Counted from the stretch's first letter, positions 1 to 42,285 are shown. The stretch is 42,285 nucleotides of DNA from Pseudomonadota bacterium (GCA_034439715.1 JAWXAY010000036.1:1-42285), one strand, 5' to 3'. Notes: a model not told the origin generated them from the letters alone. Made by a program: numbers and translations.

Positions 1-690
1 ATAAAACAATACATAGGCTGGATGTATGACAAAAAATATAGCTACTCCCATCTTGTAAATACCTCTCTGGGCCTAGAGCACTACACTCGCTACAAAGGAC
101 AAGTCGTTAAACTGACAAGGCCAAAAAAACCAAGAAGACTTATCAAAGACGTTTTAACTGAGTCCGAAGTTTCACGGTTACTACTAGCCGCCAAAAATAT
201 TCGAACAAAAGCCATGATTTGTTTGCTGTCATATTCAGGTGCTCGAAATAACGAGCTTTGCAATATTAAGGTTCAAGACGTTGATTTAGGCGGGAATCAA
301 TTAACAATTCGGGATGGAAAAAATCGCCAAGACGGAGTCATTAATATTTCTGCTGAATGCACGAGAGTTCTGATTGACTACTTGCGGGATTATCCGAGAG
401 AAAAAGAAGAATTTTTATTTACGACTCTGGTCAGAAAAAAACAGCTGACCACAGGTGATCTTCGAAAAACACTTCGGATTATGGCATTAAAAGCGAATAT
501 TGGGCGCAGGGTATTTCCACACTTGCTTCGGCACAGCTTAGCGACCAACCTTTTGAATCGTGGAGCCAGCCTGATGATGATCCAACAACAACTTCGCCAC
601 CGGTTTATAGAATCGACCATGATCTATGTCTTTTCTAGGCCAGTCCGAAATCGCTCTGAATATGACTTTCACAAACCCGCGTATATGTGA
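1..690 (+). CDS. Tyrosine recombinase/integrase (XerD/IntI-like), probably 5'-truncated by the window edge
   Basis: Catalytic motifs SGARNNEL (R), DGK (K), HLLRHSLAT (HxxR), QLRH (usually LGH) and STMIY (Y). The frame is open from base 1 (IKQYIGW-MYD...). Confidence 0.88.
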   Translation: MKQYIGWMYDKKYSYSHLVNTSLGLEHYTRYKGQVVKLTRPKKPRRLIKDVLTESEVSRLLLAAKNIRTKAMICLLSYSGARNNELCNIKVQDVDLGGNQLTIRDGKNRQDGVINISAECTRVLIDYLRDYPREKEEFLFTTLVRKKQLTTGDLRKTLRIMALKANIGRRVFPHLLRHSLATNLLNRGASLMMIQQQLRHRFIESTMIYVFSRPVRNRSEYDFHKPAYM

Positions 691-832
691 AGCCCCGAAA
701 CGCTCGGGCCCGCCATAAATTGAGATTCGCAAATTTTTACCTGTATAATATCTACCAGTGTCTAGAAAGTTATTGTCTGTCAGAGTTAAAAGAAAGTCGT
801 GATCATGGTTTTCTTGTAAATGAAAACATCCA

Positions 833-2203
833 CTAAACTTTTCCTAGTCCCCATTTATTAAGAAAATAATGTAATCGGTTCTGGGAGATTCCTAGTTTTC
901 GAGAAGCTGCGGCCTTGGTGCCAACGCTTTTCATGACATCCACGACAAGGCCCTTTTTGACCCGCTCGACGTGATCATCAATCTGTTCAAGTGTCACAGG
1001 TACACTTGCTGGAGCCTTATCATACAGGCTCGCATCTAGATCTTCAGGTCCTATAATGTTGCCTTCGCTTTTAATCAAATGTCTTTGAAGAACCGATCGA
1101 AGCTCCCGAACATTGCCCTGCCAATAATGATTTCTAAAAACATCTAAGCAGCTTTTTTTGAACTGCGTTCTGAAATTATTTTCCCTACAAATTTCTTCAG
1201 AAAAATGAGCAACGAGTAGCTCAATATCTTCATGGCGATCACGAAGTGGGGTTGTCGTAATGATAATGCTATTAAGTCTGTAATAAAGGTCTTCTCGGAA
1301 TGTGCCTTCGGCAACCATCTTTTTTAGATCTTTATGTGTTGCGGTGATAATACGCACATCAACAGATGATGCTCGGGTGGCCCCAATTGGGGTAATTTCT
1401 TTTTCCTGAAGAACTCTGAGCAGTTTCACTTGTAAATCTAAACTCAAATCACCAATTTCATCTAAAAAAATAGTTCCGCTGTGAGCTAGCCGAAATTTTC
1501 CGAGCTGATCTGAAACAGCACCCGTAAAAGCACCTTTCTTATGTCCAAAAAGGGAAGAATCAATAAGCGATTGTGACTCGGCGGCAATATTAAAGGCGAG
1601 ATAGGGCCCACTTGCCCTGTGACTTGTTTGATGAATCGCGCGGGCAACTAACTCTTTGCCAGAGCCACTTTCGCCCTGAATTAGTACCGTCGCCTGTGTC
1701 GGACCCACTTTTCTAATTTGTTTTGTTAATTCATAGAGCTTGTCAGACGATCCGATCATTCCCAATTCTTTGATAGAGAGTTCCTTTTCTCCTGCAACTA
1801 GATCAGACTTATCAAGTGTACGGTAAATTTTTTCAAATTTTTCACAATACCCAGCCACAGCGGAGAGTAAAACGTCATTTTCAGAATTCTTGTCCAAAAA
1901 ATCAACAACGCCTGCTATGAAATTTTCACGCATGACCTCTCTAGTATCGTCTAGTGAAAACGCTAAAATTTGTTGGTGGGGCTTCAACTTTTTAATTTCA
2001 CAGACGGCCTCACTTCCAGACATTGATGGCATATGGTAGTCCATCAGGATAAGAGCAAAATCTTTCTTGGCATTCTTGACATTTTTAATTGCCTCCTCGC
2101 CACTCGTCGCCGTCATTACTTGATAGCCTGCGGTACTCAAAAGAAGTTTGTTGAACTTCAAATTTTCAATATCATCATCTACCAAAAGAATTTTATAGCT
2201 CAT
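833..2203 (-). CDS. Sigma-54-dependent response regulator (NtrC family; REC-AAA+-Fis HTH)
   Basis: ILLVDDD...LMDYHMP receiver domain, GESGSGKE Walker A, intact GAFTGA, FLDEIG, FREDLYYRL, WQGNVREL, C-terminal HTH. ATG 2203 overlaps the kinase stop (ATGA). Confidence 0.96.
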   Translation of the reverse strand: MSYKILLVDDDIENLKFNKLLLSTAGYQVMTATSGEEAIKNVKNAKKDFALILMDYHMPSMSGSEAVCEIKKLKPHQQILAFSLDDTREVMRENFIAGVVDFLDKNSENDVLLSAVAGYCEKFEKIYRTLDKSDLVAGEKELSIKELGMIGSSDKLYELTKQIRKVGPTQATVLIQGESGSGKELVARAIHQTSHRASGPYLAFNIAAESQSLIDSSLFGHKKGAFTGAVSDQLGKFRLAHSGTIFLDEIGDLSLDLQVKLLRVLQEKEITPIGATRASSVDVRIITATHKDLKKMVAEGTFREDLYYRLNSIIITTTPLRDRHEDIELLVAHFSEEICRENNFRTQFKKSCLDVFRNHYWQGNVRELRSVLQRHLIKSEGNIIGPEDLDASLYDKAPASVPVTLEQIDDHVERVKKGLVVDVMKSVGTKAAASRKLGISQNRLHYFLNKWGLGKV

Positions 2204-3585
2204 AGAACAACCCCGCATCTTGGAAATAAAATTCGAACAGTAGTTCCTGAATTAATTTTTGAATTAACCGATATTTGACCTTTATATTGTTCACATAGCT
2301 GCTTAACGACAAATAGGCCAAGACCAGTGCCCTTATTAATTTTGGTAGAAAAATCAGCTTCAAAAATTCTGTCTTTTATATTATCAGGAATGCCCGACCC
2401 CTGGTCCACAATTTCCAAAATAATATTTTCATTTGCTACGCCTGAGCTGATCGTAATAATTGAATTTTCGCTTGAAGCATGAATACTATTTGCTACAATA
2501 TTTTCTACGATGCGACCAAGAATAGGCGCTGGCAACTGTGCGATACAGCCATCAGAAGTATTAGTACGGATACTAATTTTTTTATCAATTGCTTCTGGAT
2601 CTGAAGCTATTTCTTTGGCCAAAATCTGAAGTTCTTTAGAGATATCTAGAGCTGAAGTGTCTATAGCTAGAACCTCTCCCGATTGTTTCTTGTAAAGAAT
2701 TTTTAATTGCTCCGCATAGCTAGAAAGACGCTTCAAATTCAAATTACAGTTTTGAAAGAGGTCCCTATCAAAACTTTCTGAATTTGACATTTTTATTTGT
2801 ATTAAACCTAATAACCGTTTCAAGCGCGAAACTGGGTTTAGAATATCATGCCCAATTCCTCTTAGCGTATTAAGTGCGCCCTGCTCTCGCGCTAGCCTTT
2901 CTAGAATGTCAATTTCGCGTCTCAGTCCAGCAAGTGCATTTTCGATGGGCTCCATCTCTGTGAACGGAGCAGAATCGTAAACAGTCGGCGCCTTCGGATT
3001 GTCAGATAGTTTCTTTGCCCAATTCCCAATAGTCTCACTGACGGATCTGACTGCTTTCAAGAGATTAAAATAGAACCCAAAGGCCTGGAATGACATTCCA
3101 AAAATCATTACTAAGGTCACAGAAAAAATAAGTGGCCAATTGGCCTTTGGAGTTCTCTCTATATGTATATATCCCCACTTATTGTTTCGGTCGCCATCGA
3201 AATAAATTGGCATATCAAGGATAATTTTTCCGGCAGAAATATTTCGACAAACACCATTTGGGTTATTGCAAGATTCAATTTTTATTGCGCGCAAGTCGGC
3301 GATCCATGGAGACTTATTTGTATCTAAAAATAAAAGTTGCTCATCTTTTGTTATGCTAAACTCTTTATTTAGCTGAAGTTCAATTGAGCGAATATTTCCG
3401 GAAAGAATATCTGTTCTATAAGAGGTTACGGCTGTTGAGGCCAATGTTTGGATCTCTCGCTCAGCATCTTTGTAAATCATTGCAAAAAACAAGGATGCAC
3501 TTAAAATAAGCGTCAGGAGCATTGCTGCCACAGTCCAACTCAAAGCTAGCTTCTTTACATAAGAAACGAGAGATTTACGTTTCAT
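2200..3585 (-). CDS. Membrane sensor histidine kinase (2 TM, periplasmic domain)
   Basis: Two hydrophobic segments flank ~120 aa. H-box GHDILNP, N-box ENIVANS, G1 DQGSGI, G2 GTGLGL. Confidence 0.95.
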   Translation of the reverse strand: MKRKSLVSYVKKLALSWTVAAMLLTLILSASLFFAMIYKDAEREIQTLASTAVTSYRTDILSGNIRSIELQLNKEFSITKDEQLLFLDTNKSPWIADLRAIKIESCNNPNGVCRNISAGKIILDMPIYFDGDRNNKWGYIHIERTPKANWPLIFSVTLVMIFGMSFQAFGFYFNLLKAVRSVSETIGNWAKKLSDNPKAPTVYDSAPFTEMEPIENALAGLRREIDILERLAREQGALNTLRGIGHDILNPVSRLKRLLGLIQIKMSNSESFDRDLFQNCNLNLKRLSSYAEQLKILYKKQSGEVLAIDTSALDISKELQILAKEIASDPEAIDKKISIRTNTSDGCIAQLPAPILGRIVENIVANSIHASSENSIITISSGVANENIILEIVDQGSGIPDNIKDRIFEADFSTKINKGTGLGLFVVKQLCEQYKGQISVNSKINSGTTVRILFPRCGVVL

Positions 3586-5075
3586 CGTATGCGCACCTTA
3601 GAAAAAAGTACCGTTTCGTCAGAGTTGGGCACCTCAGATAGATCTATTCCTGGCTTTGCTATCGCTAGGCTAGAAAAATGAAATAATGGAAGTACGTACC
3701 CGGCCTCTTGCGCGCGAATTATAATTTTACGCATACTCGAGGCACGTTCTTTAGATGTTGCCAGACTTCTAGTTAACTTCATCTGCTGTGAAAAATCGTT
3801 AGGAGCTGGCCCGGATGGAATAAAAGGAGGATCTCTTTCAATGAAGAAAGACATGGCGCCTTCAAAATTAGGATCGGCAACAGCAACACCACCAGCCAGT
3901 AAATCGTAGTCACCAGACTTGAGCTGATTATTTAGCTCGTTGATTGGAAATAATTTGCAGTCAATTTTGGTTTTTGTGAGTAAGGCTAAAGTTTTTTCTA
4001 AATTACCTTTGAATGCAATTGCGTATTGATTATCAGGAATAACTATTCGAATAGTTCTGTTGTGACTGAAGTTTTCCTGCAATTTAATTATTGGAGGCTC
4101 TGCAGACCATAACTCATAACCTCGAGGAAAGAATTGATCGGCCAGTGCGTATCCAGTGAAATTATCAAGCAAGTTAGATTTATTAATTTTGAGAGAGAGT
4201 TCCTTCAAAAAATTTGCTCCCCCTTGATCTAGAAATTTTTTAGAGGGGTAGAGACTAAAAACTTTGTCAAGACTGCGTTGCCAAGTGGTAAATCCGTTGG
4301 CGGTCATCGCATCCTTTACGACAGCCTTCATAAGAGAAGTGCCAGAAATTAAATTGGACCATTCATCCTTTTTGAAATTTGTTATTACGTCAATATCCTT
4401 TGGTATCCGCCTTATCTCAACTTTGGAGGGCATTTGATCCGAATATTCATACCAGTTCTTATTCGCGGATAGCAGAATGTGGTGGTCATCGTGATTATCT
4501 ACGACGAATGATCCGGCACTTTTTGATAAATCAAGTTTGCCATTGTTGATAAAAACTAGCCCATACATAGGCTCAGTCAGTTTTAGAAGGATGCCACTTT
4601 TTGAAACTTCCTCGACAGTTGTAAAAACCAGAGAGTCATTGCCATCCACATCAATGGAGGCAACAGAATCAAATAAAGCTCGAAGGTCACTTGCATGATC
4701 TTTTTTTGCTCGATCAAGGGCTTCTTTAAAATGAAGGGCACTGATCGGTGAACCATCGGACCACTTTAAATTGGGGCGCAGGGTAAACTTAATTTTATTC
4801 TTATTGATATTTTGCCATTTATTAGCCAAGGCCGAAGTAATTTGTCTTTCTTTGTCAAAAGTAACCAATGGGGACGCGAGTGCCACAGAAAGTTCTAGAT
4901 CAGCCATTGTAATAATTTGAGCTGGGTCTATTGCCTTTGAGAAATTCATATATGTTCTGATGGTATTCACTTTTATCCCCACTGTAGAATTATCCTTTCC
5001 AAATACGCTACTCAGCGGAACCACAGCTAGGGTTACCAACATTAAAAAGAATAACTTTTTTCTCATCCAAAACAT
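3582..5075 (-). CDS. Periplasmic solute-binding protein, family 5 (OppA/DppA-like), with no adjacent permease
   Basis: LA..W...FTLRPNLKWSDGSPI..F motif of SBP_bac_5 and signal peptide MRKKLFFLMLVTLAVVPLSSVFG. Start is likely 5075 or 5066 rather than 5117. The stop overlaps the kinase start. Confidence 0.85.
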   Translation of the reverse strand: MFWMRKKLFFLMLVTLAVVPLSSVFGKDNSTVGIKVNTIRTYMNFSKAIDPAQIITMADLELSVALASPLVTFDKERQITSALANKWQNINKNKIKFTLRPNLKWSDGSPISALHFKEALDRAKKDHASDLRALFDSVASIDVDGNDSLVFTTVEEVSKSGILLKLTEPMYGLVFINNGKLDLSKSAGSFVVDNHDDHHILLSANKNWYEYSDQMPSKVEIRRIPKDIDVITNFKKDEWSNLISGTSLMKAVVKDAMTANGFTTWQRSLDKVFSLYPSKKFLDQGGANFLKELSLKINKSNLLDNFTGYALADQFFPRGYELWSAEPPIIKLQENFSHNRTIRIVIPDNQYAIAFKGNLEKTLALLTKTKIDCKLFPINELNNQLKSGDYDLLAGGVAVADPNFEGAMSFFIERDPPFIPSGPAPNDFSQQMKLTRSLATSKERASSMRKIIIRAQEAGYVLPLFHFSSLAIAKPGIDLSEVPNSDETVLFSKVRIR

Positions 5076-5298
5076 AAACGTTCCCTTCTTTATCCACAGC
5101 GATAATCTTAGCTTCACGAGCGAATTCAGGATTTTTTTCTAAAAACCGAATGACATGATCATGAACAACGACTCTTTGTTCAATTGGTAGGTTTTCAATT
5201 AGGGTTAAATCTTCTTTTTCATAGGCAGCCGCAAAATTTGGCAGAACGCTGAAGCCCGCGATAGAAAATAAAAAGTTTTTTATGAATTTTTTGTGCAT
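5008..5298 (-). CDS. Secreted small protein, putative YcaO-modified RiPP precursor (C-terminal NVGNPSCGSAE)
   Basis: Strong RBS (TAAGGAG) directly after the ycaO stop, Sec-type signal peptide ending AAA|Y, and a Ser/Cys/Gly tail. The precursor role is inferred from context. Confidence 0.75.
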   Translation of the reverse strand: MHKKFIKNFLFSIAGFSVLPNFAAAYEKEDLTLIENLPIEQRVVVHDHVIRFLEKNPEFAREAKIIAVDKEGNVYVLDEKKVILFNVGNPSCGSAE

Positions 5299-5307
5299 TT
5301 TTTCTCC

Positions 5308-6297
5308 TTAACCCACAAAATGTGGATTTTTATTTGTTAATGGTTCTCTTGAACTGGTTTTTCCCCAAAACAATTTTTTAAAATTTAAACTACGTAACCG
5401 AACAACGTAGTAGTCACAAATTTTGAACGTTAAAATTTCAAATTCATTTAAGCTTGTACCTAAAACAATTTTTTGATGCTGACTCCAACTGGTTTCAATA
5501 AAAATAGGTGTCGCTTGTTTCAAAACAACTTCGCTTGGCATAGGAACACTGTAAGCGTAGGCCAGAGAGTGCGCTCCTGGGGGTACGGATAGACTGGTAA
5601 TATTTGTATTATGTAGGTTCGAAACTTCAGAAAAATGTTCGAATCTTAATGCAGCGTGCGCAGATCTAAAACACTCTGCTGTTGCTGAAAGAATTGAATT
5701 TTTTAAACTTAACCCTGAGGCGTGGCCCGTAACAAAGTTGCCGCGCTCATTAAATAGCAATGATGAAATCGCGCATCCATTTTCAGTGGCACACAGATAT
5801 ATCTTTAGGTCCGGATACTCCAATGAATGTGGTTTAGAATCTGCCCATTTTAATATTTCTGATGGCCATAGTGATTTTGGAATTTCATAAAATGGTCCAC
5901 TGTTTTCCCAAGTTGTAAGTGCGACATCTCTCTCAATCAACTCGCAGAGAGCATTTTCAAGGGCACTATTTAGCTCTAAGTGGCAGGCCCACCCATTTGT
6001 TGTGTCTGGTTTGCCGCTCTTTTTAAAATATTTTCTAAAGACCAGTCGCTCTAATGCTTCAGATGTTGCTTTAAGAGTTACTGTTTCTGGTCTGGAATCA
6101 CTAAAGCCCGTCTCTTCAATTGAAGCAATAGACACAAAAACAGAACCAGAAATAAAACCCGGAATAAAATAGCCGTCGGGTCTTTTGATAGGCTTTAGCT
6201 TTGAGACACGGGGCGCCTGTAGTGTTTCTACGGATAGAGGCATTCCTTTAGCACAAACAATTTTATCAAATAATAATGAATGGTTAGATTGCCCCAT
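5308..6297 (-). CDS. YcaO-family protein (ATP-dependent peptide backbone cyclodehydratase-like), compact and stand-alone
   Basis: KATSEALER and TTNGWAC...ALCELIERD match the YcaO ATP/Mg-binding motifs; the C-terminal NPHFVG resembles the YcaO PHP tail. ATG 6297 has a G-rich RBS; the longer TTG 6342 start falls inside the sigma-54 promoter. Confidence 0.85.
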   Translation of the reverse strand: MGQSNHSLLFDKIVCAKGMPLSVETLQAPRVSKLKPIKRPDGYFIPGFISGSVFVSIASIEETGFSDSRPETVTLKATSEALERLVFRKYFKKSGKPDTTNGWACHLELNSALENALCELIERDVALTTWENSGPFYEIPKSLWPSEILKWADSKPHSLEYPDLKIYLCATENGCAISSLLFNERGNFVTGHASGLSLKNSILSATAECFRSAHAALRFEHFSEVSNLHNTNITSLSVPPGAHSLAYAYSVPMPSEVVLKQATPIFIETSWSQHQKIVLGTSLNEFEILTFKICDYYVVRLRSLNFKKLFWGKTSSREPLTNKNPHFVG

Positions 6298-6325
6298 TAG
6301 CCTGCCCCCCGTGGCTAAATATCTA

Positions 6326-6342
6326 AGCAATGTACGTGCCAA
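6326..6342 (-). promoter_or_regulatory. Sigma-54 (-24/-12) promoter of the ycaO-peptide-SBP-HK-RR operon
   Basis: The minus strand reads TTGGCACGTACATTGCT, an exact match to TGGCACG-N4-TTGCW, about 30 nt upstream of the ycaO ATG. Confidence 0.9.
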
Positions 6343-6443
6343 CCAAATTCAGAGGTTTTTTAAATCAATTCGCGATGTGGCGGCAATGAACAGGGGTTAT
6401 TTGTGTTTAGGGCAGAAATCGAACCACGTCTTGTAAAAATTAC

Positions 6444-6661
6444 TTCAAAAAATTTGAAACCCAATAAAGGGCACCATGCATCGCTTTATTCTCAACCTTT
6501 TGTTTTTGATAGAATTTTACCAAACTCGGAGCACTTCATATTTTTTGAAACTAATTTGTAAAAAAGATCGTTCAAAAAATTTGAAGTCATACAGATTTTT
6601 TGAAGCCAGTTAACTGGCTGAAAATACTTATCTTCATTTTTTTTAATTCAAATATTTTGAA
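6444..6661. promoter_or_regulatory. Cluster of TTCA-N7-TGAA dyads, candidate enhancer (UAS) sites for the NtrC-type regulator
   Basis: Perfect copies at 6444-6458, 6535-6549, 6571-6585 and 6647-6661, and a one-mismatch copy at 6590-6604. The 6444 and 6571 copies are identical (TTCAAAAAATTTGAA) and both are preceded by TTGTAAAAA. Confidence 0.6.
6604..6619. repeat. Perfect 16-bp palindrome AGCCAGTTAACTGGCT
   Basis: Read directly; it lies in the middle of the divergent intergenic region. Confidence 0.8.
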
Positions 6662-6808
6662 ACTTTTCTGAGTTATTAAAAATGAAACTTTCTATTATTT
6701 CAAAATACTTTCAAACAGTTATCTGATTTTTAGCCTCTTGTTGGCATGCCTTGCAATTCTAAAGGGTGAAGGACCACAAAAAAAGTGCTCACACAACAAG
6801 GAGATAAA

Positions 6809-7165
6809 ATGAATTTAAGAAATTGTCCAAGATGCAATGAACGAACTTACGAGACACTAAGAACCCACTCACATTGTTTGTGCTGCAACTATAGCCCCGA
6901 TTTACTTGGGTATCGAAAGTCATCTGCTGATGATCTGCCAATTCCTCCATGGGCAGCAAAAGCTGCCGAACGAAAACAAACCCAACGGGTAAATCCATCT
7001 GTCGTTATTGTTGATACTATGGACTCAATAGATCCAAAGACTCATCGGAAATGGTTTAAAGATTTAGTCAAAACATTTGCAACTTCTAACGACATGAGCA
7101 TGGAAACATTTGAACGTATTGAATCGAAGAAATTTATTAGATCAAGACGCAGTGACTACTATTAA
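6809..7165 (+). CDS. Small zinc-ribbon-like protein, first gene of the transfer operon
   Basis: CPRC...HCLCC motif; RBS AAGGAG before ATG 6809. Confidence 0.7.
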   Translation: MNLRNCPRCNERTYETLRTHSHCLCCNYSPDLLGYRKSSADDLPIPPWAAKAAERKQTQRVNPSVVIVDTMDSIDPKTHRKWFKDLVKTFATSNDMSMETFERIESKKFIRSRRSDYY

Positions 7166-7174
7166 GGAGGGTAT

Positions 7175-7447
7175 TTGAAATCAACTCATCTGTTTATAAA
7201 AGAAAAAATAAAGATATTTTCTGAAAACAATTTTGAGGAATTGCACGAGTCACTATTGAAATTGTCTTCAAAAAAACAACAAGTAGTTCAAATGCGATTT
7301 TTTGACGAACTCACAATTGATCAAATCTCTCAATCTTTGGGGATTGCTTGGGATGAAACAGATAAATTGATTAAAACTGCTCTGAGTGATCTTCGAGCTA
7401 TACTCGAAGAAAAATTAAATCAAATGTCGATGATTCAAGCGGCTTAA
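7175..7447 (+). CDS. Sigma-70 region 4-like HTH protein (stand-alone)
   Basis: LSSKKQQVVQMRFFDELTIDQISQSLG...ALSDLR pattern; RBS AAGGAGG. Confidence 0.8.
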   Translation: MKSTHLFIKEKIKIFSENNFEELHESLLKLSSKKQQVVQMRFFDELTIDQISQSLGIAWDETDKLIKTALSDLRAILEEKLNQMSMIQAA

Positions 7448-7478
7448 ATTTTGAATCATAAACTAAGGGGAAATTAGT

Positions 7479-7913
7479 ATGGATACACAAATTAAAAGTA
7501 TTACACAAAAAAATGATCAGTATTTCAGATTTCAAGTTTTGCAAGGTGATATTAAGTTGGAAGGAGGATTTAAGAAAACAAAAAGTGTTGGAATGGCCTA
7601 TCTTAAGAACGGTCAGAATACCTACACGCTCAGGCTTTGGACATTTGTAAATGAGAAATTTTATCTCATTCCAAATAAAAATGATGCTTTAAAATATTTA
7701 GTGATGACAAGAGAGCCTAATAAAAGTCCGACTGCTAAGAATAAATATTTCTGGAACATTGTTGGCAATGGCGTTGCAGATTCAGCGCTTGGGGTTATTA
7801 AACTTGATTTCGACCTTTTGAGTAAGGTAATTTATGTAAATATTCATCCTGAATTATCGGCATTTTCCGTGAAATTGCCTGAGCCTGATTTCGGTGAGAC
7901 GGCTGCCGCTTAG
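7479..7913 (+). CDS. Hypothetical protein with an internally duplicated VGxA/G beta motif (loosely DUF736-like)
   Basis: KSVGMAYLK..YTLRL and WNIVGNGVA..IKLDF repeats; RBS AAGGGG. Confidence 0.6.
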   Translation: MDTQIKSITQKNDQYFRFQVLQGDIKLEGGFKKTKSVGMAYLKNGQNTYTLRLWTFVNEKFYLIPNKNDALKYLVMTREPNKSPTAKNKYFWNIVGNGVADSALGVIKLDFDLLSKVIYVNIHPELSAFSVKLPEPDFGETAAA

Positions 7914-7981
7914 GCTTGTTCGCTTACAATATGAAAATATGCGCGTTCATTTGAGTTTCTCCACATTTTTCTGGAGTACAA

Positions 7982-8269
7982 ATGACAAGTAAACATACAT
8001 TTTTAGTTTTAGGATTGTTTTTAATGATTGGTCTTTGGATGCCTGAGCTTGCTCAGGCAGGGCTTGAATCAAGCCTTGTGGGCCTTAAGACAAAATTAAC
8101 TGGAGTAATTTTACCTGTTTTATCAGTGATAGGAATTGCCATTGCCGCAGTTTCTTTTTTCACCGGAAACCCACAAGCCAAACAACATATTTTATATGCG
8201 GTGCTTGGATGTATCTTTGGGTTTGGAGCCCAAGCCATTGTGGACTTTATCGCCCAAACTGTGCGGTAA
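7982..8269 (+). CDS. virB2: Conjugative pilin, VirB2/TrbC family
   Basis: Signal peptide ending AQA, two hydrophobic helices, IFGFGAQAIVDF end; first gene of the T4SS block. Confidence 0.8.
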   Translation: MTSKHTFLVLGLFLMIGLWMPELAQAGLESSLVGLKTKLTGVILPVLSVIGIAIAAVSFFTGNPQAKQHILYAVLGCIFGFGAQAIVDFIAQTVR

Positions 8270-8272
8270 AGT

Positions 8273-8593
8273 ATGCAAGAACAAGAACTGCTTGTTTCTA
8301 GCGTGCCTCGCGCGCTCGAGATGAAAAGTAAAATATTTGGTTTTGAAACCCCCGACCTCTTGATCATTTTTTTGAATATGACTTTGATGAATCTTGTCTT
8401 CGGTACAACGAGTTTTAGGTATCCGCTCGTCTGGGGCACAACTTTGTCGCTGGCGCTTTTCTTGTTTTTCGCAAAACGCGGAAAGCCTGATAACTACCTT
8501 CAACATCTTGGCGAATACATTTCGCAAGATGCTCATAAGGTCGCTGGTGGCAGAGATTTAAAGTACCGAAAATTTATGAAAGGACAGATATGA
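8273..8593 (+). CDS. virB3: VirB3/TraL-like inner membrane protein
   Basis: ~106 aa, two TM segments, KPDNYLQH motif; lies between pilin and VirB4 and overlaps the virB4 start. Confidence 0.7.
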   Translation: MQEQELLVSSVPRALEMKSKIFGFETPDLLIIFLNMTLMNLVFGTTSFRYPLVWGTTLSLALFLFFAKRGKPDNYLQHLGEYISQDAHKVAGGRDLKYRKFMKGQI

Positions 8594-11100
8594 ATAATTA
8601 CAAAGAAAAGGAGGCTTCTCTTTCTGAGGAGCTTCCTTATTGGGATTTTTTTAGCGAACCTAAGCCGCATGCTGTGTTAATTGATGGCTCTGTAGTGGCA
8701 GGGCTTGAAATGACCCTTGCCGATATTGAGTGTTTTGATGAGCGTGAAACAAATCAATTCACCGCAGGACTCAGGTCAGCGCTCAATTCAATTTCTGAAA
8801 ATACGACTGTGCAATTTGTTTTATCTGTCAGGTCTGACTATTCAGATGCAATTGAAAAACATGTTTCTGGAAAAAATCAGGAGGCGCACAGTCTTGTAAA
8901 AAAAATTGCAGCCTTTCGCGAACACAAATTACAAGCTTTGCAAGATTCGGGCGAACTATACCGCCCAAATCTTCGTGTTTATGTACGCGTAAAGCCCGTC
9001 CCATCTAAAAAAGTAAGTATCTTTAAAAAAAGGGAGGTTTTTTCTCAAGTCACAAAAGACGCTTACTATGAAACGCTTGAAAATTTAAATCAAAACCTTG
9101 AAAATTTTATTTCATCATTTGGTACCCTTGGTATTCAGAGTAGGCAGCTCACAAAAGATGAAATGCTTACACACATTTATCGGTTTTTAAATCCGAAGAG
9201 ATCTAAAACTGAACCAACACCGTCCGTGAAAACTTCATCTGAACCTGACTTGAGTGAAGAGTTGCTTAACGAAGCAGGTTGGCTAGCAAACTCTTCGCCG
9301 CGTGAACAGCTTTTATTTGGCGATCTCGTCTTAGGTTTCGACCAATTTACGCTCGATCAGTATCACCATAGACTTGTGACACTGAAAACTCTTCCTGAAA
9401 TGACTTATGCTGGCCAGTTTGCTGGTTTTTTACGTATGTCGTTTCACTATGATTTGATTCTATCGTTTGAAGTGCCAAATCAAAGTAATGAAATGGCAAA
9501 ACTTCAGCAAAAAAGAAAAATGGCGCATTCACTAGCCGTAACTCAGGCCGGTCGCGCAAGTGATTTAGAAAGTGAAAGCAAACTTTCAAGTATTGAAGAA
9601 TTAATTCGTGATCTGCTAAATACAGGTCAGCGGATTTATGCAGTGCAGATGACTGTTGTTCTAAAGGCCGAAGCCACTCCTGACGGCAATAAAAAGCTAA
9701 ACCGTGAAGTTCGGGAAGTCCTATCAAGATTCAGAGCACTACAAGGTGCGGAAGGACTTGAGGAGTCTGTTGGATCTTGGAAAGTGTTAAAAGGTAATCT
9801 TCCGGCGGCACCAATAAATCTTGAACGGGCCAGGAAGATGAAAACCAATAATCTGGCAGATTTTTTACCAGTGTATGGGCCACAAGAGGGAGATAAAGAT
9901 CCTGTTGTTATTTTCAGAAATCGTTTGAATGGTTTAGTCGGATTTAACAGCTTCGATCCAAATCTTCCGAATTTCAACTCGCTGGTGACCGGGTCATCTG
10001 GATCTGGAAAAAGTTTCTTGAACAATTGCATTTTGATGCAGGAGCTTGCCAGGGATCTTCGGGTATTCATTATAGACATCGGTGGATCATACAAAAAAAT
10101 CACTGAATGTCTGGGCGGTCAATACTTAGAGATCAATCTTTCAGACCAATACCGAATTAATCCTTTTGATTTAGCCAACCCATTTGAGGAGCCAAGTAAT
10201 CAAAAGCTCAAATCGTTACTAGCAATTGTTGAAACGATGGTCGCTGAGGATGAAAAAACAAAATTGCCAAAGCTTGATCGTGCGCTTTTAGAAAAAGCAA
10301 TTATTGAGCTTTATAAATCGCGAAGAGCGAAGGGCGAAGTTCCAGTTATGACAGATCTTGCAAAATATCTATCAGTTTTTGAGGAAGACAATATGCGGGC
10401 CATTTCAAAGATGCTTTACCTTTGGACTGGCGAGCGTCCCTACGGACGACTGCTTGATGGTCACGGAAGTCTAAGAACAGACGCGCCGATTTGCACTTTT
10501 GATTTGAAAGGACTATCGAGTTATCCAGACCTTCAAAGCGTGATGGTTTTAATTCTGACTGATTTTATTCTGTCGCAGGTTGAAAATGATCGAACCAGAA
10601 AAAAACGAATCATCTTGGACGAAGCTTGGGAGCTTTTAAAATCTTCGGCGTCAGCAAACTTCATGGAGTATTGCGCAAGAACACTTCGAAAAACTGGAAG
10701 TGGAATTACGTTCATCACCCAAGGAGTCGAAGAAATTGTGGCAAGCGCCATAGGTCCGGCGATTTTGAATAACACAGCCACAAAATTTGTGATGCTTCAG
10801 CGTGGTGACACTGAGATTTTAAAAAATACTTTAAAACTCAATTCTCAAGAAATTGCGCTAATTCATTCACTTGAACAACGAAAAGGTGTATTTTCAGAGG
10901 GGTTCATGATTGAGGGCGACCAAAGACAGGTTGTTCGGATTTATCCAAGTCCCTTTGAATACTGGCTTTCAACAAGCGACGCTCAAGACAATAATTATTT
11001 GGATCAATTAAAAAAACAAAATCTGACTTTGGTCGAAGCAATCGAGAAAGCTGCAATCGAATTTCCTCAAGGAATTGCCGTTGGCAGAAAGGCGGCTTGA
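8590..11100 (+). CDS. virB4: VirB4/TraC-family T4SS ATPase
   Basis: 836 aa; Walker A GSSGSGKS, IIDIGGSY, INPFD, Walker B LDEAW, RK..G..FITQ. Confidence 0.95.
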   Translation: MNNYKEKEASLSEELPYWDFFSEPKPHAVLIDGSVVAGLEMTLADIECFDERETNQFTAGLRSALNSISENTTVQFVLSVRSDYSDAIEKHVSGKNQEAHSLVKKIAAFREHKLQALQDSGELYRPNLRVYVRVKPVPSKKVSIFKKREVFSQVTKDAYYETLENLNQNLENFISSFGTLGIQSRQLTKDEMLTHIYRFLNPKRSKTEPTPSVKTSSEPDLSEELLNEAGWLANSSPREQLLFGDLVLGFDQFTLDQYHHRLVTLKTLPEMTYAGQFAGFLRMSFHYDLILSFEVPNQSNEMAKLQQKRKMAHSLAVTQAGRASDLESESKLSSIEELIRDLLNTGQRIYAVQMTVVLKAEATPDGNKKLNREVREVLSRFRALQGAEGLEESVGSWKVLKGNLPAAPINLERARKMKTNNLADFLPVYGPQEGDKDPVVIFRNRLNGLVGFNSFDPNLPNFNSLVTGSSGSGKSFLNNCILMQELARDLRVFIIDIGGSYKKITECLGGQYLEINLSDQYRINPFDLANPFEEPSNQKLKSLLAIVETMVAEDEKTKLPKLDRALLEKAIIELYKSRRAKGEVPVMTDLAKYLSVFEEDNMRAISKMLYLWTGERPYGRLLDGHGSLRTDAPICTFDLKGLSSYPDLQSVMVLILTDFILSQVENDRTRKKRIILDEAWELLKSSASANFMEYCARTLRKTGSGITFITQGVEEIVASAIGPAILNNTATKFVMLQRGDTEILKNTLKLNSQEIALIHSLEQRKGVFSEGFMIEGDQRQVVRIYPSPFEYWLSTSDAQDNNYLDQLKKQNLTLVEAIEKAAIEFPQGIAVGRKAA

Positions 11101-11810
11101 TGAAAAGAATTAAAACGCTGATCGTCGCAGGTGTGATGAGTGTGGTCTTTGCATTTCCAAACAAAGCAAAGGCCGATCTTTTTGGCGCTGATGTTGCTGT
11201 GCTGGTGCAAATTTTAGCACAAGCTATTGCGCAACTTGTACAGCTTAAACAAATTTTGAGCACAGGCGGCGACACATTGGATCTTATGCGTGATATTAAC
11301 CGAGGCATTAGGGATGGACTCACCGTTCTTCTGATGATTAATCCGAAGTTTAATCCAGGTCTTTATGGCAACTTAGACACAGCAGACCGAGTGCTCGACA
11401 CCATACAATCTATTTACGGAAAAATTCCCCAAACTGCCGAGGCAAGGCTTCAGGCGGCACAGGATCAGTCAGTTTCTGAAAGTATCGCGATGAACGGAAC
11501 TTTGTTCAAATTCGCTGATGAAGCCGACGACGAAAGTAAAAGAATTTTTAGTCATTCGCAATCAGTGAGTCCACAAGGGGCTGCAAAACTAACAGCCCAA
11601 AGTGTGGCTGTTTTGATTGGCGTTACCACACAAGTGCTCAGAACAAATTCGATGATGCTTAAAATGATGGGCGAAAATATGGCCCTAGCAAATCGAAAAG
11701 AAAAATTGAAATCCGCACAATTTAAAACTGAATACGACGGTCTTTCTTCGGCTTTAGGAAACTTGCCAAGGGAAACCAACATTAAGCCGCTTAATAGTGG
11801 AGGTAACTGA
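11097..11810 (+). CDS. VirB5/TrbJ-like secreted T4SS component
   Basis: Signal peptide ending AKA|D, Gln-rich helical N-terminus, position between virB4 and the virB6-like gene. Confidence 0.6.
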   Translation: MMKRIKTLIVAGVMSVVFAFPNKAKADLFGADVAVLVQILAQAIAQLVQLKQILSTGGDTLDLMRDINRGIRDGLTVLLMINPKFNPGLYGNLDTADRVLDTIQSIYGKIPQTAEARLQAAQDQSVSESIAMNGTLFKFADEADDESKRIFSHSQSVSPQGAAKLTAQSVAVLIGVTTQVLRTNSMMLKMMGENMALANRKEKLKSAQFKTEYDGLSSALGNLPRETNIKPLNSGGN

Positions 11811-12673
11811 TGCCTGATTGGAATGTGCTTGGCTCATTGATGACTGAGCTTCACCAAGAGTTCGTAAGAATTTACTATTTAATGCTCCCAGTTTTTTTTG
11901 CGCTATCGGTTGCGGTCACTTGGTTTAGGCATCCACAAGGCAGTATTGAATTTATTGACGTATTAAAACGAGCTGTGATTTCAACTTTGCTGCTGGTTGC
12001 ATTTCCAGAGATCACAAAAGCAATTGTTTTTGTTGCTGATGGAATAGTTGAAAGAATTGATGCGATTAATAGTCTCGATAACTTTATGAGAATGGCGCAA
12101 GAAAAATCACAAAGTTACTCGTTTACGCCAACAAGTATTCTTCTTCAGTTTGATGATCTGATTATAGCAGCGCTGGCTTTCTTGAGTTACTTGGTTTTAT
12201 ACATTGCAAGATTTCTGACAATAGCAATGTATCATTTTTACTGGATATTCTACACAGTCATTGCTCCCCTGCTTTTGCTGTTTAATATGTTTTCGTCCAC
12301 CAGTCAGATTACGAAGAATTTATTCAAAGGGATGATCGAAGTCGCTTCATGGAAAATTGTGTGGGCAGTACTTGGAGCAATGCTAACCGCATTATCATTT
12401 AGTAAGATTTATCAAATTGAAGGAAATTACATCACACTCATAGCAATGAATTTCATTATTACTATTGCCATGCTGATGACACCAAAAATTGTAAGCGCAA
12501 TTGTGGGTCATGGATTTCATGCAGAGGCTACAAGTCTAGGCGCTGTAGCAACAGCCGCAGCAGTCGCTGCACCGGCAAGGGCTATGATGGTTAAAGCTCT
12601 GGGCTCTGAAGTTGTGAGAAATACATCATCATTTTCAAAAAGTGCAATTAACAAATTTAAAGGAAACAAATGA
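11810..12673 (+). CDS. VirB6/TrbL-like polytopic membrane protein
   Basis: Five to six hydrophobic segments, IAPLLL, Ala-rich tail; canonical position. Confidence 0.7.
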   Translation: MPDWNVLGSLMTELHQEFVRIYYLMLPVFFALSVAVTWFRHPQGSIEFIDVLKRAVISTLLLVAFPEITKAIVFVADGIVERIDAINSLDNFMRMAQEKSQSYSFTPTSILLQFDDLIIAALAFLSYLVLYIARFLTIAMYHFYWIFYTVIAPLLLLFNMFSSTSQITKNLFKGMIEVASWKIVWAVLGAMLTALSFSKIYQIEGNYITLIAMNFIITIAMLMTPKIVSAIVGHGFHAEATSLGAVATAAAVAAPARAMMVKALGSEVVRNTSSFSKSAINKFKGNK

Positions 12674-13257
12674 ATACAATAATAAAATTGGAGACGGCAA
12701 AACTGCCGAAAGCTCTTTCTGACCTACTTCACTCGAATCAATTTCTGAAACTTTTTTCTCTTTGCGCTGTTGGAGTGTCTGGGCTATCACTGATTTTAAA
12801 CCTTGTAATAATAAATAAGGCTCCGCTGGTTCTAACTTTAGCTGTTGATGCGAGGCAAATCGAACAGCGGGAGATGCCAAAACCTGATGATGAAATAAAA
12901 ACTGCAATCAAAAGATATATTGAGCTTCGCTATAAATGGGAGCCAACGTCAGTTAAGGAAAGATTAAAGCTTGCGGAGGCTTTTATTGCGCCACAAAGCC
13001 TTACCGCCTACCTGTCGGCAACAGCCAATGTTGCAAAATTTTCGGTTGACCGCCAAGTCATGCAGCGAGTTTATCCAGATAAAATTGAGGTTAATTTAGA
13101 AAAGAAAACTGTCTCTATTTTCGGCGACCGTGTGACCGCTATTCAAGGACTAAAAGCTGCGGGAGATTTGAAACTGGAGCTAAGTTTTGATAGCGGGCCG
13201 AGAACTAGACTTAATCCTTGGGGTATTTATGTTGTTAAAGAGCGCGAAGAGCAATAA
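12670..13257 (+). CDS. VirB8/TrbF-like protein
   Basis: Single N-terminal TM and C-terminal RTRLNPWGIYV, matching the VirB8 NPxGxxV motif. Confidence 0.75.
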   Translation: MNTIIKLETAKLPKALSDLLHSNQFLKLFSLCAVGVSGLSLILNLVIINKAPLVLTLAVDARQIEQREMPKPDDEIKTAIKRYIELRYKWEPTSVKERLKLAEAFIAPQSLTAYLSATANVAKFSVDRQVMQRVYPDKIEVNLEKKTVSIFGDRVTAIQGLKAAGDLKLELSFDSGPRTRLNPWGIYVVKEREEQ

Positions 13258-13312
13258 AGAGATTGCCATAAAAAGATTTGAGTTAAATTCACATATATAT
13301 TTTGGAGATTCA

Positions 13313-14026
13313 ATGAATTTATTTCTCTGGATTTTGTTGGTTGCATTTCCCGTTGCATCGTTCGCATCTCAACGTGTTCGGCACGTTGTTGTTCAAAAAG
13401 ATCAAATTATTACTGTCAGAACGGCAATTGGAATTGCGACCATTATTCAAGTGCCTGACCGACCAAATAGTGTCGTTGTCGGCGATCAAAATGCGTTTAA
13501 AGTTGAGTACCTTGACCAAGCCATCACAATCAAACCTTTACACGGAGGAGCAAAAAGCAATCTTTACGTCTATACCGATTGGCGAAGATACAATGTGCAG
13601 CTCATAACTGGATCAGAACCAAGTGCTGACTACGTTGTTTATCTCGATGGTCAAAAAGAAAAGCCAAAAGAAATTAAATCCACAGTCCACTGGATGAATA
13701 TTTCAAAAGAAATAAATGATGGCTCTCTAACCCTTAAGCTAAAGCGAATAAGTAAATCAAAAGATTTGTTGACGGCTGATTTTGAGTTCCAATCATCAGC
13801 GCGAGATAAAATTGATCCATCGTGGATTTGGATTACTCAGTCTGGAAAAACAAAACCGATCCATAATCTGATATTTTCAAGTTTTGAGGTGAAAGCCACG
13901 CAAAACGTAAAAGTCTTGATGCAAATTTTAAGATCCGATCTTGATGAATCAATCTCTTTTAAAATCGAATTGAGGCGAAAGAAAACCACTTATTTAACCT
14001 TACCTAAGGTGAGTTCATGGAAGTAA
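13313..14026 (+). CDS. VirB9/TrbG-like core complex protein
   Basis: Signal peptide from ATG 13313 (RBS GGAG); ATIIQ...VVGD...ITIKP...SNLYVYTD.RRY pattern. Confidence 0.75.
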   Translation: MNLFLWILLVAFPVASFASQRVRHVVVQKDQIITVRTAIGIATIIQVPDRPNSVVVGDQNAFKVEYLDQAITIKPLHGGAKSNLYVYTDWRRYNVQLITGSEPSADYVVYLDGQKEKPKEIKSTVHWMNISKEINDGSLTLKLKRISKSKDLLTADFEFQSSARDKIDPSWIWITQSGKTKPIHNLIFSSFEVKATQNVKVLMQILRSDLDESISFKIELRRKKTTYLTLPKVSSWK

Positions 14027-14982
14027 CAAAAAATCAAAATTGGTTTTCGCGGATCTTTTTTAAAGAGGCCAAGCCATTCATTGCAAAGCAAGACATTAAC
14101 TGGAGGCGTATATCTCATGCTGGCGTTGTCTCAGTGGTAGTTCTTGTGGTCGTTTTGTTGCTGCTGCCTGAGTCAAAGCTACTAACAGCAGATTTTCATG
14201 AGAAGGCTGATATTGGTTCGGTCGGAGCTTCAAAATCTATTGAGGGAGATCCGACAAATGATGCTTTGGCACAACTTGAGCAAAGCCAAATGAATGCGAG
14301 ATCAGTGCCTAGTTCTAAAGATTATTTGGGCCAGTCATCTGGTAGTGGTGCCTCCTCCAGCGGACCAGATCGTAGCAGTTCGATGATAATTGCCAGAAGT
14401 GGTGTCGATGGAAAAACGCAACTTCCAGCAGGAACAAGACTGTCTATCAAACTTGCGCATAAAATTATTGTTTCAAACCAAGCGATGCCAATCATTGGAA
14501 TTGTTACAAAAGAGGTTGTTCACGAAGATTCGGTCGCTATTCCGCAAGAGGCTAAAATTTTTGGCGAAGCTTCATTTGATGATAGTTCTGATCGAGCGCA
14601 AGTTTCTTGGAAGTCAGTGCAATTTCCTGATGGCAGAGAACGTCAACTGTCTGCCGTGGGTATTTCAGCAGATGGACAAGGCGGTGTTGAAGGTAAAACT
14701 CATTCTGAGGCTCTTAAAAATACAGTTGGATTAACGCTGACAAAATTTATTGGTGCCTATGCAGAGGGCTCAATACAAAGGGGTCCTTTTGGCGCAAATG
14801 CCGGTGGCGACGGCAATGGAATGAGGAATGCCGTAGCGGAAACTGCAAAAGATCGCGCAGATAGCTGGGCACATGACCTTCAAAAAGAGAAAAAATGGAT
14901 TGTGTTAGAAGCGGGCAATGAATCATTGGCGGTGCTCTCGACCGCTTTTGTATTTAGAGATCCGGGCGCCTATGGAAGATAA
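14017..14982 (+). CDS. VirB10/TrbI-like core complex protein
   Basis: N-terminal TM, low-complexity linker, LPAGT...AIPQEAKIFG...RAQVSW...DGQGGVEG domain. Confidence 0.85.
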   Translation: MEVTKNQNWFSRIFFKEAKPFIAKQDINWRRISHAGVVSVVVLVVVLLLLPESKLLTADFHEKADIGSVGASKSIEGDPTNDALAQLEQSQMNARSVPSSKDYLGQSSGSGASSSGPDRSSSMIIARSGVDGKTQLPAGTRLSIKLAHKIIVSNQAMPIIGIVTKEVVHEDSVAIPQEAKIFGEASFDDSSDRAQVSWKSVQFPDGRERQLSAVGISADGQGGVEGKTHSEALKNTVGLTLTKFIGAYAEGSIQRGPFGANAGGDGNGMRNAVAETAKDRADSWAHDLQKEKKWIVLEAGNESLAVLSTAFVFRDPGAYGR

Positions 14983-16576
14983 CAGCAACGGCAAATTGAA
15001 CGGGTCCGATTATTCTCTAATGGTTGGAGCTGGTGTTATTTTTGTTGCCGCGCTTATTGATAAATTTTTTCAGTGGTGGGTACTCTGGATCAAAAACCCA
15101 CTTAATCAAATATATGTCTCAGTGGTAGCGGGGCTTCTGGTTTTTTATTTATACATTTTTATTTCACGAAAGGCTGAGGCATATGTCGATAAAATCAAAA
15201 AAGAAAATGCAATAACCGGTAATGATAAGAATGCCGTCTTTTGTGGATTTACAGACAAGCGCAAGGCGGTATTCATTAAACCAAAACAACGAGCTATGCA
15301 CACTCAAGTTATTGGTACTACAAACGCGGGCAAAACCGAGTCTGTTATTCTTCCCTGGGCGATTCAAGATATGCAGCAAGGGCGTGGCCTCGTGCTTATT
15401 GATGGAAAATCAGACCGATCACTGCTTAATAAGCTTTGGGCCTACGCGGTTCAATTGGGCCGAGAAAAAGATTTTAGACTATTTTCACTTGGCAATATTC
15501 CCGAGTCCTATCAATTTAATCCGCTCATAGGCGGCACAACTGAGGAAGCTGCAGAGCGAGTTTTTAATGCCTTTGAATTTGATAATCAGCATTACAGAAG
15601 TGTTCAGTTCGAAATATTTTCACAATTCTTGAGAATATTTGAAACCCTAGGTCAATTGCCAACTTTTTTGAAGCTGCATCAAGCCATTAGCCAACCAGCA
15701 AGAGTCAATGCCCTGATGAAAGATCGACCAAATGACTCGCTCAAACAGTGGCTGAAGAACTTTATTGAAATTCCCGCGAGCGACCGAGTTCAGAGTACCA
15801 GCGGCTTGACTGCGGCGTTAAGCCATTTTGCATTCGGCAAAACATCGGTTCTATACAATACTGAAAGTCCGACAATTCAACTTGAAGAAGCCCTAGCAAA
15901 GAATCAGATCATTTATTTTCAACTTCCAGTGCTACTGACACCCTTCTTAGGAAAAGCTACTGGCAAGATGGTGCTTCAGTCTTTACAGTCTGCAATTGCC
16001 AATCGCCACCGAGGAGAAAACAGGACCCCAAACTTTTACTCTGTTTTCTTGGATGATTTTACTGAGTATTTGTACGAGGGCTTTGTCTCAGTACTTAACA
16101 AAAGCCGCAGTGCCAATGTTGGGATTGTATTCGCTCATCAAGCTTTAGGAGACTTAAAAACTCTTGGTGATCCGATCGCAAATTCAATACTGACCAACTC
16201 AAATATTAAAATCATCATGCGTGGAAATGAACCTGACTCTGCCGAGTATTTTTCAAAAGTTATCGGAACCATAAAGTCAATCAAATATACTGAGCGAACA
16301 AAAAAAGGGATTTTAAGGCAAGAGGAAACTGGCGACGCCTCGGCACGCGAAGTCGAAGAATTTATTGTGCATCCAAATAAAATTAAAAATGAACTTGGTG
16401 TTGGTGAGGCCGTGATGGTTATTCCGCATGATGCTGGAAGTAAAACGATAAACATTAAGTTTCAAAAATTTGATGATTTACCTATTGAGCCGTTACCAAA
16501 AATTGAAAAAAAGATGCTCACGAACTTCGGACTACCTGAGTATATAAAAATAAAATCAAAGGATACAAATGACTAA
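14972..16576 (+). CDS. virD4: Type IV coupling protein (VirD4/TraD/TraG-like)
   Basis: Two N-terminal TM segments, HTQVIGTTNAGKT Walker A, IDGK, FNPL, FLDDF Walker B, KSRSA..AHQ. Confidence 0.9.
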   Translation: MEDNSNGKLNGSDYSLMVGAGVIFVAALIDKFFQWWVLWIKNPLNQIYVSVVAGLLVFYLYIFISRKAEAYVDKIKKENAITGNDKNAVFCGFTDKRKAVFIKPKQRAMHTQVIGTTNAGKTESVILPWAIQDMQQGRGLVLIDGKSDRSLLNKLWAYAVQLGREKDFRLFSLGNIPESYQFNPLIGGTTEEAAERVFNAFEFDNQHYRSVQFEIFSQFLRIFETLGQLPTFLKLHQAISQPARVNALMKDRPNDSLKQWLKNFIEIPASDRVQSTSGLTAALSHFAFGKTSVLYNTESPTIQLEEALAKNQIIYFQLPVLLTPFLGKATGKMVLQSLQSAIANRHRGENRTPNFYSVFLDDFTEYLYEGFVSVLNKSRSANVGIVFAHQALGDLKTLGDPIANSILTNSNIKIIMRGNEPDSAEYFSKVIGTIKSIKYTERTKKGILRQEETGDASAREVEEFIVHPNKIKNELGVGEAVMVIPHDAGSKTINIKFQKFDDLPIEPLPKIEKKMLTNFGLPEYIKIKSKDTND

Positions 16577-17021
16577 AGAAAGAAAACTATTTCTATATTT
16601 TTCTGCTGTTCACCTAGTCGCGCTTTCACTTGTGATGCTCTCAATCGGCTGCGCTACTGCCAACAAAAGCGCTGGCTTCGGCGGTGCCATTGGTGCTGGC
16701 ACAGGTGCTCTATTGGGCGGAATTGCTGACCCTGGAAAAAATGGAGAATACCGAACCAGAAATGTGTTTGTCGGGGCCACCCTTGGCGGAATGGCCGGAC
16801 TAATCACTGGCTCAGTTATTCATAAAGAAATGGACGAGCAGAAAAAAGAAGCTTTCCTGAAGGGGCGAGCGTCGTCCCCTCCGCAACAGGCAGGGGTGAT
16901 GCCGTCCCTAACCCAAGCAAAAGTTCGAACCGAATGGATCGAAAGTCGCGTGTCAGGGAACCGCTTTGTTGAAGGACACTTTGAGTATGTCATCGAGGAG
17001 CCTTCCCGCTGGGACCGTTAA
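16569..17021 (+). CDS. Glycine-zipper lipoprotein
   Basis: Lipobox SIGC; GGAIGAGTGALLGG and GATLGGMAG zippers. Confidence 0.75.
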   Translation: MTKERKLFLYFSAVHLVALSLVMLSIGCATANKSAGFGGAIGAGTGALLGGIADPGKNGEYRTRNVFVGATLGGMAGLITGSVIHKEMDEQKKEAFLKGRASSPPQQAGVMPSLTQAKVRTEWIESRVSGNRFVEGHFEYVIEEPSRWDR

Positions 17022-17035
17022 CCGGCCTTTTATGA

Positions 17036-17785
17036 ATGGAGCTATTAATGAAACCCTATGATCCATCTCCAGAAATTACCTTAGCGGTGAGAACTGGTTT
17101 TTTAAGCAAAGCTATCTGGCTAGAGTATTATGCGCCAAAAAATGAAAGGTGGAAAAATGAGCTTTGGAAAATTTTGGCCGCCAGGGGATATTTTTATCGC
17201 CACTATTCAAAAAGAGCACAAGACGTTTTTGTTCCAAACTCCAAACATCCTCTAGTTTTAAAAATTGCCGGTGACTCAATTACAATGGCACCTCCAGTTG
17301 GCGTAATTGATCATGATGAGACCGTAGTTAAAAGTTTTTTGAATTTAAAAAAACAAGATATCCTAGGGTCCGCCTATTTTGAAGGTGAATTAAAAAGGCA
17401 AGATTTAAGGTCACGAAGACACTACGATCCGACTGATCGAACAAAATATCCAGACCTTTTAATTAATCTCAAAGGACCTAATTCAAATAAGAAAATTGCC
17501 CTTGAGGTCGAGCTTTCTCGGAAAGAACCAAAGCGCTACCGGCAAATGATGAATTCTTTTATGGCGGCGAAGGATATCTCAACAATTGTTTTTATCACTA
17601 ATCTTGAGACGGTCAAAAATGGCATTAAGACCGCCATTCGCGAAACCTATTTTCCAGAATGGGAAAAGCCAATTGGCTTTGTAAGTCTTGATGATTGGCG
17701 AAGTGATCCTGCAAATGCGAACATTTCATTTTCTGAAACAAAACAAACTTTGAGGCAAATGAGCCAAACACTGATAAAAATTTGA
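17036..17785 (+). CDS. Replication-relaxation (Replic_Relax-like, PD-(D/E)xK) protein, candidate relaxase
   Basis: HD motif (IDHDE), YPDLLI, IALEVELSRKEPKRY; last gene of the transfer operon, after the coupling protein and lipoprotein. Confidence 0.65.
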   Translation: MELLMKPYDPSPEITLAVRTGFLSKAIWLEYYAPKNERWKNELWKILAARGYFYRHYSKRAQDVFVPNSKHPLVLKIAGDSITMAPPVGVIDHDETVVKSFLNLKKQDILGSAYFEGELKRQDLRSRRHYDPTDRTKYPDLLINLKGPNSNKKIALEVELSRKEPKRYRQMMNSFMAAKDISTIVFITNLETVKNGIKTAIRETYFPEWEKPIGFVSLDDWRSDPANANISFSETKQTLRQMSQTLIKI

Positions 17786-17792
17786 CTTAAAT

Positions 17793-17842
17793 ATCACAGT
17801 GGCATCACTCCGGCATCACTGCAAAGCAGAGTGATGTTTTTT
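17793..17842 (+). repeat. ATCAC repeats at 11-bp period plus an inverted copy and T-run (oriT binding sites and/or terminator)
   Basis: ATCAC at 17793, 17804 and 17815; GGCATCACT twice; CATCACT/AGTGATG inverted pair followed by TTTTTT. Confidence 0.55.
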
Positions 17843-17891
17843 AAAAAACAGAATTTTTGAAATTTAAAACCTGAGAATAAAATCAAATACA

Positions 17892-18008
17892 TACCCCCGC
17901 CGCCTTTCCTTGATCTTGTCCCCTGATCGTAGGAGACCCCTCTCCCCCAACGAGTAGTTGAGTGAAAGGGGTCTCCTACTGGTGACAAGAGGAAAGGCGG
18001 TGGGGGTA
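17892..18008. repeat. 117-nt GC-rich nested inverted repeat (long hairpin), candidate oriT/sso or structured RNA
   Basis: 17892-17910 pairs with 17990-18008 (18/19), 17915-17920 with 17984-17989, 17929-17941 with 17967-17979 (13/13), and CAAC/GTTG closes the loop. Confidence 0.85.
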
Positions 18009-18025
18009 ATAAAAGGAGTTAGAAT

Positions 18026-18466
18026 ATGAATGATAATAAAGAATTAGGAAAAGAAAAAAAAATAGAAAGAAAAATCAAAGGCTCAAAAGAAAATGAACGA
18101 ATGAAGCAAGAACAGTTTAGAGTTGTATTGGATAAAGAAGCAAATACAAGCCTAGAGGATTATATGGCGACGGTGAATACAGGATTTATTGGTGGCAAGG
18201 CTAACAAATCTGAAGTTGCAAACTATATTTTGGCTCGCATTAAAACGCTATTATCAGAATCAGACATCAAGGCAATTCGCAACAATTGTTTCGATGACAA
18301 GGAAGCATTGGCATCTTTGAGCAAAAGTGAACAAGACCTGCCTGACATTGTTAAAAAAGCCATTCGAGAAGCTTATGGACTCTCCGAAAGCTCTAAAAAG
18401 AAATTTGTAAAACCAATACTTGAGTTATCCACCAACAGAACTGTGGATAACTCAAGCGCCACCTAG
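18026..18466 (+). CDS. Hypothetical protein, possible ribbon-helix-helix DNA-binding (relaxosome accessory)
   Basis: RBS AAGGAG; FRVVL strand, a helix, then NKSEVANYIL helix; adjacent to the oriT-like region. Confidence 0.55.
   Translation: MNDNKELGKEKKIERKIKGSKENERMKQEQFRVVLDKEANTSLEDYMATVNTGFIGGKANKSEVANYILARIKTLLSESDIKAIRNNCFDDKEALASLSKSEQDLPDIVKKAIREAYGLSESSKKKFVKPILELSTNRTVDNSSAT
18419..18456. promoter_or_regulatory. Perfect 14-bp inverted repeat containing two inverted DnaA-box-like sequences
   Basis: CTTGAGTTATCCAC-N10-GTGGATAACTCAAG; TTATCCACC matches 8/9 and TGTGGATAA 9/9 of TTATCCACA. Confidence 0.7.
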
Positions 18467-18542
18467 AAATTAATTTCTTGCGCCCTTTGTTGAGCCAAAA
18501 AAAACTCTAGAACCCTTGAAATACAAGGGATGCAGGAGTATT

Positions 18543-18773
18543 ATGTCAGACAAGAACATTTTTCTTGAGCTACCAAGCTCATCGCTCTTTGAAAATAGAA
18601 TAGAACCTGTGTGGACTTCTACGAAAGGCGCAGCCTTGATACTCGGAATTTCCCCGAACGCTCTACGAATTCGTAGGTGCCGAGGACAAATCGAGTGTCG
18701 ATATTTTGGAAAGCATCTTCGATTCAATGTGAACTATCTCTATTCCCTCTTGCGCGAACAGCGCGGAGCTTGA
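18543..18773 (+). CDS. xis: Excisionase-like HTH protein
   Basis: STKGAALILGISPNALR...GQI...FGKHLRF winged-HTH pattern; RBS AGGAG; directly upstream of the integrase. Confidence 0.75.
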   Translation: MSDKNIFLELPSSSLFENRIEPVWTSTKGAALILGISPNALRIRRCRGQIECRYFGKHLRFNVNYLYSLLREQRGA

Positions 18774-18785
18774 AAGGAGTAGATT

Positions 18786-19880
18786 ATGGCAATAAAGAAG
18801 GTGATCGAAAACGGCAAACCTAAGTATGAAGTCATTGTAAAAATACGGGATAAATCCGGTACGCAAATTATGAAGCGCAAAAGATGGTTCAACAGTGAGC
18901 GTGAAGCTCGGCGTGTTGAACTTGAACTTTTGATGGATCTAGAGGGCTTAAAAACCAAAGTGACATGGCAAAAATGGATCGAGCATGTTCTTGAAAAGTA
19001 CCGAATCGAATATAGAACTTCGACTTATTTCAACTACAAGCACTGTTTGAACAAATGGTTTAATCCTGTTTGGAATGAAAAGTTTCTGGATGAAATTAAA
19101 CCTAGCGATGTTCATCAAGTCATTTTTGAGCGCTGTAAAGAAACCTCTAGCTACACGCAAAGGGGCCTTTTAAAAATCGTGAAACGAGTTTTTAACATAG
19201 CGATTGAGGAAGGCTTGCTTGTGAGAAATCCCGCCGTAGGAATCCGAGTTCGGTGTGCAGATGCTAATCAGGGAGTTCTAAATAGGAACGAGGTCGAAAT
19301 CTTGCTGCGCGAGGCGCGCAAGACAGAACATCGCTTCTTTCCTCATTGGACCCTGGCACTGCTCACTGGAATGCGCTCAGGCGAGTTGTACAGTTTGCGG
19401 TGGACTGATGTGGACTTAGTGACTGGCAAAATCAATATTAGTAAGGCATGGACCAAACTTAATGGAGAAGGCCCGACTAAGACTGCTAAAAACCGGATTT
19501 ATCCAATATCAAATGAATGTCGAAAATTTCTCGTTGAGCTTCAATCAACTTTTTCTAAGGATTCGGAATTGGTACTCCCGCGATTATGGGAATGGGACCA
19601 AGGCGAACAAGCAAAGGTGTTGAAGAGTTTCTGCGAGGAAATTGGCATTACCCCAATCAAATTCCATGACCTTCGAGCAACGTTTATAACGCAAATGCTA
19701 AACAATGGTGTTCCACTTTCTAAGGTTATGGCCATAGTCGGCCATTCGTCCATTAAGACCACGCAAGGATACTTGCGGTTGTCTGGTAAAGACATAGAAG
19801 GAGCCACCGAGGCGCTCAACATTGAGGTACCCCAGATTCAGGAAGTCATTGGCAATGTAATTCAGCTGAGAAGAAGGTAA
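18786..19880 (+). CDS. int: Tyrosine integrase of the ICE
   Basis: Arm-binding N-terminus, RNPA, TGMRSGEL, TKT, FHDLRATF, VGHS, TTQGY. Confidence 0.95.
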   Translation: MAIKKVIENGKPKYEVIVKIRDKSGTQIMKRKRWFNSEREARRVELELLMDLEGLKTKVTWQKWIEHVLEKYRIEYRTSTYFNYKHCLNKWFNPVWNEKFLDEIKPSDVHQVIFERCKETSSYTQRGLLKIVKRVFNIAIEEGLLVRNPAVGIRVRCADANQGVLNRNEVEILLREARKTEHRFFPHWTLALLTGMRSGELYSLRWTDVDLVTGKINISKAWTKLNGEGPTKTAKNRIYPISNECRKFLVELQSTFSKDSELVLPRLWEWDQGEQAKVLKSFCEEIGITPIKFHDLRATFITQMLNNGVPLSKVMAIVGHSSIKTTQGYLRLSGKDIEGATEALNIEVPQIQEVIGNVIQLRRR

Positions 19881-19934
19881 GGATTTAAACGTGGTAGCAT
19901 TTGGTTGCACAGGATCTAATAATTTGAGATATTG

Positions 19935-19968
19935 TGGGTGGTTAGCTCACTGTCGAGTTACCCATCCA
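19935..19968. terminator. Hairpin between convergent genes
   Basis: TGGGTGGTTAGCTC-actgtc-GAGTTACCCATCCA stem with G-U pairs. Confidence 0.5.
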
Positions 19969-19992
19969 ATTTAAAACTAATTTTGTTTAGTG

Positions 19993-21048
19993 TTAGAAAT
20001 TCGGAGAAAAAACGATAAAGCTCGCGGAATACCGGCGAAGCTGCTCGATAACTCCGTGAGCGTGAAGGGCTCCAAATCCCATGTAAACCACACTGGCACC
20101 TTGTTTCTTTGCCAGCCCATATGAATATCTAGCCATTTCTTCGCTGCGGGCCTCACAAATCTGAGAATTGATGCTTTTAATCTCTTCAGATGAGCGAACC
20201 ACTGTTTTCTCAAAAAAATCTCGAAAGCCGTCCACTTGAACCATTCTTGAACGCGCAGGAAACTTAGAAGCCAAGTAAGCCTTGGCTCGGTCCCAACGTG
20301 AATTTAAATCCGACTTTGCTTCAAAACTCATTTCATAGGCCTTGAGCGAGAGCGCGTACTGAATCGTAAGATCGTTATTGTCATTATTATGAGTTAAAAT
20401 CTTGTCTCCATAAACCTCGCCCACGAGCTGCCCACCAGATATCCACTTGGTCGCCATTAACTTGTAGGCTTCCTCAAATCTTTCAATGAGAGTTTTTGGC
20501 ACAAGGTTAAATTCCGAAGTCCAGAGACCTTGCGGACCTTCAATTGTGTTTACGATTTTAATACCTTGGCGATCCAAAATCGTCGTAAGTTTCAACGTAT
20601 CCTGCGCTAAGGATTCGTGGAGTTCTCCTAACTCTTGCTTTACGAGATTATTAATATGTTGCTCTGGGAAAAGTAAAAAAACTGGTTCATTTGTCTTCCC
20701 AACAAATGCAGCAACAGGAGTCGTCTTGAAATCAGCAGCATTAACGCTGAACCTTCCAAGAATTTGAGCCAGTGATTGCTTGAGAATGTCCTGAGAAATA
20801 CCTTTTTTTGAGGCCATAATCTGACTTGGATTGGGACTAACGCTCGAATCGGCTATTGTGCACTCCTGATCAAGGTCAGTCAGATCATCTTCTCGATCTA
20901 CAATGCTCCGCTGGGAGCCGACATCCCAAACAATGACCCTGGAGCGCTGCTCAAAATCGACTTTGGCGACTGGCTGGGCGTAGACCTTTAACGACAGTGC
21001 CGTTAAAAATAAGCCCAAAATTGTTCCTGATAGATAGCCCTTAGCCAT
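19993..21048 (-). CDS. Secreted hypothetical protein, possibly EreA/ChaN/TraB-like fold
   Basis: Signal peptide VYA|Q; motif order LFPEQH, IEG, RSEEMA, GFGALH. Confidence 0.55.
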   Translation of the reverse strand: MAKGYLSGTILGLFLTALSLKVYAQPVAKVDFEQRSRVIVWDVGSQRSIVDREDDLTDLDQECTIADSSVSPNPSQIMASKKGISQDILKQSLAQILGRFSVNAADFKTTPVAAFVGKTNEPVFLLFPEQHINNLVKQELGELHESLAQDTLKLTTILDRQGIKIVNTIEGPQGLWTSEFNLVPKTLIERFEEAYKLMATKWISGGQLVGEVYGDKILTHNNDNNDLTIQYALSLKAYEMSFEAKSDLNSRWDRAKAYLASKFPARSRMVQVDGFRDFFEKTVVRSSEEIKSINSQICEARSEEMARYSYGLAKKQGASVVYMGFGALHAHGVIEQLRRYSASFIVFSPNF

Positions 21049-21102
21049 TTTATTTGCCTCAAAATCCTTTAATTCCGATCTAGAATCTTAGTCTTGAATT
21101 AG

Positions 21103-21118
21103 AGCAAGATAGAAGCCA
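21103..21118 (-). promoter_or_regulatory. Sigma-54-like promoter
   Basis: Minus strand TGGCTTCTATCTTGCT (GG-N10-GC), 55 nt upstream of ATG 21048. Confidence 0.55.
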
Positions 21119-21363
21119 CAAATATTGTGCCACCAAGGAGAATTCCATTTTGGCCAGTAGGCGTCTGCATCAAGGGGGTTAATTGCCTGATCAGAATGGA
21201 GATATTTTAGAGATTCTTGCGTCTCAAAATCAAAACTCAATATGCTATTCGTCCTTTACTACCATCTGGCCTTTTCGTTGCTACTTGTAGCTTTTTATAC
21301 TCTTCTTCATATCCTTTATGAAACTTAGGATCTTTTAATTTTTTTTCGTCTTTTTCAAATTAA

Positions 21364-21681
21364 TCAACCAGTCCTCTTCGTATCATCCACTTCCACCGAC
21401 AGTTTCAAACCCATCGCTTTTAACAAGGCCCGTAGAGTTTCAATTTTTGGATTCCCACCAGAAGAAAGAGCTTTGTATAAACTCTCTCTTCCCAACTTCG
21501 CTGACTTAGCCACCTCAGAAAATCCATACGCCTTAGCAACATTTCGAAGCGCGACTAAAAATAATTCTTCGCTGTCACCTTTCTCGTCTTCTAAGTGCGC
21601 ATTTAAATACGCTACTGCTTCCGCTGGATCTCTTAACGATTCTATAAGAGAGTCTTCATATTTTTTCACTTGTTTTGCCAT
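21364..21681 (-). CDS. higA: Addiction module antidote protein (HigA-like HTH antitoxin)
   Basis: AVAYLN...ALRNVAKAYG.SEVAK.A.LGRESLYKALS..GNP pattern. Confidence 0.9.
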   Translation of the reverse strand: MAKQVKKYEDSLIESLRDPAEAVAYLNAHLEDEKGDSEELFLVALRNVAKAYGFSEVAKSAKLGRESLYKALSSGGNPKIETLRALLKAMGLKLSVEVDDTKRTG

Positions 21682-21690
21682 AGCATCTCC

Positions 21691-22020
21691 TTATTGTGAC
21701 AAATATTCTTGCCAATATCCTTGCGCCCTTTTTATGTCGCGTTCTTGAGTGTTTTTATCGCCGCCACACAAAAGCACCACAACGACACCTTTATCTTCAC
21801 CAAAATAAACTCGATATCCAGGACCAACATCGATTCGCAGCTCCGAAACGCCTTTGCCAACTGATTTGGCATCGCCTAAATTACCAAGCCCTATACGATC
21901 AAGGCGTTTTCGAATGACGGCTCGAGTCCGAAGATCTCTTAATTTGTTCAACCACTCTTCAAATGGAAGTTTTCCATCACCGGTTTCAAAGATTAACAAC
22001 ACTCTCGGCTTAGCTTCCAC
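21691..22020 (-). CDS. higB: Addiction module killer protein (RelE/HigB-like toxin)
   Basis: PFEEWL..LRD...GNLGDAKSVG.GVSELRIDVGPGYRVYF...LLCGGDK.TQ..DI; GTG start; toxin-first gene order. Confidence 0.92.
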   Translation of the reverse strand: MEAKPRVLLIFETGDGKLPFEEWLNKLRDLRTRAVIRKRLDRIGLGNLGDAKSVGKGVSELRIDVGPGYRVYFGEDKGVVVVLLCGGDKNTQERDIKRAQGYWQEYLSQ

Positions 22021-22040
22021 TTACACCCCACAATTTGAAT

Positions 22041-22078
22041 GTATCCTATGGGATACGAAATGTCCAGACATTTCGTAT
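22041..22078. promoter_or_regulatory. Two overlapping palindromes upstream of the TA operon (likely antitoxin operator)
   Basis: GTATCC-TATG-GGATAC (22041-22056) and ATACGAAATGTC-CA-GACATTTCGTAT (22053-22078). Confidence 0.7.
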
Positions 22079-22412
22079 GGTAACTTTTTGGTAACTGCAA
22101 ATTTAATGCTTAATAATCTCGGCTGGATAGAGGCAGGAGACTACCCCATCCAATTTTCCTAGTCAATTTTCGATACCCAAAAAACCCTGAATAGGGTTCA
22201 TTAGTTAGTTAAATTCATTTGAGAAATCGAAAGTCGATAGCATTTCAAAGAATTTCAGTTCATTTCGAAGTTTGGTAGCACCGTGGTAGTCTGAGAGTTT
22301 CTTGGCGAAACCTTTTCCAGATTTTAAATGCCCATGAATTAGTTCAAGGGCTTCGACTAGGAGATCAGGTGTTTTAAACTGAGCCCCTGACATTGGACAC
22401 TGACTTAAATAA

Positions 22413-23117
22413 TTATTGGCGCCAAAATCCGCCTAAAACACAACTCAGATTTTTGTAAACGGTTTTATCGTAAAATTTTCCTTCAAAAATCGCTGATGGA
22501 TTGGGAGATATAGTAGGATTTGAAATAACTAACTTAATCGGTAAATCGTGCCACTTGTATTCAAAAGTGCTCTCGTCGATAAAAGCACTATCCAACAGCT
22601 GCTTTGTAACTGTTGCAACAACGTGCCGTCCACTAATATTCTCACTCAAATAAATCTGTGCAATTCGAACTCCGGCTTTCTCGAGAACTAAGATATCTAA
22701 ACCCAGTTCGTTTCCATTTGAGTCCGAAGCATCAATCGTGCGGCACAAAGCTTCAATTCGAATAACTTCTTCAGGGAGATCAAACGGTTTCTTTAGATGA
22801 AGATATGCAATATTTTCGTACAGGATAACTGAATGATTGTAAGAAGATTTTTGAATTTTTTTATTAGAAATGATCCTCTCGCCACTGCCGCACTGATCCG
22901 GCAAATGAACTAGCTCTGGCAAACGAATTAGGCCACTATGAGTTAGATTTCCTGATGAACAACTTTGAACTAAAAAATTATAGTTCAAATAATCGCCATT
23001 CTCAGCATCCTCTTTGATATTGGCAGTTGAAAATACAGAGTCAGGGTCAGTTCCAATATATCCACCCCCGTTTCCAGAATCACTTTCTTGGGCAACGACT
23101 TTCGTGTTCGGTCTATC
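22413..23117 (-). pseudogene. 5'-truncated gene for a probable secreted protein
   Basis: The frame stays open 43 codons upstream of TTG 22988 (..KVVAQESDSGNGGGYIG..) to a TGA at 23118-23120, with no start codon or signal peptide. Confidence 0.5.
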
Positions 23118-23298
23118 TCAGGGTTCTGAAATTACGGTAGATTTTGATCCGGTTACGATTTTATAACCGCGCCTACTAAGGCGCAAAAATGATGTGCCCC
23201 ACCCACAATTTTTTGAATGCCTTTGCCGTCAAAGAAATCGATCTTTGTGGGGGCGTTTCTGTTTTCTGCCCGCTCTAAACTTTATTTGCCTCTTTAAG

Positions 23299-24225
23299 TC
23301 AGTTCTGAGAACTAAGTAAGGTTTTTTCTACGGCTTTCCTCAGCTTCGCAGGCGTTAATTCGGTACTGCCGCTCACTAAAATAGAGTTATAACCTCCAAA
23401 AACAAAGGTTACATTTCTTAAGGCGGAAGGGTGATTCATTAACCAAAGAAATTCGAGGCGAGTGATATTCTCACCATCTATAGTCGCACCTGTATCGTAC
23501 GAAAAAAGACTTCTTGGAACGAGAAATACAATTGAACGGCCACTTATGTGCTCCATTAAAATGTTCGTGTGATCATCTACTAATTCCCAATCGACGCCCA
23601 TTTTTTTGTAGGTTTTTTCAAAAGGCTCAAGACCAGAGTATTCTGATACGATTCGATATTCGTCGACGTCTAGGCCGAGTAGATGGCCACCTATATCTTC
23701 TGACTTTTTTAAAAACTCCGGCATGCTGACAATCTTTCCACCGTGACGCTTGATTTTACTAAGGTAGGTTTTTGGAATGGTCGAAAGCTTTTTTTCTAAT
23801 TCTAAATCAACAGGTAGTATTGTCACGCTATCGTATTCTGGAAAATATTCTTTTGGTCCAAGGATGCGCACTTGAGTAATTTCATTTATCGGAGACGGAT
23901 AGCTTCCTCCAAGATGAATTTCGGTCCGCTTTCTTGTCGGGTCTTTTGTAATGTTTAAAATGGGTCCTGTCACCCATCTCTGGTCTTCTAATTGAAATTG
24001 TACAATCGCATTCTCAGCTATCAATTCTTTCAAAAATTTGAGCTTTTTTGGCCCCGACAAATCCTTAAAGTTAATTAGATTTACTTTGGGGGCTTGGTGA
24101 AAAAACAGTTCTCTACACGATAGGCCTTTGGCCAAGGATACATTTGAGAAAAATGAAAGTAGCAGAAAAAGTAACAGAAAACGGCTTACCAAAAGTAATT
24201 TTGACAATGATATCTTCCCAAACAT
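23299..24225 (-). CDS. Secreted hypothetical protein (signal peptide then SCRELF)
   Basis: 308-aa ORF with hydrophobic N-terminus ending SLA|K; sigma-54-like site upstream. Confidence 0.7.
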   Translation of the reverse strand: MFGKISLSKLLLVSRFLLLFLLLSFFSNVSLAKGLSCRELFFHQAPKVNLINFKDLSGPKKLKFLKELIAENAIVQFQLEDQRWVTGPILNITKDPTRKRTEIHLGGSYPSPINEITQVRILGPKEYFPEYDSVTILPVDLELEKKLSTIPKTYLSKIKRHGGKIVSMPEFLKKSEDIGGHLLGLDVDEYRIVSEYSGLEPFEKTYKKMGVDWELVDDHTNILMEHISGRSIVFLVPRSLFSYDTGATIDGENITRLEFLWLMNHPSALRNVTFVFGGYNSILVSGSTELTPAKLRKAVEKTLLSSQN

Positions 24226-24261
24226 GTTTAATTCTCAAATTTTTGAACTTAATGAGAGGTT

Positions 24262-24278
24262 TGCACGAAACGTTCCAA
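24262..24278 (-). promoter_or_regulatory. Sigma-54-like promoter
   Basis: Minus strand TTGGAACGTTTCGTGCA (GG-N10-GC), 37 nt upstream of ATG 24225. Confidence 0.55.
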
Positions 24279-24331
24279 CGTGAATTTAATTTTATCAAGA
24301 CGAATATCATTAAGTTTAATTAAAGATTTAG

Positions 24332-24532
24332 ATGCGGTCTTTATTTGCTAGTAACCTAGGTTACATCCTGCGGATCGGTGCTCTTCCTTTGCTTGGGGCT
24401 TGCGCAATATTGGTTAATGTAAAAGAAGAAATTCGCCAAGGCAAATGCTTAGACCTCGAAGCAAATAAGCCACTTGTTGACAATGGTGCCATAGGAGCTT
24501 GTGAACAAATATTAAAATCATTGAAAAAGTAG
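24332..24532 (+). CDS. Possible small lipoprotein
   Basis: LLGAC lipobox-like motif and two further Cys; no clear RBS. Confidence 0.3.
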   Translation: MRSLFASNLGYILRIGALPLLGACAILVNVKEEIRQGKCLDLEANKPLVDNGAIGACEQILKSLKK

Positions 24533-24663
24533 AAATCTAGACAGGGATCAAACAAATTGGCGAGATTCATATACGCATCTCGCGGACGGGGCAAGAGTGG
24601 AAACTTTCACTGCGCGACCACTAGTACTTCCGCTAGAGATTGCATGCATAACGACTAGCGCCG

Positions 24664-25374
24664 CTAATTCCCAAACAAGCTCGCACAAGTCGCCTTCGTG
24701 GGCTTTGGGATTTTGAAATTACGAGAAGGTATAAGATTGTACCAAAGGTTTCTATTAATAAGAGATTGGACTAGATCTTCCTGGCCTGAAGGCACCGCCA
24801 AAAGAAATGTATTACCATTACTTCCAATATTCTTAGCTCCTGAGCTTAACAAGAGGTTCATAAATTTGCGGGATTTCTCCTCTGTCCAATCCTTAAGTTC
24901 GTGATAACTAGTTGAGCGTGGCGATATCCCGACCAAATGATACTGAACAAAAATAAGCGAATCACCGCTGAGCCTAATTTGCTTTAGTTGCTCTCGAGAC
25001 ACTTCAATGGATTTCTTCTGAACTGTGGAATTAAGTTCCGAAATGCTGAGGTGGTTGCCATCTAGCTCAACTTTAGACACTAGTGTTTTTGGGTAAACAA
25101 TAATTGCCGAAGTCATACTCTCAGATATTATTTTTATTCGTCTCGCCTCTTCTTTTGAAATTGGACTACTGTACATTGTCCCATTTCTGTAGCTGGCTAA
25201 AACAAGGCTAACAATTGGAAAATTTTTACCGCGAAACCTTGTTATGGCAGAGTGACTTGCTTCAACCGACCTTATCAAAAATACATCTTCGCTTTCAGTA
25301 CTCGCTATCCCCGAGGCCGATACCGACCAGACAAGCAAAACAAATAAAATTTTCGACATGGCATTAAAGTACAT
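24664..25374 (-). CDS. Secreted hypothetical protein with C-terminal TCASLF
   Basis: RBS AGAGGG before ATG 25374; signal peptide; sigma-54-like site upstream. Confidence 0.7.
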   Translation of the reverse strand: MYFNAMSKILFVLLVWSVSASGIASTESEDVFLIRSVEASHSAITRFRGKNFPIVSLVLASYRNGTMYSSPISKEEARRIKIISESMTSAIIVYPKTLVSKVELDGNHLSISELNSTVQKKSIEVSREQLKQIRLSGDSLIFVQYHLVGISPRSTSYHELKDWTEEKSRKFMNLLLSSGAKNIGSNGNTFLLAVPSGQEDLVQSLINRNLWYNLIPSRNFKIPKPTKATCASLFGN

Positions 25375-25429
25375 ATTTTCCCTCTTAAAACGCATCATGA
25401 TAACTCTTTACCAATACAAATAAAAACAT

Positions 25430-25445
25430 AGCAATAAGTGTTCCA
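25430..25445 (-). promoter_or_regulatory. Sigma-54-like promoter
   Basis: Minus strand TGGAACACTTATTGCT (GG-N10-GC). Confidence 0.65.
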
Positions 25446-25694
25446 GAGGTACGGTTAGCGATAGCCAATCTATTAGAATAGAGTTTTATAGCGTGCTCAT
25501 GTCTGTCACTGTTAAGACGAAAAATGTACACAGCGGTTATACGATGATATCGATCGGGCCGGAAACCAAATATCCAAAAGTGCCTTTCAGGTCAGGATTT
25601 GAGGAAAACCGTGGCCTGGATCTCAAGTCCTATATTATAGATGCATAAAGTTGGTCGACGAAAATAATAAACCGCTTTACGAGGGGTGATAGAC

Positions 25695-26498
25695 TCAATA
25701 CTTAAAGCAACTCATGGTAAGTCCGATCGCCTCTTCGTCTGGCGACTGTGCGATTTGTGATTCGATCGCACTGACCGATTTCAAAAGAATTTCCTTAATG
25801 GCGGCGACGTCAGCCCTTCCGACACTCAATGCACCCGAGTAATTAAAATCTCCATCCCGGCGCTCACCCACGGAACGCATGGCCTCCAGATGCCAGTTGC
25901 GGTGATGCTGAATTATGAACGGCGAGGTGGAGTCCAAATGCAGCCGATTAACCCCGGGCTCAAATCCTTGCGTCGTTTCTTTTACGAATTGCCACTGGGT
26001 CAAAAAAATCAAAGACTCCTCAACTAATTTTTCTGATATATTTATTTTTTTTGCAATTTTATCGATAGTTCGAGTTTGGGCGCACATCACTACAGTGTGA
26101 ATGGCAGAAAAAACCCAGTTGGAGTAATACTGAGCTTGAATCTCCAGAGGGATAGTCGGAGATTCGCGAACTCGCGATTTTATTTGTTTGCGGGATTCCA
26201 GTGATTTGTTGATTTTTATTTTATAATATTGGCGCAGCTCTGGTGTGGCAGCCCTCTCAAAATGATAAAGCAAAAGTAGAAATTCTGTTTCTGGTGAATT
26301 CAAAGTTAAGAATTTTGCAGTAGCAAATGTCATATCTTCGTTAAAATGAGCACGGTCAGTTAATACCAGAGAAATAAAGCTCGTCTGACACCCGAGAGCC
26401 TCCGCAAGTGCTCGGCGGCGCCCTCGCCGATCACCACTCCCAGGGAATGAATTTCTTAAAAAATCTCGATAGTTAGAGGAGTCAAAGAGGTCATTCAT
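25695..26498 (-). CDS. TIGR02147/DUF4423-like HTH regulator
   Basis: YRDFL...LAEALGCQTSFISLVL HTH, YYSNW..AIH, IIQHHRNW. Confidence 0.8.
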   Translation of the reverse strand: MNDLFDSSNYRDFLRNSFPGSGDRRGRRRALAEALGCQTSFISLVLTDRAHFNEDMTFATAKFLTLNSPETEFLLLLYHFERAATPELRQYYKIKINKSLESRKQIKSRVRESPTIPLEIQAQYYSNWVFSAIHTVVMCAQTRTIDKIAKKINISEKLVEESLIFLTQWQFVKETTQGFEPGVNRLHLDSTSPFIIQHHRNWHLEAMRSVGERRDGDFNYSGALSVGRADVAAIKEILLKSVSAIESQIAQSPDEEAIGLTMSCFKY

Positions 26499-26590
26499 TA
26501 AATTAGTATATCTAATTTAATACATTAATAAATTAAATTATTTATCTATTCTGCTGGAGGCTCTGCCAGTATTATGACGCAATACATTGA

Positions 26591-26606
26591 TGGCTTGCAA
26601 AATGCA
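26591..26606 (+). promoter_or_regulatory. Sigma-54-like promoter
   Basis: TGGCTTGCAAAATGCA (GG-N10-GC) just upstream of RBS AAGGAG and ATG 26629. Confidence 0.45.
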
Positions 26607-26628
26607 CTACAAAAACAAGGAGATTAAA

Positions 26629-27978
26629 ATGGAGCTCAAAATCAAAATAGGACCAGTTTGCCGCTTAGGAATTTTACTATGCCTGACAATTTTTGCCCCA
26701 GCCTTACAGCTGGCTCACGCCGGCGGTGGCTCTACTGGAGGCGGCGATATCTGCGAAAATCGTATAAAAGAAATTCGCACAGATCTCACAAACTGGATTG
26801 AAGATTTTGCTAGAGCTAACTCCGACGACAGCCCAAACAGTCTTACGCTACCCAAGGGAATGAAGTTTTCTGAATATGCCCAAGCTATGAAGCAACAAAT
26901 GAGCTCTGCCACATTTAAATGTGTCGGCCCTGGAGATGCTGGTTATCCTGTGAGGATCAACGAAACTCCTAAGGTTTGCGTTTGGACTATGGAGGCGTCA
27001 GGCAAAGGTAATTTTACATGCGACTTTTTAAAGTACAATTCCCTGCGAGGCGACGAACAATATGTTCTGACTCATCATGAGTATGCAGGACTTGCGCAAA
27101 TTGAGCCACCCAATGGCGACGACTCAAATTATGATATATCAAACCAAATCTCGGATTTTTTGACAGAAATGATTGTGACAAAATTGCAGATCAGTCGATT
27201 AAAAATGAAATATGTAATTACACGCCATCTCGTCTGCGTCGCGAATTCACGCAATGAACAAATCTGCAAAAATCAATCTTATACCTGGTACCAAGATAAT
27301 GTTGAATACTATCGTACTCACATTGAACCCGTTCTTGTCAGAGAAATTTACGTAAAAGGTAATCAAACGATGGTGAGAATTCAAACTGAACAAGATATCA
27401 TCAACGAGTCCAAATTGACTGGTCTTGCTATGTTCGTAGGTGCAAGTCGGTCCGTTCCTATTGATTCAATTCATGCCAAGTCAGTAGAGGAAATCAAAGC
27501 GAACTTTCCGCAGGAGGGGAATAAATTACGACAAAAAGCCCTCAATGAAATTCAGCAACTAGCGAATGCTTTTACTGACGATGCAACCATCCAAGGACAA
27601 ATTACATTCCTAGAGCTTTTTGGCAATAATCGGAGTAATTGTTCTAGCGAACTCTTACGCGCTAAACCACAAGACAAAATAAAAAAAGACTATGTTTTTG
27701 TGACCTGCAAACTCACTAAAGCTAACTTGCCAAGTTTGATTTCTCTTTCTGAGGAGCGGTCCCATTCCGTATTCTTAAAGGAGCTCATAAAATTTATCTC
27801 TGACGGACATACATTGGGAATTCGAAAGAATGGCCCCATAGGAATGTTTTCGTCTGAAGAGTCCGTGGTTATATCTTTGTACAACGAGGAGATTAACCTT
27901 AAAAGAATTCTTTCTGACGTATTGAATAATCCTTATACCGAGCCACGACAACTGATTCACATTTTCAAAGATTTATGA
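26629..27978 (+). CDS. Secreted protein with GGxxxGGG...HHE N-terminal domain and unique C-terminus
   Basis: Signal peptide AHA|GGGSTGGG; N-terminal ~170 aa homologous to 31822-32907. Confidence 0.8.
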   Translation: MELKIKIGPVCRLGILLCLTIFAPALQLAHAGGGSTGGGDICENRIKEIRTDLTNWIEDFARANSDDSPNSLTLPKGMKFSEYAQAMKQQMSSATFKCVGPGDAGYPVRINETPKVCVWTMEASGKGNFTCDFLKYNSLRGDEQYVLTHHEYAGLAQIEPPNGDDSNYDISNQISDFLTEMIVTKLQISRLKMKYVITRHLVCVANSRNEQICKNQSYTWYQDNVEYYRTHIEPVLVREIYVKGNQTMVRIQTEQDIINESKLTGLAMFVGASRSVPIDSIHAKSVEEIKANFPQEGNKLRQKALNEIQQLANAFTDDATIQGQITFLELFGNNRSNCSSELLRAKPQDKIKKDYVFVTCKLTKANLPSLISLSEERSHSVFLKELIKFISDGHTLGIRKNGPIGMFSSEESVVISLYNEEINLKRILSDVLNNPYTEPRQLIHIFKDL

Positions 27979-28013
27979 TTTGAAGGGCGCGGGAAGAAAG
28001 AGGGTGGTTAAAA

Positions 28014-28805
28014 CTACCCCTTTCGACTGTATGATTCTAAGAGTAAATGATGTTCTATTTCTTTAATCATCCTGTGCAACTTCTTTTCCTCCAACCCCAA
28101 TTTCTTACGGAGAGGAAAGTAAAGAGTTGAAAAAACACCAGCGACAAAACTTAGAAACAGAAAAAAGACAACAGAGGCTAAAAATAGGTCAATCCAAGAC
28201 ACTTCGGGGGTCACCACGCTATAGAAAGCACGCCCCAAATCTTTACCAAAAATAAAATCAGAAGCCGCCCGATCGCGGGCCATGTATCCGCCTATGCCGC
28301 TGACAAGACCGAAGATGTCGATATTCCCGCGATCAAAGAATATTTTCCCTAGAATCAATGTAGTAATACTTGTAGAGAAATTGGCTACGATGGTTCTACC
28401 AACGGCATATTTTTTTAATTCCTTTCGCACAATACTGATCTTAACGTCGCGTTCGTTCTGCACCTGGAATAATTCAGCGGCAATTTGTTTTTCAAAATAA
28501 TCTGGAACGTAGGTTTTAAATCCAGTTGGTAGATACTCCATCCAATAAAGTAGTGTTGACCATCCCGCCTTATCGATGTACTCCGCACCTTTTTTTAAAC
28601 CCAAGTAAGGTATTGCCCAAAGAGAGTTAAGTGCCAATTTCCACAGATCGTGCAAAATGTGGTTCTTCTGAAGTTCCCAAACTTTTTTGAATGAATAATG
28701 TTGTTCCAAAAATGCTGGCACTCTACTGCGGCAACCTTCGCTGTAATTGGCAATCAATGCAGGATCTGCTTCTTGAGTGTTTTCTAGAAATCGACCAGGA
28801 CTCAT
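28014..28805 (-). CDS. Hypothetical membrane protein
   Basis: 263-aa ORF with C-terminal hydrophobic segments. Confidence 0.65.
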   Translation of the reverse strand: MSPGRFLENTQEADPALIANYSEGCRSRVPAFLEQHYSFKKVWELQKNHILHDLWKLALNSLWAIPYLGLKKGAEYIDKAGWSTLLYWMEYLPTGFKTYVPDYFEKQIAAELFQVQNERDVKISIVRKELKKYAVGRTIVANFSTSITTLILGKIFFDRGNIDIFGLVSGIGGYMARDRAASDFIFGKDLGRAFYSVVTPEVSWIDLFLASVVFFLFLSFVAGVFSTLYFPLRKKLGLEEKKLHRMIKEIEHHLLLESYSRKG

Positions 28806-28912
28806 AACTTACGCAAGCTCGACATTGGATTCTTATCGGGATTACGCTCCCTAGCAGAAGTCCAGACGGGGCCCACGCTCTTAGTCCTGTGAGCATTTGA
28901 GTAATTTCAGGT

Positions 28913-29347
28913 TTAACGAGTCAATTGGCAAATATAGTTTCTGCGCTTGAATTCTTTTTCGCCACCGCTGTTGTCCCAGTAGCTAAATGAAACGGCTTTA
29001 TGATTCTCATCAATCGTCAATGAAACTAAAGCCATTGCGGCACTTATATCTGTAATGTCTGTTCTGCCAGACTTTAACGACCTACCACTATAAGCTAATG
29101 GTGCAGGTCTAAATACAAAGTTCACTTGTTCGATTCCATGGGTCAATGTGTAGGAATCTGAACTATAGTTAAGAGTGGCGTTAAGACTATGATTAATGAG
29201 TAAGGGATCATTTTGATTTTTTGCTTCGGTGATTTCGATCCAACAGGGGCTACCGTAATTATCGGAACCAAAGAGCTTTCCTGTTTTAATGGCTGCTTGC
29301 GAATAAGAACTTAGCAAAAGAATAATTCCTAAAACCTGACATATCAT
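28913..29347 (-). CDS. Small secreted hypothetical protein
   Basis: RBS GAGG, signal peptide SQA|A, one Cys near each end of the mature chain. Confidence 0.7.
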   Translation of the reverse strand: MICQVLGIILLLSSYSQAAIKTGKLFGSDNYGSPCWIEITEAKNQNDPLLINHSLNATLNYSSDSYTLTHGIEQVNFVFRPAPLAYSGRSLKSGRTDITDISAAMALVSLTIDENHKAVSFSYWDNSGGEKEFKRRNYICQLTR

Positions 29348-29394
29348 ATTTTACCTCTTAGTTTGTTAAATGCAAAAACAGTTGCCAATTCCAA

Positions 29395-30666
29395 CTAAGG
29401 AATTGTTTTCGAGACTTCAAGTGAAAATGCGCTTTCGCCTCCGACAGAATTATAAGCTGTAACGACGAAGTAATATTTTTTACCTCTCGTCAAATTGGTA
29501 AATGTGTACATTGTGACATTTCCTACATCCAGACCCGGCTGAACATAACTTCCTGAGACTTCAGAAATATACGTTTTGTAACCCGTGGCATTTTCAGTAA
29601 CTGCATCCCAAGTAAGTCTGGCCGACGTGATAGGTAGAATGATGGTCCAATTAAAGTTAACAGTTGTTGAAAGGTTATTTGCCAAATCTCGCACTGTAAT
29701 TGTTGTCGAGTAGGGTACTAAAGTCGAAGCCGAGCTAGCAACTGTTCCAGAAATTACTCCCGTTGAGTTAATACTTAAACCAGGCGGAAGATTTGAAGCC
29801 GTATAGCCAAGACTATTGCCATTCGGACTTGAAGCTTGGATAGGCAAATTTATGACGGCATCAATTTCGCTTGTCTGAGCTCCGGGATTAGTAACATTGG
29901 GAGGCATATCGGCCTGAGAAATTAGCCAACTGAAATTCGTACTTCCCACCTGAGTTCCATCTGAAGCTCGGACCACAGCGGAATACGTTCCTTGAGCAGA
30001 GGCACCAACCGCGACTGTACCGCTGATTAGGCCACTAGAATTGATCGACAGGCCTGGTGGCAACCCGCTTGCACTAAATGAGACAGGCTTACCTTCAGGA
30101 TCCACAGCCGTCATTTGCAAATTAACAAGATTACCCTCTTTGTTATTTTGATTGCCAGGGTTGTTAACTACGGGAGCAAGATCTTGTATTGGAGCGCAGG
30201 CCGTACCGCTGATTTCAACGCTTTTCTGGCTCACTAGAGTATATCCTTCAAAGCGATTGTGCGCACCTGTACAAGTATAATTAATGGGTGTTTCTAAATT
30301 TGTAGCGAGGTTTACAGAACCAGAGCACGAAGTGTTAATACTTGTAAAAGTAAAATTCACATTTCCCGGGCTTTGTAACTGCCCTGTGCAGGGGATTGTG
30401 ACTGAAGGCTCATAGATGTTTTTGGCGGCACGCCACTTTAATTCTCTACAACTCTTTAATGTATAAAGGTTATTTGCCTTACTAAATGTTACTGTAACGG
30501 GATATGCAGAACCACAATTTGCCGGAAGCGCGCTAATCGCGTTCCTTACATCTTCTGGACCGGCGACGCGAACGTTCTTGGGAGTCGACGAAAAACTCAC
30601 ACGATCAGGACAAGCTGTAGTCAAAAACAATAGCGTGATTAACACAATAGGAAATCGTAAATTCAT
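29395..30666 (-). CDS. Lipoprotein with two putative Ig (He_PIG-like) repeats and a C-terminal fibronectin type III domain
   Basis: Lipobox LTTAC; two NPG.Q...LPPGLSINS.G.ISGT repeats; LTWD...GYK.Y...LTRGKKYYFVVTAYN FN3 motif. Confidence 0.88.
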   Translation of the reverse strand: MNLRFPIVLITLLFLTTACPDRVSFSSTPKNVRVAGPEDVRNAISALPANCGSAYPVTVTFSKANNLYTLKSCRELKWRAAKNIYEPSVTIPCTGQLQSPGNVNFTFTSINTSCSGSVNLATNLETPINYTCTGAHNRFEGYTLVSQKSVEISGTACAPIQDLAPVVNNPGNQNNKEGNLVNLQMTAVDPEGKPVSFSASGLPPGLSINSSGLISGTVAVGASAQGTYSAVVRASDGTQVGSTNFSWLISQADMPPNVTNPGAQTSEIDAVINLPIQASSPNGNSLGYTASNLPPGLSINSTGVISGTVASSASTLVPYSTTITVRDLANNLSTTVNFNWTIILPITSARLTWDAVTENATGYKTYISEVSGSYVQPGLDVGNVTMYTFTNLTRGKKYYFVVTAYNSVGGESAFSLEVSKTIP

Positions 30667-30884
30667 TTTCACCTCAGTTTGATGAATACTATTCCAATTA
30701 CCATGCCAAGCGTTTATTCACTGAAAGCTCACTCTTTCGAAATGGGAGTTAATTTATGGGCCAATCTTACATGAAATGGCACCGGCGATTTACTTTATTA
30801 TAATAAAGATAAAGAAAGACGGCCTCGTGAAATTTAATGTCTTGAATTAGTTTTTTATTTCCGAAGCAGGAAATTTGTTAGAAT

Positions 30885-31718
30885 CTAGCTTCCGGCTAAA
30901 CGAAAAAAATCTATATTTAGGCAAACCACTTCCTCGGCCTGAGACCCACGACAAATTTCAAGGGATGTTTCGATATTTTTGGATAAAAGTTCTCGAACCT
31001 TTACAAAATCTTCTGCCGAAAGCGACATAGGGGAACTGTAAAATAATTCCGTCGGTTCGCGTGTATCCATTTTTTGAATGGCCTTAATGCGCCAATTCGT
31101 GTGATGTTTAACCACTAGAGGAGAGTCATTACCGATATAAATTACAGCCTGACCCATCTGGTAATGTGATCCGTTTAAATCGCATATTCCTGCACGAACC
31201 AGAAAAGTTAAAAATTCCTCCGCTTTACTGCGGGTCAATTTAAATTCTTCAGCTATTTGCTCCAGCGTTTGTCCATTGTTAATTGCAGTGGCAACAAATA
31301 TGGCGCCATAAATCCAACTTGAATAAAAAATTGCTTTGTCTTCGGCTGAGAGTTCTTTATGGCTTCCTACCCTCGACTTAACTTTGGCTCTTTCCTCTTC
31401 GATCGCTTTTTTTTCCTCTAACCAATATTTTTTTAATTTCTGCGTGCCCGAACGTTCTATTTGAATCAGGGTAAAAAAATATTTTTGTTCAATTGGTGTA
31501 TGTTTTAAAAAATCGGAGAGTTCTGCAGCCTGTTCAAAGCTCAAGTTCTTTGAACCTGAAAGAACATGCCCTAAAAAACTAGTATGAACCCCGATAGCCT
31601 TAGAAATTCGCGAGAGATTTGACGTCCCATCTTGCCTTGCTCGCGCGATCCATTGTTTAAGGTACGCGCGATACTCAGAATAACTAAATAAATCTATGAA
31701 CTTAATCATATTGACCAT
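30885..31718 (-). CDS. TIGR02147/DUF4423-like HTH regulator (paralog of 25695-26498)
   Basis: YRAYLK...IGVHTSFLGHVLSG, FYSSWIY.AI, VVKHHTNWR; palindrome TTGACC-N4-GGTCAA at 31711-31726 over its start. Confidence 0.82.
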   Translation of the reverse strand: MVNMIKFIDLFSYSEYRAYLKQWIARARQDGTSNLSRISKAIGVHTSFLGHVLSGSKNLSFEQAAELSDFLKHTPIEQKYFFTLIQIERSGTQKLKKYWLEEKKAIEEERAKVKSRVGSHKELSAEDKAIFYSSWIYGAIFVATAINNGQTLEQIAEEFKLTRSKAEEFLTFLVRAGICDLNGSHYQMGQAVIYIGNDSPLVVKHHTNWRIKAIQKMDTREPTELFYSSPMSLSAEDFVKVRELLSKNIETSLEICRGSQAEEVVCLNIDFFRLAGS

Positions 31719-31821
31719 TCGGTCAAAAACAGTGTGATCTTTAGACCAAAATGTCCTAGTAAATTATTGCAGTGCGCAATATACTGGCCCACGAATTGAA
31801 TAACAACAAACTGGAGAAACC

Positions 31822-32907
31822 ATGAGCTGTTTAACCTTACTTAAAAAAATAATTTCGGTGAATCTTTTGACAGTGTTGCCAATTTTCGCGATGGCGGGCG
31901 GAGCTAGTCCCGGCGGTGGTCAAAAGTGTGAAGCTCGTATTCAAGAGATTCGCGAAAACATCAAACAATGGATCGCTGTTGGTAGGCATGAGAATTTAGA
32001 ATATAAAGGGAATTTTAATGCTCAAGACTATTCTCAAAGAATGAATGAGTATTTAGCTACTACGGTTCAACCTGATGGGTCAGTGGTGCCTGTGACTGAC
32101 ATTGAGTGTAGTAAAGATCCCATTAAGGTTTACGAACACGATAAAGATTGTAAATTTGAGCGACTCGCAAATGGACCTAAAATTACTTGTTTTAAAGATG
32201 CGTTTATGGACAAGTCGAAGATGAGCGATGACGAACAGTATTGGTTAATTCATCATGAGTTTGCGAGCCTCGCTGATCTAGAACCTCCAAGTGGGCCAAA
32301 TTCAAATTACATATTTTCAAATCAAATTACTGGCAAACTACAAGACGAACTTGTACGCAAACTCCCCATTAGCAGGGAAATAAAAAACGATTACAAAAGT
32401 TGCGTTATAGACGAAAAAATGAAGCAGAAAGTTTCTAATATGACAGCTCGTTTTGTTCTAAATTTCTTTGCTGAGGAATTGCGTAAAATTGGTATTCAAG
32501 TAGACATTAATTCTGCCGCGTTTGATAACGTTGTTACTCGGGCCTTAAGCAAAGATACGATTTATTTTCCACTACAGGATAATTTCCGTTATAGCGATGG
32601 ATTATCTGGTAGACTGAGATTTAATAGCGAGAATGGAACTGAATTTGCCCTCCAATTTAACCCCGATAGTAAATTTTCGATCGTGGCAAAATCTAAAGTA
32701 GCCTCGTACGACAATCAAGGGAATATCACCGGATGTGAAATTGAAGTGGATAATAACTTTGCCGGAACATCCTTGCCTATTCCTTTCCACTATATTTTCA
32801 ACATCCGTTCGAGGTATGTTGTCTGGGGTTGCAGCGAGGATCCCGCTGTTAAGAACAGTCATCTTTGCAATCAAAGCATTCCAAAACAAATTTTATTTAA
32901 ATATTAA
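31822..32907 (+). CDS. Secreted protein with GGxxxGGG...HHE N-terminal domain (paralog of 26629-27978)
   Basis: RBS GGAG; signal peptide AMA|GGASPGGG; DDEQYWLIHHEFASLADLEPP..SNY.FSNQI. Confidence 0.8.
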   Translation: MSCLTLLKKIISVNLLTVLPIFAMAGGASPGGGQKCEARIQEIRENIKQWIAVGRHENLEYKGNFNAQDYSQRMNEYLATTVQPDGSVVPVTDIECSKDPIKVYEHDKDCKFERLANGPKITCFKDAFMDKSKMSDDEQYWLIHHEFASLADLEPPSGPNSNYIFSNQITGKLQDELVRKLPISREIKNDYKSCVIDEKMKQKVSNMTARFVLNFFAEELRKIGIQVDINSAAFDNVVTRALSKDTIYFPLQDNFRYSDGLSGRLRFNSENGTEFALQFNPDSKFSIVAKSKVASYDNQGNITGCEIEVDNNFAGTSLPIPFHYIFNIRSRYVVWGCSEDPAVKNSHLCNQSIPKQILFKY

Positions 32908-32997
32908 TTAGTAAAAATAAGTTTGGGCATTAATTCAAACAACCGGCCAATCTGTGGCGTATTGTTCGCCACTATCGTATTTCCCTTGTGCGAAAAT

Positions 32998-34440
32998 TTA
33001 GTTGGCTTTTCTCACCACAACATAAACTGAAGTCGGTTCAATTTTTAGCGTGAGTGACGGCGTTGTGGAGTATACGGCTGTCCCGGCACTGATGATGGGA
33101 TTAAAATCCGACGGGCTCGAGCCCGTAAGCTTGTACAATGTCCCCACAAAGGTGCTTGTTACTCCATAAATGTTGAGTTTCACTGTTTGTGCTGAGCTCG
33201 ATCTATTAACGATAAAGGTGTTTACGGTGTTGGTTCTATTGTCGATACTACTAAATACCCTTAAGTTGCTCGTTGCTCCCGTGGTACCGATCTTGCGATT
33301 GCCGACGAATTTGTTGACGAGCGAAAGCGCCACACCCGAAGCATTTAATTTATTTGAGCTAGAAAATGTGTCAGAGGCTTGCGGGGTGGCAGAAAAATTT
33401 TTTACCCACCGGCTCGCCCAAAGCTCGGCATAATCTAGTCTTGGACTTTTTAAAATTTCTAAGAGCATTTCAACTGTGACAATGGCGGCACCTAAATTGT
33501 TGGGATCATTAGACGTGTAATTCATGCTGCTAGTTTCAGTCATGGCAATCCGTAAATGCGAAGTGTTGACTATCGAATTTGACTGATTGATTGCAACTTC
33601 GGCATCTCTAACTGCCGAATAAAAATCCAAAGTTCCCCAAGCGTTTTGATTGGCTTGGTAGCTTGAAAAACTAGAGTGATAAAGTTGATAAGAATGTACG
33701 ACTAAAAAATCGATCGTTTGAGCCGCGTAAATATTTAGAGTGGGGTGACGGTAGGTAAGTAGCGAATTAAACCACGGGGCTTTATCGCCATTGGCACCAA
33801 TTTTAATTCTGGGATCAATCGCTTTTAAAGCGCGGGACCATTGGATAACATCTCTGGCGTACTCAGTAACACCCACTTGATAATTGTCAGTGTAGTTCGG
33901 AAAATAATAATAAGTCTCGTTCCCGATTTCCCATTGACCAACATTGTAGCCCTTATCTTTGGCATACTTCACCCACGCTTTTGCCATGTCTAGAGCGAGA
34001 GACTTGTTGCCACATGGGTAACAAAGCACGACGTTAGGAATCGCGCCCGTGCTTGTTGCAACACTCATGAATTGGTCGAAATTTAAACCCTTATAAAAAC
34101 GCCCCTTGGAATCGGCTAAATTACTATTTGCGGGCCACCACCTCGTATTACCGACACGATGTGTAGCTGGATTTGGATTAGCGAGCGTCGAGGGATCGGT
34201 AAAAAAATAATTGTCCGCACTTTCGCCCTCAGGAAAACGCAATCTCTTTGACCCAGTTTGTTGAACGGCTTGGCTTAAGCTACCTAATGAAGTTACCCCA
34301 TCAGTCATTTGATTAAGCACAACTCCGAAGGGTGAAGAGTTAATATTTGAGATGGTAGAATTAGGATAAATGTTTATGTTGACTTGCGCCTGGCCAACCG
34401 AAAAAGTAAACAGAAATAATACAGTTAATTTCCCCAACAT
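32998..34440 (-). CDS. Secreted clan GH-A glycoside hydrolase (GH51/GH79/GH44-like, arabinofuranosidase-type)
   Basis: LRFPEG..AD.Y, WEIGNE (acid/base), VHSY, IAMTE (nucleophile), C-terminal beta-sandwich; ATG 34440 with RBS and signal peptide. Confidence 0.82.
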   Translation of the reverse strand: MLGKLTVLFLFTFSVGQAQVNINIYPNSTISNINSSPFGVVLNQMTDGVTSLGSLSQAVQQTGSKRLRFPEGESADNYFFTDPSTLANPNPATHRVGNTRWWPANSNLADSKGRFYKGLNFDQFMSVATSTGAIPNVVLCYPCGNKSLALDMAKAWVKYAKDKGYNVGQWEIGNETYYYFPNYTDNYQVGVTEYARDVIQWSRALKAIDPRIKIGANGDKAPWFNSLLTYRHPTLNIYAAQTIDFLVVHSYQLYHSSFSSYQANQNAWGTLDFYSAVRDAEVAINQSNSIVNTSHLRIAMTETSSMNYTSNDPNNLGAAIVTVEMLLEILKSPRLDYAELWASRWVKNFSATPQASDTFSSSNKLNASGVALSLVNKFVGNRKIGTTGATSNLRVFSSIDNRTNTVNTFIVNRSSSAQTVKLNIYGVTSTFVGTLYKLTGSSPSDFNPIISAGTAVYSTTPSLTLKIEPTSVYVVVRKAN

Positions 34441-34483
34441 ACCTACCCCCGTAAATTGATAACTCTCTGATAAGCATTGGACT

Positions 34484-34499
34484 TGCAATAGGTGTTCCA
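34484..34499 (-). promoter_or_regulatory. Sigma-54-like promoter
   Basis: Minus strand TGGAACACCTATTGCA (GG-N10-GC), 44 nt upstream of ATG 34440; 14/16 identical to the site at 25430. Confidence 0.65.
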
Positions 34500-34636
34500 G
34501 ATTGTAAGCAAACTACGCGTAATGACCTAAGGTTTCTGGCTATGAAATAACCACATAACATTTTTCTGACAGTGATCTCATTTCAGAACAATTCTATTTG
34601 CAATAGCTGCCACTTCCCTACAGACAAAAAGTGCCG

Positions 34637-35887
34637 TTATTTCCCGAGTACACTCAGCAGTTCGGTCCTTGCAACCTGATAGTCACGACGAAGCTCAGCA
34701 AAGCGTTTTCTCATTTCAAGATTGCGGCTAGTGGCCGAAAGAACATCCGGAGAATTCTTAACCCCGCGTCGGTATTCATCTAATGTGCGAGTTAAAAAAG
34801 TCTTAGCTAATTTTAAAGCGTCCTCTGATTCGTGGATGAGATCGTGATTGAGCTTGAGTTCGGCCTTCGCGTTTTCGACGTCGGCTTGAAGTTCCTTTAC
34901 CGACTGGAGATGCTGGGACTGCAAACCTGCGGCTTCGAGGTTTTTCTGTGAAGCCTCGGTCGACATCGTGAATTTATCAAAGATTTGAATTGTAACACGG
35001 GCTCCAAAAACGGATTCCGCCCGCTCAGAGCTGGGATCAAATTCCCGCTCACGAAAAGTGTAGGTGCCATACTCAGCATATAAATCGATAGAAGGCGCCC
35101 ACCACCTCGACAACTGTGTACCTTTTAATAATGCTTCATCGGCCCGAAACCGAATTCCCGTTAGACTCGGGTGGTTTTCAACCTGATAGCTCGATGTTAA
35201 CATTTTGTCGTCATGATTATGATCAACAAAATTACTAGTCATTATTTCGGCACCTTCAGAAAGTCCAAGCAAGACTCGGAGCTGTCTTTGCATATTTTGG
35301 GCCGACAGTTTTAGTCGCGCCACATCTTGATTAAGTTCAATTTTGCGCATTTCGAAATCGATTCTATCAGTTTGAGTAGCGAGACCCTCCCGTACACGTT
35401 TTTGAGCAGAGGTAAGATTCTTTTGATTCTCAGCTATGGCATCCACGAGCAGGTCCTCAAGCTCCCTACTAGAAACTAACTGCCAAAAAAAAAGTCTCGC
35501 TTTTTTAATTTCCTCGCGCTTAGATTGATCGGCCTCAGCTGACGAGGCCTTTATTCTTGTATCTACGAGATTATTCTCAAGTTTATCGATACCGCCACGA
35601 AAAACATTAACTGTCGCTTCGACCTTGCCATAGGGTTCGCTTCGTTCTAACTGCGTGCCCGACTGAAAACGCTCACTACCAATTTTGGCTTCAACGTGGG
35701 GAAGATACGAACGCTTAAGAAACCCTTGGCCAGCTTCAGCAGATTCCTTGATAAGTGTCGCACCCTTGACGTGGTGATTCCGCTCCTCTACGAGTCCAGC
35801 AATATCGTCAAATTGAATTTTCATCGTCTCAGCTCCCAGTAAGGAAAAACAGAGAAAAATTAAAAGTAAATTTAAAAACCACATCAT
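34637..35887 (-). CDS. TolC-family outer membrane efflux protein
   Basis: Signal peptide and two OEP-like repeats (YLPHVE..., WAPSIDL..., EYRRG...DVL); RBS GAGG before ATG 35887. Confidence 0.85.
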   Translation of the reverse strand: MMWFLNLLLIFLCFSLLGAETMKIQFDDIAGLVEERNHHVKGATLIKESAEAGQGFLKRSYLPHVEAKIGSERFQSGTQLERSEPYGKVEATVNVFRGGIDKLENNLVDTRIKASSAEADQSKREEIKKARLFFWQLVSSRELEDLLVDAIAENQKNLTSAQKRVREGLATQTDRIDFEMRKIELNQDVARLKLSAQNMQRQLRVLLGLSEGAEIMTSNFVDHNHDDKMLTSSYQVENHPSLTGIRFRADEALLKGTQLSRWWAPSIDLYAEYGTYTFREREFDPSSERAESVFGARVTIQIFDKFTMSTEASQKNLEAAGLQSQHLQSVKELQADVENAKAELKLNHDLIHESEDALKLAKTFLTRTLDEYRRGVKNSPDVLSATSRNLEMRKRFAELRRDYQVARTELLSVLGK

Positions 35888-35894
35888 TAATACC

Positions 35895-36296
35895 TCAGTG
35901 AATATTATCGACTCCAAAATCTACAAGCACTTTGCTGGCGCCCGCTTCAAGATTTACATGTAGGTCGTAGCGATGCACTTTGCTAATTCCAGCAAGAGTT
36001 GTTTCGTAGACTTCACCATTCTTCTTAAAAACTACTTCCTTTGCCTTTTTTTCCTTGGGAAACCGTAGTTCGCCCTTAGCAGTGTCTTTATCGAGTTTCA
36101 CTGGCTTTAGACCCTTGTCATAAACATAGATCTTCGCCTGATCTCCATTGAGGACCAATTCGACTTTATAGGGTGGAGCATCTCTCAAGACACCACCGTG
36201 AGGTGCGGATTCGACTGCAGCCTCATGATTATGTCCATCACCTGCCCACACACTGTTGACTGCAAGACTGCAAAGTATTGTTAAAAATAATTTCAT
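35895..36296 (-). CDS. Small periplasmic His-rich metal-binding protein
   Basis: Signal peptide VWA|GDGHNHE...APHGG...VELV...IYVYD; lies between the RND and TolC genes. Confidence 0.75.
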   Translation of the reverse strand: MKLFLTILCSLAVNSVWAGDGHNHEAAVESAPHGGVLRDAPPYKVELVLNGDQAKIYVYDKGLKPVKLDKDTAKGELRFPKEKKAKEVVFKKNGEVYETTLAGISKVHRYDLHVNLEAGASKVLVDFGVDNIH

Positions 36297-36320
36297 TTTT
36301 CTCTCCTTTCAAAGAGTGAG

Positions 36321-39300
36321 TTAAAAAACATCTTCGTTTGCTATTTTATTAGGTCCCAAAATTTGCTCAGTACTTTTTCTGCCAAAACGATAAAAAATGA
36401 CAGGTGTTAAAAATATATTTAGTAAAGTAGAAGTAAGTAGCCCGCTCACAATAACTACAGCTACAGGGTGGAGAATTTCTTTTCCCGGTTGATCTTTCGC
36501 AAGCAACAAAGGACTTAAAGCCAAAATCGCAGAAAATGCAGTCATTAACACCGGTACAAGTCTTTCAAGAGTTCCTCTGATAACCATTTGCTTCGAAAAT
36601 GTTTCGCCCTCTTCTTTTATAAGATGAAAATAATGACTTATCATCATAATTCCATTACGCGAGGCAATCCCACACAAAGTGATAAATGCAATCAGTGTCG
36701 CTACCGAAAAAGTTCGCTCAGTTAAAGAGATTGCTAAAATCGAACCAATTAATGCCAACGGAATGCTGACCATAATCTGTAAAGCAATGTTTGTTGACCG
36801 AAAATTAATAAACAAGACTAAAAAAATGCCCACGATCGACAGTGCTCCAAGTATCGAAACCAAACGCATAGCATTTCTCTGATTTTCATACTGTCCGTCA
36901 AACTCGTAAAAATAACCGGGTGGAAGTTTAACTTTCTTTTTAAGAATGGCGCTTGATTCGCTGACAATAGTTTCGAGATCCCGGCCTGCGGTATTAAAGG
37001 ATACAACTATTCTACGCTGCATGTTTTCTCGCTCAATTTGATTGGGGCCACTAGTTTCAAAAACATCGGCCACATCATTGAGAGGCACAACTTGTCCCGT
37101 TGGCAAAACATGAACAGGCAACTGTTTAATAGTCTCAATGTCTGATCTAGAGGACTGATCAAGACGCAAATACACATCAAGTGATCGCTCTTTTTCTATG
37201 AGGCGGGTCACAGCCACTCCTTGAAGCATAGCCTCAAGGGACTCTACGAGATCGCCAGGAACAATACCGTACCTGGTGAGGTCGGGCCTCATTCCATAAA
37301 TCTTGTACTGTGGAAATAAAACCTGACCTTCAACTTTCAGATCCACAATTCCGCTAACGTTGGACAACTCATTTCTTATCTCAGCGCCTTGCTGCCTTAG
37401 AATTCTTAAATCAGAGCCATAAAGTTTTATGGCGACTTGGGATTTGGTTCCGGAAAGTACGTGATCCAGTCGATGACTGATCGGCTGACTCACACTCAAA
37501 AACGCGTCGCTGGGAAGCAGCACCTGTACCTTATCGCGAATCTCATTAAATATCGCCGAACGAGGTCGTTCAGATTCATTAAATGTAATATCAAGTTCTG
37601 ATTGATTGACCCCTGCCGAGTGATCATCTTCTTCAGCGCGACCAGTTCTTCTTCCCACTGATGCGACTTCGGGAATAGTTAGTAGGGCCTTTTCTACTTG
37701 GGTACCGAGTTTATTTGACGCTTCAAGAGAGATGCCAGCCTTCGCTAGCACCTCTAGCATGGCACTTCCCTCGTTAAAAGGCGGCATAAAATTTCGACCC
37801 ATAAATGGAATAACTAATATCGAAATCAAAACAAAAACAACTGTCGGAATTATAACTCTGTTTGGTGCCTCTAGAATTGATTCTAAAATATTTTTAGTCC
37901 ACGCTTTAAGTTTTTTGACAAGAAAGCCGTCACCGTGCTCCTTTTCCCTGGGATGTTTTAGAAAATAAGAGCACAGAACTGGCGTTAATGTTAGCGACAC
38001 TATTAGAGACGCGATAAGGGACACTACATAAGCAATGCCAATTGGCGTGAAAAGCCTACCCTCGAATCCCGGAAGAGCAAAAAGAGGAATAAAAACTAAA
38101 ACAACAATGACGGTCGCAAGCACAATTGAATTTCGTACCTCGCGTGAGGCATTAAAAACTACGCGCAGGGTAGGCTCCGGCTTTTCCAATCCACTATTTT
38201 CTCGCAATCGTCGAAAAACGTTTTCGACGTCGACAATAGCATCATCAACCAATTCTCCGATCGCAATTGCCAGTCCGCCAAGAGTCATCGTATTAACACC
38301 GACACCGAACAAATGAAAAACAATAGCGGTAATAAGTAACGATATTGGGATGGCCGTGAGTGTGATAGCCGTCGTTCTAAAATTTAAAAGAAATATAATC
38401 AAAACAAGCGCCACCATTAACGTTCCGTCTCGAAGCGCTTCGCTAACGTTTCCGATTGCAGCTTCAATAAAGCGTGACTGTTTAAACAGACCGCCTTGAA
38501 TGTCTACTCCCTTTGGCAGTGTGGGCGCCAGTTCGGCTAAGATGTTATCGACATCATTTGTTACCCGCAAAGTGTCTGCCGTTGATTGTTTTTGAACCAT
38601 AAGAATGACGCTGGGTTTTCCTGAAATTGAAGCATCACCGCGTTTGGGCGCGGAGGCAAATTGAACGTCAGCGATTTCTTTTAGAATTACGGGTTTTCCA
38701 AAGTGAAGTCCTACAGCAGTATCTGCAATTTCATCATGGTTAAGAATCCGACCAAAATTTCTTATCAACCATTCCTTATTACCACTCGTAATGTACCCAC
38801 CGCCTGAGGCTTCACTAATTTTACTAAGTCTTTCCTTTAGACTTAATATACTGATTTGGCGTCTGCGAAGTTTATCGGCATTTACTAAGATTTGTGCCTG
38901 CAGCTCATCACCACCTATAACTGTGACTTGTGAAACTCCAGCGATTGTCAGAAGCCTTGGACGAATAGTCCAGTCAGCTAAAGTGCGAAGGTCTGACAGA
39001 CTAACAGTTTCGCTGGTTAAACCAATCATTTGTATCTCACCCATTATTGATGACGTGGGAGATAGAAATGGATTTACTTTTTCAGGAAGTCTTTCACGAG
39101 CAAGCTGCAACCTTTCAGAAACTGCAAGCCTTGCCATTTTTAGATCGGCATTCCAACCGAACTCAACTCTCACGACCGCCAGACCCGTAGTTGAAGAAGA
39201 AAAAATTCTGGTTACTCCAGCTGTTCCGTTAAGAACAGTTTCAATTGGCCTTGCCACCAATAATTCAACTTCTTCAGGCGCCATGCCCTCGGCCAATGCT

Positions 39301-39449
39301 ATAATATTCACAGTCGGCCTATTCAGATCAGGTAAAACATCTATTGGAAGCGCTCGGAGCGCTATCCAGCCATAGACCACCACAAAAGCCGTAATGGCGA
39401 GCACCAAAAAGCGATTATGCAATGAAAATCTAATAACCGAATCAAACAT
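36321..39449 (-). CDS. czcA: Heavy-metal efflux RND permease (CusA/CzcA family)
   Basis: 1042 aa; LPIDVLPDL, NTMTLGGLAIAIGELVDDAIVDVEN, ERLVPVLMTA. Confidence 0.95.
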   Translation of the reverse strand: MFDSVIRFSLHNRFLVLAITAFVVVYGWIALRALPIDVLPDLNRPTVNIIALAEGMAPEEVELLVARPIETVLNGTAGVTRIFSSSTTGLAVVRVEFGWNADLKMARLAVSERLQLARERLPEKVNPFLSPTSSIMGEIQMIGLTSETVSLSDLRTLADWTIRPRLLTIAGVSQVTVIGGDELQAQILVNADKLRRRQISILSLKERLSKISEASGGGYITSGNKEWLIRNFGRILNHDEIADTAVGLHFGKPVILKEIADVQFASAPKRGDASISGKPSVILMVQKQSTADTLRVTNDVDNILAELAPTLPKGVDIQGGLFKQSRFIEAAIGNVSEALRDGTLMVALVLIIFLLNFRTTAITLTAIPISLLITAIVFHLFGVGVNTMTLGGLAIAIGELVDDAIVDVENVFRRLRENSGLEKPEPTLRVVFNASREVRNSIVLATVIVVLVFIPLFALPGFEGRLFTPIGIAYVVSLIASLIVSLTLTPVLCSYFLKHPREKEHGDGFLVKKLKAWTKNILESILEAPNRVIIPTVVFVLISILVIPFMGRNFMPPFNEGSAMLEVLAKAGISLEASNKLGTQVEKALLTIPEVASVGRRTGRAEEDDHSAGVNQSELDITFNESERPRSAIFNEIRDKVQVLLPSDAFLSVSQPISHRLDHVLSGTKSQVAIKLYGSDLRILRQQGAEIRNELSNVSGIVDLKVEGQVLFPQYKIYGMRPDLTRYGIVPGDLVESLEAMLQGVAVTRLIEKERSLDVYLRLDQSSRSDIETIKQLPVHVLPTGQVVPLNDVADVFETSGPNQIERENMQRRIVVSFNTAGRDLETIVSESSAILKKKVKLPPGYFYEFDGQYENQRNAMRLVSILGALSIVGIFLVLFINFRSTNIALQIMVSIPLALIGSILAISLTERTFSVATLIAFITLCGIASRNGIMMISHYFHLIKEEGETFSKQMVIRGTLERLVPVLMTAFSAILALSPLLLAKDQPGKEILHPVAVVIVSGLLTSTLLNIFLTPVIFYRFGRKSTEQILGPNKIANEDVF

Positions 39450-39504
39450 AATATCCCTTAAAATAATTCACATTAAAATTTTTAACTAATAAAAATGAAT
39501 AGAG

Positions 39505-39828
39505 TTATGAGATAGGAGGTCGCGTCAGTGACGAAAGGAATACTAAATTAACTGCCTTGTCATGCCATAACAAAAAACAATTATCATTAGGGCAAGAGAA
39601 ATAAATGTCCTCTGCAAATAAAGAATTGTTATTAGAATGACAGGAACAACAATTTTGATCTTCACAACAATCGGATTGGTCTGACTCATCTGAAGGACCG
39701 GAATGAGGATCAGAATCCAGTGCAAAGTAAGTTTTATCTTCACTGCAGCAGTCGCTTTGGACAAAACTAAATGCACCTAAAAATACAATGGCTATAATCT
39801 GAACTAAAACAAATATTTTAAACTTCAA
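39505..39828 (-). CDS. Cys-rich secreted leader protein ending RPPIS (CzcI/DUF2946-like)
   Basis: TTG 39828 with RBS GAGG, signal-like N-terminus, DCC...DCC...CCSCH, C-terminal LTRPPIS; stop ~55 nt upstream of czcA. Confidence 0.65.
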   Translation of the reverse strand: MKFKIFVLVQIIAIVFLGAFSFVQSDCCSEDKTYFALDSDPHSGPSDESDQSDCCEDQNCCSCHSNNNSLFAEDIYFSCPNDNCFLLWHDKAVNLVFLSSLTRPPIS

Positions 39829-40017
39829 TGCTGCCTCTATACACACCTTGCATTCAAAACGCAGAGTTGTCACATCAATCTTTTTTGTCTGTTTCCTGGG
39901 CAAAAGTGCCAGGCCAGTTTACATCAACGACATAGATCTCACCTATCACAAACATTCAAACTATTAATTATACTAATACCTAAAATCCGCCGTAACTTGT
40001 TGTTGGAGGTAACACGT

Positions 40018-40254
40018 ATGAAAGTAAGCAATCTGTATAATGTATTGGTACTCGGTGGAATGATGGTGGCAGGAAAAGGAGTTTTAGCGCAGGAACTAGC
40101 CGTTCCGTTCACGGCATCTGAGCCGGAGCTGCAGCAACTAATTTGCCAACCAAAGAATCCAGAGACCTGTGTGATGGATGAATCTGGCAAAATGAAACCC
40201 ATAGAAGGTTTTTTCTGTTGCTGGGGCACTTCTTGTGAAGAAAACCCCAGCTAA
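40018..40254 (+). CDS. Secreted Cys-rich peptide (C-x7-C-x15-CCWGTSC)
   Basis: RBS GGAGGT, ATG 40018, signal-like N-terminus ending VLA|Q, five Cys. Confidence 0.7.
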   Translation: MKVSNLYNVLVLGGMMVAGKGVLAQELAVPFTASEPELQQLICQPKNPETCVMDESGKMKPIEGFFCCWGTSCEENPS

Positions 40255-40972
40255 TTCACTGTCATTAGCCCAAGCTCCGGAATCCATTTTTCGCATATGG
40301 AATAGTCGAAAGACGGCGGAGCTTGAGGCTGCCACACTTTTTGCACGACTGGCGACTGAATTGTTCGCCACTAGAGGACCAAATGATCCGGTCGCCCTGC
40401 TGGCAGAGGAGGCCGCAGCCGACGAACATAAACATGCCGAATATTGCCAAGCGATCTTGGAGTTCAGTCCCAAATATTTAAAGCCAATAATTCCGCGTCT
40501 TAATGTGGAATTAGGACCAGTAACGACTAGTCGAACAGAAAAAATTCTTTACGCTTGCGTGGCCATGGGTTGTGTGACCGAAACTCTTAGCACGGCACTT
40601 CTTGTAGCGATGAGAGCTAGAGCTGAAGAAGGGCTGATTAGAGACACCGTACACCAAATTCTTCGCGACGAAGTAAACCACAGTCGGATAGGATGGGCAG
40701 AACTTGCCAGATGTGCTAAGTCCCAAGATATATCTTGGCTTTCGACTCATATTCCAGGAATGATCACCGCCGCCTTAGTTAGTGACGTAGCACCAATGCT
40801 AAGTCAAAACGAGGTCCTCACGGATTTGAGTCGGTGGGGAATCTTAGCCCCGTCGGAGGCCAGAGAAATTTCGGCGAAGGCGATATCCGAGGTCATCCTT
40901 CCAGGCCTAAGTCTTAATGGAATTTTTGTTTCTCAAGAAGTGCCTGTGATTGGGCTTGGAAGAATCTGTTAG
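40235..40972 (+). CDS. Ferritin-like diiron domain protein
   Basis: Ligand pattern E (AELEA), DEHKH, E (VTETL), DEVNH. Confidence 0.85.
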   Translation: MKKTPANSLSLAQAPESIFRIWNSRKTAELEAATLFARLATELFATRGPNDPVALLAEEAAADEHKHAEYCQAILEFSPKYLKPIIPRLNVELGPVTTSRTEKILYACVAMGCVTETLSTALLVAMRARAEEGLIRDTVHQILRDEVNHSRIGWAELARCAKSQDISWLSTHIPGMITAALVSDVAPMLSQNEVLTDLSRWGILAPSEAREISAKAISEVILPGLSLNGIFVSQEVPVIGLGRIC

Positions 40973-41031
40973 CATGGTATTATTAACACCTTGCAGACTT
41001 ACTCTTTCAATTTCAATTTCGAGGCTGTTGT

Positions 41032-42117
41032 ATGATTTCTTTTTCCCTATTCCTTTTAAATATTTTATTGTTAATGACTCTATCGACAACTTCATTGGCC
41101 GCCGTAAAATTTACGTTCGAAAAGCTAACTCAACAAAACGATGTCATATGGGGATTTGACTTTCTAAATGACGGCCGCATTATTTTTACGGAACGAAAAG
41201 GAACGCTGAAAATATATGATCCCAGAAATAAATCGGTAACAGAAATTAAAGGTGCTCCGCAGGTCTGGAATAAGGGCCAAGGCGGGCTTTTGGACATTCG
41301 CGTTCAACCGAAGTCCCAAAACATTTTCTTTACTTACTCCGAACCTGTTGGTCGGGGGGCGACGACAGCTCTGGCGTCGGCAGTATTATCCGAAAACGAG
41401 TTGAAATCCTTCAAAAAATTATTCTCAGCCCACGAACCGAGTAGCAACAATATTCATTTTGGCTCGCGAATTGAGTTCGATGGAAAAGGCCATGTGTTTA
41501 TTACTGTGGGCGACCGCGACGAAAGGTCACATGTGCAAGACTTAGCCTTTCATACCGGAAAAATTATTCGTCTTAACGAAGATGGTTCAATTCCTAAAGA
41601 CAACCCTTTCGTAAACAATAAAACGGCTAAGCCTGAGATCTGGAGCCTAGGGCATCGCAATGCCCAAGGACTTGTGCTTGACTCCGTTACCGGGAATTTA
41701 TGGGAAGCCGAGATGGGTCCGCGCGGTGGTGATGAAATTAATTTAATTAAACCCGGCGCCAATTACGGCTGGCCGATTGTCACTTACGGTCGTGAGTACA
41801 GCGGACTACGCATCGGCAACGTTAGCAAAGAAGGTATGGAGCCACCAATTAGCTATTGGGTTCCCTCTATTTCTCCCTCGGCTATGACTATTTATAATGG
41901 CGAAGCTTTTCCTGAGTGGAAGGGAAATATCTTTTTAGGAAATTTAAGTGGTACACACTTACGACGAATTATATTAAATGGAAATAAAGTAACTCATCAA
42001 GAAGAACTACTCAAAGATGAGGGTTACCGTATCCGCAATGTGCGTCCTGGTCCCGATGGGTTTTTGTACCTATCGACAGATAATGGGCTTATCGCGCGAT
42101 TAGTACCAGCCAACTAA
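41032..42117 (+). CDS. PQQ-dependent soluble sugar dehydrogenase (YliI/GSDH family)
   Basis: WGFDF..DG...TER, GQGGLLD, HFGSRI.F, GHRNAQG, GPRGGDEIN, NYGWP, RIRNV..GPDG. Confidence 0.93.
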   Translation: MISFSLFLLNILLLMTLSTTSLAAVKFTFEKLTQQNDVIWGFDFLNDGRIIFTERKGTLKIYDPRNKSVTEIKGAPQVWNKGQGGLLDIRVQPKSQNIFFTYSEPVGRGATTALASAVLSENELKSFKKLFSAHEPSSNNIHFGSRIEFDGKGHVFITVGDRDERSHVQDLAFHTGKIIRLNEDGSIPKDNPFVNNKTAKPEIWSLGHRNAQGLVLDSVTGNLWEAEMGPRGGDEINLIKPGANYGWPIVTYGREYSGLRIGNVSKEGMEPPISYWVPSISPSAMTIYNGEAFPEWKGNIFLGNLSGTHLRRIILNGNKVTHQEELLKDEGYRIRNVRPGPDGFLYLSTDNGLIARLVPAN

Positions 42118-42285
42118 AATGAAAAATTTTGAGACATCATCGGGTCCAGAAAAATAGCTGGTAATTTCTTTTTTGTATTTTCCCAATGCATATATGCATC
42201 TCCCTGCTGATTAAGGTTATGTAATCCTTGATTTCTTCCTCGTGTTATAAATAGCAGGATGCCTGCCGCTCGCACGTAGGCATCG

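Follow-up and report, generated by a model that had tools for sequence, protein, structure and literature searches.

The window, a 42,285-base stretch of DNA from a Bdellovibrio-like bacterium, contains a five-gene unit carried by a mobile DNA element. The unit is a sigma-54-driven operon on the minus strand, in which a YcaO enzyme and a 96-aa Sec-type precursor are followed by a family-5 binding protein, a histidine kinase and an NtrC-type regulator:

5308..6297, minus strand: short, stand-alone YcaO-family enzyme, 329 aa (PF02624, above cut-off)
5008..5298, minus strand: precursor, 96 aa, with a Sec-type signal segment at about residues 1–26, a predicted helix-plus-sheet fold at 30–88 and a flexible tail (reading frame, conservation and AF2 model)
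3582..5075, minus strand: orphan periplasmic family-5 solute-binding protein, 497 aa, with a signal peptide (PF00496, E 6.8e-16)
2200..3585, minus strand: membrane histidine kinase with a periplasmic loop of ~110 aa flanked by two hydrophobic segments (HATPase_c, E 4.3e-21)
833..2218, likely start 2203, minus strand: NtrC-type response regulator with REC, sigma-54 AAA+ and C-terminal HTH domains (Sigma54_activat, Response_reg)

The original prediction had placed these five genes here, and all are present, on the minus strand. It had also drawn the operon across 833..6342, of which the five genes in their order stand and the upstream limit does not: we rejected the TTG at 6342 as the YcaO start because this codon sits within the sigma-54 promoter, and place the true start at the ATG at 6297, where most relatives also begin. 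The binding-protein gene opens (ATG at 5075) before the precursor gene has ended, overlapping its 3′ end by 68 nt, and in most relatives, as in the window, the precursor reading frame runs on beyond the first binding-protein residue that aligns. The kinase gene begins in the ATGA at 3585–3582 that also holds the binding-protein stop, and the tblastn matches to these two proteins abut in relatives; the regulator probably starts at 2203, its start and the kinase stop likewise sharing an ATGA.

The binding protein has six PDB sequence matches, every one a peptide binder (MppA and OppA, E 5e-7 to 3e-4), and its best NCBIfam match, the nickel-binding NikA type, falls far below the cut-off. The kinase, whose topology we judged by eye on the translation, best matches the AtoS and ZraS types in NCBIfam, every one below cut-off. 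The regulator has clear Pfam domains (Sigma54_activat, E 3.3e-68; Response_reg, E 2.8e-20) and contains GAFTGA; the AtoC, ZraR and NtrC models score 309–342 bits, each below the equivalog cut-off, as is the LuxO model (E 1.3e-80). As originally noted, a permease, dehydrogenase, E1/RRE-like protein and TfuA are missing: none was recognised among the Pfam-scanned reading frames of the window, the operon holds no permease gene, and TfuA was not found in the genome, which is 95.7% complete. Genes that would confer immunity to an antibiotic or metallophore, export it or take it up were not found, and the cassette encodes neither an outer-membrane exporter nor a protease. An RND efflux system lies at 34637–39449, beyond the limits of the element.

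Divergent from the operon is a type IV secretion system (T4SS) gene set, and two tyrosine recombinase genes lie in the same stretch:

1..690, plus strand: tyrosine recombinase, truncated by the contig start and convergent with the regulator gene (Phage_integrase, E 1.2e-32)
6785..16576, plus strand: T4SS gene set (Pfam, NCBIfam), with the following members
orf126, plus strand: Cys-rich
7175–7447, plus strand: sigma-70 region-4 protein
orf144, plus strand
7982–8269, plus strand: TrbC/VirB2
8273–8593, plus strand: VirB3-like
8590–11100, plus strand: VirB4
13187–14026, plus strand: VirB9
14017–14982, plus strand: VirB10
14918–16576, plus strand: coupling protein
18786..19880, plus strand: second tyrosine recombinase (Phage_integrase, E 6.6e-26)

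The second recombinase gene probably marks the far end of the element. The protein of the first is 96.5% identical to that of the gene opening another contig of this genome, C14, which bears a paralogous element. As the window yielded no recognisable relaxase, the label of a conjugative element depends on VirB2, VirB4, VirB9, VirB10, the coupling protein and the integrases. The order of the T4SS genes adjoining the signalling unit is kept in relatives: these genes adjoin the cassette in nine close and eight distant loci, and in two further distant loci VirB4 lies 10–13 kb off on the same contig. The VirB4 family of this element occurs in 18 of 21 sampled cassette genomes versus 105 of 380 others.

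The region between the operon and the T4SS genes holds the following elements:

6327..6341, minus strand: sigma-54 (−24/−12) promoter TGGCAC-N5-TTGC, motif TGGCACGTACATTGC (motif scan)
6444–6458, 6535–6549, 6571–6585 and 6647–6661, unstranded: four 15-bp dyads TTCAAA-N3-TTTGAA, candidate regulator enhancers

Read on the minus strand from 6341 to 6327, the promoter is the sole sigma-54 match without mismatch in the window, and TGG[CT]-N8-TGC recurs at the equivalent place in 12/12 close and 14/15 distant loci (background 0.058 per 410 nt), the combined 26/27 taking in those loci with usable sequence upstream of the YcaO gene. These counts bear out the consensus sigma-54 promoter first proposed for the operon. 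No sigma-70-like site was found on the minus strand between 6298 and 6790, and the genome contains rpoN. The window holds four matches to the dyad with at most one mismatch, all intergenic at 6444..6661, where 0.91 are expected and none of 100 shuffles gave four. Three to five dyads cluster upstream of YcaO in eight of nine close loci. The exception, L005, keeps a single dyad and has no detected sig4 or orf126 homologue, which favours the regulator as the dyad binder. The array tracks cassette type rather than T4SS type: it is kept in L006–L015, whose VirB4 proteins are 32–33% identical to that of the window, and replaced by five copies of CACAGA-N3-TCTGTG in the C14 element, whose VirB4 is 70% identical. 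As a sigma-54 promoter requires an activator, the NtrC-type regulator encoded in the operon itself probably drives it, which would make the cassette autoregulatory; the self-activation suggested earlier is consistent with the conserved promoter and the cassette-specific dyads. Elsewhere in the genome the dyad is not enriched (eight matches versus seven for a control pattern); a wider regulon is not visible. The further suggestion that sigma-54 directly activates the transfer genes found no support, as a conserved motif facing the T4SS genes occurs in 0/11 related loci examined and the site at 7763 is unique to the window.

The five-gene arrangement far exceeds what chance would give: 28 additional Bdellovibrionota loci, in two sequence tiers (13 close and 15 distant), have it too, and this genome holds it twice. 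All five genes, with a small reading frame in the precursor's place, are complete in 10 of the 13 close loci, and two more run into a contig end. Loss of synteny beside virB4 had been named as grounds for abandoning the proposal; the order YcaO, precursor, binding protein, kinase, regulator by virB4 is kept in all nine close loci whose YcaO gene is intact and whose upstream sequence spans several kilobases, with VirB4 identity ranging between 32% and 94%, and synteny extends to the distant tier. There the binding-protein gene adjoins YcaO in 15/15 loci, with kinase and regulator next in 13; the fetched sequence of L050 stops inside the kinase, and in L053 neither kinase nor regulator was found. 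In a distant tier, a precursor-like reading frame, binding protein, YcaO and kinase stay together despite a changed order.

Within this conserved frame, the centre of the cassette diverges fastest. Relative to two close loci, L003 and L004, identity is 89–94% for VirB4, 70–77% for the regulator domains and 65–70% for the kinase, and falls to 57% for the binding protein, 49–60% for the mature precursor and 45–47% for YcaO. In comparisons with related loci, the YcaO gene cannot be aligned as DNA, whereas its flanks are 63–83% identical. The C14 element shares only 28–43% identity in its signalling genes, and L047 is 77% identical to the window as DNA from position 6738 on, yet carries another cassette type.

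The YcaO protein scores 35.5 bits against PF02624 (cut-off 25.7) and 45 bits against TIGR03604 (cut-off 219), and has a sole PDB sequence match, at E 0.0016; together with TM-scores of ~0.5, these values place it a long way from the characterised YcaOs. The fold is predicted confidently: the AF2 model has a pLDDT of 91.5, and among the Foldseek matches listed at E ≤ 0.001 all are YcaO enzymes (McbD, M. kandleri, MJ1094, E. coli YcaO and LynD), with McbD on top (E 1.4e-8) and TruD also matched. Invariant residues include K76, E80, E83 and R84, then E119, E122, R123 and D124; the two acidic E-x-x-E-R motifs, aligned to MJ1094, are invariant over 27 sequences at 35–47% identity. At the C-terminus this family has an invariant P-H-x-V-G instead of the proline-rich motif of active cyclodehydratases, which counts against close kinship with them.

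By its substitution pattern, the precursor reading frame is coding and under purifying selection (pN/pS 0.08–0.30 in 35 of 36 pairs). Its tail ends G-N-P-S-C-G-S-A-E. The precursor is kept in 12 close loci, with P90, S91 and [S/C]92 invariant, and P-S-[C/S] stands in the tail of all 13 close sequences. Distant precursors share only a hydrophobic N-terminus and the near-terminal pair, which is [S/T]-C in 11/15 and [S/T]-S in 2/15; the other two terminate without a Cys or Ser pair. On these alignments a C-terminal Ser/Thr-Cys, at times Ser-Ser, pair is the sole deeply conserved feature of the precursor, a pattern that fits the tail as the modification site, as originally supposed.

We modelled the precursor alone and with YcaO. 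Alone, it is predicted to form a helix (residues 39–55) and three strands (pLDDT 83–89). The co-fold gave an ipSAE of 0.79, the best control 0.00, with at least 91% of contacts common to the runs and partner pLDDT of at least 65; it passes a mark reached by 116/157 solved complexes and 2/215 mismatches, counts that are rough here given our own alignments and ligands. The model seats precursor residues 34–66 on YcaO, with YcaO-invariant E160, H214 and Y249 contacting precursor-invariant R42 and V49 and near-invariant H46, and supports binding of the conserved helix by YcaO. Tail residues 88–96 make no confident contact in the co-fold, so the modification site is assigned from conservation alone.

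We propose, with our belief evenly divided for and against, that these genes form a self-contained peptide signalling cassette on a T4SS-bearing integrative element, in which a modified peptide is made and then sensed by the binding protein, kinase and regulator. The sigma-54 promoter and upstream TTCAAA-N3-TTTGAA dyads would drive the five translationally coupled genes. The stand-alone YcaO would grip the precursor through helix 39–55 and activate a backbone amide in the C-terminal tail, at Ser91-Cys92, in an ATP-dependent manner; the likeliest product is a thiazoline or oxazoline, and, as a dehydrogenase is absent, the ring would remain an azoline. The modified precursor would leave by the Sec machinery and be freed by signal peptidase, releasing a product predicted at ~70 aa in the window element and ~15–30 aa in the distant tier. 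The OppA/MppA-like orphan binding protein may then take the modified tail and dock on the periplasmic loop of the kinase, shifting its kinase/phosphatase balance. The regulator's phosphorylation state would act back on the operon, and might reach the adjacent T4SS genes by way of the intergenic dyads that both share, or by read-through in those loci where the T4SS genes follow directly downstream. The circuit may respond by inducing itself or, as in ICEBs1, by being shut off by elements of its kind, and the signal could pass between cells or be kept in the producer's periplasm. A mature product of ~70 aa exceeds both outer-membrane passage and an OppA-type pocket unless it is cleaved further, and the cassette encodes no protease.

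An alternative that we consider unlikely is that the sensor responds to an outside ligand (a metal complex, or peptides or murein fragments derived from prey or recipient cells) and the YcaO peptide is an output of the operon, such as a metal binder, antimicrobial or surface factor, rather than the kinase ligand. Related T4SS elements lacking YcaO carry other cassettes of binding protein, kinase and sigma-54 regulator in the same place (L072 and L079), so the sensor can serve other ligands, and other enzymes accompany such cassettes (radical SAM in L080, GNATs in L079 and L080). The binding protein's relatedness to the murein-peptide binder MppA and its weak NikA match point the same way, as does McbD as the top fold match of YcaO. 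Gly-rich tails with Ser-Cys pairs resemble the precursors of antibiotic azole peptides. The known Sec-exported RiPPs, bufferins, bind metal (PMC12452194). Against this alternative, precursor and binding-protein genes overlap and are adjacent in every case; YcaO, precursor and binding protein diverge together, outpacing kinase, regulator and T4SS genes; a distant tier holds its reordered genes together; and the immunity, export and uptake genes of an antibiotic or metallophore are absent.

Quite unlikely, in our view, is a private loop, in which the modified small protein stays in the producer's periplasm as a cofactor or brake on the binding protein–kinase pair, giving a bistable switch instead of density sensing. 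A mature product of this length with a predicted folded core is too big for porins, the cassette has no outer-membrane exporter or protease, and an operon that holds a regulator together with what look like its own promoter and operators is wired like a feedback switch; the short mature peptides predicted for the distant tier, however, are of a diffusible size. Moreover, the two elements of this genome keep strongly diverged cassettes with different dyads, an insulation that both models require to prevent cross-talk, though it is with shared signals that it is most typically seen. That the YcaO-like protein is inactive or has another substrate, the small secreted protein being an unrelated accessory of the periplasmic sensor, is very improbable: the enzyme's distance from characterised YcaOs, the co-fold's lack of a confident tail contact and the E. 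coli YcaO, for which we know of no adjacent precursor, weigh less than the invariant acidic motifs, strict gene adjacency in both tiers, a near-terminal [S/T]-C pair kept while the remaining peptide is not, and a co-fold that passes where controls do not.

The peptide signalling cassette that we prefer shares parts with several known systems. In Vibrio LuxP/LuxQ–LuxO signalling, a periplasmic binding protein relays the self-made signal AI-2 to a membrane kinase that controls a phosphorylation-dependent sigma-54 activator, the same chain as proposed here. The Vibrio system differs in having a non-peptide ligand, a binding protein from a different class, a hybrid kinase (LuxQ) that signals via LuxU and a synthase encoded outside the operon, and in residing on the chromosome instead of a mobile element. 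Vibrio CBP–ChiS also pairs a family-5 binding protein, one without a transport role, with the membrane kinase it governs, but its ligand, a chitin oligosaccharide, comes from the environment instead of being produced by the operon itself. The staphylococcal agrBDCA operon is autoregulated, encodes precursor, maturation enzyme, kinase and regulator, and has a hypervariable centre that sets specificity groups; here, too, the enzyme–peptide–sensor centre of YcaO, precursor and binding protein varies most and VirB4 least. By contrast, agr belongs to one-membrane bacteria, forms a thiolactone ring by a membrane protease, exports its peptide without a Sec signal peptide and uses neither a binding protein nor sigma-54.

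Among ICEBs1 RapI–PhrI, enterococcal pheromone plasmids and Ti-plasmid TraI/TraR, an element-encoded signal and sensor time transfer, as in the proposed circuit, and the ICEBs1 peptide is also exported by Sec. Their signals differ, being unmodified peptides sensed intracellularly after Opp import or acyl-homoserine lactones, and we know of none that has a YcaO enzyme, a binding protein-dependent kinase or sigma-54. McbBCD of microcin B17, LynD and TruD share the YcaO fold and Ser/Thr-Cys substrate pairs, and many relatives of our precursor share Gly-rich tails; the cassette differs in lacking an E1-like/RRE partner and dehydrogenase, in an enzyme of only 329 aa that does not reach TIGR03604, in the Sec-type signal segment of its precursor, and in its surroundings, a sensor cassette in place of genes for immunity and export. 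Bufferins are RiPPs modified at Cys by MNIO enzymes, with a Sec signal peptide in place of a classical leader, a feature termed highly unusual for a RiPP precursor and reported as experimentally demonstrated to mediate native-host export for bufferins only (PMC12452194). The cassette shares the Sec signal and, putatively, Cys as the modified residue; as described there, bufferins differ in using an MNIO with a DUF2063 partner instead of YcaO alone, and in being copper chelators that are not coupled to a binding protein–kinase–regulator trio. We found no description of such a circuit in the CC-licensed PMC and bioRxiv literature. If true, our proposal would represent a new kind of peptide signalling for two-membrane bacteria.

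Five ORFs run along the minus strand from 6342 to 833 and form the tightly packed operon that the original prediction had described, with genes for a YcaO-domain protein, a small secreted precursor, a family-5 solute-binding protein (SBP), a histidine kinase (HK) and a sigma-54 activator (the regulator, RR).

Genes of the cassette
Start ATG 6297, minus strand: 329-aa YcaO-domain protein (PF02624, 35.5 bits against a cut-off of 25.7)
Between the YcaO and SBP genes, minus strand: 96-aa small ORF, no family match
Start ATG 5075, minus strand: family-5 SBP (PF00496 SBP_bac_5, E = 6.8e-16, 58.8 bits against 32.4)
Between the SBP and RR genes, minus strand: HK (HATPase_c, E = 4.3e-21)
Likely start 2203, minus strand: RR (REC, sigma-54 AAA+ (E = 3.3e-68) and lid domains)

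A 9-nt gap separates the YcaO stop codon from the precursor ATG, the SBP ATG at 5075 sits 68 nt within the precursor gene, and the SBP stop and HK start overlap as ATGA, as do the HK stop and ATG 2203, the likely start of the RR. The top NCBIfam models for the HK are AtoS and ZraS, all scoring under their cut-offs; the RR translation contains the GAFTGA motif, and an HTH is also part of its activator architecture. The YcaO gene itself was correctly predicted, but its proposed boundary at 6342 is wrong: because the promoter overlaps the TTG at that position, we place the start at ATG 6297, which is preceded by a G-rich ribosome site and occupies the same alignment column in most relatives. The resulting cassette is self-contained and spans ~5.5 kb.

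The expectation that this gene order would be conserved beside virB4 was borne out in close relatives, and the order recurs in a second tier. YcaO matches at E ≤ 1e-10 occur in 53 of 401 sampled genomes of the phylum and fall into three tiers. The close tier comprises 13 loci from species-representative genomes, 12 labelled as Bdellovibrionota lineages and one a MAG labelled Pseudomonadota. The full order YcaO > small ORF > SBP > HK > RR is present in 10 of the 13 by tblastn; two more run off the contig end, one in the HK and one in the SBP, and L010 (JBBKWD010000234.1) is degenerate, keeping YcaO with a precursor truncated to 46 aa, no SBP and no sigma-54 motif. Decay is also seen in L014 (JAPKGD010000062.1), which has lost the first ~118 residues of YcaO and the promoter and has intact downstream genes. 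VirB4, VirB3-like and TrbC genes lie divergently upstream in nine close loci, which are all those with an intact YcaO gene and several kb of upstream sequence, and VirB4 identity to the window ranges among close loci from 94% down to 32%.

Of the 16 second-tier loci fetched (one, L062, holding only a partial YcaO), 15 have an SBP adjoining YcaO, and an HK and RR are then present in 13; the fetched sequence of L050 ends within the HK, and neither HK nor RR was found in L053. T4SS genes occur within the fetched 10–19 kb in 8/15 second-tier loci, and VirB4 lies 10–13 kb off on the same contig in two more. L051 and L055 have their T4SS genes immediately downstream of the RR on the same strand, an arrangement in which read-through from the RR into the T4SS genes is possible. 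The third tier was represented by four loci, with proteins named from position and tblastn: L063 (G246), L064 (G372) and L066 (G223) have the order signal-peptide small ORF > SBP-sized gene > YcaO-like gene (~320 aa) > HK, and L065 (G238) has the same order with an upstream ORF that lacks a signal segment. No regulator was seen alongside in L063, L064 and L066, and the [S/T]-C ending is absent from their small ORFs (64 and 112 aa), one of which has an internal I-C-T. Among the sampled genomes, the VirB4 family occurs in 18/21 that carry a first- or second-tier YcaO versus 105/380 others, a comparison that is descriptive given the non-independence of kin genomes.

The PF02624 match covers only residues 110–231 of the 344-aa reading of the enzyme. 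An AF2 model (pLDDT 91.5, pTM 0.90) places the protein among YcaO enzymes, which account for all Foldseek matches listed with E ≤ 0.001 (McbD, M. kandleri YcaO, MJ1094, E. coli YcaO, LynD and TruD), at TM-scores of ~0.5. Its sole PDB sequence match is MJ1094 (E = 0.0016), and the SagD-type cyclodehydratase model TIGR03604 missed its cut-off (45.1 bits versus 219.25); in sequence the enzyme is thus distant from characterized YcaO proteins. A large protein collection yielded 68 relatives of 262–385 aa, with PF02624 in all 69 proteins (query included), and a profile search across 1.84 billion representative sequences returned 79 at E ≤ 1e-30, rising to 223 at E ≤ 1e-10. Across 27 YcaO sequences with 35–47% identity, K76, E80, E83 and R84 and E119, E122, R123 and D124 are invariant, and these acidic stretches align to E-A-x-E-R and E-x-x-E-R-D of MJ1094, motifs that we take from the E. 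coli YcaO literature to bind ATP and Mg. The extreme C terminus is an invariant P-H-x-V-G, which reads P-H-x-V-[PSA] or similar in the distant tiers; active cyclodehydratases carry a proline-rich C-terminal motif. As originally predicted, the usual partners are missing: there is no E1-like/RRE partner or FMN dehydrogenase in the five-gene operon or among the Pfam-scanned window ORFs, and the 95.7%-complete genome gave no match to TfuA (PF07812).

The small ORF is a real gene, with pN/pS values of 0.08–0.30 in 35/36 pairs among nine close loci and a single differing site in the remaining pair. Because gene callers may miss this overlapping ORF, the precursor peptides of relatives were read from DNA. 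All versions open with a basic and then a hydrophobic stretch, the segment ending in small residues, which by eye reads as a predicted Sec-type signal peptide. In the close tier, AF2 models the conserved region as a helix (39–55) and three strands at pLDDT 83–89, with a low-confidence C-terminal tail; P90, S91 and [S/C]92 are invariant and are followed by 1–8 variable residues. The precursor on C14, another contig of the same genome that carries a paralogous element and cassette, is 28% identical and retains N-P-S-C. Second-tier small ORFs are often just 48–60 aa long and have in common with the window precursor only the hydrophobic N terminus and a near-terminal pair, which is [S/T]-C in 11/15, [S/T]-S in 2/15 and neither in 2/15, and which is frequently preceded by a Gly-rich run. 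In substrates of azoline-forming YcaO enzymes, Cys and Ser alternate beside a hydroxyl residue.

Among second-tier loci L050–L061, many short precursors share G/S-S/T-[RK]-x-L-[LMV] between the hydrophobic segment and an A-x-A-like site. This motif makes the stretch ahead of the predicted cleavage site unusually long and may serve the second-tier YcaO as a recognition element. Searches for a family of the precursor were unproductive: Foldseek found nothing in the PDB at E ≤ 0.001, an Atlas search gave no usable feature match and only structural neighbours at TM < 0.5 (including a PepSY-like cluster), and a word-based protein search with the precursor returned just 2 relatives.

Co-folding of YcaO with the full precursor, ATP and Mg included, gave an ipSAE of 0.79 (runs 0.80, 0.77 and 0.79), with at least 91% of contacts in common between runs and a partner pLDDT of at least 65; the best of three controls scored 0.00. 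This passes a mark that was reached by 116/157 solved complexes and 2/215 mismatched pairs, a calibration that is rough here, where the alignments were our own and small molecules were present. In the predicted interface, precursor residues 34–66 face YcaO residues 40–42, 156–160, 214–226 and 249–250, and YcaO E160, H214 and Y249 and precursor R42 and V49 are invariant in their own families, with H46 nearly so. The tail of the precursor made no confident contact in the co-fold. The models thus support, at the level of prediction, binding of YcaO to the helix region of the precursor. Taken with the small coding gene adjoining the enzyme in both tiers and the conserved [S/T]-[C/S] pair, this modelled enzyme-bound region gives the ORF the traits of a RiPP precursor.

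The SBP carries its own signal segment, and its only sequence relatives in the PDB are MppA and OppA. No permease or ATPase genes occur in the operon or its relatives, in agreement with the original observation that no ABC permease is present; instead, the next gene is that of the kinase, joined by the ATGA overlap. The translated HK, read by eye, has two hydrophobic segments flanking a loop of ~110 aa. By analogy with LuxP/LuxQ and CBP/ChiS, which are binding protein–kinase pairs, the SBP may present a peptide to the periplasmic loop of the HK.

The predicted sigma-54 promoter of the operon is well supported. The consensus TGGCACGTACATTGC at 6341..6327(-) is the sole perfect match within the 42,285 bases, the genome encodes rpoN, and no sigma-70-like promoter was predicted on the minus strand upstream of the YcaO gene. 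The pattern TGG[CT]-N8-TGC, which background sequence contains at 0.058 per 410 nt, precedes the YcaO start by 25–100 nt in 26/27 loci with usable upstream sequence (12/12 close loci, counting the window and C14, and 14/15 second-tier loci). Looser sigma-54-like motifs with up to two mismatches number 52 across the window against a shuffle mean of 33 (0/100 shuffles reach 52), with several one-mismatch sites, for example at 11183, 21118, 30058 and 40134.

Upstream of the promoter, TTCAAA-N3-TTTGAA dyads at 6444, 6535, 6571 and 6647 are intergenic and constitute every match in the window (4 versus 0.91 expected; 0/100 shuffles reached four). The same dyad stands upstream of YcaO in 9/9 close loci with upstream sequence, in clusters of 3–5 in eight of them. 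These loci include L006–L015, where VirB4 is only ~33% identical to that of the window, and L005, which keeps the dyads and has no detected homologue of sig4 or orf126; the C14 element has five CACAGA-N3-TCTGTG dyads in their place. From these three patterns, the dyads follow the cassette and its regulator rather than the T4SS genes, and we propose them as candidate enhancer sites of the RR. A wider dyad regulon was considered and rejected, as the genome shows no enrichment (8 matches versus 7 for a control pattern).

Divergent from the operon lies a T4SS gene set, and the region also holds two recombinase genes.

Features of the element
Divergent from the operon, plus strand: Cys-rich 126-aa ORF (orf126)
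Divergent from the operon, plus strand: 90-aa sigma-70 region-4 protein
Divergent from the operon, plus strand: 144-aa ORF
Divergent from the operon, plus strand: TrbC/VirB2, a VirB3-sized ORF, VirB4, VirB9, VirB10 and a TraD/VirD4-type coupling protein (family matches)
18786–19880: tyrosine recombinase
1–690: second recombinase gene, cut by the contig start

The components by which an ICE is recognized (integrase, T4SS and coupling protein) are present as family matches, and by gene content the region resembles an integrative T4SS element of compact size, for which the label 'conjugative' is plausible. No relaxase family was recognized in the window, where only a weak MobC-like match (17036–17785) was found, so DNA processing in this element family probably depends on genes of types not recognized here or on genes beyond the contig ends. 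No tRNA gene is present as an indicator of an attachment site, and positions 1–21000 have no Rfam matches. The contig start falls inside the left integrase gene, and the element may extend past it. The recombinase genes that open this contig (C36) and C14 share 96.5% protein identity and 92% DNA identity over 691 nt; because both contigs start with this nearly identical gene, the assembly probably broke at the repeat.

The original prediction also had the regulator activating the transfer genes. Direct activation through sigma-54 found no support: a conserved -24/-12 motif faces the T4SS genes in 0/11 related loci, and a candidate T4SS promoter at 7763–7777 was rejected as a one-mismatch site that is unique to the window and not conserved.

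Several other features lie in and around the element. Between the coupling protein and the integrase (16569–18773) are four ORFs without a clear family, with weak YiaD-like lipoprotein and weak MobC-like matches. A toxin–antitoxin-like pair (HI1420-type antidote and Gp49-like, 21364–22020) sits immediately outside the right-hand integrase. Two DUF4423 proteins (25695–26498 and 30885–31718) are encoded 5 kb apart on the same strand, with a DUF6635 protein and an fn3-domain protein between them. The window stretch is present in six DNA runs, all microbial mat metagenomes, four of which are possibly the source of this DNA; none of the listed runs was of RNA.

We compared protein identities gene by gene with the relative loci L003 and L004 and with the C14 element.

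Protein identity to the window (%), given for L003/L004 and then for the C14 element
VirB4: 89–94; 70
TrbC: 88–96; 69
RR domains: 70–77; 39–51, HTH not alignable
HK: 65–70; 26–30
SBP: 57; 34
Mature precursor: 49–60; 28
YcaO: 45–47; 31

Relative to L003/L004, the DNA of the YcaO gene is unalignable, and its flanks are 63–83% identical. The second-tier locus L047 matches the window at 77% DNA identity, starting at window position 6738 and continuing across the T4SS genes, yet its cassette is of the C14 type, and L006–L015 have a window-type cassette (RR domains 47–73%) adjoining T4SS genes just 32–33% identical. Because of these gene identities and mosaics, the five genes and ~440 bp upstream can be said to behave as an exchangeable cassette. 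Divergence is fastest at the enzyme, peptide and SBP, a pattern that resembles the specificity groups of peptide pheromone systems and that could alternatively reflect recombination history alone. Three or more related T4SS elements share the host genome (on C36, C14 and C7), two of them with YcaO cassettes, and the other VirB4s are 70% and 74% identical to that of the window.

The VirB4 family extends to 123/401 sampled genomes, and we fetched ten of its neighbourhoods, four of which were Pfam-scanned; in seven, tblastn places genes for a kinase, a sigma-54 regulator or both close to the T4SS genes. The C7 element of the same genome (L072) has SBP5–HK followed by an RR gene seen by tblastn, and no YcaO; L079 has two GNATs adjoining SBP5–HK–RR; and L076 has the order RR > 94-aa secreted ORF > SBP5 > 179-aa ORF > HK. 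In L080:5408-9995 (G177:C9), a radical SAM > type-I binding protein > HK > RR > GNAT cassette takes the place of the YcaO cassette and may be a parallel signal-making cassette with another enzyme, although its immediate surroundings showed no small precursor ORF. Because of the seven neighbourhoods and the Pfam scans, we conclude that these T4SS genes usually have an SBP–kinase–sigma-54 cassette beside them, and that the YcaO–peptide pair is one add-on of several. This pattern supports a regulatory role for the cassette. The same sensors without YcaO indicate that they can work with other ligands, and they keep alive the explanation that the sensor reads an outside ligand and that the YcaO peptide is not the ligand of the kinase.

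A self-made, YcaO-modified, Sec-exported peptide read by a matched SBP, HK and sigma-54 RR is the reading with the most support. In this mechanism, YcaO would cyclize the precursor, Sec export and cleavage would release the modified peptide, and the matched binding protein, kinase and regulator would sense it. The RR would control its own promoter, and the neighbouring T4SS genes would also be controlled, by a route not visible in sequence. A broader proposal, which we consider possible but somewhat improbable, is that Bdellovibrionota T4SS elements fall into orthogonal 'pherotypes', each with its own YcaO-cyclized, Sec-exported peptide and matched SBP, kinase, RR and operators, so that each element in a cell could count or recognize its own kind and time T4SS expression independently.

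Enzyme-made peptide pheromones are textbook biology in one-membrane bacteria and, to our knowledge, nearly unknown in two-membrane bacteria; YcaO chemistry has, as far as we know, so far been associated with antibiotics, with toxins and with the modification of enzymes or ribosomes. We found no description of a YcaO in a signalling cassette, or of the Bdellovibrionota cassette, in the CC-licensed PMC and bioRxiv literature (subscription journals fall largely outside this scope), which agrees with the original remark that a YcaO-peptide pheromone system is not known from a diderm ICE. If the proposed mechanism is correct, YcaO chemistry would have a role in signalling; on the pherotype proposal, the peptides would be the first YcaO-made signalling molecules and the circuits a rare RiPP-based peptide quorum system in two-membrane bacteria. 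The mechanism would also make YcaO the second enzyme family, next to the MNIO enzymes of bufferins, known to act on Sec-exported RiPPs; one report describes a Sec signal peptide on a RiPP precursor as highly unusual and names bufferins as the only case of experimentally shown Sec export in a native host (PMC12452194).

Parallel cassettes with other enzymes, such as the radical SAM cassette in L080, hint at a wider toolbox. As a naturally diversified unit, the cassette is a tractable source of orthogonal peptide–sensor pairs and a way to study the co-divergence of signal, enzyme, receptor and operator. If the mechanism holds, the T4SS elements of this widespread VirB4 family would decide on transfer through swappable sensor cassettes.
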